IMG/VR virus record: IMGVR_UViG_2740892421_000008 | Span: 1-21,018 of that record | Strand: one strand, 5' to 3' | Origin: a virus | Lineage: Duplodnaviria; Heunggongvirae; Uroviricota; Caudoviricetes | Length of the DNA stretch: 21,018 nucleotides | Shown here: positions 1-21,018 of the stretch, in pieces | Layout of the letters: every line of letters begins with the position of its first letter | Position numbering within the stretch: position 1 is the stretch's first letter | Notes under the pieces: generated by a model | The model's database searches: none | What the model was told of the DNA's origin: nothing | Seen by the model: only the letters and a program-made list of their open reading frames with translations | Position numbers and translations under genes: made by a program

Positions 1-823
1 TTGTTTTCGTCTCGTCCATGACGGTTTTGACAGCCTTTGGTGTGGCTGCCAGTTCTTCGCTGTCGTTGTCTGTATCACTACAGAGTTGCACCAGGCCTTT
101 TTGCGTCGTGCTGGCGTTGGTTCCCTTCAGCTCATCAACTATCCGTTGCGCCTCGTCCCTGTGCTGTTTCGCGTTCTGCTCGCTTTTTGCAGCCGATTCG
201 GCGCTGGCTTTTGCCTCACCGGTCAGCGTTGCGGCTTCGTCGAGTTTATCGACCGCTTTCTGGACTATCTTATCGGCATCTTTGACCGCCTGTTCTGCCC
301 GGGCGGCATCCTGTGTGGCAGATAATGCCAGCAGCGCCACCTGATTTTTATCTTCGGCAACGGCTTCTGCATTCTGCTGTACGTTATCCGCCAGCGTCTC
401 GCAGTCGCTCTTAATTTGTTGCGCATCAGCGACATGTTGCCCGGCCTGTCGTTCGCTTTTCGCTGCCGCTTCCGCGCTTTGCTGCGCCTGCGCCACCATT
501 TCCTCAAAGCGTTTCACTACATCCGGCTTTAAATCGCCTTCATCAAGGGCAGTCAGAAAGTCGTTCAGCGTGCCGGGCTTTGAGTCGTCGTAAACCGAAA
601 TATCACCGACACAATATTCTCTTTCAATACATGACCGAAGATAAACGCCATATCTTCCGGTCTGAGCCTCAAATGCATATTCTCCTGCCGGCCCTGTCAC
701 CACTGTTGCCACCGTTTTCATAACCACTGCGGATGTATTCTGTCGGGCTTTCAGAATAATATGGTATCCGGACATGGGGAGTCCCGCACCATCCGTCAGC
801 ACACCCGAAATTAATACAGACAT
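1..823 (-). CDS. stf: Side tail fibre protein, lambda Stf-like (5' part only; 3' end runs off the window)
   Basis: Minus-strand frame from ATG 823..821 has no in-frame stop down to position 1 (checked triplet by triplet). AGGAAA Shine-Dalgarno lies 7 nt upstream, 24 nt after the stop of the upstream gene. Product starts MSVLISGVLTDGAG..., passes through an Ala/Gln/Glu-rich stalk and reaches KGLVQLCSDTDNDSEELAATPKAVKTVMDET, a motif I recognise from lambda Stf and P2 gpH fibres. Absent from the ORF track because it has no stop inside the window. Confidence 0.65.
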   Translation of the reverse strand, partial: MSVLISGVLTDGAGLPMSGYHIILKARQNTSAVVMKTVATVVTGPAGEYAFEAQTGRYGVYLRSCIEREYCVGDISVYDDSKPGTLNDFLTALDEGDLKPDVVKRFEEMVAQAQQSAEAAAKSERQAGQHVADAQQIKSDCETLADNVQQNAEAVAEDKNQVALLALSATQDAARAEQAVKDADKIVQKAVDKLDEAATLTGEAKASAESAAKSEQNAKQHRDEAQRIVDELKGTNASTTQKGLVQLCSDTDNDSEELAATPKAVKTVMDETKT

Positions 824-847
824 GTTTATTTCCTGATTCAGAAAACA

Positions 848-1936
848 TTAACCAAAATAATTGACGCCTTTTTTCTTGCCACTGGCTTTCCCCTTTGCAG
901 AAATATCCGTGGTCAGTGACAGATTCAGCGTAAATCCCTGTCCCGGTACCAGTGAAAACTCCACAGACTCAGCCTGCCAGTGATGGTCCTCACGCACACC
1001 AAATCCCTGCGTGACAAAACGCATCTCCGCCCCTGCTTTCAGCAGTTCCGGCCTGCAGGGCAACGTTATCGTCATCTGGCGTCCGGCTTTCTGCACACGT
1101 TTAACCTTCGACTCTGCACAGTGTTTTGCGGTGCCCTGGTCAGGCTGGGTAAACGGATGCCGCTTATCTGTTGACTCCACGTCAACTTTAACTTCACGTG
1201 TGCGTCCGTCACGGGCATCAAAATACCGGACCCCAACTTTCCCGCTCTTTTTATCCCCCTTCGCACCACCCGCAGCGCCCTGTCGCTCACCTTCACGATA
1301 ATCCCAGTCTGATACCATACCCGGCGTAATGGTTATCTCAGGCGCATTTCTGCCCCCCGTACTCTGTGATGCCCCGTATTCCAGAAATAACCAGTAGCCA
1401 TTGGTCGGTTTACTGGTGGCGCCGTACATACCTGCAATGCGGGACAAGAGAGCAGCATCAGATTCTGATGACTGCATCACCCACGGGATATGAATATCAG
1501 CAAGCACCGATGAGACGCGCGCCACCAGATTATTTTCAGTGGCGATGGTTTTCACCAGGTCGCCCAGTGTGATATCGCTGAAAGCCCGGGTTTTCAGTGC
1601 GGTCACGTCTGCGCCATGTTTTGACGCATTCATGGGGGCTGCGGTGGCATAAATGGTGATCCGGCGGGGAGGACCGCCGCTTGCCACCTGACAGACTGTA
1701 AAGCTGCCTTTATTGACCAGGTTTCCGTTGAATCCCAGTCCCAGCGTTAACACCGCGCCTTTTGGTGGCAGCGCCATCGTCTCACTGAACAGGGTTATCA
1801 TCAGTTCATCGGAGCGCTTTGTGGCAGCACCATTATCGGTATACCGCAGTTCAGCCAGCCCCCGTTTTAGGGCCTTCGTGATATCCTGGCCTTCCGCTGT
1901 CAGGCTGAAATCCGGCTGATATTCATTCAGTCCCAT
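848..1936 (-). CDS. D: Contractile-tail protein D (P2 gpD / late control gene D family)
   Basis: 362-aa ORF at the distal end of the tail block, directly after U and X as in P2-type tail operons; start overlaps the stop of X. Family call is by position and overall pattern, from memory. Confidence 0.8.
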   Translation of the reverse strand: MGLNEYQPDFSLTAEGQDITKALKRGLAELRYTDNGAATKRSDELMITLFSETMALPPKGAVLTLGLGFNGNLVNKGSFTVCQVASGGPPRRITIYATAAPMNASKHGADVTALKTRAFSDITLGDLVKTIATENNLVARVSSVLADIHIPWVMQSSESDAALLSRIAGMYGATSKPTNGYWLFLEYGASQSTGGRNAPEITITPGMVSDWDYREGERQGAAGGAKGDKKSGKVGVRYFDARDGRTREVKVDVESTDKRHPFTQPDQGTAKHCAESKVKRVQKAGRQMTITLPCRPELLKAGAEMRFVTQGFGVREDHHWQAESVEFSLVPGQGFTLNLSLTTDISAKGKASGKKKGVNYFG

Positions 1937-2145
1937 AACTGAAACGTCTCCTTCACTTCCGGTTCATATACCCAGTCCGGCAACACGATTTCCACTCCCG
2001 CCGGATAGACCGGACCAAGGTCAGCCAGTCCGGGATTGGCTTCCAGTACCGCCGCCAGTGACTGGTTAAGCCCGGTACTGCCATAGTGTCTCTGGCAGAT
2101 GTCATCCAGCATATCGCCGTCAGTAGTCCGCCAGTTTTTCGCCAT
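1927..2145 (-). CDS. X: Tail protein X (P2 gpX family)
   Basis: 72-aa ORF whose product (…DICQRHYGSTG…AAVLEANPGLADLGPVYPAGVEIVLPD…) follows the same pattern as P2 gpX (…DAICVRYYGRTEG…VLAANPGLAELGAVLPHGTAVELPD…). Overlaps both neighbours. Confidence 0.8.
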   Translation of the reverse strand: MAKNWRTTDGDMLDDICQRHYGSTGLNQSLAAVLEANPGLADLGPVYPAGVEIVLPDWVYEPEVKETFQLWD

Positions 2146-2614
2146 AGTATTTCAGCTCCAGTGTGAACGTTTTGTTCTTCGGCGCACCGCCGGGAAGAAA
2201 GGACGTGGTGTTATCTGAATAGGCGGTTGCCACGAAATACCCCATCACATCACCTGTGCTCGAGACCAGAAGATGCGGGGCCGGATTGTCATCCACCATC
2301 TGAACCAGTGTATCAAGGGCATCCATTCCCACACCGTCACGAAATCCCGCGTGCGCCATACCTTCAAGGGTTATTGTTCTGGCCCCCTTGCCGGTATACT
2401 GCAGCAGGTCGTTTTTTCCGATAAGCTGTTGTTCATCCCATCGCCATTCCATCGTGCGCTTCATGGCGTTATAAGCAGCAGTATCAATACTGAATTCAAA
2501 CTCACCAAACGACAGCATGACGCGGGAGGCGACATCCGTTAATGATCCCACCGCGTCCCATGCTCCACGCTCAAGCCGGTTTACGCCCCAGCCCAGCAAA
2601 TCCACCATATTCAC
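2120..2614 (-). CDS. U: Tail protein U (P2 gpU-like)
   Basis: 164-aa ORF between tape measure and X/D, the conserved gpU position; start overlaps the tape-measure stop by 4 nt. Sequence similarity to P2 gpU is weak by eye, so the call rests mostly on position and size. Confidence 0.65.
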   Translation of the reverse strand: MNMVDLLGWGVNRLERGAWDAVGSLTDVASRVMLSFGEFEFSIDTAAYNAMKRTMEWRWDEQQLIGKNDLLQYTGKGARTITLEGMAHAGFRDGVGMDALDTLVQMVDDNPAPHLLVSSTGDVMGYFVATAYSDNTTSFLPGGAPKNKTFTLELKYYGEKLADY

Positions 2615-4263
2615 CCCCAGAATGCATCACCATCGGTCATGCGGGAACGCTGACCAAAATTAATATCTCCCAGATTTTTCGTTACCCTGTCTGCCAGTTG
2701 TCCGGCATCCTCGCCGGGCTTCTGAGTGATGTTAAATTCCGCCCGTATCTGATATGTGGGTTTTACTTCCACCTGGCTGACACTGCCGGGTGTATACTGA
2801 AGAGCTGAGAGGGGATCCGAATTACCCTGCCCCGGATCTGCTGCATGAAGTCCATCAATGTAGGTGCGGGATTTCTCTTTTATCGCCTTAAAATCAGGTT
2901 CTTCTTTCGGCCCCAGCAGAGGGTCGAGAAATGCATCAAACTTTTTATCGTCATGATTCCAGGGGAGATAACCGCGGGTGTCTTTATAAGCCTGTACAAC
3001 CTGTTTCGTCAGGTCCGGATTTTGCCTGAGCAGTTCATCAAACCATTCTCCCTGACCGTTTTTCTGCGCCACCGCTCTCGCCAGCTCCGGCGACCCCATT
3101 TTTGCCAGATATTCCAGTACCTCTCGCCGGTCCTGACGCGGATCATCTGCCAGCCCCCACTCAATGGCTTTCTGCGTTATTCCGGCCAGAACTTTTCCAA
3201 ATTTCCACATCCAGGCAGCCATGTCGATCAGCGCCGGCAGGGCATCATCACGAATAAATGCCCGGATTTTTTCCAGCCCACCATTCTTAAACCAGGCCGC
3301 AAGGTCATCCGTCACCTGTTGAATATGTGGGGCAAGTTCATTACCCAGCTGTCCGCTGATTTCATCAATGGAAGAACTCAGAACATTACGGAGATTTGAC
3401 AGTGCCACATGTCCCTGAACTGCGCCATCAGCCCCTGCCTTTGTCACCAGGTTATAGCGTTTCTGCTCACTGATAAGCTCCCGATAAGTTTTCCCTGACA
3501 GACGCATCCAGGTCAGAATTTTATTGGCCTCACCACCGAACAACGCATCTGCCATTCCGGCAGCCACCTGTTCATTCTCTACCTGCAGTAAGCGATCAAA
3601 TAAAAATTCGACCTGCTCCTGGTTACTTTTCCCTGTCATCACCCCGGCTTTCAGTCCCAGTTTGCCAAAGACATCCTGAATGGCCCCTTTATCCGTGGCA
3701 CCATTATCATCGTCAAAAACCTTGTTCCGGTACTCCTCAAACAGATCACCGATGTTTTCACCGTTCAGCCCCATCAGTCGGGCCAGAGAATCCCATGACG
3801 CATAGGTTTCGTAATCCACCCCGTAACTCCGGGCTATCCCTGCCCGCTCTGCCGTTTCCGAATTCCGGTTCAGTACCGCGCCGGCACCTGCTGCCAGCGT
3901 CAACCCGGAACCAACCGAAAGCCCCATCCCGGTTTTAAGAACGGTCCCGCCCCGTCCTTTCCAGCGAGCCAGACGTTCCGCGCGCGCCAGCTTACGGTTA
4001 AATTTGTCCTGCTCCCCGGTGGCATCATGAATTTTTTTGCCCAGCTTTTCATACTGCTTTCGCAGATCAGTAATATCCTGTCCAGCCAGAACGCCAGCCT
4101 GAATTTTTCGTTTCAGTACGTCCTGCTGGCGTGTCAGACGAGCCACTTCCTGTGTTACCCCTGATAATCCGTGCTTCAACCCATCAACCGATTTTTTCCA
4201 CGACGGATCTATCGTGCCTCCGATCCGGATATTCGCTTTAAGGTTATCGCCCACCGTTGCCAT
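2611..4263 (-). CDS. T: Tail tape measure protein
   Basis: 550-aa ORF (MATVGDNL...) immediately downstream of the E/E' chaperone pair, predicted largely helical, with Gly-rich segments and a C-terminal region. Position is conserved in P2-type tails. Confidence 0.8.
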   Translation of the reverse strand: MATVGDNLKANIRIGGTIDPSWKKSVDGLKHGLSGVTQEVARLTRQQDVLKRKIQAGVLAGQDITDLRKQYEKLGKKIHDATGEQDKFNRKLARAERLARWKGRGGTVLKTGMGLSVGSGLTLAAGAGAVLNRNSETAERAGIARSYGVDYETYASWDSLARLMGLNGENIGDLFEEYRNKVFDDDNGATDKGAIQDVFGKLGLKAGVMTGKSNQEQVEFLFDRLLQVENEQVAAGMADALFGGEANKILTWMRLSGKTYRELISEQKRYNLVTKAGADGAVQGHVALSNLRNVLSSSIDEISGQLGNELAPHIQQVTDDLAAWFKNGGLEKIRAFIRDDALPALIDMAAWMWKFGKVLAGITQKAIEWGLADDPRQDRREVLEYLAKMGSPELARAVAQKNGQGEWFDELLRQNPDLTKQVVQAYKDTRGYLPWNHDDKKFDAFLDPLLGPKEEPDFKAIKEKSRTYIDGLHAADPGQGNSDPLSALQYTPGSVSQVEVKPTYQIRAEFNITQKPGEDAGQLADRVTKNLGDINFGQRSRMTDGDAFWG

Positions 4264-4689
4264 AACATCGCTTCCTCTCTTCCGACTCTGCCAGCATCAT
4301 TGCCACAAAATCCGTATACGGCAGCGCCATCACATCTCCGGGAGACCACCCGAACCAGGCACCGGCACGCCGTATCGCTGTCAGGATGCTTTCTTCTTCC
4401 GCCGGACCGGCGGCAGCAAAAAAACATTAAACTGACGCTCCAGGGCCAGGTAATCACACGCTTCCATGTTCATCATGTCTGCCGCGTCCATCCCACACAG
4501 ACCGGCAATCATATCCAGATCAGCCTCTGCTTCCGGTTTGTTACTCCGGCGATGCAACAGACGATCGCGGACAGTGGGCGCACGCATAGTGACGTGCGTG
4601 ATCGTCTGTCCTGATGCGGTGACATACGGCACGGATAACACAATTTCCACGCTGCTGGCAGGAACGCTGTTTTTTTCCGACATAAGCAT
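4244..4689 (-). CDS. E': Tail assembly chaperone E+E' fusion made by programmed -1 frameshift (predicted)
   Basis: My translation of the -1 frame from the slippery site gives a 57-codon extension (AAAGPAEEESILTAIRRAGAWFGWSPGDVMALPYTDFVAMMLAESEERKRCYGNGGR) ending at TAA 4246..4244, 17 nt past the tape-measure ATG. It has no start codon of its own. Predicted fusion is about 145 aa against 142 aa for P2 E+E'. Confidence 0.55.
4381..4689 (-). CDS. E: Tail assembly chaperone E (P2 gpE-like), zero-frame product
   Basis: 102-aa ORF between the tube gene and tape measure. Its 3' end contains a T7G run (minus-strand GTTTTTTTG, + coordinates 4417..4425) 34 nt before the stop. Confidence 0.75.
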   Translation of the reverse strand: MLMSEKNSVPASSVEIVLSVPYVTASGQTITHVTMRAPTVRDRLLHRRSNKPEAEADLDMIAGLCGMDAADMMNMEACDYLALERQFNVFLLPPVRRKKKAS

Positions 4690-4742
4690 CTCCTTTAAAA
4701 AAGAAAAGGCGGCCTGAGCCGCCTGAATGACAGGATCCCGGA

Positions 4743-5261
4743 TTAAACCCGGATGATTTTTTTCAGATCCGCCAGAACATTAACGCCATTAATACGACGT
4801 ACAAACTCCTCCGGAATAATGCAGATGGTTTCCACACCGTCGACAGCCTGGCGGTAATAACTCAGCGACATTTCCACCGTCACCGAGGCGTCTGCCTGCG
4901 ATGTTGCCGGACGTGCATCCGGCGTGATACTGGTGATCATCCCCTGCAGGGTTTCCACCTGTCCGCTGGTCGCATTCCCCACCTGATAGCCCTGGCGGAC
5001 AACAATCTCCGGCGAATAAAGCCCGGCCTGTAATCCCAGCAGCGTCAGCATGGCAACATCATAGCCATAAATCTTAAACGAACAGGTCAGCGCTTCCATG
5101 CCGTCATCCACTGCCACCGGTGCATCCATTGCGCCGGTTTTGATATCCACTGTCGTGATATTAATGGCTGGCGGCGTGTATTCATGCGCCCCCTGAAGGC
5201 GGATCCCGCCAGGAAGAAATAACGCCCATGCGCGCAACAGTTTTTTTTCACCCGTCATCAT
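4743..5261 (-). CDS. FII: Tail tube protein (P2 FII-like)
   Basis: 172-aa ORF directly after the sheath gene with a 4-nt stop/start overlap, the conserved sheath-tube order and a size typical for a contractile-tail tube protein. Confidence 0.85.
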   Translation of the reverse strand: MMTGEKKLLRAWALFLPGGIRLQGAHEYTPPAINITTVDIKTGAMDAPVAVDDGMEALTCSFKIYGYDVAMLTLLGLQAGLYSPEIVVRQGYQVGNATSGQVETLQGMITSITPDARPATSQADASVTVEMSLSYYRQAVDGVETICIIPEEFVRRINGVNVLADLKKIIRV

Positions 5262-6733
5262 ACTGTCAGTTCCTCCAGCGCCAGTTTATTGTTAATCATT
5301 GCCCGCAGTGTCAGGCGCTCCAGTGGTGACTTCGGCCCAAAGTCATAATCAATATACAACTGCCCTGCCGCCAGGGTTTCTGCAGTGTTCAGTTCATCGT
5401 TCAGCCATGCACTGCCACCGTGGATCGCGCCCAGATTTTTAAGCTGACGCATATAGGCATTAATGCTGCCAAGAATGTCGTCTGCCACATCCCGATCAAG
5501 CGGGCGATCGACATAAGGCAGCATGGCCTCCTGGATGCTGTCCTCAATCACATCTGCAGTGCGGCGTACCGGCTCAAAACGCCACTGACTGTGGGATGTG
5601 CACAGACGGTTACCCCAGTGTTTAAAACCGTCATGGCGAATAATGGTGGAGATATTTTCCATGTTCAGCAGGTTTGCCGTGCAGTTCTGCTCCCCGAGAA
5701 TAAACGTATCCACCTGCTCCAGACCGGTGATATTCATCACGTCCTGGTTTGATTTGGACCACCACCACCCTTTTTCGTAATCAATACGGGCACGCAGCCC
5801 GGCAGCACGAGCCGAATATGGACGAAATATCGTTTGCCCGCTGTCATCCGTCACTGACACGCGCGGACGCAGCAGCTCCACACGCCCACCAAATGACGCG
5901 CGCCGCTGAACCACATCCTGCGGCGTTGCCATTGAGGGCGAGTCAATATAGGCCACAGCCCGCAGCTTCGCGGCATACGTTTCCAGCGCCTTTGCCACGC
6001 CATCATCCTCACTGTACCCCGTGGCGATGAGGATGCGCGGTTGATAGCCTGTCACGCCCTTACTTTCTGTCAGCGCCTCCATGGCCTGAATCACCGCCGC
6101 ACGCTGTTCGGCCTCTTTCGCCTTTGTTTTACTTTCTGCGCGCACCACAATCACCAGCGCCCCAGTCTGGTCAAAAATATCTCGCAGGGCCGGGTATAAT
6201 GTTCCGGCTGTGCCCAGTTTCCCGGCCTGAGTAATGGCCCCTGCCACCACCACTGGTGTATTGACCGGGAACGCCTCATCTTCTCCGCCGGATAACGTCA
6301 GGCTGAACGGCAACACCACTTTATTTTCAGCGTCTCCTGCATTCAGGGTGCTGACAGCCGCCGTCACAGGCGAATCCCCCAGCGCATTCACCACTTCAGT
6401 CACACGGTCCGCCGTGGCGTTAACCTGGCTGTGTTCGTCCGTCCCCAGTGTTATCGTCAGGGTCGTACCTTTCAGCGAGGCCACTGTCTGCGCATTTTGT
6501 TCTGTGGCAGCCACAGCAACAACCGAAATCTTATTACCGGCCCGACCTTCCTGTTTCGCCGTGAAATCCAGCGCCGTTCCCAGCAGCCAGGAGCCGGCTG
6601 TGCCGGAAGCGCACACACCACCAGAGGCGTCCGGCGCTGTCCCCACCAGGCCAATCACTGCCGTGGAGATGGTCTGCACGGCAACCGTGCCTGTCGTCAG
6701 TTCAATGGTTTCAACACCATGTAATCCGGACAT
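5258..6733 (-). CDS. FI: Tail sheath protein (P2 FI-like)
   Basis: 491-aa ORF. The C-terminal two thirds (…RILIATGYSEDDG…RHDGFKHWGNRLCTS…LAAGQLYIDYDFGPKSPLERLTLR…) match the P2 FI sheath pattern (…RDGFRFWGNRTCS…[24 protein letters not shown]…). Strong GGGAGAAA Shine-Dalgarno upstream. Confidence 0.9.
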   Translation of the reverse strand: MSGLHGVETIELTTGTVAVQTISTAVIGLVGTAPDASGGVCASGTAGSWLLGTALDFTAKQEGRAGNKISVVAVAATEQNAQTVASLKGTTLTITLGTDEHSQVNATADRVTEVVNALGDSPVTAAVSTLNAGDAENKVVLPFSLTLSGGEDEAFPVNTPVVVAGAITQAGKLGTAGTLYPALRDIFDQTGALVIVVRAESKTKAKEAEQRAAVIQAMEALTESKGVTGYQPRILIATGYSEDDGVAKALETYAAKLRAVAYIDSPSMATPQDVVQRRASFGGRVELLRPRVSVTDDSGQTIFRPYSARAAGLRARIDYEKGWWWSKSNQDVMNITGLEQVDTFILGEQNCTANLLNMENISTIIRHDGFKHWGNRLCTSHSQWRFEPVRRTADVIEDSIQEAMLPYVDRPLDRDVADDILGSINAYMRQLKNLGAIHGGSAWLNDELNTAETLAAGQLYIDYDFGPKSPLERLTLRAMINNKLALEELTV

Positions 6734-6746
6734 ACATTTCTCCCAT

Positions 6747-6768
6747 AAAAAAACCGCCCTCAGGCGGT
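6747..6768 (-). terminator. Candidate intrinsic terminator between the fibre-assembly gene and the sheath gene
   Basis: Minus-strand transcript reads ACCGCC-UGAG-GGCGGU followed by UUUUUUU (+ strand aaaaaaaccgccctcaggcggt). It sits 20 nt after the fibre-assembly stop and 13 nt before the sheath ATG. Confidence 0.45.
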
Positions 6769-6787
6769 CAGATGATTAACTTCTTTT

Positions 6788-7333
6788 TCAGGTATTTTGT
6801 GGCTGCTCAGGCCAGCTAATATTGTTGTATGTGGTCTTATCCGTAATAGCGCTGAAATCCATCGCCTGCAGCGATTTCGCGTAAATGCGGTACGCTTTCA
6901 GCTTCTCCCTGTCTTCGTCACTGATTAATCCCAGCAGCAGGTCTTTTCCCCATTCGCTGGTCATGATGCTGACCTGTTTTAACAGTGCATCACGCTCATC
7001 TTCCGCTTTAAGTTTGTAGTCAAAAACAAATTCATCATTGCGATAAAACCAGTAACCCGACGCCTCAATGCGACGATTGGCGGTAATATCCGGTAACTCA
7101 ATCACGCTTTTATTTTCCGGGCAGATTGAGGTGATGTCTTTTCCGACCCAGACCACCTCGCCAGTTTCAACATAAATAACTTTCAGAGTGTCTGGCTGAA
7201 ATTTTTCCTGGGCTTCGTGCCATTCCTGACCATCATCGGAGAACAGCCACAATAAAAATTTATGCTGTCGCGCCAGCTGGTATTGCTCAATTGTTTTAGG
7301 GTTTTGTGCCGTAATATTTTTTAAGTGCATCAT
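6788..7333 (-). CDS. tfa: Tail fibre assembly protein (Tfa / P2 gpG-like)
   Basis: 181-aa ORF immediately downstream of fibre gene H, with the size and C-terminal character (…YNNISWPEQPQNT) of enterobacterial phage fibre-assembly chaperones. Confidence 0.8.
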   Translation of the reverse strand: MMHLKNITAQNPKTIEQYQLARQHKFLLWLFSDDGQEWHEAQEKFQPDTLKVIYVETGEVVWVGKDITSICPENKSVIELPDITANRRIEASGYWFYRNDEFVFDYKLKAEDERDALLKQVSIMTSEWGKDLLLGLISDEDREKLKAYRIYAKSLQAMDFSAITDKTTYNNISWPEQPQNT

Positions 7334-7335
7334 AA

Positions 7336-8553
7336 TTACAAACTCGCTACATTCCGCCAGACCCCATTAATCAGAACCTGCACCGGGCGGGCATTGGCCC
7401 AGTCCATACTTTCACCACCGTCAAGACCGCTGATAAGGTGACCTGATGGTGCATTCCCGCCACGCCCAATACCAATGGCACCGCCCAGACGCACATCCTG
7501 TACACCGCCTGTTTTGGTTTGATAGCGGGCATCAAAGTTTCCGTAGTCTGACGGTGTTACCCGACCTGAAACATTCACTGCCCGGTTACTTTGTAACGCG
7601 CCATTCTGAAAACGGAATACGTGCTGACCATTGGCATAAACATCCAGCAGGCCGTCACCATTCTGTTTCAGGCCGGTATCGTTATCTCCGAAAGCAATTG
7701 AGTTTCCACCCAGCGCGTTCTGAACGCCGATACCCAGCGCACCATTGACCTGAGAACCGCCGCCAACAGACACTTTATGCGACATGGATATTTCACCCGT
7801 CCGCAGATTAATAGTGAACGGTCGAAGTGGACCAATATCGCCATTCTCGCCCTGACCTTCACTGGTAGGGATAAGGTGCAGGCACTCTTCCGAACGACGA
7901 AAAATCAGACCAAAGGCTTCGTTGAAAATCCTCAGCGCATTAACACCACGGATTTTCAGTTCCCCGGTCATGGTGTCACCATCACGCTGAACGGCACTTT
8001 TTGCCTTGTCCACCGTAGGTTTTAATCCGAGGTTTTCAACAGCCTCATCCTTGTCTTCCACATCCGAAAGATTCTTTTTTCGTTGCAGATAGCGTCTGTC
8101 TCCGATTTCCTGAGTAATAATGGCCCTGTCCGGATCAACTTCCAGCACCACGTTTTGTGCGTGCGTCAGCCCAAGAACCAGCGTCAGAATAACTTCCTTG
8201 ATAACAGAGTCCGTCTGGTCTGGTAAAAAGGTGTCCGGATAACGCCCGTATGCGATAAGCGTACCACTGTCGCTGATCATCCCCAGTTCACGAAGGGTTT
8301 TACCGGGGTATGATTTGCAGTCAATCACAACATCCCCGCTGATGAATCCCTCCTCCACCGCGCCGTCCGAAAAGGGTTCCTGTCCGAATTCGCCGTACAA
8401 TGATGTCATTGCTGCCATTTCATCCGGCGTGGATGGCAATGCCTGCCCGCCCCCGTCACCAAGCAGAACATGCCGGACGGTCACGGTTTGCCCGTTCTGA
8501 TATGCTGCTTCAATTTCTGCAGCGCCGGACGTTGTCAGAATCAGTCCATTCAT
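7336..8553 (-). CDS. H: Tail fibre protein (P2 gpH-like)
   Basis: 405 aa. The N-terminus (…TTSGAAEIEAAY…HVLLGDGGG…) parallels P2 gpH (…TTAGAAKLAAAT…MAVGDGGG…), and the C-terminal region (ALGGNSIAFGDNDTGLKQNGDGLLDVYANGQHVFRFQNGA…) parallels the gpH C-terminus (ALGGSSIVLGDNDTGFKQNGDGILDVYANSQRVFRFQNGV…). Confidence 0.85.
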   Translation of the reverse strand: MNGLILTTSGAAEIEAAYQNGQTVTVRHVLLGDGGGQALPSTPDEMAAMTSLYGEFGQEPFSDGAVEEGFISGDVVIDCKSYPGKTLRELGMISDSGTLIAYGRYPDTFLPDQTDSVIKEVILTLVLGLTHAQNVVLEVDPDRAIITQEIGDRRYLQRKKNLSDVEDKDEAVENLGLKPTVDKAKSAVQRDGDTMTGELKIRGVNALRIFNEAFGLIFRRSEECLHLIPTSEGQGENGDIGPLRPFTINLRTGEISMSHKVSVGGGSQVNGALGIGVQNALGGNSIAFGDNDTGLKQNGDGLLDVYANGQHVFRFQNGALQSNRAVNVSGRVTPSDYGNFDARYQTKTGGVQDVRLGGAIGIGRGGNAPSGHLISGLDGGESMDWANARPVQVLINGVWRNVASL

Positions 8554-9140
8554 ACACCTGCCTCACTCTGCCCGCCAGTGGGCACTGTCTTTGTTATCAC
8601 ACCGTTACTTCTGATTTTTTCCGTCGCCATCACATAACCGTAACAAAATCCCCGCCCTGTGCTGTTCCCGTAAACGTGAATACTGAACCAGCTGCGCAGA
8701 TTTTTGGCACGGAGCACCGCATGCTTCAGATCCTGATGATCATTCATCAGCACCGGTAAATCCTTCTGCTCCACGTTCAGACGAAAGGTATACGGCTCCC
8801 CGGGTGGGGTCTGCTCATACCACTCAACAATCTGCGATCGGAAGGGACTGTCAGCCAGCGATGCCATCAGCGCCGCTTTAGTCCCTCTGTGGCGGTGGAT
8901 GTAAGCAGCACGTTTTATCGCAGACCTTTTTTCCGTCTCCGTCCAGTGTTCATTCCAGGTATCCACCGCCATTTCCCAGGCCAGCCATGGCAGCAATTCA
9001 GCAGGACATAAATCGGGATTTTTCACATAGCGGATCAGGCAGACCGCTATGTCTGACAGCATATCTCCGGCGACACAGTCCACCACCCGCTCTGCCAGAC
9101 TGGCACTGACCGGCAGTATGCTCCTGATATCGTCATTCAT
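8550..9140 (-). CDS. I: Baseplate/tail protein I (P2 gpI-like)
   Basis: 196 aa; …NPDLCPAELLPWLAWEMAVDTWNEHW… matches the P2 gpI pattern …NPDTCPANLLPWLAWAFSVDRWDEKW…. Overlaps both J and H. Confidence 0.85.
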   Translation of the reverse strand: MNDDIRSILPVSASLAERVVDCVAGDMLSDIAVCLIRYVKNPDLCPAELLPWLAWEMAVDTWNEHWTETEKRSAIKRAAYIHRHRGTKAALMASLADSPFRSQIVEWYEQTPPGEPYTFRLNVEQKDLPVLMNDHQDLKHAVLRAKNLRSWFSIHVYGNSTGRGFCYGYVMATEKIRSNGVITKTVPTGGQSEAGV

Positions 9141-10047
9141 CAGTTGTCTCCACCTTATTCAGCGTTATCTTACGGCACCACGGTGCCTGCCCCATCGCAG
9201 GAACGATATCACTGCCCGGAGAGGTCAGATTCACCGTAATCACCCCGGTCTGGTGAAGGGCACCATCCATGCCAGAACGGGATGCCACCGAGCCAATCCG
9301 GTGGACGCTGTCAGTGTATGACTGCAGCGCCTTGCGGGCATTTGCCATAACCAGTTCACCATCCAGTCCGTAGGGAATATGAATATCCGCCACCACATCG
9401 TAGGGAATAATTTCTGCCGTCCGGACACTGACAAAATCCGTCAGGGGACGGGTTTCATCATCACAGACTGATGCTGCCACCTTATCCAGCAGGGGTTGTG
9501 ATGCAGTGCCATTTCCGGAGCGGGATAACACATAAAGAAAAACCCGGCCTTCCTGCGAATGTGTTTCCGGTCCGTAAGCCTTCACATCCAGCACATCAGG
9601 ATCAGCACTTTGTGCAAAATAGTGATACGCATTTTTCGCGCCGGCGGTGCTGAGCCGTGCCCATGACAACTGGATACGTTCGCGAAAAGCGTCATCATCT
9701 TCATACACCGCCGGCGTGGGCGGAATGGTGCTGTCGTCTGCCGGGGTAATAACCAGCCGCTGAACCTGATAATTCGCGCCAACCTGATCCAGATCGTTCC
9801 CACCGGCACTGGCAAGCAGTACAGCACGGACAGCATCATTTATCTGCTGGCGCATCAGCGCCACCCGATAAGCCAGCGCCTCTGCCCATTTATACGCGGG
9901 ATCAGATTCCACCAGAGCCGAAAACAACGTATCCAGCTCCTGATACTTCGCCACTATCTGAGTGACCAGCACAGCGGTGTCCGGCACCTCCACCGCATCC
10001 GGTACTGGTATCGCGGACAGATCAATAATTGCCTGAGACGTTGCCAA
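9133..10047 (-). CDS. J: Baseplate assembly protein J (P2 gpJ-like)
   Basis: 304 aa; …LVITPADDSTIPPTPAVYEDD…RERIQLS… closely matches P2 gpJ (…LTITPADDSTIPPTPAVMESD…RLRIQQA…). Confidence 0.88.
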   Translation of the reverse strand: MATSQAIIDLSAIPVPDAVEVPDTAVLVTQIVAKYQELDTLFSALVESDPAYKWAEALAYRVALMRQQINDAVRAVLLASAGGNDLDQVGANYQVQRLVITPADDSTIPPTPAVYEDDDAFRERIQLSWARLSTAGAKNAYHYFAQSADPDVLDVKAYGPETHSQEGRVFLYVLSRSGNGTASQPLLDKVAASVCDDETRPLTDFVSVRTAEIIPYDVVADIHIPYGLDGELVMANARKALQSYTDSVHRIGSVASRSGMDGALHQTGVITVNLTSPGSDIVPAMGQAPWCRKITLNKVETTDE

Positions 10048-10378
10048 TTTTTATCTCCTCGAGTCGAATCGTGTCCTGAGTTTCGTTATTCACCCCGACA
10101 AGCGTCAGCCACGCACTTCCTTCTCCTGTCCACGTCACTTCCACCCGCCGGAGAGTCAGACGGGGTTCCCAGCGTTCAAGGGCGGTTACCGTTTCACGGA
10201 CAATTCTCACCCGCGTGAAATCATCCTGTGGGTTATCAAGCAGACTGAAAAGTCTGCTGCCGTATTCCCTGAGCAGGACCCGGCTGCCGACCGGTGTTGA
10301 CAAAATATCAGTGACGGACTGGCGCAGATGTTCGTTACCGTGCAGATATCTGCCGGTGGCTGAATCAATACCAATCAT
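10022..10378 (-). CDS. W: Baseplate assembly protein W (P2 gpW / gp25-like)
   Basis: 118 aa; …DILSTPVGSRVLLREYGSRLFSLLDNPQ… parallels P2 gpW …DILRTPVGSRVMRRDYGSLLASMIDQPQ…. Located between V and J. Confidence 0.85.
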   Translation of the reverse strand: MIGIDSATGRYLHGNEHLRQSVTDILSTPVGSRVLLREYGSRLFSLLDNPQDDFTRVRIVRETVTALERWEPRLTLRRVEVTWTGEGSAWLTLVGVNNETQDTIRLEEIKIGNVSGNY

Positions 10379-10411
10379 GTTGTTTATTCCGGAAAAAGAA
10401 CTGAAAGGGGA

Positions 10412-11035
10412 TTACATTTGCTGACCAGGCTGTCCGGTGCTGCCACCACTGTCGCCCCGGTGATTGTGACCGTTATAGACAATTCTGATTTGACTCATCG
10501 TTCCGTGATAATCAGAAACCTCACCACCGACCATCAGATCCGCCTTAACCACCGCCTCAGCATTCATGGTTGCTTTACCCTGTACGGTCAGGGTATCTGT
10601 GATTTCTACCGGACCGTCCAGGGTTCCCCTGCCTGTAATTTTATAGCTGCCGCCTTCAGCCAGCGTGATGGACAGGACATTAGCCTGACGGTCGTAACGG
10701 ATTTCCGTTCCGGTATCAAACAAAATAACATGTTCGTATTCACTGCCCTCAGGGACAGGAATGGCGTCAATATTGGGCCCCGGATACACCCGACCGTTAC
10801 GCAGATCGCCCGCCTCCGATATCACTGTAACGGCATCTCCGGGGGACGGATAATTACTGACCTGCATGTAGCGCCCGGACTGTACCTGAATCCAGGGCAA
10901 CGGAGGCGAAAGCACATCCCCGATATCCACCCGAACCATCACCGGGCTACCCGGGATCACCTCGTCCACCACGCCGCGACGGACCATGTCCGCCACCCTG
11001 CGGCGTAACTCTGCCACTTCATCCGCCAGACTCAT
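10412..11035 (-). CDS. V: Baseplate spike / assembly protein V (P2 gpV-like)
   Basis: The track ORF 10412..11329 runs through the upstream gene in another frame; the homologous protein starts at the internal ATG 11035..11033 (MSLADEVAELRRRVADMVRRG…) and ends …HGTMSQIRIVYNGHNHRGDSGGSTGQPGQQM. Size (about 207 aa) and the C-terminal H-x-H…GDSGG pattern match P2 gpV. Confidence 0.8.
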   Translation of the reverse strand: MSLADEVAELRRRVADMVRRGVVDEVIPGSPVMVRVDIGDVLSPPLPWIQVQSGRYMQVSNYPSPGDAVTVISEAGDLRNGRVYPGPNIDAIPVPEGSEYEHVILFDTGTEIRYDRQANVLSITLAEGGSYKITGRGTLDGPVEITDTLTVQGKATMNAEAVVKADLMVGGEVSDYHGTMSQIRIVYNGHNHRGDSGGSTGQPGQQM

Positions 11036-11585
11036 CACCGGTGCCCTCCGATTTCCAGATAAGACGATAATCCTGCTCATGTCTCTTGCCGGTTTCCGGT
11101 ACTTTACCCAGCCAGACTTCCTGTAACGGCGCACCTGCCGGAACCGCAAACGGATCTTCGCCGACCGGAATGTCCTGTTCAAAAGAGACACGGAAAACGA
11201 TGTAGTCGTCCAGCAGCCGGTCGAAGGTATCCACCTCAGCATCGATAAAAACCGCCGGATCAACGTTATCCAGCCCGAACGTGGCTCCCTCAATCCAGTC
11301 AGATAAATCCATCGCGAGACAACGGGCAAAAATCTGCGGTTTTGGCACGTTTTCCGTCTTCCCGGCCCGGTCTGTCACCACAAACAGATCACATTTCAGC
11401 GTGACCCGCGTTTGCCCGTCGGCAAAATGAGCCTTGTCCCAGCCCGGTACATCCACAAACACAGCAGGCGTCACCAGTTGCGTCACTTTTTCCGGGTACT
11501 CATCGGCATCTTCCACCCAGGGAATTTGTTTCAGACTGTCAATCACCGCCTGATGCCAGGCGCCCATCATCAATGGCTCCATCAC
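11019..11585 (-). CDS. Hypothetical structural protein at the head-tail junction (putative tail completion / terminator-position protein)
   Basis: 188-aa ORF in the late operon, acidic, translationally coupled on both sides (start overlaps the upstream stop, stop overlaps the gpV start). No family recognised by eye. Confidence 0.5.
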   Translation of the reverse strand: MMEPLMMGAWHQAVIDSLKQIPWVEDADEYPEKVTQLVTPAVFVDVPGWDKAHFADGQTRVTLKCDLFVVTDRAGKTENVPKPQIFARCLAMDLSDWIEGATFGLDNVDPAVFIDAEVDTFDRLLDDYIVFRVSFEQDIPVGEDPFAVPAGAPLQEVWLGKVPETGKRHEQDYRLIWKSEGTGDESGG

Positions 11586-12304
11586 TCCAGCCCCTTAAAT
11601 ACCCGGAATTTCAGTTCATGCTCAAAATTTTTCAGGATCAGTACTTCCGCATCCGGAAAAACAAAATCCTCTATACGGTTCAGCATGGCTTCATAAATAT
11701 CAATTTCCGCTTCACGCACCCTCCGTCGTCCGGATGTCTGTCGGATCAGTATCATTTTCCTTTTTGATATACGTCCGTTACGATTTTCCGCTTCGAACTG
11801 GTTGATAAAGGCATCATCCGTTGACCAGGTGCTGACAGGCAGGGATTCCCCGGCAGGTTTAAAACGGATCTCCCGTGCCTTCCTGCGGTGAGAAGCTGGT
11901 GCAAAACGCCCCCGCTCATCGCGCAACTGATGGCGTTCGCCGCGTCGTCCCCCACTGATGCGTCCGCGCAGATCGCGTACTTTGATGGCGTTCAGACCGA
12001 ACCATACCTTCGCCTCATCAAACTCATCACCGTTACGACGAATGATAAAATTATGCAGAACACGCTTTTTGATCATTTTCTGACTGCGTGGGGCAACCTG
12101 TTTTTTAAACTCTGCCATAGCCTTCATCCGCAGTGCAGACGCGGCTCTTTTCAGCGCCACGCCCCAGGCTTTACGGATCTGACTTTTTGACCCACCCAGT
12201 TTAGCGATAATTTTCAGCACCTCATCTTCATCAATATCGACGACGAGGTTTCGTGCCAGCCGTCGCTGCCGGGCACTGCTTCGTTCATGCTCTCTGACTG
12301 CCAT
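11582..12304 (-). CDS. Hypothetical basic (Arg/Lys-rich) structural protein at the head-tail junction (putative head-tail connector / tail completion)
   Basis: Long ORF on the operon strand between FII-like and gpV. I place the start at ATG 12304..12302 (MAVREHERSS…), giving a 20-nt overlap with the FII stop; the track's start at 12364 would give an 80-nt overlap. The strongly basic composition is reminiscent of lambda gpZ, but no convincing alignment by eye. Confidence 0.45.
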   Translation of the reverse strand: MAVREHERSSARQRRLARNLVVDIDEDEVLKIIAKLGGSKSQIRKAWGVALKRAASALRMKAMAEFKKQVAPRSQKMIKKRVLHNFIIRRNGDEFDEAKVWFGLNAIKVRDLRGRISGGRRGERHQLRDERGRFAPASHRRKAREIRFKPAGESLPVSTWSTDDAFINQFEAENRNGRISKRKMILIRQTSGRRRVREAEIDIYEAMLNRIEDFVFPDAEVLILKNFEHELKFRVFKGLE

Positions 12305-12692
12305 AACGTTTACTCGGTCGTTCCGGTGCAGCAGGTGTATTTCTCCCGGGCTCTCCACGCGCAAGGGTGATGGTAATCACCCCCTGACCCGCAGTGCCTG
12401 ACTCATCCCAGCCGGGATCGACTACCTGATAGGGCTCGCCGTGGATCATGACCCTGTCATATTTTTTCAGACCGGCGGCCCATGCGCTCCGGGTAAATAA
12501 CACGGGTGCAGTATCACGAATTTCGCCGCTGCCAGTGTTCATCCCGGTGTTATCTGCCGGGGCATCAAAAACGGCACGGATTTTTCTTTCCGTGCCGCCC
12601 GGATATATGCTGATTTCCGTCCCCATCGTATCCAGGATGATGTCATCCGCATCACTCATGGCCTGATCGAACAGATTATCGAACATCATCAC
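12285..12692 (-). CDS. FII: Head-tail joining protein, lambda FII-like
   Basis: N-terminus MMMFDNLFDQAMSDADDIILDTMGTE…RAVFDAP matches lambda gpFII MADFDNLFDAAIARADETIRGYMGTS…RGVFDDP. The ORF is 135 aa against 117 aa in lambda, so the 3' end is uncertain. Confidence 0.75.
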   Translation of the reverse strand: MMMFDNLFDQAMSDADDIILDTMGTEISIYPGGTERKIRAVFDAPADNTGMNTGSGEIRDTAPVLFTRSAWAAGLKKYDRVMIHGEPYQVVDPGWDESGTAGQGVITITLARGEPGRNTPAAPERPSKRYGSQRA

Positions 12693-13054
12693 TCCCGGAT
12701 TTTTTCTGCCAGACCGTCTGCCAGCAACGCGGGAACTGTGGCTTCATTAACCAGCACAACACTGGAGGCCCGGGCAAACATCAACATTTTTCCCGTCACA
12801 GCATCACAGGCTGGCATATGCGCCGTTTTCAGCATACGCACCCGGGCGAGTCCCTGCTCAGAATGCATTCCGTCGCCGGATGCATCGTTGCCCACCTCCT
12901 CCTTCCCCGTCTCCTCCCCATCGAATCCGGCGGCCTCCTCCTCCCATTCCGCCAGACGCTGCTCGAGATCGGCTTTTGAACCTGAAATATCTGCTTCACG
13001 CCCCAGAATCACTGCCAGTTCCTGCAAACGTTCAGTCATCTGCTCTTTTGTCAT
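12689..13054 (-). CDS. FI: DNA packaging / head assembly protein, lambda FI-like
   Basis: I place the start at the internal ATG 13054..13052 (MTKEQMTERLQELAVILGREADISGSKADLEQRLAEWEEE…), which parallels lambda gpFI (MTKDELIARLRSLGEQLNRDVSLTGTKEELALRVAELKEE…). The track's longer N-terminal extension would overlap the major capsid gene and the terminator hairpin. Confidence 0.75.
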   Translation of the reverse strand: MTKEQMTERLQELAVILGREADISGSKADLEQRLAEWEEEAAGFDGEETGKEEVGNDASGDGMHSEQGLARVRMLKTAHMPACDAVTGKMLMFARASSVVLVNEATVPALLADGLAEKIRE

Positions 13055-13073
13055 CACATCTCTCCCGTGCGCT

Positions 13074-13099
13074 AAAGAAAAAGGCGGGAATATCCCGCC
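13074..13099 (-). terminator. Candidate intrinsic terminator / attenuator directly after the major capsid gene
   Basis: Minus-strand transcript reads GGCGGGA-UAU-UCCCGCC (perfect 7-bp GC-rich stem, + 13083..13099) followed by UUUUUCUUU. It starts 5 nt after the capsid stop (13105..13107) and lies upstream of the FI-like start at 13054. Confidence 0.45.
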
Positions 13100-13104
13100 C
13101 CGTC

Positions 13105-14133
13105 TTATTTCACCTGAACCACCACAAACGCATCCGGATCCGGCAGCACCATCAACGGCGCAGACTGCGTCATGGTATATTCGCAACCAGGATCCCCCAC
13201 TTCCTCCCAGTGTTTCGGATAACGAATCGCAGAGGTGATCCCTTCACTCAGCGCCTGATTATCCTGGATTGCGCCATAGCAACGGACGCCCTCCGCCTGA
13301 GTGTTTCCCAGAATCAGTGTACCTTCCGGCAGATAACGCTGTTCATCCCCGTTTTCGTCAACATACGTTGTCTTCGCCACCACAATTGCCAGATCGCCGT
13401 AATGACCTTTAAAGGAAACCACGGAGCCCAGGTCTTTCAGTGCCGTTTCCAGCTCAGATTTGGAGCCACGGCGGGTATCCAGTTTCTCACGGAACAGTTT
13501 AAAACCGTTCAGCATACGCCAGACCGTACCGTCCATAATCGCGATATTGATGGTACCGGAAGCAAAATCGCAGTACGCATCAAGATCATGCGTCGGATCG
13601 AAGGTGTCAGCATTCTGCTTTGACCATTCGCGTCCGCCAGCCTGCGTAATGTTATTGGCGGCAGAACGCCCAAAATCCACTTCCACCGTCTCAAACTGCT
13701 CGCCGCTCATAGTGTATTTACCCTGCAGAACAGCACTGACTGCCTGCATTTCTTCCACCTGCACAATCGCCTGCTCTTCCTGTTTCAGGTTGTCCGTCAG
13801 AATACGCAGACGGCGGTAAGCCGGGTCATTAAGGCGGGCCGGATCTTCCCCCGGAAGACGTTCCACAGCCTGCTGATAATCAAAGCGGTGTTTTGGTTTT
13901 ACATAACCGGGACGTAACACGCGGGTTTCACCACCACGGCTGCGCAGCACTTTGCCTGACACCACCGGAGACACATACGCCGCAACCGGTGTTTTGCCGG
14001 TAATTTTATCCAGCATGACTTCCTGAGTATGGAAAGTGATCGTGCGACGAAAGAACAGCTCAAGAAACAGCGCACGAAATTTCACTTTCTGCTCGGTGTA
14101 CCCGAGTAACTGACGCGTGGTAAATAACCCCAT
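13105..14133 (-). CDS. E: Major capsid protein, lambda gpE-like
   Basis: 342 aa, collinear with lambda gpE along its whole length: MGLFTTRQLLGYTEQKVKF…VSPVVSGKVLRSRGG…PGYVKPKH…QVEEMQAVSAVLQGKYTMSGE…KLDTRRGSKSELETALKDLG…MTQSAPLMVLPDPDAFVVVQV. Confidence 0.93.
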   Translation of the reverse strand: MGLFTTRQLLGYTEQKVKFRALFLELFFRRTITFHTQEVMLDKITGKTPVAAYVSPVVSGKVLRSRGGETRVLRPGYVKPKHRFDYQQAVERLPGEDPARLNDPAYRRLRILTDNLKQEEQAIVQVEEMQAVSAVLQGKYTMSGEQFETVEVDFGRSAANNITQAGGREWSKQNADTFDPTHDLDAYCDFASGTINIAIMDGTVWRMLNGFKLFREKLDTRRGSKSELETALKDLGSVVSFKGHYGDLAIVVAKTTYVDENGDEQRYLPEGTLILGNTQAEGVRCYGAIQDNQALSEGITSAIRYPKHWEEVGDPGCEYTMTQSAPLMVLPDPDAFVVVQVK

Positions 14134-14202
14134 AATTTATTTTCCTTCAGAAACACAAACGGGCCGCATCGCGACCCGTTTTTTCAGTTAATCACTTCAC
14201 CA

Positions 14203-14538
14203 TCAGGCGTGGCTGATGGCACTTCCCACAAATGCGTTGGCTTTTTTCACCGCATCCACAGAGTCAGGCCAGACCAGCGACTCAGTGGCAAACGTACCGC
14301 TTTTGTAGTACGTCAGCGTGGGTTCTGTTCCGGTAAGCGCCAGAGCCAGCACCCCCACTGCCGTTCCGGCTTTCTGACCATCCCATGCCACCAGTTTTCC
14401 GGTGGCGTCATCCACCATCAGTGGCGTCAGTGCAGGTGTGGCAGCACTGATACCACTGGTGGCGGTTGCGGTATGCGCCGGATCGCTTCCGGCAAAAATG
14501 CGCACATCTGCACGCTTTTCCGTGGTGGTTTTAATCAT
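14203..14538 (-). CDS. D: Head decoration protein, lambda gpD-like
   Basis: 111 aa; …[37 protein letters not shown]…YYKSGTF…AFVGSAIS… parallels lambda gpD (…[37 protein letters not shown]…FYKSGTF…AFAGTAIS…). Confidence 0.9.
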   Translation of the reverse strand: [111 protein letters not shown]

Positions 14539-14577
14539 TTTTTCAGTCTCCTGATTTATCTGAATTCCGGATACCGC

Positions 14578-15150
14578 TTACGGCATACTCATCAGCAGGT
14601 CTTCTTCCCCGCGCCCGGCAGTTCCGCCACCGGAAACCGCACTGGCAGCATGCTGTGCCATAAAGCGATCAAAAAGTGTTTCCTGTGACGGTTGCGATGC
14701 CGCCGGCGCGGCTGCCAGCAGCGTTTTCGCCTGCGCCACCGTCATTCCTGGCTGTTCTGTCAGTGCCTGTGCAAGTTGTTCGCGCCCTTTCGCCTCCGGC
14801 AGCGCCATAATCTGATCGCCGACACTTGCAGAACCCGCAACCGGTGCCGCCGCCAGTAACGTTTTGGCCTGGTCAACGGTCATTCCCGGCTGTTCAGCCA
14901 GCGCCTGCGCGAGTTGTTCACGCCCTTTTGCTTCCGGCAACGCCATAATCTGATCACCCGTGCTGTCAGTACCGGCAACCGGCGCAGCTGCAAGCAACGT
15001 TTTCGCCTGCTCAACCGTCATTCCTGGCTGACCTGCCAGCATTTGCGCCAGTTGCTCGCGCCCTTTCGCCTCCTGACAATTCAGGATCCCCATCACGCGC
15101 TGATTTTCCTGGACCACCGCTTCAGCAACGGTCAGATTTTTAACTGTCAT
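14578..15150 (-). CDS. nu3: Nested scaffold protein (lambda Nu3-like), translated in the C frame from an internal start
   Basis: Internal in-frame ATG at 15150..15148 is preceded on the minus strand by ACAGGAGGAAACG-ATG, a perfect AGGAGG Shine-Dalgarno (+ 15156..15161) with a 5-nt spacer. Predicted product is 190 aa (MTVKNLTVAEAVVQENQ…) and contains all three repeats. Lambda Nu3 is made the same way from within gene C. Confidence 0.55.
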   Translation of the reverse strand: MTVKNLTVAEAVVQENQRVMGILNCQEAKGREQLAQMLAGQPGMTVEQAKTLLAAAPVAGTDSTGDQIMALPEAKGREQLAQALAEQPGMTVDQAKTLLAAAPVAGSASVGDQIMALPEAKGREQLAQALTEQPGMTVAQAKTLLAAAPAASQPSQETLFDRFMAQHAASAVSGGGTAGRGEEDLLMSMP

Positions 15151-16056
15151 CGTTTCCTCCTGTGTAACAGATTCATTCAGTGCAGAAACCATCACTTCAA
15201 CAGCATCTGCAGCATTAATCAGTTGATCAGCCAGGCCTGCATCAATGCCTGCCTGACCGTCATAAACGGCAGCCTCGGTATTCATCACCGCCTCTGAACT
15301 CAGCCCCGTATAAAGCGCCACCTTGTCGACAAACATCCGGCGGGCCTCATCAATACGGCGCTGAAAATCTGCACGCACACCTGCCGGCAATGCCTGAATA
15401 CTGTTGCCGTCAACCTTGTGCTGCCCGGAGTAAATCAGCGTGATGTCCACCCCTTCCTGTGCCAGTTGTTTCTCGTAACTGGCGTGCGCCATCATCACGC
15501 CAATCGAACCAATTTTTGCCGTCTGCGTGACCAGCCGACGGGTACAGGCTGCCGCCAGCAACATGGCGGCTGAACAGGCCATGTCATTACACAGCGCCCA
15601 CACGGGCTTCTGTTCCCGCAGACGGTAAATCATGTCAGCACAGTCAAACGCCCCGGCAGCCTGACCGCCCGGGCTGTCGATATCCAGCAAAATGCCGCGC
15701 ACATCCGGATCATTCACCGCCATCTGAAGGCGGGCCGTCAGGCCGTCATAGCCAGTCATGCCGGAGTAAGGCCGCAGGGTACCCAGTTTATGCACCAGCG
15801 TGCCGCTCACCGGCAGAATGGCGATGCCATTCTTCACCTGGTAACTCTTTGCCGGACGCTGACCGCCCGCCATATAGTCAGTCACAGCCAGTTGCATTCC
15901 ATCAGCATCAAGCTGAACAGCCTGCTGAGGAACGGCAAGGCTGCCGGCCCCTATCTCCTTACCCAGCGCGCAAAAGAAAACCCGCGCATAGGCGGGTTCC
16001 AGTAAAAGCGGTTCATTAAATGCCATGGCGGCAATATGCGATAAATTACGACGCAT
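14578..16056 (-). CDS. C: Prohead protease / scaffold protein, lambda gpC-like (S49/ClpP-type N-terminal protease domain, repeat-containing C-terminal scaffold domain)
   Basis: 492-aa ORF directly after the portal gene (start overlaps the portal stop). The N-terminal two thirds look like a serine peptidase domain; the C-terminal third carries three tandem copies of a 46-aa module. Confidence 0.88.
   Translation of the reverse strand: MRRNLSHIAAMAFNEPLLLEPAYARVFFCALGKEIGAGSLAVPQQAVQLDADGMQLAVTDYMAGGQRPAKSYQVKNGIAILPVSGTLVHKLGTLRPYSGMTGYDGLTARLQMAVNDPDVRGILLDIDSPGGQAAGAFDCADMIYRLREQKPVWALCNDMACSAAMLLAAACTRRLVTQTAKIGSIGVMMAHASYEKQLAQEGVDITLIYSGQHKVDGNSIQALPAGVRADFQRRIDEARRMFVDKVALYTGLSSEAVMNTEAAVYDGQAGIDAGLADQLINAADAVEVMVSALNESVTQEETMTVKNLTVAEAVVQENQRVMGILNCQEAKGREQLAQMLAGQPGMTVEQAKTLLAAAPVAGTDSTGDQIMALPEAKGREQLAQALAEQPGMTVDQAKTLLAAAPVAGSASVGDQIMALPEAKGREQLAQALTEQPGMTVAQAKTLLAAAPAASQPSQETLFDRFMAQHAASAVSGGGTAGRGEEDLLMSMP
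14698..15072. repeat. Tandem in-frame coding repeats, 138-bp period (about 2.7 copies of a 46-aa module EAKGREQLAQxLxxQPGMTVxQAKTLLAAAPVAG…DQIMALP)
   Basis: The landmark gccataatctgatc recurs on the + strand at 14804 and 14942 (138 bp apart). The three protein copies are near-identical, while the DNA copies differ at many positions. Confidence 0.8.
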
Positions 16057-17617
16057 CGCCTTTTTCTCCCGTTGTCTGTCGGATCTGCTGCTGAAACGTG
16101 TCCTTTATCCAGATGGGGCGGGGAAGACCCGCTGCCTGTCGCTCCTGGCTTTCACGCAGTTGCTGGCGGAAAATCTCCTGATAGTCATCGCCCATCAGGG
16201 CCAGCTCTTTCTCGTACGTGCTCAGGCCACCTTCAATACGCATCACCGCTTCCTGCACTTCCTTAAGGCCATCAATCGCCATGCGACCGGCACCAATCCA
16301 CTCGGCACGACACCATCCGGAACGGGCCTCCCAGAATGAAAAACGGGATTTCGGCGGGCGGATCACACCGCGAATAAGCGCTTCCTCCAGCCAGCAGGCA
16401 AACATCTGTGATGCCAGCCGGCTGGCCACAAATTTTCGTTTGCCCATAAAATACCGCCACGACTCATTGGCGGATGCCCTGGCACTGGAATAACTGACCT
16501 GTGAATAATCACGGGAAAGCTGTTCATAGGACACCCCCAGTCCGGCAGCAATGTAACGTAACAGCGCCTTTTCCAGTTCAGAGAAACCATTATCTGCATT
16601 CTGCGCTGTCTGCAGATTCAGTGAATCCCCCGGATAAAGATGTGGAATACGGACCCCGCCCAGCTTTACCGTATTGGTGGCGTAATAACGCGCGTAGCCT
16701 TTCATGATGGTGTTCAGGGGATTTTTACCGCCATCTCCCACCCCGGCGATATATTCAAATGCTTTTTCCGAATCCAGCGTGGATTCAATCGTCGCGGCAT
16801 ACATCGCCCGCACCACCGCCGACTGCAGTTGCGTGGCCTGCAGTGTGTCGAGCATCTTGAGACGCTCCATGACAGAATAAAACTGGTTGGCCCCGCGCGT
16901 CTGCCCGTCCTCCTGCGGCTGAAACACATGGATCATTCCCGGTCGCCCGGAGGGCAGCGCCGCCGCAATCCGCGTCCAGTTGCTGACACCGTAACCTGGC
17001 CAGTCATCTTCCTGAACATGGTAGGCCAGTGCTTTTCCGTACCGGTTGATTTCCACCCCGGCACGCATAAAACGATCGCCGATGCCATAAACGGGCGTAC
17101 TGACACGTTTCGGGCTGATGGTCTTGAATTTCGTCCGGAATAATGACGTGGATTCCGTATCCCATACGGGCTGGACAAAAATTTCACCGTTAAACGTATG
17201 AACGCCCACCCCTTCACGAATAAATTCGGTAAACGAGCGACGCCCCTCCACATCCATCGAACCAAACACAGGATCGCAATATTCCATCCACGCCGCCTCC
17301 ACATCTTCAATAAAGGCATGCGAATCAGCTTCCGACATCCCCAGCCAGCGCCAGTTGGGCCGGTAGCTCAGGCGAAACATGTGCCCGACGATATGGTCTT
17401 TATGAATTTCCACTGCATTTGCGGCAATACCGTTGTTACGGACCAGATCATCCGCACGGGCGTTACCCAGCTGAATGGAAGGTAAGAGCGCCACATCGGC
17501 ACTTTCCGGTGCAGGCAACCATTCCGCAAGCTGCCCGCCAAATCCGGTACCCCCTCCGGAATATCCCATACTCTGCCGCAATGGCTGCCCGTGCAGATCC
17601 ACCAGTTCCCCGTTCAC
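16046..17617 (-). CDS. B: Portal protein, lambda gpB-like
   Basis: 523 aa, matching lambda gpB along most of its length: …GNARADDLVRNNG…NGEIFVQPVWDT…FRTKFKTISPKR…HVFQPQEDGQTRGANQFYSVMERLKMLDTLQATQLQSAVV…LLRYIAAGLGVSYEQLSRDYSQVSYS…GSGRMAIDGLKEVQEAVMRIEGGLSTYEKE…. Confidence 0.93.
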   Translation of the reverse strand: MNGELVDLHGQPLRQSMGYSGGGTGFGGQLAEWLPAPESADVALLPSIQLGNARADDLVRNNGIAANAVEIHKDHIVGHMFRLSYRPNWRWLGMSEADSHAFIEDVEAAWMEYCDPVFGSMDVEGRRSFTEFIREGVGVHTFNGEIFVQPVWDTESTSLFRTKFKTISPKRVSTPVYGIGDRFMRAGVEINRYGKALAYHVQEDDWPGYGVSNWTRIAAALPSGRPGMIHVFQPQEDGQTRGANQFYSVMERLKMLDTLQATQLQSAVVRAMYAATIESTLDSEKAFEYIAGVGDGGKNPLNTIMKGYARYYATNTVKLGGVRIPHLYPGDSLNLQTAQNADNGFSELEKALLRYIAAGLGVSYEQLSRDYSQVSYSSARASANESWRYFMGKRKFVASRLASQMFACWLEEALIRGVIRPPKSRFSFWEARSGWCRAEWIGAGRMAIDGLKEVQEAVMRIEGGLSTYEKELALMGDDYQEIFRQQLRESQERQAAGLPRPIWIKDTFQQQIRQTTGEKGDAS

Positions 17618-17823
17618 AGCCCCACTCCTGCCGGGGCACGACGCCGTCCGGATACGCCCAGCGCACTTTCCAGCTCTTTAATATACTGGCGTAGTTCACC
17701 AATCGTCGCCCGCGAATACTGAACCTGACGCCCGTCCTTACTGACGGAAACCACAGCACGTCCGATCATCAGTTCATGTAATGCCCGACGGGCATCACAA
17801 AGCATTTCATGCGTATAAACCAT
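17614..17823 (-). CDS. W: Head-tail joining protein, lambda gpW-like
   Basis: 69 aa; …ARRALHELMIGRAVVSVSKDGRQVQYSRATIGELRQYIKELE…RRRAPAG… parallels lambda gpW (…[42 protein letters not shown]…RRRGPAG…). Confidence 0.88.
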   Translation of the reverse strand: MVYTHEMLCDARRALHELMIGRAVVSVSKDGRQVQYSRATIGELRQYIKELESALGVSGRRRAPAGVGL

Positions 17824-17826
17824 TCT

Positions 17827-19743
17827 TTATCCTCCACTCAGTGCAGCCGCGATTTCTTCCAGACTCATCTCATCGTCGTCCTGCTCATCTCTTCTGGCAC
17901 GGGCCAGTGCTTCAAGATCCAGCTGCCACCGCTGAACTGAAATACGCAGGGCAGCATAGGCATATACCAGGCAGTCGAGGGCTTCGTTGCGTCGCCCTTT
18001 TTTATCCCACAGCAGTTTCACCCTGCCATTAACCACCTTCTCCACCAGCTCTTCCGCCACGATCTGACGCGCCTCTTCTTCCGAAAAAATGTCGGGGTTA
18101 TCCGGAAAACGGACGGTATACGGGGCGGCTTCACTGACAGAGACCACTGGCAGGGCAAAACGGGCGTACAGCATTTCCTTGACGGTATCGGAGCCCACCT
18201 CACACAAAAACACACCACGCTGGTTGCGCTTTTTGGGCATGGTGATCACCGGCTTGCCGTACACCGATGCCCCTTTTATGGGAAGCACAAAAAAAGTGCC
18301 GTGTTTCCTGGAACGCTGATACACAATGTCCTGGTCGATACCACCGGTATCCCAGCAGACACGGGAAATGGAAATTTCAGTACCGTCAGCATGACGATAT
18401 TTTTTCCGGATCACCGTATCAACACGTTTAAGGGTGTCCTCGTCTTCCGGTCGCCCCATGATAATTTGCTTATCAATCAGAAAGGCTTCTTCGCCGGGAG
18501 CCCAGCCCCAGACATAAATTTCATAGCGATCTTTCTGGGAGTCGATCCCGGCGGTCAGGTAAACCACCCGCAGGGGAACCTGCGCACCATAGTGGCAGAC
18601 TTTTTCCAGCAACAACTCAAAGCTCAGTTTTTCTGCCACGGCCTCTTCATAGGGCTCCCCGAGCGTGGTGTTAATAAACGTCTTAACACCGTTCGGATCC
18701 TTCAGCGCATCCAGCCAGTCATAAACAATCTGTACCCAGGTGGTGAACGGACTGTACGCTGTCCACACGTGGTACGTGATTGAGCGCGGTGGCGGCATCT
18801 CCTCATCACCGGCGCTGTAAAATGCCAGGCCGTCGCGCGTCCACATCCCGGTATTGTCACAAATCCAGCGCCCGTCGGTCTGGTCAAGTTCCGACTGCCG
18901 GATCACACAGCCATTATGTTCACACAGGTAATACACCGTTTCCGGTTTACCCTTCTCCCATTTCAGGCCAAACGGCGTCGCATCATCGCCAAACTTCAGA
19001 TACTGGGCCTCCCCGCAATGAGGGCAAGGGACATAAAACCGCATGAAATGCGCAGATTCATTCGCGGCTTTCTCAATCTGGCAGGAGCCTTTAATTTTCG
19101 GCGTTGAGCCGCGTATGGATTTAGGCCATACCGAGCCTTCGATACGTTTATCGCCAAGCAGCGTCGGCGAGCCTTCTTTTTCCACATCCGGTTCAAACGA
19201 GGAGAGTTCGTCATAGCAGACCACATCCACAGATTTTTCACGGTAGTTTTTAGCTGCGGCACCGCCCAGGCACCAGAACCCCACGCCGGAGGAAAAACGC
19301 TTCAGGGTAAGTGTATTATCGCGGTGCTTTCTTCCGTACCATGGAGCCAGCTCCAGCAATGCAGGGACATCCCTGATCGTTGGCTCAACATGAGATTTCA
19401 TGAAATCTTCTGCCGCAGAATCTGTTGGCTGAAAAAGCAGACTGTTACGGGATTTATGCTCAATAAAATAAGCCTCCACCCCCAACAGCATTTTGGTGTA
19501 ACCAACGCGCGCCGATTTAATCAGATTAACGGTGCGGATCCGGTCATTTCCCATGCTGTTCATAATGGCAACCTGAAACGGCAGGGTTTCCCATTGTCCG
19601 GGAGTGTATGAAGATTCTTTCGGCAGATAATAATGTTGATCAGCCCACTGAACCGTCGTCAGTGGAACCGGAATATTGAGAGATAAAAGCCCTGTAGCTA
19701 TCGCACCGGCTGCATTAGCTGCCTTCTGTGCGTCTGAAATCAT
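17827..19743 (-). CDS. A: Terminase large subunit, lambda gpA-like
   Basis: Collinear with lambda gpA: …[25 protein letters not shown]…[14 protein letters not shown]…FIEHK…[16 protein letters not shown]…[14 protein letters not shown]…[14 protein letters not shown]…[25 protein letters not shown]…[18 protein letters not shown]. The track start (19785) adds 14 residues; I prefer ATG 19743..19741, which gives lambda-like spacing to the WAD motif and a 29-nt overlap with the small subunit. Confidence 0.93.
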
Positions 19744-20263
19744 CAATCCACCTGCCCACGTTTTCACCGGCTTTAGCTGCAACATTGGAGGCTTTCGCGA
19801 TTTCAGTTTTCACCACATCAAGGTGTGATGGTGAAATATCCGGATATTTACGCTGTAATGTCAGCGGCACACGTACAAGTATCCCCGAAATCTCCTGTGC
19901 CACACGTTGCAGAATGAAGGTAAACAATTCCGTTTCCAGCACCAGCCCTTCTTCACGGGCATTTTTCAGCTCCTGTGCGTCAGCCTGTGCTTTGGTGAGC
20001 CGGTAGCGTTCATAGTCAATGGTGCCGGGTTGTAAATCTGATTCTGCAGCCGCACGCAAATCTTCCAGTTCTTTGCGGAGCTTTTCGTTTTCGATATCTT
20101 TTTCCCGCTGCGCATACCACTCAATGGCTTCTGCAGTATTGAACATGGCTTCGATACCTTTGCCTCCCCCCGACAAAACTCTCAGCCCCTGACTTTGCCA
20201 GCCAGTGATTGTTCTGACATCGCACTCAAAAATTTCCGCCAGTTTCTTTTTGTTAACCTTCAC
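19715..20263 (-). CDS. nu1: Terminase small subunit, lambda Nu1-like
   Basis: 182 aa; (M)[11 protein letters not shown]…[20 protein letters not shown]…[48 protein letters not shown]… parallels lambda Nu1 (MEVNKKQLADIF…GGGKG…[47 protein letters not shown]…). The start codon is GTG (20263..20261) with GAGG about 10 nt upstream. Sits directly downstream of the cos repeats. Confidence 0.9.
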
Positions 20264-20460
20264 GGCACATATTCCTCACAAAAAGAAGAAAGGATCTCAA
20301 AACGCTTTTTTCAGCGAAAAATCACCGCTGCCAGATCCTTTCTTTTTTTTAAGAAAACCCTATTAAACAACAGGTTAGCCAGAAGAAGAACGGATCTGCT
20401 TTTTCCCTGAAAATTTTCATAAATAGCGCGTTTTTGCGCGTCCCCAGACCCTCGGTGTTT
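20264..20460 (-). other. cos site: predicted cosN (about 20436..20458) plus cosB with three Nu1-binding-type repeats (R3-like 20381..20399, inverted R2-like 20332..20349, R1-like 20281..20298)
   Basis: On the minus strand the region reads gggtctggggacgcgcaaaaacgCGCTATTTATGAAAATTTTCagggaaaaagcagatcCGTTCTTCTTCtg…, collinear with the lambda left end GGGCGGCGACCTCGCGGGTTTTCGCTATTTATGAAAATTTTCCGG…CGTTTCCGTTCTTCTTCG. The motif AGAAGAA(A/C)GGATC occurs twice in direct and once in inverted orientation, with 100 bp between the outer copies, as for lambda R3/R2/R1. Confidence 0.75.
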
Positions 20461-20593
20461 CAGGTTCTGGAAAGGACCCATAAAAAAGAGAACAATTATC
20501 ATTGCATTGAAGACATCAATCTTGTTGTATTGCCACAAATCAGGGCCATTAAACAAACATGTCAAAGAATAACAATTCAAAGTGACCTGCCAA

Positions 20594-20839
20594 TTAATAG
20601 GCCTGATAACTAATTAATGATATTTCCGTTTTCCCGCTAGAATATGTTCTATAATGCAGGATAACTTTTGTATTTTCATTCAAAGCATTAATTATTGATT
20701 GTTTTGATATGTCTGGAAATTGGTTTTGAATATCAGCAACCAATGTTTCAAGATAAAGATCAACCTCTCTGCGCGGTGGTACACAACATAAATTGTATAA
20801 ATAGTTATTAACTATATTCGTAACATTTCTCATGCCCAC
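20594..20839 (-). CDS. Hypothetical small protein (about 79-81 aa) in the AT-rich segment to the right of cos
   Basis: Only ORF of 60 aa or more in the low-GC stretch; co-directional with the late genes. Track start is GTG 20839 (GAGG 4 nt upstream); alternative ATG at 20833. No family recognised; AT-rich codon usage unlike the structural genes. Confidence 0.3.
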   Translation of the reverse strand: MGMRNVTNIVNNYLYNLCCVPPRREVDLYLETLVADIQNQFPDISKQSIINALNENTKVILHYRTYSSGKTEISLISYQAY

Positions 20840-20940
20840 AATGCCTCATGATAAAAAATATTAACCTGTATTCACTCCTGATATAATATCATAAAAAAAA
20901 TCCAACTTATCCTTTCCATCAAAGTGGTAATGACTCCAAC

Positions 20941-21018
20941 TTATTGATAGTGTTTTATGTTCAGATAATGCCCGATGACTTTGTCATGCAGCTCCACCGA
21001 TTTTGAGAACGACAGCGA
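20941..21018 (-). CDS. 3' end of an unidentified gene entering from beyond the right window edge
   Basis: One minus-strand frame is open from the window edge and stops at TAA 20943..20941 (…SLSFSKSVELHDKVIGHYLNIKHYQ*); the other two minus frames stop within 20 codons of the edge. Only 26 codons are visible. Confidence 0.3.
   Translation of the reverse strand, partial: SLSFSKSVELHDKVIGHYLNIKHYQ

What the first reader, a model, noticed from the sequence alone, without database searches (positions are those of the whole stretch)
1..823. Second fibre gene (lambda Stf-like) encoded after tail gene D, in addition to the P2 gpH-like fibre
Seen directly: downstream of the gpD-like gene an ORF with a lambda Stf-like N-terminus (MSVLISGVLTDGAG…), an Ala/Gln/Glu-rich stalk and the conserved fibre motif …LAATPKAVKTVMDET runs off the window. 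The tail block already carries a gpH-like fibre (7336..8553) with its own assembly chaperone. Inference: the virion may carry two fibre types with different anchoring domains, one baseplate-anchored and one Stf-type, or the Stf-like gene may be a host-range cassette acquired by recombination at the end of the tail operon. The Ala/Ser-rich + strand ORFs in 18..344 are antisense artefacts of this gene.
Basis: partly seen in the sequence, partly recalled or inferred. Interest (0 to 1): 0.45.

Follow-up and report, generated by a model that had tools for sequence, protein, structure and literature searches.

The report
Accessory side tail fibre gene cassette
The window's left edge holds the start of an intact lambda-Stf-type accessory tail fibre gene which, with its own chaperone gene, is a swappable two-gene unit at the end of a Rac-family E. 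coli prophage with a contractile tail: a real but largely ordinary example of a known kind.

Summary
A minus-strand ORF starts at ATG 823, 24 nt after the gpD stop, and runs off the window. It has a full PF08400 N-domain (4e-57), a predicted ~150-residue helix and a PF03406 repeat.

In the source genomes (100% identical) the gene is intact at 667 aa. Its stop overlaps the start of a DUF4376 gene, a family with experimental support as fibre chaperones. The pair is the last phage block before attR/uspF.

The same N-domain clade was found on:
- this P2-order tail (26 viral contigs; junction in 75 of 5,426 E. coli genomes);
- Rac-SA53-type tails;
- phiP27-type tails;
- a fourth contractile backbone;
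- lambda-type prophages, as a second Stf.

It is always at the end of the late genes, so "after gene D" reflects the P2 gene order. Only fibre genes are shared between these backbones. The collar domain is under purifying selection (dN/dS about 0.085).

Where it docks on a contractile tail is unresolved. Solved structures put the homologous domain at the tail tip in lambda and at the neck in myovirus XM1, so I favour the neck.

Known kind, new member; modest interest.

The parts
542..823 (-). Stf-type fibre, residues 1-94: Ig-like 'collar' (anchoring) domain
   Evidence: PF08400 covers 1-134/134, E 4e-57. Sequence match to the Ur-lambda StfN chain 9e7m, E 4e-17. The AF2 model has six strands in residues 2-77 with pLDDT about 90; Foldseek TM 0.84 to 9e7m and 0.63 to the XM1 gp40 NTD 7kjk. 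dN/dS 0.085 among 24 alleles.
119..526 (-). Stf-type fibre, residues ~100-235: Ala/Gln/Glu-rich helical shaft (predicted trimeric coiled coil)
   Evidence: The AF2 model shows one continuous helix over residues 100-250, with pLDDT 82-96 over residues ~101-200, falling to 73-86 over 201-230 and below 60 beyond. The layout matches the lambda Stf proximal coiled coil and the XM1 gp40 100-residue helix. The trimer state is inferred.
2..112 (-). Stf-type fibre, residues 238-274: phage tail fibre repeat (…LAATPKAVKTVMDET…); the gene continues 393 codons beyond the window edge
   Evidence: PF03406, E 4.7e-15. The same region matches Mu gpS chains 5yvq/8ju3. Full gene is L001 10820-12823, 667 aa, intact.
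824..847 (-). 24-nt spacer between the gpD stop and the Stf ATG, with AGGAAA at 829-834; left recombination joint of the cassette
   Evidence: Sequence read. Homology to Rac-SA53 starts at window 830. The spacer is conserved in the gpD-adjacent viral contigs. No terminator-like site lies between D and Stf.
848..1936 (-). gpD-like tail protein, the last gene of the P2-order tail block and upstream neighbour of the cassette
   Evidence: PHROG 52, 7.5e-95; PF05954 weak. PGAP annotates it 'phage late control protein'. Nearest deposited phages are Hafnia yong2 at 50% and Citrobacter Chris1 at 48%.
7336..8553 (-). gpH-type baseplate fibre (the other fibre)
   Evidence: PF12571 N-terminal domain. Residues 159-405 are 99.6% identical to phiP27 L54.
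6788..7333 (-). Caudo_TAP tail fibre assembly protein for the gpH-type fibre
   Evidence: PF02413, 2e-22. 94% identical to phiP27 L55.

Best explanation
Window 1-823 is the 5' 41% of an intact 667-aa accessory side tail fibre gene.

Protein layout:
- an N-terminal Ig-like collar domain of the lambda Stf type (residues 1-94);
- a short linker;
- a long helical shaft, presumably a trimeric coiled coil;
- a tail-fibre repeat and hinge region;
- a distal ~270-residue part with no Pfam, NCBIfam or solved-structure sequence match, which I take to be the receptor-binding part.

Its stop codon overlaps the start of a 188-aa DUF4376 gene, which I take to be its dedicated chaperone or cap.

The two genes form a mobile host-range cassette. 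It sits at the very end of the late operon in temperate enterobacterial phages, just before the attachment site. Here the carrier is a Rac-family prophage at ttcA/uspF with a lambda-type head and a P2-order contractile tail. The cassette therefore follows gpD, and the phage also encodes a separate gpH/gpG baseplate fibre.

Proposed working (inferred): the fibre trimerises with help from the DUF4376 protein. Its three N-domains splay out on flexible linkers and join a ring clamped around a six-fold part of the tail. The distal domain gives fast, reversible first contact with a surface receptor. The gpH fibres and baseplate then trigger contraction.

On a sheathed tail the lambda docking site (tube/tip junction) is not exposed. 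I therefore favour docking at the neck, on the head-completion and tail-terminator rings, as in myovirus XM1.

Confidence by part: the gene, cassette and accessory-fibre reading is about 0.85; the neck location about 0.45. The stated confidence is for the reading as a whole, without insisting on the neck.
For: Shown:
- Domain matches.
- Intact 667-aa ORF followed by a DUF4376 gene, then attR/uspF. The stop and start overlap as ATGA.
- The cassette has sharp boundaries. Homology to Rac-SA53 runs from 7 nt before the ATG through attR. Homology to a copy at another attachment site (tRNA-Ser/hya) ends at about the DUF4376 stop.
- Only fibre and chaperone genes are shared with phiP27 and Rac-SA53.
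- In 80 viral contigs the N-domain clade sits at the end of five backbone types. A DUF4376 gene follows in most of the loci where sequence continues. Fibre length varies from 405 to 1047 aa.
- The gpD-Stf junction occurs in 75 of 5,426 complete E. coli genomes.
- Collar-domain dN/dS is 0.085 at dS 0.28 within the gpD-adjacent lineage.
- Modelled fold: TM 0.84 to the lambda StfN collar and 0.63 to the XM1 gp40 neck anchor.

From papers:
- Twelve lambda StfN domains form a collar at the gpV/gpM junction. Stf speeds adsorption 10-30x and is non-essential (PMC12617516).
- The XM1 gp40 NTD binds neck proteins gp4 and gp5 (PMC10457771).
- A-1(L) neck fibres anchor through the gp82 N-terminal domain, residues 1-125 (PMC10966104); my model matches the 125-residue chain 8keg_a only weakly.
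- DUF4376 proteins V22 gp27 and A5 gp9 are fibre chaperones or caps (PMC7289586, PMC10579305).
Against: - There is no virion, expression or adsorption data for this phage or any relative that I could find.
- This particular prophage copy looks decayed: IS1 between Q and terS, no annotated lysis genes, and replication pseudogenes.
- No neck, sheath, tube or baseplate protein is shared between the backbones that carry near-identical N-domains. No docking partner can therefore be named.
- The window's connector proteins have no sequence match to XM1 gp4/gp5.
- The same N-domain clade (79-89% identical) also occurs in lambda-type siphovirus prophages as a second Stf. The clade is therefore not specific to contractile tails, and the neck inference rests on two solved myoviruses only.
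- The A-1(L) and Bxb1 fold matches are weak (E about 5e-3 to 7e-3).
- The distal domain's fold and receptor are unknown. I could not model it because it lies outside the window.
Confidence: 0.75

Rival explanations
1. [quoted passage not shown] The site would be around the top of the baseplate or the first sheath/tube ring, the closest equivalent to the lambda collar at the tube/tip junction. The virion would then carry two fibre sets at the baseplate.
For: By sequence and modelled fold the N-domain is closer to lambda StfN (44% identity, TM 0.84) than to XM1 gp40 (24%, TM 0.63). The same clade is found on lambda-type tails, where a tip collar is the known site. A distal position suits receptor search by fibres of 405-1047 aa.
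Against: In a contractile tail the tube/hub junction is enclosed by sheath and baseplate (established knowledge of P2/Mu-type tails). The one solved myovirus with a clearly homologous domain (XM1) carries it at the neck, and A-1(L), only a weak fold match, also anchors its neck fibres through an N-terminal domain. No lambda gpV or gpM homologue is present; every tail ORF in the window maps to a P2-type family.
Confidence: 0.25
2. The cassette is a passenger. It is carried and perhaps expressed at the end of the late operon but not incorporated into this phage's virion. It persists because it recombines in and out of prophages and works only on other backbones, such as lambda-type tails.
For: - It is bounded by sharp recombination joints and moves between unrelated backbones.
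- Degraded prophages that have lost the whole tail still keep it (L028, L038).
- This copy's prophage is decayed.
- No shared docking partner can be identified.
- Purifying selection could be imported with alleles that are selected elsewhere.
Against: - The specific gpD-Stf joint is conserved in 26 viral contigs and 75 complete genomes, and at two or more attachment sites.
- 24 distinct collar alleles in that lineage show dN/dS 0.085.
- The spacer keeps a ribosome-binding site, and there is no terminator before the gene.
- The same double-fibre layout recurs on four contractile backbones. That is hard to explain if it never functions there.
Confidence: 0.12
3. The Stf-type protein does not dock on the tail itself. 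It branches off the other fibre or its retained chaperone, giving a branched fibre as in some T5-like and other lytic phages (recalled from memory, not checked here).
For: Every carrier I examined also encodes a Caudo_TAP-dependent fibre: gpH-type, or lambda Stf plus Tfa. The fibre genes are the only genes common to all backbones.
Against: In both solved cases the homologous N-domain binds ring-shaped tail or neck proteins, not another fibre. The gpH-type fibres differ in their shared parts: Rac-SA53 tail1 is only 74% identical to the window gpH distal part, and the Tfa proteins only 40%. In the window the two cassettes are separated by about 6 kb, so they are not a fixed unit.
Confidence: 0.05

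Closest known systems
Lambda side tail fibre Stf (Ur-lambda), PDB 9e7m/9mgh
   Same: The N-terminal PF08400 collar domain is homologous (E 4e-17; 44% identity in the structural alignment; TM 0.84). It is followed by a linker, a long coiled coil, the PF03406 repeat (…LAATPKAVK.VMDET…) and a hinge-region motif. It is encoded at the end of the tail genes. The likely role as a non-essential adsorption accelerator is inferred from lambda.
   Different: - The carrier has a contractile P2-order tail with no gpV, gpM or gpJ.
- I found no detectable similarity to the distal part of lambda Stf.
- The partner is a DUF4376 protein, not Tfa.
- The lambda docking site is not available on a sheathed tail.
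phiP27 L56/L57 and Rac-SA53 tail3/tail4 (also 'Actinobacillus' phage vB_Apl-pPE4 gp69/gp70)
   Same: These hold the same cassette: a PF08400 fibre plus a DUF4376 partner as the last late genes before the attachment site. The distal 270 aa are 93-95% identical and the partner 88-97% identical. Each phage also has a gpH-type fibre plus Caudo_TAP.
   Different: Their tails are different contractile modules with no BLASTP-detectable similarity to the window's. In them the Stf gene follows the Tfa gene through a conserved spacer. In the window it follows gpD through a different spacer. Fibre lengths differ: 490 and 1061 aa against 667 aa.
Vibrio myovirus XM1 collar spike gp40 (PDB 7kjk)
   Same: The Ig-like N-domain is homologous (sequence E 1.5e-8 over residues 1-198; Foldseek E 2.4e-7) and is followed by a ~100-residue trimeric coiled coil. 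The carrier is a myovirus with a simple baseplate.
   Different: The distal part of gp40 is a tailspike-like domain. Its neck partners gp4 and gp5 have no detectable sequence relatives among the window's connector proteins. Neck docking is shown for XM1 and only inferred here.
E. coli K-12 Rac prophage stfR-tfaR-pinR
   Same: Same prophage family and attachment site (ttcA/uspF). The side-tail-fibre gene occupies the same terminal slot.
   Different: K-12 Rac has a lambda-type remnant (ynaA, lomR) upstream, with a Tfa chaperone and a Pin invertase downstream. The window element has a P2-order tail upstream and a DUF4376 gene downstream, with no invertase.
Alteromonas phage V22 gp26/gp27 and A5 gp8/gp9 fibre-chaperone pairs
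   Same: A fibre gene is followed directly by a DUF4376 protein, and the module is shared between unrelated phage morphotypes.
   Different: The fibres themselves are unrelated: they have no PF08400 anchor. Chaperone dependence has been tested there and not here.

Membership tests
PF08400 / lambda Stf-type side tail fibres | N-terminal PF08400 domain above the gathering threshold | tested here: met
   192 bits against a cut-off of 26.6, covering 1-134 of 134 positions; 189.9 bits on the full-length protein.
PF08400 / lambda Stf-type side tail fibres | N-domain fold: six-stranded beta sandwich followed by a helix, as in Ur-lambda StfN | tested here: met
   AF2 model has strands at 2-8, 21-29, 33-42, 48-54, 56-63 and 70-77, then a helix at 86-89. 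Foldseek top hit is 9e7m_Ta, TM 0.84, rmsd 3.3 over 93 columns.
PF08400 / lambda Stf-type side tail fibres | Long coiled-coil shaft and a PF03406 repeat after the anchor | tested here: met
   Helix over residues 100-250 in the model. PF03406 at E 4.7e-15. The trimeric state is not testable with a monomer model.
PF08400 / lambda Stf-type side tail fibres | Tfa (Caudo_TAP)-dependent distal part with a tfa gene downstream, as in lambda stf-tfa | tested here: not met
   The downstream gene is PF14301 DUF4376, not PF02413. The distal 390 aa have no Pfam or NCBIfam match. Membership therefore holds for the anchor and shaft, not for the whole lambda Stf architecture.
PF08400 / lambda Stf-type side tail fibres | Docking as a collar on the gpV/gpM junction of a non-contractile tail | tested here: not met
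   The carrier's tail genes are sheath, tube, E, T, U, X, D, V, W, J and I. No lambda-type tube or tip genes are present. The actual docking site is not testable here.
Myovirus neck / collar fibres (XM1 gp40 type) | Ig-like N-domain homologous to the gp40 NTD, followed by a trimeric coiled coil | tested here: met
   phmmer E 1.5e-8 over residues 1-198 against 1-189. Foldseek E 2.4e-7, TM 0.63.
Myovirus neck / collar fibres (XM1 gp40 type) | Neck partners related to XM1 gp4 (head completion) and gp5 (tail terminator) | tested here: inconclusive
   Neither the window's 240-aa Neck1-type protein nor its 183-aa protein has a PDB sequence match to XM1 chains. There is only a weak match to pyocin collar PA0615, E 0.087. 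Fold-level comparison was not done.
Myovirus neck / collar fibres (XM1 gp40 type) | Physical location at the head-tail junction | not testable with these tools
   This needs a virion structure or complex prediction.
DUF4376 fibre-chaperone modules (V22 gp27 type) | A DUF4376 protein encoded directly downstream of the fibre gene | tested here: met
   PF14301 at 9.7e-17. Stop and start overlap as ATGA. Co-occurrence across most of the complete loci in 80 viral contigs.
DUF4376 fibre-chaperone modules (V22 gp27 type) | Fibre maturation or capping depends on the DUF4376 protein | not testable with these tools
   Shown only for the Alteromonas phages.
P2 gpH/gpG baseplate fibre (the other fibre in the window) | Tail-collar fibre N-terminal domain next to gpI/gpJ, with a Caudo_TAP gene downstream | tested here: met
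   PF12571 at 5.5e-15, PF02413 at 2e-22, PF09684 (gpI) and PF04865 (gpJ).

The most novel reading that the evidence does not exclude
The Stf collar domain may be a near-universal, low-specificity 'clamp'. The same N-domain clade (74-100% identical in the survey) sits on four contractile-tail backbones with no BLASTP-detectable similarity, or only about 50% identity, to one another, and also on lambda-type non-contractile tails. That could mean a ring of these domains self-assembles around any six-fold tube, terminator or neck ring of suitable diameter, needing only loop contacts. If so, one fibre cassette can be bolted onto very different virions, at the neck on sheathed tails and at the tip on unsheathed ones. 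The cassette would then be a ready-made, backbone-independent host-range add-on.
Probability: 0.2. Interest if true: 0.6.

Novelty: new member of a known kind. Interest (0 to 1): 0.3.

Why it matters
On its own this is a routine annotation. RefSeq already names the gene 'prophage tail fiber N-terminal domain-containing protein', and phiP27 and Rac-SA53 carry the same double-fibre layout.

What is worth keeping is the comparative picture:
- An Stf-type fibre plus a DUF4376 chaperone behaves as a self-contained unit. It always sits last in the late operon and hops between unrelated tail types in pig-, ruminant- and human-associated E. coli, including backbones of the Stx2e phage phiP27 and the LT-II phage Rac-SA53.
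- That bears on host-range prediction for toxin-converting prophages.
- It also bears on engineering fibres that are independent of the baseplate.
- It poses a concrete structural question that recent lambda and XM1 structures make testable: where does a lambda-type collar sit on a sheathed tail?

Tried and rejected
1. Shared-partner test. I expected the backbones that share the N-domain to share a neck protein. BLASTP of the window proteome against the phiP27 and Rac-SA53 structural proteins found only fibre and chaperone genes in common. No docking partner can be named from sequence.

2. PDB sequence searches with the window's Neck1-type (240 aa) and unknown (183 aa) connector proteins. There was no match to XM1 gp4/gp5, only a weak PA0615 hit at E 0.087.

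3. The idea that the window's N-domain clade is specific to contractile tails. It looked plausible from the deposited phages, where only 4 of 310 records exceed 80% identity and the carriers I examined (phiP27, Rac-SA53, pPE4) have contractile-type tail genes. I dropped it when viral contigs L026 and L036 showed the clade as a second Stf behind lambda J-lom-stf(-tfa).

4. The idea that the gene is debris of a resident Rac prophage. This is rejected: the same U-X-D-Stf-DUF4376 block lies at a tRNA-Ser/hya site in STEC711.

5. NCBIfam gave no hits for Stf, DUF4376, gpH, gpG or gpD.

6. Literature. I found no paper discussing the second fibre of phiP27-like or Rac-SA53-like phages. The phiP27 genome paper is not held.

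7. Modelling the distal domain. The full-length protein was not among the proteins returned and lies outside the window, so only residues 1-274 could be modelled.

8. The promoter/terminator scan found nothing above shuffle expectation.
Full report
**1. The observation**

Translating window 1-823 on the minus strand gives 274 codons without a stop. The sequence begins MSVLISGVLTDGAG and ends …EELAATPKAVKTVMDETKT at the window edge.

The ATG at 823 lies 24 nt after the stop of a 362-aa gpD-like ORF (848-1936). An AGGAAA motif lies 5 nt upstream of the ATG.

- Pfam places PF08400 (Prophage tail fibre N-terminal) on residues 1-134, covering the whole model at E 4e-57.
- PF03406 (phage tail fibre repeat) covers residues 238-273 at E 4.7e-15.
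- PHROG tail-fibre families match at up to 1e-154.
- The plus-strand ORFs in 18-344 have no family match.
- The other fibre is also as described: 7336-8553 carries PF12571, and 6788-7333 is a Caudo_TAP assembly protein.

**2. Source and the missing part of the gene**

Window 1-2200 is 100% identical to the chromosomes of E. coli STEC409 and ETEC1746.

In ETEC1746 the gene is an intact 2004-bp ORF of 667 aa (WP_033566595), annotated 'prophage tail fiber N-terminal domain-containing protein'. A 188-aa DUF4376 protein follows, then 538 bp, then the host genes uspF, ompN and nifJ. The fibre's stop codon overlaps the DUF4376 start as ATGA.

The element is a Rac-family prophage at ttcA, with intR, xisR, ralR, recET, kilR, sieB, ydaT and Q. 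This copy looks partly decayed:
- an IS1 lies between Q and terS;
- no lysis genes are annotated;
- the replication genes are pseudogenised.

In K-12 the same slot holds stfR-tfaR-pinR, behind a lambda-type remnant.

**3. The carrier phage**

The window encodes a lambda-type head followed by a P2-order tail.

- Head: lambda-family portal, S49 protease, gpD decoration protein, gpE capsid protein, FI, and a gpFII-like head-closure protein.
- Connector region: a Neck1/tail-completion protein and an unknown 183-aa protein.
- Tail, in P2 order: V, W, J, I, H, G, sheath, tube, E, T, U, X, D.

No deposited phage shares the tail at DNA level. Only lambda- and phage-21-like head genes match (75-77%), plus the phiP27 fibre genes (99.6%).

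The nearest gpD proteins among deposited phages are in Hafnia phage yong2 (50%) and Citrobacter phage Chris1 (48%). Both use the order V-sheath-tube-E-T-U-X-D-W-J-I-H-tfa and have a single fibre, with no Stf.

**4. The cassette and its boundaries**

phiP27 (L54/L55 then L56/L57), Rac-SA53 (tail1/tail2 then tail3/tail4) and the Rac-SA53-type record vB_Apl-pPE4 all end with two consecutive pairs. The first is a gpH-type fibre plus Caudo_TAP. The second is a PF08400 fibre plus a DUF4376 protein.

BLASTP of the window's proteome against their structural proteins finds only these four genes in common:

| Window protein | Match | Identity |
|---|---|---|
| Stf residues 1-469 | Rac-SA53 tail3 | 82% |
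| Stf distal part | Rac-SA53 tail3 / phiP27 L56 | 93-95% |
| DUF4376 | tail4 / L57 | 97% / 88% |
| gpH residues 159-405 | phiP27 L54 | 99.6% |
| gpG | phiP27 L55 | 94% |

No head, neck, sheath, tube or baseplate protein is shared.

At DNA level:
- homology to Rac-SA53 starts at window 830, 7 nt before the ATG, and runs through the DUF4376 gene and attR into uspF;
- homology to a second copy of the same tail at a tRNA-Ser/hya site in STEC711 covers U-X-D-Stf-DUF4376 and stops at about the DUF4376 stop.

The two genes are therefore the terminal block of a mobile phage genome, not debris of a resident Rac.

**5. Survey**

A scan of viral contigs with residues 1-135 returned 124 relatives. Eighty loci were kept, 74-100% identical to the query. 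I classified them with marker proteins:

| Context | Loci |
|---|---|
| Window backbone, gpD directly upstream, same spacer | 26 |
| Rac-SA53-type | 29 (plus 4 partial) |
| phiP27-type | 9 (plus 1 partial) |
| Fourth contractile backbone, ~50% identical to the window tail, yong2 order (…U-X-D-W-J-I-H-G then Stf and DUF4376) | 6 |
| Lambda-type context | 3 |
| Deletion remnants (L028, L038) | 2 |

In the lambda-type loci L026 and L036, J and Lom are followed by a lambda-type Stf (with an annotatable Tfa ORF in L026) and then by a second, window-clade Stf. L029 is assigned to this group only because its upstream spacer is identical to L026's. L036 also has the DUF4376 gene.

In every complete case the fibre and, where sequence continues, usually a DUF4376 gene are the last late genes. 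'After gene D' therefore follows from the P2 gene order and has no special link with gpD.

Fibre length varies from 405 to 1047 aa overall, and from 405 to 1046 aa within the window backbone alone. That is the signature of host-range shuffling.

The gpD-Stf junction (window 700-1000) occurs in 75 of 5,426 complete E. coli genomes. Among 24 collar-domain alleles of that lineage, mean dN/dS is 0.085 at dS 0.28. The anchor is therefore kept by selection, with the caveat that alleles may be imported from other backbones.

**6. How it probably works**

An AF2 model of residues 1-274 has mean pLDDT 80. It shows a six-stranded sandwich (residues 2-77), a short helix, and one long helix over residues 100-250.

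Foldseek against the PDB gives:
- first, the Ur-lambda Stf collar domain (9e7m; E 4.5e-8; TM 0.84);
- second, the N-domain of XM1 gp40 (7kjk; E 2.4e-7; TM 0.63);
- weaker hits to the A-1(L) chain 8keg_a (E 5e-3) and to Bxb1 tail-tip chains in 9d93 (E 7e-3).

The sequence searches agree: 9e7m at E 4e-17 and 7kjk at E 1.5e-8.

What the papers report:
- In Ur-lambda, twelve StfN domains from four trimers form a collar around the gpV/gpM junction. The fibre binds OmpC, speeds adsorption 10-30 fold and is non-essential (PMC12617516).
- In the myovirus XM1, six gp40 trimers sit on the neck. Their N-domains bind head-completion protein gp4 and tail terminator gp5 (PMC10457771).
- In A-1(L), the N-terminal domain of gp82 (residues 1-125) anchors five neck fibres (PMC10966104).
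- DUF4376 proteins are experimentally supported fibre chaperones or transient caps in Alteromonas phages V22 and A5 (PMC7289586, PMC10579305).

From this I infer a trimeric accessory fibre, matured or capped by the DUF4376 protein. Splayed N-domains anchor it in a ring on a six-fold part of the virion. It provides fast, reversible first contact, and the gpH fibres trigger contraction.

On a sheathed tail the lambda site is buried, so I favour the neck at about 0.45. Docking above the baseplate remains possible at about 0.25. A passenger gene that is not assembled has about 0.12, and a branched fibre about 0.05.

**7. What limits the inference**

- No docking partner can be named. The backbones that carry near-identical N-domains share no other structural protein.
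- The window's connector proteins have no sequence match to XM1 gp4/gp5.
- The clade also sits on lambda-type tails. Either the collar is a low-specificity clamp or some copies are not assembled.
- I found no paper on the second fibre of phiP27-like or Rac-SA53-like phages.
- The distal domain could not be modelled, because it lies outside the window and the full-length protein was not returned.

**8. Verdict**

- the downstream partner is a DUF4376 chaperone-type gene, not tfa or an invertase;
- the position after gpD is incidental.

It is a new member of a known kind. The gene is already annotated as such in RefSeq, and the same layout is present in phiP27 and Rac-SA53.

Interest is modest at 0.3. 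It rests on the backbone-independent mobility of the cassette and on the open, now testable question of where a lambda-type collar sits on a contractile tail.

Noticed in passing
window ~6851-8080 (gpG and the distal two-thirds of gpH): This stretch is 99.6% identical at DNA level to phiP27 L54/L55, while the rest of the two tails has no detectable similarity. It looks like a very recent exchange of the baseplate-fibre tip and chaperone between a Mu-like and a P2-order tail. Both fibre tips in this phage are therefore phiP27-like.
   Followed up: partly
window 848-20263 (whole structural operon): Hybrid virion module: a lambda-type head (portal, S49 protease, gpD decoration, gpE capsid, FI, FII-like) is joined to a P2-order contractile tail inside a Rac-family prophage. 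No deposited phage shares the tail at DNA level. The nearest gpD proteins (about 50%) are in Hafnia phage yong2 and Citrobacter phage Chris1, which use a different gene order.
   Followed up: partly
just right of the window end; L090 7681-8378 and 8847-11044 (NZ_CP122727 2533680-2537043): In ETEC1746 an IS1A and three opposite-strand hypothetical genes lie between the Q antiterminator and terS, where lysis genes would be expected. No holin or endolysin is annotated, and the replication genes are pseudogenes. This prophage copy is probably defective although its structural ORFs are intact.
   Followed up: no
L026 2910-10768; L036 2498-12346 (IMG/VR contigs): These are lambda-type prophages with two Stf-type genes in tandem: J, Lom, a lambda-type Stf (followed by a 193-aa Tfa-like ORF in L026 only), then a second Stf of the window's N-domain clade. 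L036 also has a DUF4376 partner. How two collar-forming fibres share one tail is unexplained.
   Followed up: partly
L028 8318-10909; L038 9139-11368: These are degraded prophages. In L028 the terminase gene is fused to the 3' end of gpD. In L038 the head protease gene is fused to Stf at about residue 20. The whole tail is deleted in both, yet the Stf cassette survives at the prophage end.
   Followed up: no
40 nt upstream of the Stf ATG in loci L037-L089: Wherever a Tfa gene precedes the Stf gene, the spacer …CTTCCTGATTTAATTTATCGCGAGAAAAACTATG is nearly invariant. This holds across phiP27-type, Rac-SA53-type and fourth-backbone phages. The gpD-Stf spacer is different but equally conserved within its own lineage. 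These may be preferred recombination joints.
   Followed up: partly
PP818812.1 (L009): The record 'Actinobacillus phage vB_Apl-pPE4' is a Rac-SA53-type genome whose fibre gene is 88% identical at DNA level to this E. coli prophage. The host label looks doubtful.
   Followed up: no
protein database names, (e.g. P0011, P0015, P0026, P0048): Several PF08400 fibre fragments are named 'shikimate transporter, partial' or 'M14 carboxypeptidase N/E family protein' in public records. These are mis-annotations. Many representatives are contig-end partials, which shows that these fibre genes often break assemblies.
   Followed up: no
window 848-1936: The gpD-like protein scores below the Pfam gathering cut-off for PF05954 (23 vs 30.1 bits). 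PGAP names close relatives variously as 'late control protein' or 'contractile injection system protein, VgrG/Pvc8 family'. It is a divergent gpD.
   Followed up: no

What the first reader, a model, noticed from the sequence alone, without database searches (positions are those of the whole stretch)
4244..4689. Programmed -1 frameshift (T7G slippery site) producing a tail chaperone E+E' fusion hidden from the ORF track
Seen directly: the gpE-like ORF contains GTTTTTTTG (minus strand; + 4417..4425) near its 3' end. Its -1 frame is open for 57 codons past that site with a plausible, non-junk sequence, and terminates 17 nt inside the tape-measure gene. Established knowledge: P2-type tail operons make E and E+E' by -1 frameshifting at a conserved T7G site, analogous to lambda G/GT, and the fusion is essential for tail assembly. 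The predicted fusion (about 145 aa) matches P2 E+E' (142 aa). The only track ORF in this region (4209..4457) is in the +1 frame and is arginine-rich junk, so automated annotation would likely miss or mis-assign E'.
Basis: partly seen in the sequence, partly recalled or inferred. Interest (0 to 1): 0.5.

Follow-up and report, generated by a model that had tools for sequence, protein, structure and literature searches.

The report
Hidden frameshift tail-chaperone gene in prophage
An E. coli prophage tail operon carries the classic P2-type slippery site that lets ribosomes slip back one base and make a longer version of the tail assembly chaperone; the mechanism is well known, but this divergent version is left unannotated in public genomes.

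Summary
On the minus strand, a 100-aa tail assembly chaperone gene (4683..4381, Pfam PF10109) lies between the tube gene and the tape-measure gene. It contains GTT TTT TTG (4425..4417), which holds the heptamer T_TTT_TTG in the same frame as phage P2 gene E. The -1 frame is closed by a stop one codon upstream of the T-run. It then stays open for 57 codons and ends at 4244, 17 sense bases inside the tape-measure gene.

The motif and the open frame alone are not beyond chance. Comparative evidence makes the case:
- The T-run and a 55-60-codon -1 extension recur in relatives from seven or more Enterobacterales genera.
- No indels occur among 25 distinct E. coli-type alleles.
- Variation peaks at the third codon position of the -1 frame (7/8/25), with dN/dS 0.24 there against about 2 in the other two frames.

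The extension is only a remote relative of P2 E'. Pfam PF06528 does not detect it from the single sequence. Profile-profile comparison gives P = 2.5e-6 in the same register.

RefSeq leaves the stretch unannotated in 35 of 38 complete E. coli genomes. Verdict: a new, divergent member of the well-known E/E+E' (lambda G/GT-like) frameshift class. It matters for annotation and is not mechanistically surprising. No experiment exists for this element.

The parts
4381..4683 (-). Gene E homologue: tail assembly chaperone, 100 aa. An upstream in-frame ATG at 4689 would give 102 aa, but it abuts the Shine-Dalgarno sequence AAGGAG at 4695..4690.
   Evidence: The ORF is listed and translated. It matches Pfam PF10109 Phage_TAC_7 at E = 2.2e-12 and phrog_166 'tail protein' at 6.5e-24. 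RefSeq annotates it as WP_001291421 'phage tail assembly protein'. Its dN/dS is 0.05.
4417..4425 (-). Slippery run GTT TTT TTG. The heptamer T_TTT_TTG spans 4423..4417 in X_XXY_YYZ phase and is the proposed site of the -1 shift.
   Evidence: The heptamer and frame are identical to those of P2 gene E. The run is invariant in 32 E. coli-type loci. T-runs sit at the homologous codons in other genera.
4244..4417 (-). E' extension: 57 codons in the -1 frame plus TAA (4246..4244). It overlaps the last 12 codons of E (4416..4381) and the first 20 nt of the tape-measure gene.
   Evidence: The translation is. Variable sites per codon position are 7/8/25, with no indels. dN/dS is 0.24 in this frame against 2.1 and 1.95 in the other two. 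The peptide is conserved across genera. hhalign against the P2 E' family gives P = 2.5e-6.
4244..4683 (-). Predicted E+E' fusion, 146 aa. The junction is ...ERQFNVFL|AAAGPAEEE... if both tRNAs slip after the TTG codon is decoded.
   Evidence: This is inferred. The fusion is collinear with P2 E+E' (142 aa) across the shift site.
4427..4429 (-). TAA stop in the -1 frame, one codon upstream of the T-run. Together with the zero-frame TGA at 4383..4381 it bounds the stretch in which a shift must occur to 4426..4384.
   Evidence: See the frame 2 translation. The same arrangement occurs in Trabulsiella, Dryocola and a metagenome-assembled genome (MAG), where the -1 frame opens 40-43 nt before the E stop.
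2611..4263 (-). Tape-measure protein gene, 550 aa, the expected client of the chaperone. Its start lies 17 sense bases before the end of E'.
   Evidence: The ORF is listed. It matches phrog_3654 at 9e-215 and several tape-measure PHROGs. Some RefSeq genomes annotate it as 'phage tail tape measure protein'.
4743..5261 (-). Tail tube gene (FII-like, 172 aa), immediately upstream. It gives positional context for the chaperone gene.
   Evidence: It matches Pfam PF04985 Phage_tube at E = 1.9e-23 and carries the corresponding RefSeq annotation.
4438..4441 (-). GGAG, 14 nt upstream of the heptamer. It is a possible Shine-Dalgarno-like stimulator of the kind known in dnaX. This is speculative.
   Evidence: The sequence is read directly. 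GGAG is present at the same place in Trabulsiella, Cedecea, Dryocola and Hafnia phage yong2. That conservation is confounded by the conserved Leu-Glu codons. It was not tested.

Best explanation
Proposed mechanism. Positions 4683..4244 (minus strand) are a two-product tail assembly chaperone gene of an E. coli prophage with a P2-like contractile tail.

1. Most ribosomes translate the 100-aa chaperone E and stop at TGA 4383..4381.
2. A minority, with tRNA-Phe on UUU in the P site and tRNA-Leu on UUG in the A site of U_UUU_UUG (4423..4417), slip one base backwards. Alternatively tRNA-Phe slips alone on the U-run.
3. These ribosomes continue for 57 codons in the -1 frame. The product is a 146-aa E+E' fusion that ends 17 bases inside the tape-measure gene.
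4. By analogy with P2 E/E+E' and lambda G/GT, the shared E part coats the tape-measure protein. The rarer E' part recruits tube subunits. A fixed ratio of the two products is thereby set by the shift efficiency, and neither protein ends up in the virion.

Shown here: the sequence anatomy, homology of E to PF10109, conservation of the slip site and of the -1 ORF, and purifying selection on the -1 frame.

Inferred: that the shift is ribosomal, its efficiency, and the division of labour between E and E'.
For: 1. Anatomy. The heptamer is in X_XXY_YYZ phase. A -1 stop lies one codon upstream and the zero-frame stop 12 codons downstream, so the shift can only occur within 4426..4384. The T-run is the only slippery sequence in that stretch.
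2. Same heptamer and frame as the annotated P2 site (PMC3091744: -1 shift at TTTTTTG gives E of 91 aa and E+E' of 142 aa).
3. Context. The gene lies between tube (PF04985) and tape measure, followed by gpU, gpX and gpD homologues.
4. Conservation. 34 viral-contig loci and 11 genomes carry a T-run at the homologous codons and a 55-60-codon -1 ORF encoding ..RR(A/L)G.WFGWxPxxxxAMP..F... The genomes are from Trabulsiella, Cedecea, Dryocola, Serratia, Rouxiella and Citrobacter, and the set includes Hafnia phage yong2 and Citrobacter phage Chris1. E identity falls as low as 37%.
5. Selection. In the 117 nt that only E' could encode, 40 variable sites split 7/8/25 by -1-frame codon position, with no indels in 25 alleles. 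dN/dS is 0.24 in the -1 frame against 2.12 and 1.95 in the other frames. dS there (0.18) equals that of gene E (0.20).
6. The conserved first half of E' precedes any ATG or GTG in that frame. It can therefore only be translated by ribosomes arriving from E.
7. Remote homology of E' to the P2 E' family. hhalign gives 65.9% (P = 5.7e-5) with the window's clade alone. It gives 88.7% (P = 2.5e-6) with the enlarged profile, in the same register from the shift site. Sixty column-shuffled controls gave P of 0.013 or higher.
8. tblastn of the fusion hits other phages as two pieces in two frames.
Against: - There is no experimental evidence for this element.
- The E' peptide does not reach any Pfam, NCBIfam or PHROG threshold on its own.
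- Pairwise similarity to P2 E+E' is not significant (E = 0.16).
- No conserved or thermodynamically unusual stimulatory RNA structure follows the site (z = +0.29 here, -1.3 to +0.9 in 11 relatives). This matches what is reported for P2 (PMC3091744).
- Many relatives have only T5 followed by ATG (GTT TTT ATG). That is not a canonical tandem-slip heptamer, so the exact slip mechanism may be single-tRNA P-site slippage rather than dual slippage.
- A run of seven T's could also allow some transcriptional slippage.
Confidence: 0.88

Rival explanations
1. The same E+E' fusion is made, but by transcriptional slippage. RNA polymerase stutters on the run of seven T's and adds one U to a fraction of transcripts, which puts E' in frame. 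Ribosomes do not slip.
For: The window has a 7-T homopolymer. Homopolymer runs are known slippage sites for bacterial RNA polymerase (my own knowledge; reviewed in PMC5009743). No stimulatory RNA structure is evident.
Against: Relatives keep the arrangement with only 5 or 6 T's (P2 T6; Trabulsiella and Serratia T6; Citrobacter, Rouxiella and Hafnia phage T5). From my own knowledge, those runs are too short for appreciable polymerase slippage. What is conserved is a U-run in the phase needed for tRNA-Phe re-pairing. The P2 and lambda precedents are described as translational (PMC3091744, PMC5009743).
Confidence: 0.06
2. E' is an independent small gene, translated from its own start or by re-initiation after the E stop. 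No fusion is made.
For: In 3 of 38 E. coli genomes PGAP calls a 45-aa stand-alone ORF in this frame. P2-type E' is routinely annotated as a stand-alone 'GpE family phage tail protein'. A few stand-alone calls exist in a 1.84-billion-protein library.
Against: In the window the -1 frame has no ATG, GTG or TTG before the GTG-ATG of ..GDVMALP.., which lies downstream of the most conserved motif RRAGAWFGWSP. The stand-alone starts found elsewhere are at different, non-conserved positions. The -1 frame opens exactly at the T-run in several genera.
Confidence: 0.03
3. The -1 open frame is a chance by-product of composition or a decaying remnant with no function.
For: TTTTTTG is no more frequent than expected (3 against 4.9). 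About 8% of -1 frames in this window run 57 or more codons. There is no family hit for the peptide.
Against: Variation has codon periodicity and dN/dS is 0.24 in that frame only. There are no indels. The peptide motif is conserved down to 37% identity of the neighbouring E protein. The profile matches other E' families.
Confidence: 0.01

Closest known systems
Phage P2 genes E and E+E' (FETUD tail operon; Christie et al. 2002, cited through PMC3091744)
   Same: The position between tube gene FII and tape-measure gene T is the same. E belongs to the same Pfam family, PF10109. The heptamer T_TTT_TTG is identical and in the same frame, about 7-13 codons before the E stop. The -1 extension is about 57 codons and ends a few bases inside the tape-measure gene. 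Fusion sizes are similar (146 against 142 aa). No obvious downstream RNA structure exists in either (PMC3091744).
   Different: E proteins are about 25% identical, with a non-significant pairwise score. E' is not detected by PF06528, whereas P2 E' scores 2e-22; homology is visible only profile to profile. The window has seven T's where P2 has six. The overlap with the tape-measure gene is 20 nt against 8 nt. The phage has a lambda-like head module and a gpX gene between U and D.
Phage lambda G / G-T tail assembly chaperones
   Same: The logic is the same. [quoted passage not shown] The short part binds the tape measure and the extension binds the tail tube subunit (PMC5009743).
   Different: No sequence similarity to gpT was detectable (hhalign P = 0.28-0.43). 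The lambda slip site is G_GGA_AAG (seen), and lambda has a non-contractile tail. The relationship is analogy, or homology too remote to detect, not family membership.
Mu-type and other tail chaperone genes that reach the extension by a -2 or +1 shift (Xu et al. 2004, cited in PMC2628397 and PMC5009743)
   Same: The upstream domain is also PF10109. The extension is clearly homologous to the window's E' (hhalign 96%, P about 1e-9).
   Different: In BcepMu-like phages PhiKM and KP12 and in Pseudomonas-type prophages the extension lies in the +1 frame. There is no U-run. Candidate shift sites are GGG_G or CUU_UGA.
E. coli dnaX -1 frameshift (A_AAA_AAG with upstream Shine-Dalgarno-like and downstream hairpin stimulators)
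   Same: Both use tandem-slippage heptamers of the X_XXY_YYZ type in E. coli. The window has a GGAG 14 nt upstream of the heptamer, within the spacing range that stimulates dnaX (my own knowledge).
   Different: No significant downstream hairpin is present. The efficiency expected here is low. The upstream GGAG was not tested and is confounded by coding constraints.

Membership tests
P2-type E / E+E' frameshifted tail assembly chaperone | The gene lies between the tail tube gene and the tape-measure gene of a contractile-tail operon | tested here: met
   The order is tube (PF04985) 5261..4743, E 4683..4381, tape measure 4263..2611, followed by gpU, gpX and gpD.
P2-type E / E+E' frameshifted tail assembly chaperone | The upstream ORF belongs to the gpE chaperone family (Pfam PF10109 Phage_TAC_7) | tested here: met
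   E = 2.2e-12, 47 bits against a cutoff of 25. P2 gpE gives 1.5e-12 against the same model.
P2-type E / E+E' frameshifted tail assembly chaperone | The slippery heptamer TTTTTTG is in X_XXY_YYZ phase near the 3' end of E | tested here: met
   The window has GTT TTT TTG at 4425..4417, 12 codons before the stop. P2 has GGT TTT TTG in the same phase. The site is invariant in 32 close loci.
P2-type E / E+E' frameshifted tail assembly chaperone | A -1 frame extension of about 50-60 codons ends at or just inside the tape-measure gene | tested here: met
   The extension is 57 codons, with its stop at 4246..4244 and the tape-measure ATG at 4263. Relatives have 55-60 codons.
P2-type E / E+E' frameshifted tail assembly chaperone | The extension belongs to the E' family (Pfam PF06528 Phage_P2_GpE) | tested here: inconclusive
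   The single sequence gives no hit at E of 10 or below. Close relatives give sub-threshold top hits of 0.058-0.068. Profile-profile comparison gives 65.9% (P = 5.7e-5) and 88.7% (P = 2.5e-6), well above shuffled controls. It is a remote relative, not a member by Pfam's threshold.
P2-type E / E+E' frameshifted tail assembly chaperone | The extension frame is under protein-coding selection | tested here: met
   Variable sites split 7/8/25 by codon position with no indels. dN/dS is 0.24 against about 2 in the other frames.
P2-type E / E+E' frameshifted tail assembly chaperone | Both E and the E+E' fusion are actually produced, and both are needed for tail assembly | not testable with these tools
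   This needs proteomics, reporter assays and genetics. No data exist for this prophage.
Lambda G/GT family (by sequence) | Sequence similarity of the extension to lambda gpT | tested here: not met
   hhalign of the E' profiles against lambda T gives P = 0.28-0.43. The relationship is functional analogy only.

The most novel reading that the evidence does not exclude
The window's E' would define a distinct, database-invisible subfamily of chaperone extensions. This subfamily bridges the P2 type (-1 shift on a U-run) and a Pseudomonas/BcepMu type in which the homologous extension sits in the +1 frame. In the Pseudomonas-type clade, 15 of 18 distinct gene ends read CUU_UGA, the release-factor-2 (prfB) type of +1 shift site. 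On this reading, one homologous chaperone gene has switched between -1 U-run slippage and prfB-like +1 slippage at a stop codon during evolution, and both versions are largely unannotated. The use of -1, -2 or +1 shifts by different tailed phages is already stated in the literature (PMC5009743). Only the specific CUU_UGA assignment and the homology across frames would be new.
Probability: 0.4. Interest if true: 0.4.

Novelty: new member of a known kind. Interest (0 to 1): 0.2.

Why it matters
The value is practical rather than conceptual.

- **Annotation gap.** An essential tail-assembly product of a prophage found in about 1.4% of complete E. coli genomes (74 of 5426) is missing from RefSeq annotation and from protein databases. 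Current family models do not detect its extension domain. Adding this subfamily to E' models would repair annotation in several Enterobacterales genera.
- **Comparative series.** The relatives carry T7G, T6G, T6A and T5-ATG sites, plus +1-frame versions. This is a ready-made natural series for asking how little slippery sequence suffices for the low-level frameshift that sets chaperone stoichiometry.
- **Mechanism.** It does not change the understanding of the mechanism, which has been established for P2 and lambda for decades.

Tried and rejected
- Near-identity search of the phage collection found nothing, so no isolated phage is close. The nearest are Hafnia phage yong2 and Citrobacter phage Chris1, at about 40% E identity.
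- NCBIfam gave no hit for E, E' or the fusion.
- PHROGs gave nothing meaningful for E'.
- Pfam on E' alone found nothing at E of 10 or below.
- PDB sequence search found nothing relevant.
- Rfam found nothing in 3500..5500.
- Downstream stimulatory RNA: a local 6-bp GC hairpin starts 3 nt after the heptamer, but the folding energy is ordinary (z = 0.29). The hairpin is lost in a close allele and there is no common structure in 11 relatives. I rejected it as a supported feature.
- Similarity to lambda gpT was absent.
- The fusion protein could not be submitted to the representative-library search because it is not a literal window translation. The E' peptide alone returned only six short stand-alone calls and some low-complexity noise.
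- A scan with P2 E+E' returned only near-identical P2 copies and was useless for a diverse profile. I used the 'GpE family' proteins instead.
- The Christie et al. 2002 paper itself is not held. P2 facts are taken from the P2 record and from PMC3091744.
- Structure prediction was not attempted.
Full report
**What is in the sequence**

Read on the minus strand, the region contains a tail tube gene (5261..4743). It is followed by a 53-nt spacer with a terminator-like hairpin, then an ORF 4689..4381. The probable start is the second ATG at 4683, six bases after AAGGAG. That is also the RefSeq start of the identical protein WP_001291421, 'phage tail assembly protein'.

Codons 89-91 of the 102-codon ORF are GTT TTT TTG (4425..4417). 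This places the heptamer T_TTT_TTG in X_XXY_YYZ phase. The zero frame ends 12 codons later at TGA 4383..4381.

The -1 frame has a TAA at 4429..4427, one codon before the T-run. It is then open through 57 further codons to TAA 4246..4244. The 550-aa tape-measure ORF starts at ATG 4263. E' therefore overlaps it by 17 sense bases.

All coordinates in the finding are correct.

**Is it more than chance?**

Taken singly, no. TTTTTTG occurs three times in the window against 4.9 expected. About 8% of positions in long ORFs here are followed by a -1 open run of at least 57 codons. The case rests on context and comparison.

**Context**

- Pfam identifies the flanking genes as sheath, tube (PF04985), gpU (PF06995), gpX (PF05489) and gpD (PF05954).
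- The ORF itself is PF10109, 'tail assembly chaperone proteins E, or 41 or 14', at E = 2e-12.
- The downstream 550-aa protein matches tape-measure PHROGs.
- The window is 100% identical to a prophage next to the trp-ompW region of E. coli STEC316. That prophage has a lambda-like head module and a P2-like tail module.
- It occurs in 74 of 5426 complete E. coli genomes.

**Comparison with P2**

The P2 record annotates E (91 aa) and E+E' (142 aa, -1 frameshift). The P2 sequence reads GGT TTT TTG in the same phase. This is the same heptamer, but with six T's rather than seven. PMC3091744 also gives 'TTTTTTG'.

P2 gpE hits the same Pfam model with the same strength as the window's E. The two fusion proteins align collinearly across the shift site, but not significantly (25% identity, E = 0.16). 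P2 E' matches PF06528 at 2e-22, whereas the window's E' gives no hit at all.

**Relatives**

A scan of viral contigs returned 65 loci. One genome per species returned 12 more.

- All 32 loci with 92-100% E identity keep GTT TTT TTG and a 57-codon extension.
- More distant members keep a T-run at the homologous codons and a 55-60-codon -1 ORF. Their sites are:
  - GCT TTT TTG in Trabulsiella;
  - AAT TTT TTG in Serratia rubidaea;
  - CGT TTT TTG in one Citrobacter;
  - GTT TTT TTA in Cedecea and GCT TTT TTA in Dryocola;
  - GTT TTT ATG in Citrobacter, Rouxiella, Hafnia phage yong2 and Citrobacter phage Chris1.
- The encoded peptides share ..RR(A/L)G.WFGWxPxxhhAMPhxxF...
- The common denominator is a U-run that lets tRNA-Phe re-pair one base back. 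Only some members allow classical two-tRNA slippage.

**Selection**

I compared 25 distinct E. coli-type alleles aligned over 501 nt.

- There are no indels.
- The T-run is invariant.
- In the 117 nt between the E stop and the tape-measure start, 40 variable sites fall 7/8/25 on -1-frame codon positions 1/2/3.
- dN/dS there is 0.24 in the -1 frame, against 2.12 and 1.95 in the other two frames.
- dS (0.18) equals that of gene E (0.20).

The stretch is therefore protein-coding in the -1 frame. Its most conserved part lies upstream of any possible start codon in that frame. Ribosomes must enter from E, within the 43-nt stretch bounded by the -1 TAA and the zero-frame TGA. The T-run is the only slippery sequence in that stretch.

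**Homology of E'**

- A profile of the window's clade against a profile of 45 P2-type 'GpE family' proteins gives 65.9% probability and P = 5.7e-5. It aligns residues 20-41 with 22-43, almost the same distance from the shift site.
- The window clade matches the extensions of more distant PF10109 genes at 96% (P about 1e-9).
- The merged profile matches the P2 family at 88.7%, P = 2.5e-6, score 31.1. Sixty column-shuffled controls never exceeded 15.1.
- There is no similarity to lambda gpT.

E' here is thus a remote homologue of P2 E' that current family models miss.

**Stimulators**

Folding of the 96 nt from the slip site gives an ordinary energy (z = 0.29). The 55 nt after the site in 12 representatives give z from -1.3 to +0.9 with no shared structure. 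This agrees with the reported absence of a structure in P2 (PMC3091744).

A GGAG lies 14 nt upstream of the heptamer, at a spacing that could act like the dnaX Shine-Dalgarno-like stimulator. It coincides with conserved Leu-Glu codons and is untested.

**Annotation status**

- The E'-only stretch has no feature in 35 of 38 complete E. coli RefSeq genomes. In three it carries a 45-aa 'hypothetical protein'.
- A search of 5.8 billion proteins with the fusion found only seven close copies of E and no fusion.
- An exhaustive search of 1.84 billion representatives with E' found six short stand-alone calls.

**Mechanism and rivals**

The best explanation is low-level programmed -1 ribosomal frameshifting on U_UUU_UUG that yields E and E+E'. 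By analogy with lambda G/GT, the shared part binds the tape measure and the extension recruits tube protein. The ratio of the two products is set by shift efficiency (PMC5009743).

- Transcriptional slippage on the seven T's could contribute. It is disfavoured because relatives manage with five or six T's.
- Independent initiation of E' is disfavoured by the lack of a start codon before the conserved motif.
- A chance ORF is excluded by the selection analysis.

**Verdict**

This is a correct and well-argued call of a known phenomenon in a divergent, unannotated family member. Conserved tail-chaperone frameshifts have been textbook material since Xu, Hendrix and Duda 2004 (cited in PMC3091744, PMC2628397 and PMC5009743). 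A specialist would not be surprised. The modest added value is the unrecognised E' subfamily and the natural series of slip-site variants. These include homologues whose extension lies in the +1 frame behind a CUU_UGA gene end.

Noticed in passing
L038-L067 and L164 (Pseudomonas alkylphenolica), at the 3' end of the PF10109 gene in each locus: In GC-rich, Pseudomonas-type relatives the peptide homologous to E' (hhalign 96% against the window's clade) lies in the +1 frame and begins right after the E stop. Of 18 distinct gene ends, 15 read CTT TGA, 2 read TTT TGA and 1 reads GTT TGA. This is the prfB-type CUU_UGA +1 shift motif. The literature states only generally that tailed phages use -1, -2 or +1 shifts (PMC5009743). 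I did not find this specific site described.
   Followed up: partly
L068 (Escherichia phage PhiKM) 1471..1888, L069 (Klebsiella phage KP12) 1471..1888, L037, L041: BcepMu-like phages and two further GC-rich loci also carry the E'-like peptide in the +1 frame. A GGG_G motif (for example GCA GGG GCT) lies in the possible shift stretch. Both phage records annotate only the upstream ORF and leave a gap before the tape-measure gene.
   Followed up: partly
window 4697..4724 (minus strand), between the tube gene stop at 4743 and the E start at 4683: A terminator-like hairpin AGGCGGC-TCAG-GCCGCCT is followed by TTTCTTTTTT, directly upstream of the E ribosome-binding site. A GC hairpin plus U-run sits at the same position, with different sequence, in Cedecea, Dryocola, Serratia, Rouxiella, Hafnia phage yong2 and Citrobacter phage Chris1. 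It may attenuate transcription between the abundant sheath and tube genes and the low-copy chaperone, tape-measure and baseplate-hub genes.
   Followed up: partly
L070, L071, L157-L160, L162, L163 (Hafnia and Citrobacter phages; Rouxiella and Citrobacter genomes): About half of the window's wider clade has only five T's followed by ATG (GTT TTT ATG) at the homologous position, yet keeps a conserved 59-60-codon -1 extension. This is not a canonical X_XXY_YYZ heptamer. It suggests that single-tRNA P-site slippage of tRNA-Phe is sufficient.
   Followed up: partly
window 1..823 and 6788..8553 (L001 10674..12724 and 18689..20454): The prophage carries two tail-fibre modules. One tail-collar fibre plus assembly chaperone lies in the P2 H/G position between baseplate gene I and the sheath gene. 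A second 'prophage tail fiber N-terminal domain' protein plus a DUF4376 protein lies after gpD at the prophage end.
   Followed up: no
P0072 and P0073: Two database proteins of 87 and 66 aa have the last 35 or so residues of this E' (..PGDVMALPYEDFVAIMLAEAEERKQCYGNGGR) joined to unrelated N-terminal sequences. They may be mosaic junctions or mis-called ORFs in variant prophages.
   Followed up: no
P0009-P0069: Even for genuine P2-type prophages, RefSeq annotates E' as a stand-alone 35-52-aa 'GpE family phage tail protein', with arbitrary start codons, rather than as a frameshift fusion with E.
   Followed up: no

Follow-up and report, generated by a model that had tools for sequence, protein, structure and literature searches.

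A putative scaffold gene nested in frame within the prohead protease gene of a lambda-type phage head operon

A gene on the minus strand (14578..16056) of a 21,018-nt stretch of caudoviral DNA, the whole of which is hereafter called the window, appears to make two proteins in the same frame: a prohead protease fused to a scaffold domain, and a nested scaffold protein that would start at an internal ATG next to a strong Shine-Dalgarno (SD) sequence. A probability of about 0.88 is assigned to this reading. By its sequence the ORF is a homologue of lambda gene C. We infer the independent translation of the nested product from homology and conservation, and initiation at 15150, the stoichiometry of the two products and their roles in assembly are proposed by analogy with better characterized phages.

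The window combines a head module of the lambda type with a contractile tail module of the P2 type, and has 99.2-99.9% identity to a prophage carried by E. coli ETEC1746, the head genes of which are named in RefSeq. The ORFs of the head module follow the order of the lambda head operon, i.e. terminase, W, portal, C/Nu3, decoration, capsid and FI, with gene names taken from the RefSeq record of this 99%-identical prophage; the identities of the small terminase subunit and of FI in the window were confirmed. The genes of the operon are:

19715..20263, minus strand: small terminase
17827..19785, minus strand: large terminase
17614..17823, minus strand: W-like joining protein
16046..17617, minus strand: portal
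14578..16056, minus strand: gpC-type prohead protease-scaffold fusion gene (492 aa, 51.7 kDa, stop included)
14203..14538, minus strand: decoration protein
13105..14133, minus strand: major capsid protein
after the major capsid gene, minus strand: FI-like gene

Two antisense ORFs in this region, 14914..15297(+) and 14209..14688(+), are without a Pfam match and were treated as spurious; no opposite-strand gene is indicated at the scaffold locus, and Rfam and tRNA scans of the whole window returned no matches.

The assignment of the longer product as a head maturation protease is based on several lines of evidence. The whole 492-aa protein matches phrog_53 (head maturation protease; E=1.6e-205) and is 57% identical to lambda C; Peptidase_S49 (PF01343) is found by Pfam on residues 146-290 (E=2.4e-33), and the SppA chains 3rst and 4kwb of the PDB match residues 76-289 (E~2e-16). 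Pfam and PHROG searches with the 492-aa protein gave no match to other head protease families. In alignments Lys214, like Ser162, is invariant among four homologues, and both residues are the same in lambda and phage 21; in lambda, Ser166 is presumably the catalytic residue. The corresponding features are:

15187..15831, minus strand: S49 (SppA/ClpP-fold) protease domain, about residues 76-290, from the Pfam and PDB SppA matches
15571..15573, minus strand: codon of the conserved Ser162, invariant among the four homologues

The protease gene, from its ATG on, shares 11 nt (16046..16056) with the 3' end of the portal gene. E. coli records contain a protein identical to the 492-aa product under the name 'S49 family peptidase', and the 190-aa product has no separate entry there; the PGAP annotation of the gene is of the full-length protein only. 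A word-indexed protein search returned mostly partial S49 peptidase fragments.

The proposed start of the scaffold is found beyond the protease domain, where the minus strand reads ...GTTACACAGGAGGAAACGATGACAGTTAAAAATCTG..., with the following elements:

15156..15161, minus strand: internal Shine-Dalgarno AGGAGG (codons cAG GAG Gaa, peptide Q-E-E), 5 nt 5' of the ATG
15151..15155, minus strand: spacer AAACG, between AGGAGG and ATG
15148..15150, minus strand: internal in-frame ATG, codon 303 of 492, the proposed scaffold start

An earlier note on this DNA had described AGGAGG, a 5-nt spacer and an in-frame ATG at 15150..15148 inside a C-like ORF, and direct reading of the strand found these coordinates to be exact. 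According to Pfam and the SppA structures, the ATG lies 13 residues past the end of the S49 fold (~residue 290), in the linker. With an SD:anti-SD energy of -10.3 kcal/mol the site ranks 1 of the 46 in-frame ATG, GTG and TTG codons of the ORF, and it is stronger than each of 17 presumptive gene starts of the window (best of those scored, -9.3) and than the protease gene's own start at 16056 (-7.4 kcal/mol). The note had further held that a perfect SD inside a coding sequence is unlikely by chance, an argument that fails when taken alone: for AGGAGG-N4-9-ATG the window has two matches where 0.94 would be expected, and two or more turned up in 23 of 100 shuffles. The match away from the scaffold start (12883..12900, minus strand) does not share the reading frame of the FI-like gene in which it lies. 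The chance expectation falls to about 0.011 when this one ORF and frame are specified in advance, a figure narrower than the search made, which had covered the whole window. About 29% of the synonymous recodings of the peptide QEE yield an equal SD strength, and the codon choice of the window itself at this place is weak evidence for a start site. That the site is not a product of chance is concluded from the rank of the SD, from its place just after the protease fold and from its conservation in relatives. RNA folding around the internal ribosome-binding site gave z = -0.68 and hence no sign of a regulatory fold; as a promoter/terminator scan showed nothing promoter-like on the minus strand close to the internal start, a separate transcript is not indicated.

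Translation from the internal ATG would yield a protein that begins MTVKNL and has its frame, stop and C-terminus in common with the protease, with the following features:

14578..15150, minus strand: nested Nu3/gp6-like scaffold ORF (190 aa, 19.5 kDa, pI 4.7, stop included)
14979..15116, minus strand: scaffold repeat 1 (138 nt, 46 aa), ...RVMGILNCQEAKGREQLAQMLAGQPGMTVEQAKTLLAAAP..., the equivalent of the phage 21 Tri1 box
14841..14978, minus strand: scaffold repeat 2 (138 nt, 46 aa)
14703..14840, minus strand: scaffold repeat 3 (138 nt, 46 aa)
14581..14702, minus strand: C-terminal tail common to protease and scaffold, about 41 aa, FDRFMAQH...EEDLLMSMP

The 190-aa product matches phrog_8399 (head scaffolding protein; E=1.1e-42) and phrog_8940 (capsid assembly protein; E=3.1e-36). 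The suggestion that the internal product would consist almost entirely of the repeat-bearing scaffold domain is borne out by its computed make-up of three 46-aa repeats and the tail, in 190 aa and 19.5 kDa. The repeats were recovered as three 46-aa units by a separate repeat search, Tandem Repeats Finder at default settings having reported none. The scaffold domain is Ala/Gln-rich, and AlphaFold models the 190-aa product as helical throughout, each repeat forming three short helices (mean pLDDT 67, pTM 0.26); such a model, of moderate local confidence and with no fixed global fold, is compatible with a flexible scaffold. A Foldseek search of the PDB with this model gave no meaningful match. 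The motif D-x-L-(L/M)-x-x-P of the tail is kept in alignments with phage 21 and lambda, and the shared tail may represent the capsid- or portal-binding end. A free-standing homologue with two repeats is found in Bradyrhizobium, hence the repeat domain is able to exist as a protein of its own.

The closest counterpart among phages is gene 5 of phage 21 (GenBank M81255.1 and OL657228.1), which is the best phage match, with 65% amino-acid identity over the full length. Both records carry a nested in-frame gene 6 within gene 5, with its own ribosome-binding site GAGGAGG-N4-ATG and a product named 'head-tail preconnector gp6' or 'scaffolding protein', and the internal ATG of the window aligns with the ATG of gene 6. 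The S49 protease-scaffold fusion, the C-terminal tail and the portal-C-decoration-capsid synteny are common to the two, and the three 'Tri box' repeats of phage 21, of about 46 aa each, correspond one-to-one to the repeats of the window. The two differ in the linker peptide (TQEET in the window, VRGGT in phage 21), in the codon phase of the SD, in the SD-ATG spacer (5 and 4 nt, respectively), in the mutual similarity of the three repeats, which are far more alike in the window, and in the tail, which is of the P2-type contractile kind in the window and that of a lambdoid siphovirus in phage 21.

In lambda, the aligned junction, at codon 309 of C, reads TCAGGAGGGCGA-ATG, with AGGAGG at 5332-5337 and ATG at 5342-5344 (AGGAGG-N4-ATG); no other internal start of C scores as well (-10.8 kcal/mol), and lambda 5342 is the counterpart of the window site. 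Lambda C and the window gene have in common the S49 protease and an in-frame nested scaffold gene with the C-terminus of the protease, their identity being mostly in the protease part. Nonsense mutations in the upstream part of lambda C do not do away with scaffold function, the C-/Nu3+ pattern. Lambda has one 46-aa unit and an unrelated insert of ~50 aa after the junction start, the product of which would be of 131 aa, against 190 aa in the window. The RefSeq record (NC_001416) places the nu3 start elsewhere, at 5132 (codon 239). Published papers present C as the S49 protease and Nu3 as an essential scaffold, and cite Shaw & Murialdo 1980 for the C/Nu3 overlap (PMC8508860 among them). Gene 6 of phage N15 is recorded as a head scaffolding protein with an 'internal in-frame translational start within gene 5 (assigned by similarity with lambda)'; the nested arrangement is that of the window, but N15 is lambda-like, with a single repeat. 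In the gpC homologue of Gifsy-1, which has three repeats as in the window, ACAGGAGGCACT-ATG at the junction is the top-ranked internal start, and the record annotates the full-length protease only. The lambda C/Nu3 arrangement proposed in the earlier note is thus supported by the S49 domain, by the scaffold families matched, by synteny and by the homologous starts of phage 21, N15 and lambda; the junction SD and ATG and the position in the operon are likewise those of a C/Nu3-type gene.

Analogous nested or fused protease-scaffold genes are I/Z of phage Mu, gpO of P2 and UL26/UL26.5 of herpesviruses, in which the scaffold and the maturation protease share a C-terminal domain that allows the protease to enter the procapsid. 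Their proteases are of the herpesvirus assemblin-like, S78 or U35 types, not S49, and no sequence homology of the window gene to any of them was found in this analysis. To our knowledge, P2 has no separate internally initiated scaffold.

How the junction start fares among relatives was followed in 80 viral contigs, four genomic loci and several annotated phages; a single-protein search of genome contigs had found 5 loci, close relatives only. The gene is present in 89 sequences: the window, lambda and 87 related loci. All 89 have the junction ATG, and in 88 of them an SD of -7.4 kcal/mol or better stands before it, the sole exception being AAAGAGGA at -5.8. The sequences with a junction start comprise 15 distinct junction sequences in 13 peptide contexts, including TQEET, TKENA/T, TQENT, TQEDR, VRGGT, DTGGT and KTGGT, further ERGGT, TTGGT, LSGGR and RKEDK, and others. 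The codon phase of the GGAG core varies as well, from cAG GAG Gaa in the window and aGA GGA GGc in phage 21 to tcA GGA GGg in lambda and att GGA GGA in N15. Since the linker residues drift while the SD and the ATG persist, the pattern bears the mark of selection acting on the nucleotide sequence.

In each enterobacterial lineage the junction site is in the top 1-4% of codon positions for upstream SD strength, and its rank among the in-frame starts is between 1 and 3. The junction SD of lambda, phage 21 and Trabulsiella depends on rare codon choices, as no more than 0.9-3.9% of the synonymous recodings reach the same strength. A Pseudomonas phage has retained CAGGAGAACACC-ATG, which comes first among its internal starts; relatives from Aeromonas and Vibrio have no more than AGGAA as their junction SD, and there the site does not lead the ranking. 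On other contigs gene calls begin exactly at the homologous Met (MPQLTATEAA..., MPELTAKEAA..., MSETQLTAAQ...).

Could the gene give the 492-aa fusion only, with no internal initiation, the scaffold part acting in cis or being freed by autoproteolysis in the manner of P2 gpO? The SD-like hexamer and the Met would then be by-products of the amino-acid sequence of the linker. Such an explanation, which we regard as improbable, can draw on the motif count in the window, which is not above chance, and on the ease with which an SD-like sequence arises from QEE (about 29% of recodings); it can also draw on the second AGGAGG of the ORF, which stems from coding sequence alone, where the first repeat encodes C-Q-E-A, and has no ATG after it, on the PGAP listing of the full-length protein alone, and on the description of P2 gpO as a single protease/scaffold gene. 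It is difficult to reconcile, however, with the retention of SD and ATG (88/89) across 13 peptide contexts and several codon phases when the linker peptide is not kept, with the SDs of lambda, phage 21 and Trabulsiella that depend on rare codons, with the junction site being the top-ranked internal start in most lineages, and with the annotation of the nested genes of phage 21, N15 and lambda as separate products. A gene of the P2 gpO type is, moreover, marked by having no conserved internal start, whereas a strong and conserved SD and ATG are found at the junction here.

Internal SD-like sequences have also been proposed as ribosome pause sites, a proposal that was later disputed, and the location of the SD 13 residues past the end of the protease fold would suit an elongation pause at the domain boundary that aids folding of the protease, the SD then being mainly something other than a start signal. 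This is considered very improbable: an in-frame ATG 3-6 nt downstream would not be needed for pausing, yet it is present in 89/89 sequences, and neither a conserved RNA structure nor any other such feature is present. Least credible of all is a scaffold start further upstream, equivalent to the lambda RefSeq nu3 start (codon 239 of C), with a product of about 250 aa, although nu3 begins at lambda 5132 in both RefSeq NC_001416 and the phage 434 record. The window and phage 21 have Ile in place of this Met, and the position is inside the S49 fold; for these reasons lambda 5132 is not taken to be the conserved start, and a start of this type was ruled out for the window gene on account of the aligned Ile. 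The nearest in-frame ATG of the window, codon 241, has a weak SD (-5.6); in lambda itself the SD of codon 309 reaches -10.8 as compared with -7.4, at 12-nt spacing, for codon 239; and N15 and phage 21 annotate the downstream site.

Two same-frame products from one gene, as favoured here, would arise from one late mRNA with two initiation sites. Initiation at 16056 would give the 492-aa prohead protease with its C-terminal scaffold domain, and the modest SD and the portal overlap at this start suggest coupling to translation of the portal gene. The stronger AGGAGG (15161..15156) would direct initiation at ATG 15150, giving the 190-aa scaffold, identical to the last 190 residues of the protease and thus made of the three helical repeats and the conserved tail. 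If the gene behaves as lambda C/Nu3 and phage 21 gp5/gp6 do, the scaffold would be made in excess and would drive assembly of the major capsid protein around the portal. The protease would co-assemble with the scaffold because the repeat domain and the tail are common to both, the shared C-terminal domain taking a small number of protease molecules into the procapsid. Before DNA packaging, the protease would then clear away both the scaffold and itself.

The nested C/Nu3-type arrangement has been known for decades, and the window gene is an unannotated orthologue, with nothing biologically new beyond the lambda and phage 21 paradigm except, possibly, the variation in repeat copy number. Automated annotation (e.g. 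by PGAP) yields an 'S49 family peptidase' and misses the scaffold, and hundreds of E. coli prophage records are alike in this respect; the protein overlooked would be expected, if it resembles lambda Nu3, to be abundant and essential for head assembly. The comparative data also point to the junction AGGAGG-ATG (lambda codon 309), and not to the upstream ATG of RefSeq, as the conserved Nu3-type start.

As for the repeats, one copy of the 46-aa unit is found in lambda, two in the loci L023 and L024, three in the window and phage 21, four in most E. coli relatives and five in the locus L021, and some phage 21-like proteins have in-repeat deletions. Copy number thus differs between head modules that are nearly identical in other respects: the window and its 99%-identical E. 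coli relative differ by exactly one 138-nt unit, and unequal recombination is the simplest explanation. No earlier description of copy-number variation of this scaffold repeat was found. The 46-aa repeat (Tri box) would be a module of variable copy number, from 1 to 5, and that the number is under selection and could tune assembly is a tentative and rather doubtful proposal, the functional meaning of repeat number being speculative. Should selection be at work, and not neutral recombination, repeat number could set the valency or length of the scaffold and, with it, the fidelity or size of the T=7 procapsid, in which case these phages would provide a natural allelic series for scaffold multivalency.

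In the RefSeq record of lambda (NC_001416), the CDS of nu3, the scaffold gene nested in frame within the protease gene C, starts at an ATG at record position 5132 (2333 in the lambda locus L004), that is, at codon 239 of C. This start codon falls within the protease fold, and both the window and phage 21 have Ile as the matching residue. In lambda, the conserved AGGAGG-N4-ATG is found at codon 309 of C (record 5332..5344; L004 2533..2545), and it is at the site homologous to this codon that the scaffold start is annotated in N15 and phage 21. Because these two annotations agree on the downstream site, nu3 is probably over-extended in the lambda and 434 records.

A second match in the window, AGGAGG-N9-ATG at 12883..12900 (minus strand), does not share the frame of the FI-like ORF at 12689..13186 (minus strand), and no long ORF starts from it. 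It was therefore taken as a chance match, and as such provides a useful control for the background rate of the AGGAGG-ATG motif. The C ORF itself contains a second AGGAGG hexamer (window 15073..15078, nt 981-986 of the ORF), and CCGGAGGCGAAAGGG strings, related to AGGAGG, also recur within its scaffold repeats. Such recurrence results from the conservation of the codons for (Q/P)-E-A-K-G, and no start codon is present at a usable distance downstream of either string inside the repeats.

The prophage (window 1..21018) is a mosaic that combines a lambda-type head module with a P2-type contractile tail module:

Head module, lambda-type: terS, terL, W, portal, C/Nu3, D, E, FI
848..2614: tail, U/X/D-like genes
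2611..4263: tail, tape measure
4743..5261: tail, tube
5258..6733: tail, sheath
Tail, baseplate V/W/J/I
Tail, fibre

In the tail assembly chaperone-like gene (phrog_166; 4381..4689, minus strand), a slippery run, G TTT TTT TG, is found at about 4417..4425, followed downstream by an overlapping ORF in another frame (4209..4457, minus strand), an arrangement that looks like a programmed -1 frameshift of the P2 E/E' (lambda G/GT) type. The window ends in IS1 terminal sequence (GGTAATGACTCCAACTTATTGATAG...; 20926..21018), and in the near-identical E. coli prophage L003 an IS1A transposase is annotated at the corresponding position, which lies upstream of the gene for the small terminase subunit.

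The number of copies of the 138-nt (46-aa) scaffold repeat (window 14703..15116; loci L003, L010-L024) differs between close relatives: one in lambda, two in L023 and L024, three in the window and phage 21, four in L003, as in most E. coli relatives, and five in L021. Between the window and L003, which are 99% identical, one repeat unit is the sole difference in the C gene. Within-repeat deletions are seen in some phage 21-like proteins (P0026, P0031). Two repeats of the same type (…PEAAGREALA…VDEARA.LAAAP…) also form part of P0050, a 163-aa protein encoded by a stand-alone gene in a prophage-like region of Bradyrhizobium (L096 4001..4492), where the gene next to it, coding for 297 aa, matches no PHROG. 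No S49 protease gene is adjacent to the P0050 gene and, therefore, the repeat domain also occurs as an independent small protein.

Follow-up and report, generated by a model that had tools for sequence, protein, structure and literature searches.

Tandem 46-residue modules in the scaffold arm of a lambda C/Nu3-like prohead protease: a conserved unit of variable copy number

The scaffolding proteins of bacteriophages P22 and phi29 bind the capsid protein through helix-turn-helix motifs (PMC11565965, PMC11922011), and the scaffold Nu3 of bacteriophage lambda interacts with E, B, C and itself (PMC3224144). For phage 21, the decades-old GenBank record of the head operon (M81255) marks three repeat_regions in gene 6 as 'Tri1 box', 'Tri box' and 'Tri3 box', with the remark 'function unknown; putative'. 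Here we describe an array of such repeats in a viral sequence of 21,018 nucleotides (IMGVR_UViG_2740892421_000008), the whole of which is called the window below. When the phage 21 Tri boxes (amino acids 324-357, 371-407 and 418-455) were translated, they turned out to be the same module, with the same profile match. Judging from these translations, the repeated module is not new, and the same kind of repeat was annotated in phage 21 as the Tri boxes, a point that the initial annotation of this DNA had missed. A search of the literature on Nu3/gpC, phage 21 repeats, tandem repeats in scaffolds and the S49 prohead protease found no paper on module repeats.

The array lies in a minus-strand gene encoding a protein of 492 amino acids, as identified from the ORF list and its translation (Table 1). 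The protein matched Peptidase_S49 (PF01343) in Pfam at amino acids 146-290 with an E value of 2.4e-33 and PHROG 53, 'head maturation protease', with an E value of 1.6e-205, and SppA structures aligned with amino acids 77-289 in a PDB search (E=1.8e-16). In the SppA alignment, Ser162 fell on the Ser of the SppA 'MAASGG' motif, and Ser162 was invariant across 48 homologs. The gene is flanked on one side by a lambda-type portal gene and on the other by genes that encode a D-like decoration protein and an E-like major capsid protein. The Pfam families of the neighboring genes were GpA_ATPase, gpW, Phage_portal_2, HDPD, Phage_cap_E and Packaging_FI, and the order of terminase, W, portal, C, D-like and E-like genes, derived from the ORFs, Pfam and the RefSeq annotation of a 99.94%-identical prophage, was that of a lambda-type head operon. 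Because of the S49 domain, the PHROG 53 match and the location among the portal, D-like and E-like genes, the gene is identified from its sequence as a lambda C/Nu3-type S49 protease-scaffold, and Pfam, PHROG and gene order thus agree with the initial annotation of this DNA, which had placed the repeats in the scaffold domain of a C/Nu3-like protein. Two plus-strand ORFs overlapping the array (14914-15297 and 14209-14688) were judged to be antisense artefacts of GC- and Ala-rich coding sequence.

The prophage combines a lambda-type head module (small and large terminase, W, portal, C/Nu3, D-like, E-like and FI) with a P2-type contractile tail (window 848-20263), the tail genes including the sheath (5258-6733), the tube (4743-5261), a gpD-like gene (848-1936), baseplate V/W/J/I and tail X. 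The 99.94%-identical copy in ETEC1746 is located at the Rac site (uspF..ttcA) together with intR, xisR, recET, kilR and sieB, and STEC313 carries the same head-tail block but a different early region and integrase. The first 11 nt of the C gene lie within the end of the portal gene (window 16046-16056), and the longest portal ORF (GTG, 523 amino acids) exceeds the RefSeq call (ATG, 507 amino acids) by 16 codons. In the alignment with B. subtilis SppA, the column of the 'IKSG' lysine, which we take to be the catalytic general base of SppA, is occupied by Tyr209 in the present protein (window 15415-15431, amino acids 209-214), with an invariant His213-Lys214 five residues downstream of Tyr209. 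The general base of the phage protease family may, from this alignment, differ from that of SppA. The closest phage records were phage 21 and its relatives, in which 70% of the gene aligned at about 74% DNA identity, and no isolated phage with the C gene of the window above about 75% DNA identity was found in the phage collection searched.

An in-frame ATG at codon 303 (15150-15148) stands five bases after an AGGAGG within the C-like gene. The AGGAGG and the internal start are conserved in phage 21 (codon 302), in L003, which is a three-module ortholog from a complete E. coli genome, and in lambda (codon 309), and in phage 21 the annotation assigns the equivalent AGGAGG site to gene 6 as its ribosome-binding site. 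We infer from these signals that a nested scaffold is expressed from codon 303. The predicted product would have 190 amino acids, a mass of 19.5 kDa and a pI of 4.7, and 138 of its residues would make up the three modules. In lambda (J02459, region 4300-5800), the AGGAGG and ATG at C codon 309 are homologous to the gene 6 start of phage 21 and to codon 303 of the window; nu3 of lambda in GenBank starts at codon 239 (201 amino acids), and a start at codon 309 would give 131 amino acids.

A direct-repeat search located three 138-nt copies at 14703-14840, 14841-14978 and 14979-15116, two of them with 79% and 65% identity to the reference copy. In the protein register, these correspond to three in-frame modules of 46 amino acids (138 bp) on the minus strand at 14659-15072, which bears out the tandem 46-residue modules of 138-bp period in the initial annotation; its anchors gccataatctgatc at 14804 and 14942 were likewise present, 138 nt apart. 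The modules start with the consensus EAKGREQLAQxLxxQPGMTVxQAKTLLAAAP and carry a net charge of -1 to -2. Since module 3 retains just the first 31 amino acids of the unit, the array had earlier been counted as about 2.7 copies. Module 1 and module 3 matched in BLASTP with an E value of 9e-13, far beyond chance. Tandem Repeats Finder reported nothing at the array locus because the DNA copies are too divergent. Module 3 is the counterpart of the last module that is found about 40-50 amino acids before the C terminus in family members: the last module ends 41 amino acids before the C terminus in the window and 40 in lambda, and the family median is 49. In the C-terminal tail, F160, M164 and the terminal P were invariant in the alignment. 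Weak Pfam matches in the repeat region (DUF732, T2SSK and Bac_DNA_binding; E = 0.005-0.012) were below the cut-offs and were set aside as generic two-helix resemblance.

Table 1. Features of the C-like gene and its module array in the window
Feature	Coordinates	Strand	Basis
Lambda C-like gene: S49 prohead protease fused in frame to scaffold arm	14578-16056	-	ORF, Pfam, PHROG, gene order
Peptidase_S49 domain, aa 146-290	15187-15621	-	Pfam
Shine-Dalgarno AGGAGG for the nested scaffold gene	15156-15161	-	AGGAGG, five bases, in-frame ATG codon 303
Predicted nested in-frame scaffold gene (Nu3 / phage 21 gp6 equivalent), 190 aa	14578-15150	-	Conserved internal start
Short helix 'MGILNCQ' preceding module 1, counterpart of 'DQIMALP' preceding modules 2 and 3	15073-15093	-	Alignments, AlphaFold2
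Module 1, aa 329-374: EAKGREQLAQMLAGQPGMTVEQAKTLLAAAP + linker + short helix	14935-15072	-	Repeat search, protein register
Stretch holding the one-unit deletion/collapse junction, in module 1	14941-15021	-	Comparison with the four-module allele
Module 2, aa 375-420	14797-14934	-	Repeat search, protein register
Module 3, aa 421-466: conserved core 14704-14796, then diverged 'LFDRFM' helix	14659-14796	-	Alignment
C-terminal tail, aa 452-492, ends LLMSMP, common to protease and predicted nested scaffold	14581-14703	-	Alignment

The copies were compared with one another over the 33-amino-acid module cores. Protein identity was 85-91% and DNA identity 78-82%, as expected from the initial description of near-identical protein copies encoded by divergent DNA. 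Between copies, 43-70% of the synonymous sites but only 5-9% of the non-synonymous sites differed, giving dN/dS values of 0.02-0.16, and all ten differences between modules 1 and 2 of the four-module allele were synonymous. When the window was compared with L003, a collinear ortholog with 91% DNA identity, dN/dS was 0.11 in the module cores, 0.13 in the protease domain, 0.26 in the linkers, 0.54 in the C-terminal tail and 0.91 in the N-terminal arm. Since the copies are alike in protein and different in DNA, each of them is functionally constrained, about as strongly as the protease domain, and the copies are old duplicates held alike by purifying selection. The initial suggestion that the duplication is not recent thus stands, but the suggestion that selection maintains the copy number does not: the number is not fixed by selection, with four or five modules in close relatives and one in lambda. 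In the same comparison with L003 (window 14704-15093), dS was 0.51 in the module cores but 0.21 in the protease domain, a difference of about 2.5-fold that might stem from mosaic ancestry, from conversion between modules or from selection that disfavors identical DNA in the repeats.

We sought relatives of the array in 5,426 complete E. coli genomes and classified the best 60 matches by their span. Four modules (1617 bp) were found in 47 of these, and three modules (1479 bp) in a single match, L003, at 91% identity. Another three matches spanned 1608-1618 bp, and nine aligned partly; one of the nine that was inspected, STEC313, has five modules (1755 bp). The exact window allele, sought as a C gene with at least 99% identity, occurred in none of the 5,426 complete E. 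coli genomes. Across relatives, the module was found to be conserved and repeated, in two to five copies.

The nearest complete counterpart of the window is the ETEC1746 prophage, a four-module relative with 99.94% identity over 15 kb; the major capsid, decoration, portal and large terminase proteins of the two are 100% identical. Their C genes have zero differences in the 984 nt upstream and the 357 nt downstream of the junction module. Module 1 of the window consists of the 5' part of module 1 of the four-module allele (ETEC1746; L002) followed by the 3' end of its module 2, with a diagnostic base at 14940, and the DNA of window module 2 is 100% identical to module 3 of that allele. Modules 1 and 2 of the four-module allele have an exact stretch of 81 nt in common (module nt 52-132), and the junction specific to this allele, from the 3' end of module 1 to the 5' end of module 2, reads ...GGCGCTGCCG followed by GAAGCAAAAGGACGTGAACAG. 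Removal of exactly one unit from the four-module allele gives the window allele, as would result from a real deletion (through unequal recombination or slippage) or equally from a de Bruijn graph that collapsed during assembly.

Three, four and five modules occur in otherwise nearly identical alleles, and comparison of the three-, four- and five-module alleles showed that new modules are hybrids. The array demonstrably gains and loses units when modules recombine unequally or slip. With relatives carrying two to five copies and the window differing from the four-module allele by one, the initial warning that the array is prone to copy-number change and an assembly hazard proved well founded. 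The longest exact direct repeat was 18 nt in the window gene, 81 nt in the four-module allele and 144 nt in the five-module allele; because it holds no exact repeat longer than 18 nt, the window allele should be much less prone to slippage than the four- and five-module alleles.

A profile of 38 module positions was searched against 1.84 billion representative proteins and matched 834 clusters at E <= 1e-3. Among the best 150 of the 834 clusters, 131 had one module, 14 had two and five had three. The proteins of at least 380 amino acids among these 150, which are protease fusions, were single-module proteins in 54 of 56 cases, the module ending at a median of 49 amino acids before the C terminus. 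Single-module proteins have a spacer of 39-124 amino acids, rich in Ala, Glu, Thr and Asp, between protease and module, and an arm of 120-218 amino acids; in multi-module proteins the spacer is 25-28 amino acids and the arm 198-284. Across the family members examined, what stays invariant in the scaffold arm is the module together with the tail. Tandem arrays are characteristic of the phage-21-like lineage of Enterobacterales (E. coli, Salmonella, Citrobacter, Cronobacter, Edwardsiella and others), and the few distant two-module cases look like independent duplications. One candidate, P0258 (352 amino acids, four weak matches to the module profile), was rejected as an unrelated repeat protein.

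Among the best 120 homolog clusters, 74 had three modules, 41 had four, three had five and two had two. In the three-module set, identity was 0.75 between modules at the same position in different proteins, 0.59 between different positions and 0.60 within one protein. Because same-position modules resemble one another most, even between proteins, the triplication is ancient and positionally stable in phage-21-type proteins. The window modules are 0.87-0.94 identical to one another, and all of them are closest to position 1 of the three-module homologs (0.77, 0.71 and 0.69), with at most 0.69 to positions 2 and 3; the identity comparison gave no one-to-one match of the window modules to Tri1, Tri2 and Tri3. 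In the window clade the array has been rebuilt or made homogeneous, and divergence at synonymous sites followed. Among the individual proteins, P0054 (449 amino acids) is of the phage 21 type with two modules, the first a Tri1/Tri2 hybrid that points to contraction, and P0133 has a deletion from the C terminus of the protease into Tri2. Three others look like chimeric gene calls or assemblies: P0121 joins a methyltransferase-like N terminus to a three-module scaffold, P0156 joins a tape-measure-like N terminus to lambda C, and P0043 (610 amino acids) is named baseplate protein V.

The structure was predicted with AlphaFold2 twice, for the full protein (48-sequence alignment, mean pLDDT 68.8) and for the 190-amino-acid scaffold (pLDDT 63, pTM 0.28). 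In both runs, every module was predicted as a short helix (...IMAL), helix B (REQLAQxL), a PGMT loop and helix C (VEQAKTLLAA), the helices of module 1 being at amino acids 334-341, 348-357 and 366-371. The helix-turn-helix-like module that the initial annotation had wondered about is thus predicted as a short helix plus a helix-loop-helix. The mean pLDDT of 10-residue blocks was mostly 78-85 in the modules and lower in the linkers of the full-length model, and about 55-77 in the scaffold-only model. Because confident packing between modules is absent from the models, the predicted array looks like beads on a string. A PDB sequence search with the 190-amino-acid scaffold and a family profile returned only SppA, for the protease part, and nothing for the scaffold below E=0.1. 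Foldseek with the scaffold-only model, a weak query (pTM 0.28), found no match in PDB and BFVD at E <= 0.001, and its weak top viral matches were the tails of other S49 prohead proteases.

In the explanation that we favor, each module would consist of a short amphipathic helix (IMAL) and a subsequent helix-loop-helix (EAKGREQLAQxLA - PGMT - VEQAKTLLAAAP). It would act as the interaction unit through which scaffold molecules associate with one another or bind the major capsid protein in the interior of the procapsid, comparable to the helix-turn-helix motifs by which the P22 and phi29 scaffolds bind coat protein. Extra modules would make the scaffold and the co-terminal protease multivalent, with variable valency and length of the arm, and in single-module relatives such as lambda a long low-complexity spacer would occupy the position of the extra modules. 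This reading is proposed because the module is conserved, its copies are constrained, their number is variable and the extra modules replace a disordered spacer; the contacts of lambda Nu3 with E, B, C and itself are consistent with it. We give roughly even chances to the explanation that the scaffold arm is an array of helical interaction units that provides multivalency, is loosely constrained in copy number, with one to five modules working in lambda-type capsids, and does not set the capsid size. The more specific proposal that the array is a tunable valency device, in which each helix-loop-helix binds one capsid subunit or neighboring scaffold, is considerably more doubtful. Several observations speak against an interaction unit. 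The modules are acidic, while the coat-binding motif of P22 is basic; the PDB and viral models searched contained no similar fold or sequence; lambda gpNu3 is reportedly intrinsically disordered, going by a title of Medina et al. from 2011; and the global confidence of the scaffold-only model is low (pTM 0.28). The extreme C-terminal tail, instead of the module, could be the capsid-binding element.

Tolerance of one to five copies would be equally expected of a dispensable spacer. The extra modules may be structured filler that has no specific partner, replaces the low-complexity spacer and drifts nearly neutrally in copy number by unequal recombination, a rival that we hold to be rather unlikely. 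It would account for the presence of three, four or five modules with the same capsid genes, for the trade-off between spacer length and module number within a total arm of 120 to 284 amino acids, and for the predicted beads-on-a-string arrangement; yet neutral filler should gather amino acid changes, and the module cores are as constrained as the protease while linkers and N-terminal arm are relaxed. Nor would neutral filler be expected to show only synonymous differences between the two youngest modules, or phage-21-type positions that each keep their own signature (0.75 against 0.59). A different role for the conserved boundary would follow if the S49 protease cut at putative sites where IMALP meets EAKGRE, dicing the scaffold into peptides of about 46 amino acids that exit the procapsid. 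The most conserved polar motif, E-A-x-G-R-E, does recur at each module boundary, and gpC degrades Nu3 before DNA packaging in lambda (PMC3224144), but the conserved residues are mostly hydrophobic core positions spread across the whole module, and 38 of them are more than cleavage sites alone require, so we regard such cleavage cassettes as improbable. Least credible of all is the proposal, made in the initial annotation, that module number sets scaffold geometry and hence capsid size. Scaffold variants do alter capsid size elsewhere (P2/P4 Sid and 80alpha/SaPI CpmB), and the same capsid protein is paired here with three to five modules; however, genome length does not rise with module number, being 48,502 bp in lambda (one module), 42,931 bp in phage 21 (three), about 41 kb in the ETEC1746 prophage (four; with IS1 and pseudogenes inside) and about 44 kb in the apparently intact STEC313 prophage (five), the two prophage values being rough as their ends are from annotation and not att sites. 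All four lengths are within the range of a lambda-sized head, and the three- and four-module alleles are accompanied by identical portal, capsid and decoration proteins. Control of capsid size by module number thus finds no support in genome lengths, used as a proxy, or in the head proteins.

Whether the window truly has three modules has to be weighed as well. The real locus may have four, one of them lost when the assembler bypassed the loop that the 81-nt stretch common to modules 1 and 2 creates. The hybrid module 1 is the product expected from a skipped loop, the gene has no difference from the ETEC1746 allele other than the missing unit, and the exact three-module allele is absent from the complete genomes in which four modules predominate among the best 60 matches; all 18 contigs with the exact protein are shorter than 1 Mb. 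On the other hand, these 18 contigs come from at least eight independent samples (NCBI drafts and Logan assemblies), and the exact allele occurs on two flank haplotypes with 64-70 nt differences between them. Four-module proteins, too, have draft-assembly sources, another three-module allele (L003) is present in a complete genome, and real unequal recombination within the 81-nt stretch yields an identical product. We therefore consider an assembly artefact unlikely, though by no means negligible, and a recent loss of one unit from the four-module allele the most likely origin of the window's three.

The analysis adds to the earlier record of the repeats that a single module is the norm family-wide and is the conserved core of the arm among the members examined, that selection on each extra copy is as strong as on the protease domain, that two to five copies are polymorphic on identical head genes, and that the window array derives from the common four-module allele by contraction, or by assembly collapse, of one unit. 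The natural alleles with one to five modules on identical capsid genes are a convenient series for finding the binding partner of the module. If the array were a valency device, gain or loss of modules would quickly re-tune assembly kinetics, scaffold-to-capsid stoichiometry or protease loading, and the same series would be a ready-made experiment on internal scaffolds. For annotation, caution is advised: Tandem Repeats Finder misses the array, and a copy number from a draft (three here, four in the nearest complete genome) is untrustworthy unless reads span the array.

Among the known systems, the C-terminal motif of P22 gp8 and that of phi29 gp7 resemble the module in being small two-helix motifs near the C terminus of a flexible internal scaffold, and are possible functional analogues. 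The window module is unlike them in that it is acidic, tandem-repeated, located 41 amino acids from the end and also made fused to the protease, and no similarity to a P22-type helix-turn-helix domain was found by PDB sequence search or by Foldseek with the low-confidence query model. Lambda gpC/gpNu3 has in common with the window the S49 protease and the order of the head operon, and its in-frame scaffold of common C terminus corresponds to the one predicted in the window. Lambda C also contains the same module (EAHGREEQARVLAETPGMTVKTARRILAAAP) at amino acids 369-399, 40 amino acids before the C terminus, but as a single module after a spacer of about 60 amino acids rich in Ser, Thr, Ala and Gln, and its scaffold arm is 141 amino acids compared with 198 in the window.

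Phage 21 gp5/gp6 (head-tail preconnector / scaffold) has the same gene position, the nested layout that is predicted for the window and the same place of the ribosome-binding site and ATG. Its gp6 likewise has three tandem modules of 46-50 amino acids with the consensus EAKGRE...PGMTV...LAAAP and a similar C-terminal tail. In phage 21 and its Salmonella and E. coli relatives, however, the three positions have diverged from one another (within-protein identity 0.58-0.61) and are positionally orthologous between proteins (0.75), whereas the modules of the window clade are homogenised (0.87-0.94) and position-1-like, and number mostly four and sometimes five.

Follow-up and report, generated by a model that had tools for sequence, protein, structure and literature searches.

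What does a Dam methylation site do in the packaging site of a lambdoid prophage when every terminase-binding repeat carries one? The question is raised by a stretch of 21,018 nucleotides from a Caudoviricetes genome (IMG/VR record IMGVR_UViG_2740892421_000008, positions 1 to 21,018; here called the window). Its 197-bp segment 20264-20460, next to a Nu1-like gene, had been read from the letters as a lambda-type cos site with a GATC in each of three R elements. The original prediction went on to suggest that binding of the small terminase (TerS), and so the initiation of packaging, could depend on Dam. We take the question in three steps: what the segment is, whether its GATC sites set it apart from related cos sites, and how probable a role of methylation is.

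Results

Anatomy of the segment

The minus strand of 20264..20460 aligns with lambda cos without a gap from cosN through R3, and the same holds for the alignments with phi80, phage 21 and Gifsy-1 (Table 1). The two blocks that the segment was said to share with lambda, CGCTATTTATGAAAATTTTC and CGTTCTTCTTC, are both present, and with the gapless alignment they bear out the claimed collinearity with the lambda left end. The lambda R1/R2/R3 layout was also recovered: the repeats lie on strands -, + and -, upstream of a Phage_Nu1-type TerS gene and a gpA-type TerL gene. Measured from the I2 anchor, R3, R2 and R1 have offsets of 24, 82 and 124 in the window, 24, 83 and 126 in lambda and 24, 81 and 124 in phage 21. 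Across lambda, phi80, phage 21 and Gifsy-1 the window's offsets agree to within 2 bp, with R3 always at +24. The outer two repeats start 100 bp apart, as had been stated; we rejected this spacing as a special feature, the corresponding distance being 102 bp in lambda, 101 in phi80, 100 in phage 21 and 101 in Gifsy-1.

Table 1. Positions of the cos elements and neighboring features in the window.
Feature	Positions	Strand	Sequence	Remarks
TerL, gpA family	17827..19743	-		Pfam GpA_ATPase and GpA_nuclease
TerS, Nu1 family	19715..20263	-		GTG start; Pfam Phage_Nu1, E = 3e-85
R1	20283..20298	-	GAGATCCTTTCTTCTT	GATC at 20293-20296
Repeat 12-mer	20286-20297	-	AGATCCKTTCTT	
R2, inverted	20332..20347	+	CAGATCCTTTCTTTTT	GATC at 20334-20337
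Repeat 12-mer	20333-20344	+	AGATCCKTTCTT	
I1-like IHF site	20365..20377	+	AAACAACAGGTTA	One mismatch to WATCAANNNNTTR
R3	20383..20398	-	CAGATCCGTTCTTCTT	GATC at 20393-20396, lambda-numbering bp 55-58
Repeat 12-mer	20386-20397	-	AGATCCKTTCTT	
I2-like AT-rich spacer between cosN and cosB	20401..20433	-	Includes TATTTATGAAAATTTTC	Gapless to lambda bp 18-50
Predicted cosN cohesive-end 12-mer	20439..20450	-	GGTCTGGGGACG	Placed by homology, uncertain by a few nt
cosQ heptamer, packaging termination signal	20473..20479	-	GGGTCCT	Identical to annotated phage 21 cosQ
ORF of 81 aa	20594-20839	-		In AT-rich DNA between the IS1 end and cos
IS1 terminal sequence	20917-21018			Start approximate

The other elements of a cos site were found in the corresponding places. 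The cosQ heptamer, invariant in 43 class relatives (see below), lies 29 bp from the homology-inferred nick, compared with 30 bp in lambda. In I2, an element defined in PMC4856287, the block TATTTATGAAAATTTT is identical in the window and lambda, and TTATGAAAATTTT is invariant across the 43 relatives. The I1-like site aligns with the annotated I1 of phage 21 and with lambda's TAACTTAATGTTT; the IHF motif taken alone occurs at chance level, the window containing 15 matches where 14.5 would be expected. The TerS gene begins at lambda-numbering bp 188, compared with bp 191 in lambda and bp 189 in phage 21. Base 1 of cosN, placed at 20450 by gapless alignment with the left ends of lambda, phage 21 and phi80, puts the predicted 12-mer inside 20436..20458, the approximate interval in which the unit-length boundary had been expected, and by homology that expectation appears sound.

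Each cosB GATC lies in a copy of one repeat

All three repeats that had been described with a GATC at 20293, 20334 and 20393 were found, and these are the only GATC sites in 20200-20620. Three sites in the 197-bp segment compare with about 0.7-0.8 expected, while the window as a whole shows no enrichment (86 observed, 79 expected). Each of the three sits inside one copy of AGATCC(G/T)TTCTT. A search of the 21-kb window for the 12-mer AGATCCKTTCTT, with up to one mismatch allowed, returned three matches, all of them exact (Table 1); shuffled versions of the window gave a mean of 0.14 matches, and three were reached in none of 100 shuffles. The longer form in which the repeat was originally given, AGAAGAA(A/C)GGATC, stands for the two outer copies, which match it exactly, and has to be corrected for the inverted copy, which carries one mismatch (AAAAGAAAGGATC). 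Because all three GATC sites are copies of one binding motif, they are not independent and amount to a single observation.

A mosaic terminase next to cos

On the minus strand, the right end of the window reads as a lambda-like late operon of TerS, TerL, a W-like gene and the portal gene. The TerS gene lies directly downstream of cos and overlaps the TerL gene. Among solved structures, the TerS DNA-binding domain is best matched by that of Gifsy-1 (7LXS); the other domain structures are those of phage 21 (7LWR) and lambda (7LW0 and 1J9I). Overall, TerS is 88% identical to phage 21 gp1, yet it has a recognition helix of the Gifsy-1 type (DVRTVTAWQSQ in Gifsy-1, DPRTIERWQSQ in phage 21, SIRTIQNWQEQ in lambda). 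By sequence comparison, TerS is thus a mosaic: its DNA-binding domain is of the Gifsy-1 type, and its C-terminal (TerL-binding) part is of the phage 21 type.

The likely start of TerL is MISDAQK at 19743, as judged from alignments to phage 21 gp2 and the Gifsy-1 TerL; the mechanical ORF extends to 19785 and adds 14 codons upstream. Compared with phage 21 gp2, the N-terminal (ATPase) half of TerL is 91-99% identical and the nuclease half 68-77%. The divergence of the nuclease half parallels that of cosN, described below, and is consistent with a different nicking site.

The recognition helix predicts the repeat type

The original prediction had noted that the R elements of the window, unlike those of lambda, contain GATC. 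This difference is real, since the R elements of lambda contain none, and neither do those of phi80 and phage 21. We asked how the difference is distributed among related cos sites. Loci were collected with TerS as the seed and without GATC as a criterion, which gave 160 from IMG/VR and 11 from reference genomes; after identical sequences were collapsed and the window, lambda, phi80, phage 21, Gifsy-1 and other reference phages were added, 79 distinct cos sites were available. In these 79 sites the type of the TerS recognition helix predicts the type of the repeat without exception (Table 2). A protein-seeded scan with one genome per species returned lambda/phi80-type TerS loci only, and these served as a GATC-free control, not as relatives of the class.

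Table 2. Recognition classes among the 79 distinct cos sites.
Class	Recognition helix	Sites	Repeat core	GATC in repeats
Class G	DVRT(I/V)T(A/G/S)WQSQ	44	AGATCC(G/T)TTC	R3 44/44, R2 43/44, R1 44/44
Phage 21 type	DPRTIERWQ(S/T)Q	18	CATGTCGG	None
Lambda/phi80 type	S(V/I)RTIQNWQ(D/E)Q	12	CGTTTCC	None in core
PhiR5_1 type (fourth class)	DIRTIDRWQTQ	5	CATGTC	None

The window falls in class G with both its TerS helix and its R core, which is AGATCC(G/T)TTC in R3, R2 and R1. The 44 sites of this class come from E. coli prophages and Salmonella Gifsy-1 and form three sublineages: a window-like E. coli group, a second E. coli group and Gifsy-1. At a query coverage of at least 80%, the second E. coli sublineage is found in 223 of 5426 complete genomes and the window-like one in 14. 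A GATC is kept in 131 of the 132 class-G repeats. The one locus that has lost it, in R2 (GGAACT for GGATCT; L026, IMGVR_UViG_3300014682_000024), is also the only class-G locus with Ser at helix position 21 (DVRTITSWQSQ).

Every repeat of the window therefore has a GATC because the GATC lies in the recognition core of the class, at lambda-numbering bp 55-58, and this numbering is robust because the alignment is gapless. Judged from these comparisons, the GATC-bearing repeat is a conserved recognition element of the known Gifsy-1 class, for which the cosB order R3-I1-R2-R1 had already been given (PMC9026076), and the window adds to that class an E. coli member with a mosaic TerS. Of the original claim, then, the presence of GATC in the repeats stands; it is not peculiar to the window, GATC being the consensus of a class with 44 distinct sites. 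When 43 class-G cos regions are aligned, the spacers between the repeats diverge, and the invariant islands are the R cores, I2 and cosQ. Within the core, all positions are near-invariant: there are two variants in the 132 repeats, one inside the GATC and one outside it, and these repeats give no signal either way on whether the GATC is conserved beyond the neighboring core positions.

Two loci from IMG/VR (L030 and L032) combine the phage 21-type helix DPRTIERWQSQ with a wing of the window's type, and their repeats are of the phage 21 type. This combination suggests recombination inside the TerS domain, with the helix rather than the wing setting the repeat type.

The predicted cosN of the window belongs to a variant family

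The cosN 12-mer is identical to lambda's GGGCGGCGACCT at only 6 of 12 positions. Its predicted changes include positions 3 and 5, in the half on the left that is normally conserved, while its position and the flank on the right (CGC) are kept. We found it to be one of a family of variants that reads ACCGRG, then GGnnnnnnnACG, then CGCAAAAACG (also written ACCGRG, then GG.......ACG, then CGCAAAAACG). The inner 7 nt of this family are hypervariable among prophages that are otherwise nearly identical; examples are the window's own 12-mer and GGACGGCAGACG, GGTACGCGTACG, GGTCATGGGACG, GGTCATAGCACG and GGGCGGCAGACG. Besides the window, the variant was seen in loci L019-L032, L051, L071 and L105. It co-occurs with class-G TerS, with phage 21-type TerS and, in vB_EcoM-705R4 (ON470624), with an unrelated TerS.

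The spacer between cosQ and cosN holds a conserved GATC of its own (CCGG(T/C)GATCCG) in lambda, phage 21 and many relatives with a canonical cosN (L006, the lambda right end; L007, the phage 21 right end; L035-L084), and it is absent from the variant cos of the window.

A lab-propagated phage with mapped ends and either a class-G cosB or the window's cosN type was not found in the phage collection. Lambda_4C10, ev017 and IdasGreatGrand are of the phage 21 type with a canonical cosN. The ev017 record (NC_049948.1; L103:1-100) starts with a poly-T run followed by CAAGCAGAAGACGGCATACGAGAT...AGATGTGTATAAGAGACAG, which we take to be Illumina/Nextera adapter sequence, and only then continues with the phage left end; the start of this public record looks like an assembly artefact.

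Surroundings of cos

The nearest nucleotide matches to the window's cos in the phage collection are a partial E. coli prophage record, SerU-LTIIb (93%), and Gifsy-1 (74%). About 470 bp upstream of cosN, the window runs into the terminal sequence of an IS1, which is 96-98% identical to IS1A/IS1B copies on thousands of plasmids. E. coli STEC309 (NZ_CP041435.1; L099) has a cos that is 100% identical; homology to this otherwise identical prophage stops at 20928, and its TerL is annotated as frameshifted, while that of the window is intact. With an IS1 this close, the prophage may have been rearranged.

In STEC309, a lysis cassette lies ahead of cos, and the lysis genes in turn have an AB5-toxin pair just upstream, made up of a scabin-related ADP-ribosyltransferase and a subtilase-family AB5 binding subunit. 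SerU-LTIIb carries its LT-IIb toxin genes at the equivalent place.

Discussion

What the segment is

The segment is very probably the cos of a lambdoid prophage, with a Gifsy-1-class cosB, a matching TerS DNA-binding domain and a GATC within the recognition core, as judged from its sequence and that of its relatives. The predicted order is cosQ, cosN, the I2 spacer and cosB (R3, the I1 IHF site, inverted R2 and R1), with the terminase genes directly downstream. If the site works as in lambda, IHF would bend the DNA between R3 and R2 so that a TerS dimer can dock on both, R1 would serve as an accessory site, and the docked TerS would anchor TerL to nick the two strands of cosN at staggered positions, about 50 bp from R3. 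The anatomy, the homology, the helix-repeat match and the conservation are observed; TerS binding and the nick positions are inferred.

There are two other ways to read the segment. It could be a decayed relic, the cos of a defective prophage that no longer serves packaging and whose divergent cosN reflects drift. The adjoining IS1, the frameshifted TerL of the STEC309 copy and a cosN 12-mer unlike lambda's would all fit such decay, as would the distribution of this cos in the phage collection, where among 50,697 records it occurs only in Gifsy-1 and the partial SerU-LTIIb record and in no lab-propagated phage. Against decay, the TerS, TerL, W and portal ORFs of the window are intact, and purifying selection is indicated by the R cores, I2 and cosQ, which stay invariant over many independent loci between varying spacers. 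The drift explanation of cosN is also at odds with the variant family, whose flanks are precisely conserved over many loci and TerS types, so that it looks like a functional alternative cosN. We therefore hold a relic to be quite unlikely. Still harder to credit is that the repeats arose by chance or serve another purpose, for example as a Dam-regulated promoter or operator of the late genes. In its favor, the region is AT-rich and has several short inverted repeats; yet the repeat count is far above chance, the repeats match position for position the R elements that experiments have defined in lambda and phage 21, and their type changes with that of the TerS recognition helix. We rejected a reading as promoter or terminator, since no promoter- or terminator-like site is predicted inside cosB or anywhere else in 20264-20460.

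Does methylation of the GATC matter?

Given a working cos of the Gifsy-1 class, the methylation state of the GATC could alter the affinity of TerS, so that recognition of cos would depend on whether the site is unmethylated, hemimethylated or fully methylated. Such gating would time packaging, or would tell new concatemers from the fully methylated chromosomal prophage, in the manner of P1 pac. The position of the adenines speaks for some effect. TerS contacts bp 55-63 (PMC9026076), and recognition is determined by R3 bp 56, 58 and 59 together with TerS residues 20 and 24 (PMC4669245). Both GATC adenines lie inside the contacted stretch, one at lambda-numbering bp 56, a base pair critical for recognition (PMC9026076, PMC4669245), and the other opposite bp 57. 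Because a methylatable adenine coincides with this critical base pair, an effect of N6-methylation on TerS binding is plausible, in either direction. The residues at helix positions 20-21 of class G are small (T followed by G, A or S), compared with QN in lambda and ER in phage 21, and could, as a speculation, make room for the N6-methyl groups. The near-complete retention of GATC in class-G repeats is in line with gating, and so is the Dam+ status of E. coli and Salmonella, the only hosts known for the class. There is also a precedent in P1, where pac contains seven TGATC(A/G) hexamers and its cleavage depends on adenine methylation (PMC10028697).

Several observations weaken the case. As copies of one motif, the three GATC sites count once. 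The TC of the GATC is common to all classes (TTTC, TGTC, GATC), so that two base pairs make the Dam site; a GATC would be expected by chance in about 1 in 16 recognition classes, and at least four classes exist. The other core positions are as conserved as the GATC, which is not singled out. In the annotation of Gifsy-1 (record 1-26000 and 26424-48491) no methylase is listed, and the window covers late genes only; without an annotated methylase of the phage, host Dam would be the sole source of methylation. According to a 2025 paper, ST64B was alone among Salmonella prophages in its response to Dam-mediated regulation, a statement on induction, not on packaging (PMC12455584). On balance, Dam-gated packaging seems doubtful to us, and a regulatory role of cosB GATC methylation more generally is improbable to the same degree.

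What can be said with more assurance is that a Dam site in the recognition core is a class-wide fact that goes without mention in the searchable literature; nor did we find there any work that links cosB to GATC or Dam, or Dam to terminase, or that describes undermethylated GATC in Gifsy-1. In Dam+ hosts the GATCs of the R elements should carry methyl groups on both strands, one at bp 56 and the other opposite bp 57. A class-G TerS would then have to cope with every methylation state that occurs in replicating phage DNA. Gifsy-1, for one, is presumably an active phage in Dam+ Salmonella.

If gating were true, cos recognition in the Gifsy-1 class would be tied to replication and methylation state, and the class would be a counterpart to P1 pac and the first cos system with epigenetic gating. 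The fully methylated cos of an unexcised prophage might then be spared while fresh concatemers are cut; a preference the other way round is just as possible. Should methylation matter, packaging initiation would be linked to host Dam activity and replication state in a group of prophages that carry virulence genes, namely Gifsy-1 and the toxin-carrying E. coli prophages SerU-LTIIb and those of the STEC309 type. Should it be irrelevant, the class would offer a winged helix-turn-helix that tolerates N6-methyladenine in its site.

Comparison with known systems

As a cos site, that of the window is ordinary. Lambda and phage 21 have the same cos architecture and distances, followed as in the window by Nu1- and gpA-family terminase genes; in these two phages cosQ, cosN, I2 and cosB are experimentally defined, while those of the window are assigned by homology. 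The R core, however, is AGATCC in the window, GTTTCC in lambda and TGTCGG in phage 21, and the recognition helix of the window differs from those of both phages at residues 14-16 and 20-21, and from that of lambda also at residue 24.

Gifsy-1 (NC_010392) is closer. It has the same R core, with repeats CAGATCCGTTCTTCTT, AAGAAAGGATCTG and CAGATCCTTTC, and shares with the window the R3-I1-R2-R1 layout (with a putative I1 in the window), the spacing, cosQ and the recognition-helix type. The two differ in their cosN 12-mers (GGGCGGCAGCGT in Gifsy-1, GGTCTGGGGACG in the window) and in the spacers between the repeats, which have diverged; the stretch from cosN to the TerS gene start is 74% identical. 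They differ also in the C-terminal part of TerS, which in the window is of the phage 21 type, in one extra GATC that Gifsy-1 carries 7 bp before R1, and in their hosts, Salmonella for Gifsy-1 and E. coli for the window.

The likeness to P1 is of another kind. P1 encodes its own Dam. It packages by the headful from pac with an unrelated pacase, unlike the lambda-type cos of the window. What the two have in common is several Dam sites within the elements bound by the packaging enzyme (PMC10028697). Dependence on methylation is demonstrated for P1; for the cos of the window it is a possibility.

Follow-up and report, generated by a model that had tools for sequence, protein, structure and literature searches.

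The DNA at positions 20461-21018 of the window, by which we mean the whole stretch of 21,018 nucleotides that was analysed, is very probably the cos-proximal end of a late-operon accessory slot in a lambda-like prophage that has its late genes on the minus strand, and this slot has been cut by the insertion sequence IS1. The slot is occupied by a gene for a 79-residue protein of a rare family with a predicted winged-helix fold. Read leftwards along the late strand, the order of elements is IS1 (20926 and above), an 86-nt AT-rich spacer with a candidate extended -10 motif, the 79-codon gene (20833-20594), a spacer of approximately 90 nt, cosQ, cosN and cosB, and finally the Nu1 gene.

Concerning the phage setting, all long ORFs of the window are carried on the minus strand, and a metagenomic copy of the locus bears the Pfam labels Phage_Nu1, GpA_ATPase/GpA_nuclease, gpW, Phage_portal_2 and Peptidase_S49. 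The terminase genes and the elements of the cos site are as follows.

17827-19785, minus strand: large terminase, lambda gpA-type
19715-20263, minus strand: small terminase, Nu1-type
20280..20398, minus strand: cosB, with R1 at 20280-20297, R2 (inverted) at 20332-20350 and R3 at 20383-20398, assigned from repeat families and alignment with lambda cos
20436..20452, minus strand: cosN (nicking site), approximate, placed by alignment to the lambda ends, with the cohesive-end sequence deduced
20473..20479, minus strand: heptamer GGGTCCT, aligned with lambda 48473-48479, which we take to be cosQ, the packaging-termination signal

The cosB repeats are the three binding repeats of the small terminase and lie upstream of nu1. 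The block CGCTATTTATGAAAATTTTC flanking cosN is identical to that of lambda and is I2-like, and an 11-nt block at cosQ, GGGTCCTTTCC, is also identical to lambda; the 12-nt core of cosN differs from the lambda GGGCGGCGACCT. A cosQ-cosN-cosB layout with R2 opposite to R3 and R1 is found in lambda-like phages, and the 7-bp cosQ is highly conserved among them (PMC4669245). The elements in the window thus point to a lambda-type cos, with cosQ, cosN and cosB upstream of nu1 and cosN placed approximately. Lambda-like similarity extends to approximately 20505, and bases 20461-20505 are therefore still part of cos. A preliminary description of the interval had located it to the right of cos, which is correct as to position, but cosQ and its lambda-homologous flank reach to about 20505 and so lie inside the interval.

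The same description had reported a sharp drop in base composition at this point, and this was confirmed. GC content was 0.316 at 20461-20925, compared to approximately 0.53 for the whole window. With 400-nt windows, the values were 0.347 (20401-20800) and 0.323 (20601-21000); to the left of position 20000 the minimum was 0.448, and most windows were between 0.50 and 0.60. The TATAAT-like hexamers that had been mentioned are present, but sigma-70-like sites numbered 3 against 2.7 expected in shuffles. An Rfam scan of 20200-21018 with E values up to 1 gave only a chance miRNA match inside cosB, and Tandem Repeats Finder detected nothing in the window.

The distribution of the AT-rich DNA among genomes was then compared with that of its flanks.

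20506..20925, no strand assigned: AT-rich foreign segment, the first 420 bp of a cos-linked module of approximately 780 bp, delimited by GC content and genome distribution

The segment was found in 14 of 5426 complete E. coli genomes, in all cases with an identity of at least 99.6%, and a DNA search of 50,697 phage records gave no matches. It is uninterrupted in 13 of the 14. E. coli ETEC1746 alone carries the junction with IS1, and no other of the 5426 genomes matches the query over its full length. The common module spans 777-781 bp from the equivalent of 20461 in five uninterrupted relatives, and what lies to its right in uninterrupted relatives varies (M15 or GH108 endolysin cassettes, Stx2k, AB5 toxin). 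Other prophages match cos/Nu1 with 93-96% identity up to approximately 20503 and then diverge. The same slot harbours the LT-IIb enterotoxin genes eltIIbAB in SerU-LTIIb, and a gene for a 131-aa hypothetical protein in another prophage sharing cos/Nu1. The comparison reveals replacement rather than clean presence or absence. LT-II loci have been described immediately 3' of a lysis gene and adjoining terminase small-subunit genes, in a study that also quotes the definition of a moron by adjacency, in the sense of Hendrix and Juhala (PMC3252337). On the late strand, the stretch that separates cos from the lysis genes is a genuine exchangeable slot for accessory cargo, as had been anticipated from lambdoid phages in general: relatives with the same cos/Nu1 carry other cargo there.

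At the right edge of the window we identified one end of an insertion sequence.

20926..21018, minus strand: right end of IS1, with the terminal inverted repeat from 20926 (GGTAATGACTCC...), 100% identical over 93 bp to annotated IS1
20941-21018, minus strand: last 25 codons and stop of insB / insAB', translated as SLSFSKSVELHDKVIGHYLNIKHYQ followed by the stop

A minus-strand gene ending at 20941 had been noted previously as the tail of another gene. The gene is real, but it belongs to IS1, being the 3' (InsB) end of its transposase gene, and is not phage cargo. Its stop codon occupies 20941-20943, with the translation terminating in ...HDKVIGHYLNIKHYQ. The agreement with annotated IS1 copies of phages SfIV, RCS47 and P1 is complete (93 of 93 bp), and this end matches thousands of E. 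coli records with at least 95% identity. The annotation of ETEC1746 at the same junction reads "IS1-like element IS1A family transposase", and the full transposase gene in this genome (our locus L001) scored 143.8 bits on NCBIfam NF033558 transpos_IS1, for which the cut-off is 100 bits. The element is complete in ETEC1746 (L001 9627-10394, 768 bp), and the window takes in 93 bp of its right end. The transposase gene reads towards the winged-helix ORF.

In the prophage of strain STEC308, the DNA found to the right of the ETEC1746 IS1 is retained 7.5 kb further along. BLAST comparison indicated that L001 is equivalent to the STEC308 locus (L019) with L019 1158-8663 replaced by IS1, the flanks being 99.9% (left) and 100% (right) identical. 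The window itself is 100% identical to STEC308 at 19769-20925; elsewhere it is 99.2-99.8% identical to ETEC1746, with one 138-bp repeat unit different. The lost segment contains a 70-aa lipoprotein gene, two small ORFs, an M15 endolysin, two holins, a pertussis-like AB5 toxin pair, the nin-region genes DUF1133, DUF1364 and DUF1367, IS421, hok, and the first 59 nt of a 363-aa gene. As this segment held the endolysin and holins, the ETEC1746 prophage is lysis-defective. A target-site duplication of approximately 9 bp is absent at the ETEC1746 IS1, whose flanks are catcaaagt and agcttcttg. The 7.5-kb replacement explains the absence, which is therefore no argument against the identity of the element as IS1, and the missing duplication together with the exact replacement forms the signature of an IS-associated deletion. 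The deletion is demonstrated in ETEC1746, a near-identical but different sequence, and we infer its presence in the genome from which the window derives. With such a deletion, the sequence beyond IS1 in the source genome would be ...agcttcttggttcatcactggg, a truncated 363-aa gene. As the gene at the edge is IS1, and IS1 in ETEC1746 replaces 7.5 kb, very probably no cargo region continues past the edge of the window, contrary to what had been proposed.

We then turned to the ORFs that lie in, or reach into, the interval.

20594..20833, minus strand: winged-helix protein gene, 79 aa from an ATG at 20833; a GTG at 20839, two codons upstream, would give 81 aa
20311..20580, minus strand: second ORF, 89 aa, which runs across cos and reaches into 20461-21018

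The 81-codon ORF at 20594..20839 on the minus strand, reported in the preliminary description, is present in the window. It had been presented as the only ORF of 60 aa or more, which is inexact because the 89-aa ORF also enters the interval. Its codon usage had been called atypical, and the values by codon position agreed with this: GC contents at the first, second and third codon positions were 0.38/0.30/0.24, against 0.58/0.42/0.57 for the large terminase gene, a difference at all three positions. Dinucleotide shuffling of the segment produced an ORF of this length in 4% of cases, and its size by itself therefore argues little for a gene.

Stronger indications were obtained from homologues. 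An exhaustive HMMER search of 1.84 billion representative proteins gave four full-length proteins of approximately 80 aa with 36-47% identity. A profile search added four members, including those from Citrobacter amalonaticus and Buttiauxella gaviniae, and a repeat search with the larger profile gave no further members. Among 5.8 billion protein clusters there were nine full-length clusters at 35-49% identity. Members are all from Enterobacterales or metagenomes, most of them amid phage genes, and share the motifs IVDNxLYNKCC and KEISLISY. A word-indexed search returned only the cluster of the window protein itself, with approximately 330 contigs, all from E. coli and labelled "hypothetical" or "uncharacterised" at best. 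IMG/VR contained one truncated copy only, tblastn with two family members gave no matches in 50,697 phage genomes, and no relative was found in a scan of 185,579 species-representative genomes. The earlier statement that the ORF has no recognisable family holds for curated libraries: Pfam, PHROGs, NCBIfam and PADLOC gave nothing above threshold for the ORF and all nine members, the best Pfam match being the Cac1_C winged helix (17 bits against a cut-off of 24.3), and a profile search against PDB sequences gave E values of 0.59 or higher. Beyond these libraries the statement does not hold, as a small uncharacterised family exists.

In the one gene pair that is unsaturated at synonymous sites, dS was 0.32 and dN 0.09, corresponding to a dN/dS of 0.28. 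The other pairs retain 35-49% amino-acid identity despite saturated synonymous sites. The close relatives were considered as a source of a selection signal and set aside, because they display too few differences, all of them outside the ORF. Absence or disruption of the ORF in close relatives had been named beforehand as grounds for abandoning the cargo reading; the ORF proved to be intact and invariant in all of them. RefSeq PGAP annotates a gene at this position in none of the 14 complete genomes. Conservation across the family indicates that the ORF is a genuine gene under purifying selection, belonging to a very rare family.

The genomic contexts of the homologues were examined.

Four clusters: between a Mu F-like head gene and a scaffold gene, late strand
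L025: directly after a Terminase_3 large subunit
L013: between terS and lysis genes, opposite strand
L008, L009: decayed prophage remnants
L022, L023: after an acetyltransferase, setting ambiguous

Three terminase types accompany the gene: Nu1/GpA, Terminase_2/6 and Terminase_3. In every context examined the GC content of the gene is below that of its flanks (0.31 against 0.53 for the window, and 0.29-0.43 in homologues against 0.48-0.51 for the locus). Homologues start 10-25 nt after the preceding gene. In L008, L009, L011 and L014 the gene has a strong Shine-Dalgarno sequence ahead of it and an intrinsic terminator immediately behind its stop codon, and there is no room for a separate promoter. 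An apparent mobile insertion splitting the terS gene in L009 and L010 was recognized by BLAST as a deletion remnant in which the 5' end of terS is fused to the 3' end of Mu F. With regard to what defines a moron, the slot lies between genes that in related phages are separated by unrelated DNA, and the base composition is distinct from that of the neighbouring phage genes. A scan for promoters and terminators found no terminator after the window ORF and promoter-like sites at the level of shuffles, which counts against an autonomous transcription unit, as expected of a moron, at this locus. In an intact relative, promoter-like sites were likewise not above shuffles, and the sole strong terminator-like hairpin lies inside the lipoprotein ORF. 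One candidate element was found upstream of the gene.

20879..20891, no strand assigned: 13-bp palindrome TGATATAATATCA, an extended -10 motif on both strands, candidate promoter or operator

The minus-strand copy of this extended -10 motif, TGATATTAT at 20883-20891, is 50 nt upstream of the ATG of the ORF and is a consensus match only. The pattern TGNTAWWAT has three matches in the 21-kb window, two of them within 20879-20891. In intact relatives, the gene would be transcribed with the late operon; in the lineage of the window, expression might come only from the candidate extended -10 promoter or from transcripts that run on out of the IS1 transposase gene, which has the same direction. The gene is moron-like because its homologues are solitary low-GC genes found at several positions in the packaging and head modules of phages, and some of them carry a terminator of their own. 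It is plausibly a moron, a solitary and horizontally mobile accessory gene of the late operon. The candidate moron reading given to the ORF in the preliminary description therefore stands, as the ORF is real, compositionally foreign, a single-gene unit and moron-like. Pairing with the 70-aa lipoprotein gene in the manner of a toxin-antitoxin system was considered and rejected, the winged-helix gene being solitary in every other context.

Structure prediction, which had been suggested for the ORF, produced a winged-helix model. AlphaFold2 gave a pLDDT of 78 with the single sequence, and with nine sequences a pLDDT of 91, a pTM of 0.78 and the topology a1-b1-a2-a3-b2-b3, matching the winged-helix order a1-b1-a2-a3-b2-wing-b3. 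Foldseek searches against PDB and BFVD gave only weak matches, and those that carry a name were nearly all winged-helix or helix-turn-helix proteins. The 79-residue protein is thus confidently predicted to adopt the canonical winged-helix fold. The isoelectric point is 4.5-5.1 in six of nine members, 6.5 in the window copy and 8.9 in one member. Most members have a third helix of hydrophobic or acidic character with few basic residues, and in the window copy this helix is polar (SKQSIINALN). Taking these properties into account, we tentatively consider the winged helix to be a protein-binding accessory module that may modulate a protein of the host or of a competing element in late infection, a reading we hold at clearly less than even probability. 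A protein-binding role is favoured over DNA binding because the family is acidic and its third helix poor in basic residues; this argument is weakened by the near-neutral window copy and the one basic homologue.

A sequence-specific DNA-binding regulator, either an autoregulated repressor acting at the 13-bp palindrome, which is 44 nt upstream of the start, or a regulator of host or prophage genes, as is common for small winged helix-turn-helix proteins, would also agree with the fold, a class dominated by DNA binders such as Fur/PerR, MarR, SarA and CtsR. The perfect palindrome doubles as an extended -10 motif just upstream of the gene, and the window copy combines a polar third helix with a near-neutral charge. 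We nevertheless regard this as rather unlikely, since the majority of members are acidic with a hydrophobic or acidic third helix, and the palindrome is not statistically unusual in DNA of 32% GC (by our estimate, about 0.2 expected in the segment). Most of the informative contexts place the gene within packaging and head modules or next to them, in the majority of cases on the late strand, and this raises another possibility: an accessory factor of DNA packaging or head assembly, working together with terminase, portal or Mu F proteins, for instance on DNA at cos or pac. The gene adjoins cos/Nu1 here, comes after the large terminase in L025 and, in four clusters, after Mu F; in lambda, moreover, Nu1 binds DNA through a winged helix-turn-helix domain. 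What makes such a function improbable is that the gene accompanies three unrelated terminase types and is absent both from all 50,697 deposited phage genomes and from relatives that share this cos/Nu1 module; so sporadic an occurrence would not be expected of an essential morphogenetic factor, nor do the foreign base composition and the terminators of its own in four homologue loci fit this function. In connection with the Mu F contexts, an immunity protein for a Mu F-fused polymorphic toxin was also considered and rejected: the adjacent Mu F proteins, with 296-330 aa, were judged too short to include a fused toxin, and Mu F is missing from the gene's surroundings in the window.

Two further readings question the unit itself. 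According to one, the interval opens a multi-gene moron or cargo region that runs past the window, with the gene ending at 20941 as its next member. Intact relatives do carry the 70-aa lipoprotein gene, lysis genes and AB5 toxin genes to the right, but the gene at 20941 is insB of IS1, and the rightward genes are deleted in ETEC1746, the sole genome with this junction, leaving this reading with very little probability. The other would make the ORF an accident of sequence in an AT-rich spacer beside cos that codes for nothing. Its frequency among shuffles, the consistent omission by PGAP and the lack of a curated family would suit this, but equal-length homologues with shared motifs, amino-acid identity maintained while synonymous sites saturate, a low dN/dS, and a fold prediction whose confidence rises from the single sequence to the alignment reduce it to a nearly negligible chance. 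Returning to the protein-binding module, a more specific proposal would make the family, with its 79-80 residues, a new single-gene accessory factor, mobile among unrelated packaging and head modules of enterobacterial temperate phages, that by protein binding counters defence systems or satellites which sense or hijack the terminase, portal or capsid. We consider this version unlikely. If it were true, the sporadic low-GC, terminator-flanked copies in late operons would represent an unrecognised counter-defence moron.

As for the meaning of these results, the IS1 end and the decay of the prophage are ordinary, and what they correct in the previous reading is that nothing at the window edge is phage cargo. 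For the Rac/lambda-like phage group, the lysis-to-cos slot is confirmed as exchangeable; it holds LT-II in relatives, and Stx2k and pertussis-like toxin modules adjoin it. One occupant of this slot is a genuine, unannotated and very rare small-protein family, missed by RefSeq PGAP in all 14 complete genomes. Should its protein turn out to act in counter-defence or to interfere with packaging, the family would be new among factors of that kind; failing this, the gene is a further phage ORFan whose product has a common fold. The novelty is modest: a tiny uncharacterised family with a common fold, next to routine IS1-driven prophage decay.

When compared to known systems, the cos region resembles that of lambda in its conserved cosQ heptamer, the CGCTATTTATGAAAATTTTC block, the R3/R2 (inverted)/R1 layout and the Nu1 and gpA homologues; it differs in the cohesive-end core, and the ends in the window are placed by alignment. 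The IS1 end is like those in other E. coli prophages, with a terminal repeat and insB 3' end identical to IS1A-type copies and an AT-rich target. Relative to IS1-associated deletions there is nothing unusual here, with the window holding only 93 bp of the element. Small winged-helix proteins include the DNA-binding domains of Fur/PerR and MarR, phage Xis and SSV1 F-93, as well as the protein-binding winged helices found in ESCRT-II, kleisins and cullins. Unlike these, the window protein belongs to no Pfam winged-helix family, its own family is mostly acidic, and the motifs LYNxCC and EISLISY are not seen in known families. The closest parallels are the morons between lysis genes and cos or terminase genes, among them bor in lambda and, in Rac-like lambdoid prophages, the LT-II locus (Jobling & Holmes 2012, PMC3252337). 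The present gene differs from bor, which is on the opposite strand, by lying on the late strand, and from lysis-to-cos morons in that no promoter or terminator is demonstrable in the window. Its product is a single 79-aa winged-helix protein and not a toxin or outer-membrane protein as in the LT-II and bor morons. It shares with these morons a slot that follows the lysis genes and precedes cos and the gene for the small terminase, a foreign base composition, and a slot content that varies between related phages, SerU-LTIIb carrying eltIIbAB next to the same cos/Nu1 module.

The cos/terminase module of the window was found in prophages carrying different toxins. In E. coli STEC308, whose locus (L019) is not interrupted by IS1, the following feature was present.

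Within L019 1158-8663 (NZ_CP091020.1), intact version of the prophage: pertussis-like AB5 toxin pair

The holin/M15 endolysin cassette lies a short way downstream of the pair, whose two members carry the annotations enterotoxin A family ADP-ribosyltransferase and subtilase-family B subunit. The Stx2k-converting prophage of E. coli STEC313 has the same cos/terminase module together with the AT-rich module, and phage SerU-LTIIb (KU052038), an LT-IIb prophage, has the same cos/terminase module with eltIIbAB filling the slot beside cos. Prophages with three different toxin types therefore have one packaging module in common. ETEC1746, which shares the IS1 junction of the window, was found to be without the whole L019 1158-8663 block, the AB5 pair included.

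The DNA around the junction, and its counterparts in related loci, contained the following features.

Window 20879-20891, both strands: perfect 13-bp palindrome TGATATAATATCA, an extended -10 motif on each strand
L002 (related prophage locus) 9726-9938, minus strand: 70-aa ORF with a lipobox (LLVGC), in the part of the AT-rich module lost from the window
L001 (ETEC1746) 10395-12486, plus strand: three genes between IS1 and the Q antiterminator gene

Two of the three matches to TGNTAWWAT in the whole 21-kb window derive from the palindrome, which lies near the winged-helix gene. Closer to IS1, the 10-mer TCCAACTTAT occurs in the target DNA at 20901-20910, 16 bp from the junction, and again at 20935-20944 within the IS1 terminal inverted repeat. 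IS1 reportedly prefers AT-rich targets that resemble its own ends, and the presence of the 10-mer in both target and IS1 end fits such a preference; its recurrence may also be due to chance.

All uninterrupted relatives have the lipobox ORF, flanked by the winged-helix gene on one side and the lysis genes on the other. The ORF had no Pfam match, and its length is given as 61 or 70 aa as annotators differ in the start codon. The three ETEC1746 genes encode 363 (truncated by IS1), 142 and 197 aa. None matched Pfam, and the third gave a weak PADLOC match to PDC-S54 (E 0.0014). Just 14 complete E. coli genomes have the cluster, EPEC E2348/69 among them.

Among loci of winged-helix homologues, L009 (6641-8000) and L010 appeared to have a small-terminase gene (terS) split by the winged-helix gene. 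We rejected this reading; the segment is a deletion remnant of an L014-like phage, with the 5' end of terS fused to the 3' end of Mu F.

The gene for the S49 peptidase/scaffold protein, at 14578-16056 on the minus strand, contains repeated sequence.

Window 14703-15116, minus strand: three tandem 138-nt (46-codon) units

Against the first unit, identity is 79% for the second and 65% for the third. ETEC1746 has one unit fewer than the window, and copy number therefore varies among close relatives.

Two features were located at cos.

Window about 20436-20452 (approximate position): predicted cohesive-end core
Window 20311-20580, minus strand: 89-codon ORF spanning R2, R3, cosN and cosQ

The counterpart of this ORF is labelled "NU1-like protein" in KU052038; the ORF is probably not a gene. 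Compared with lambda cos, the predicted cohesive-end core differs from lambda's GGGCGGCGACCT, and cosQ and an I2-like block are conserved.
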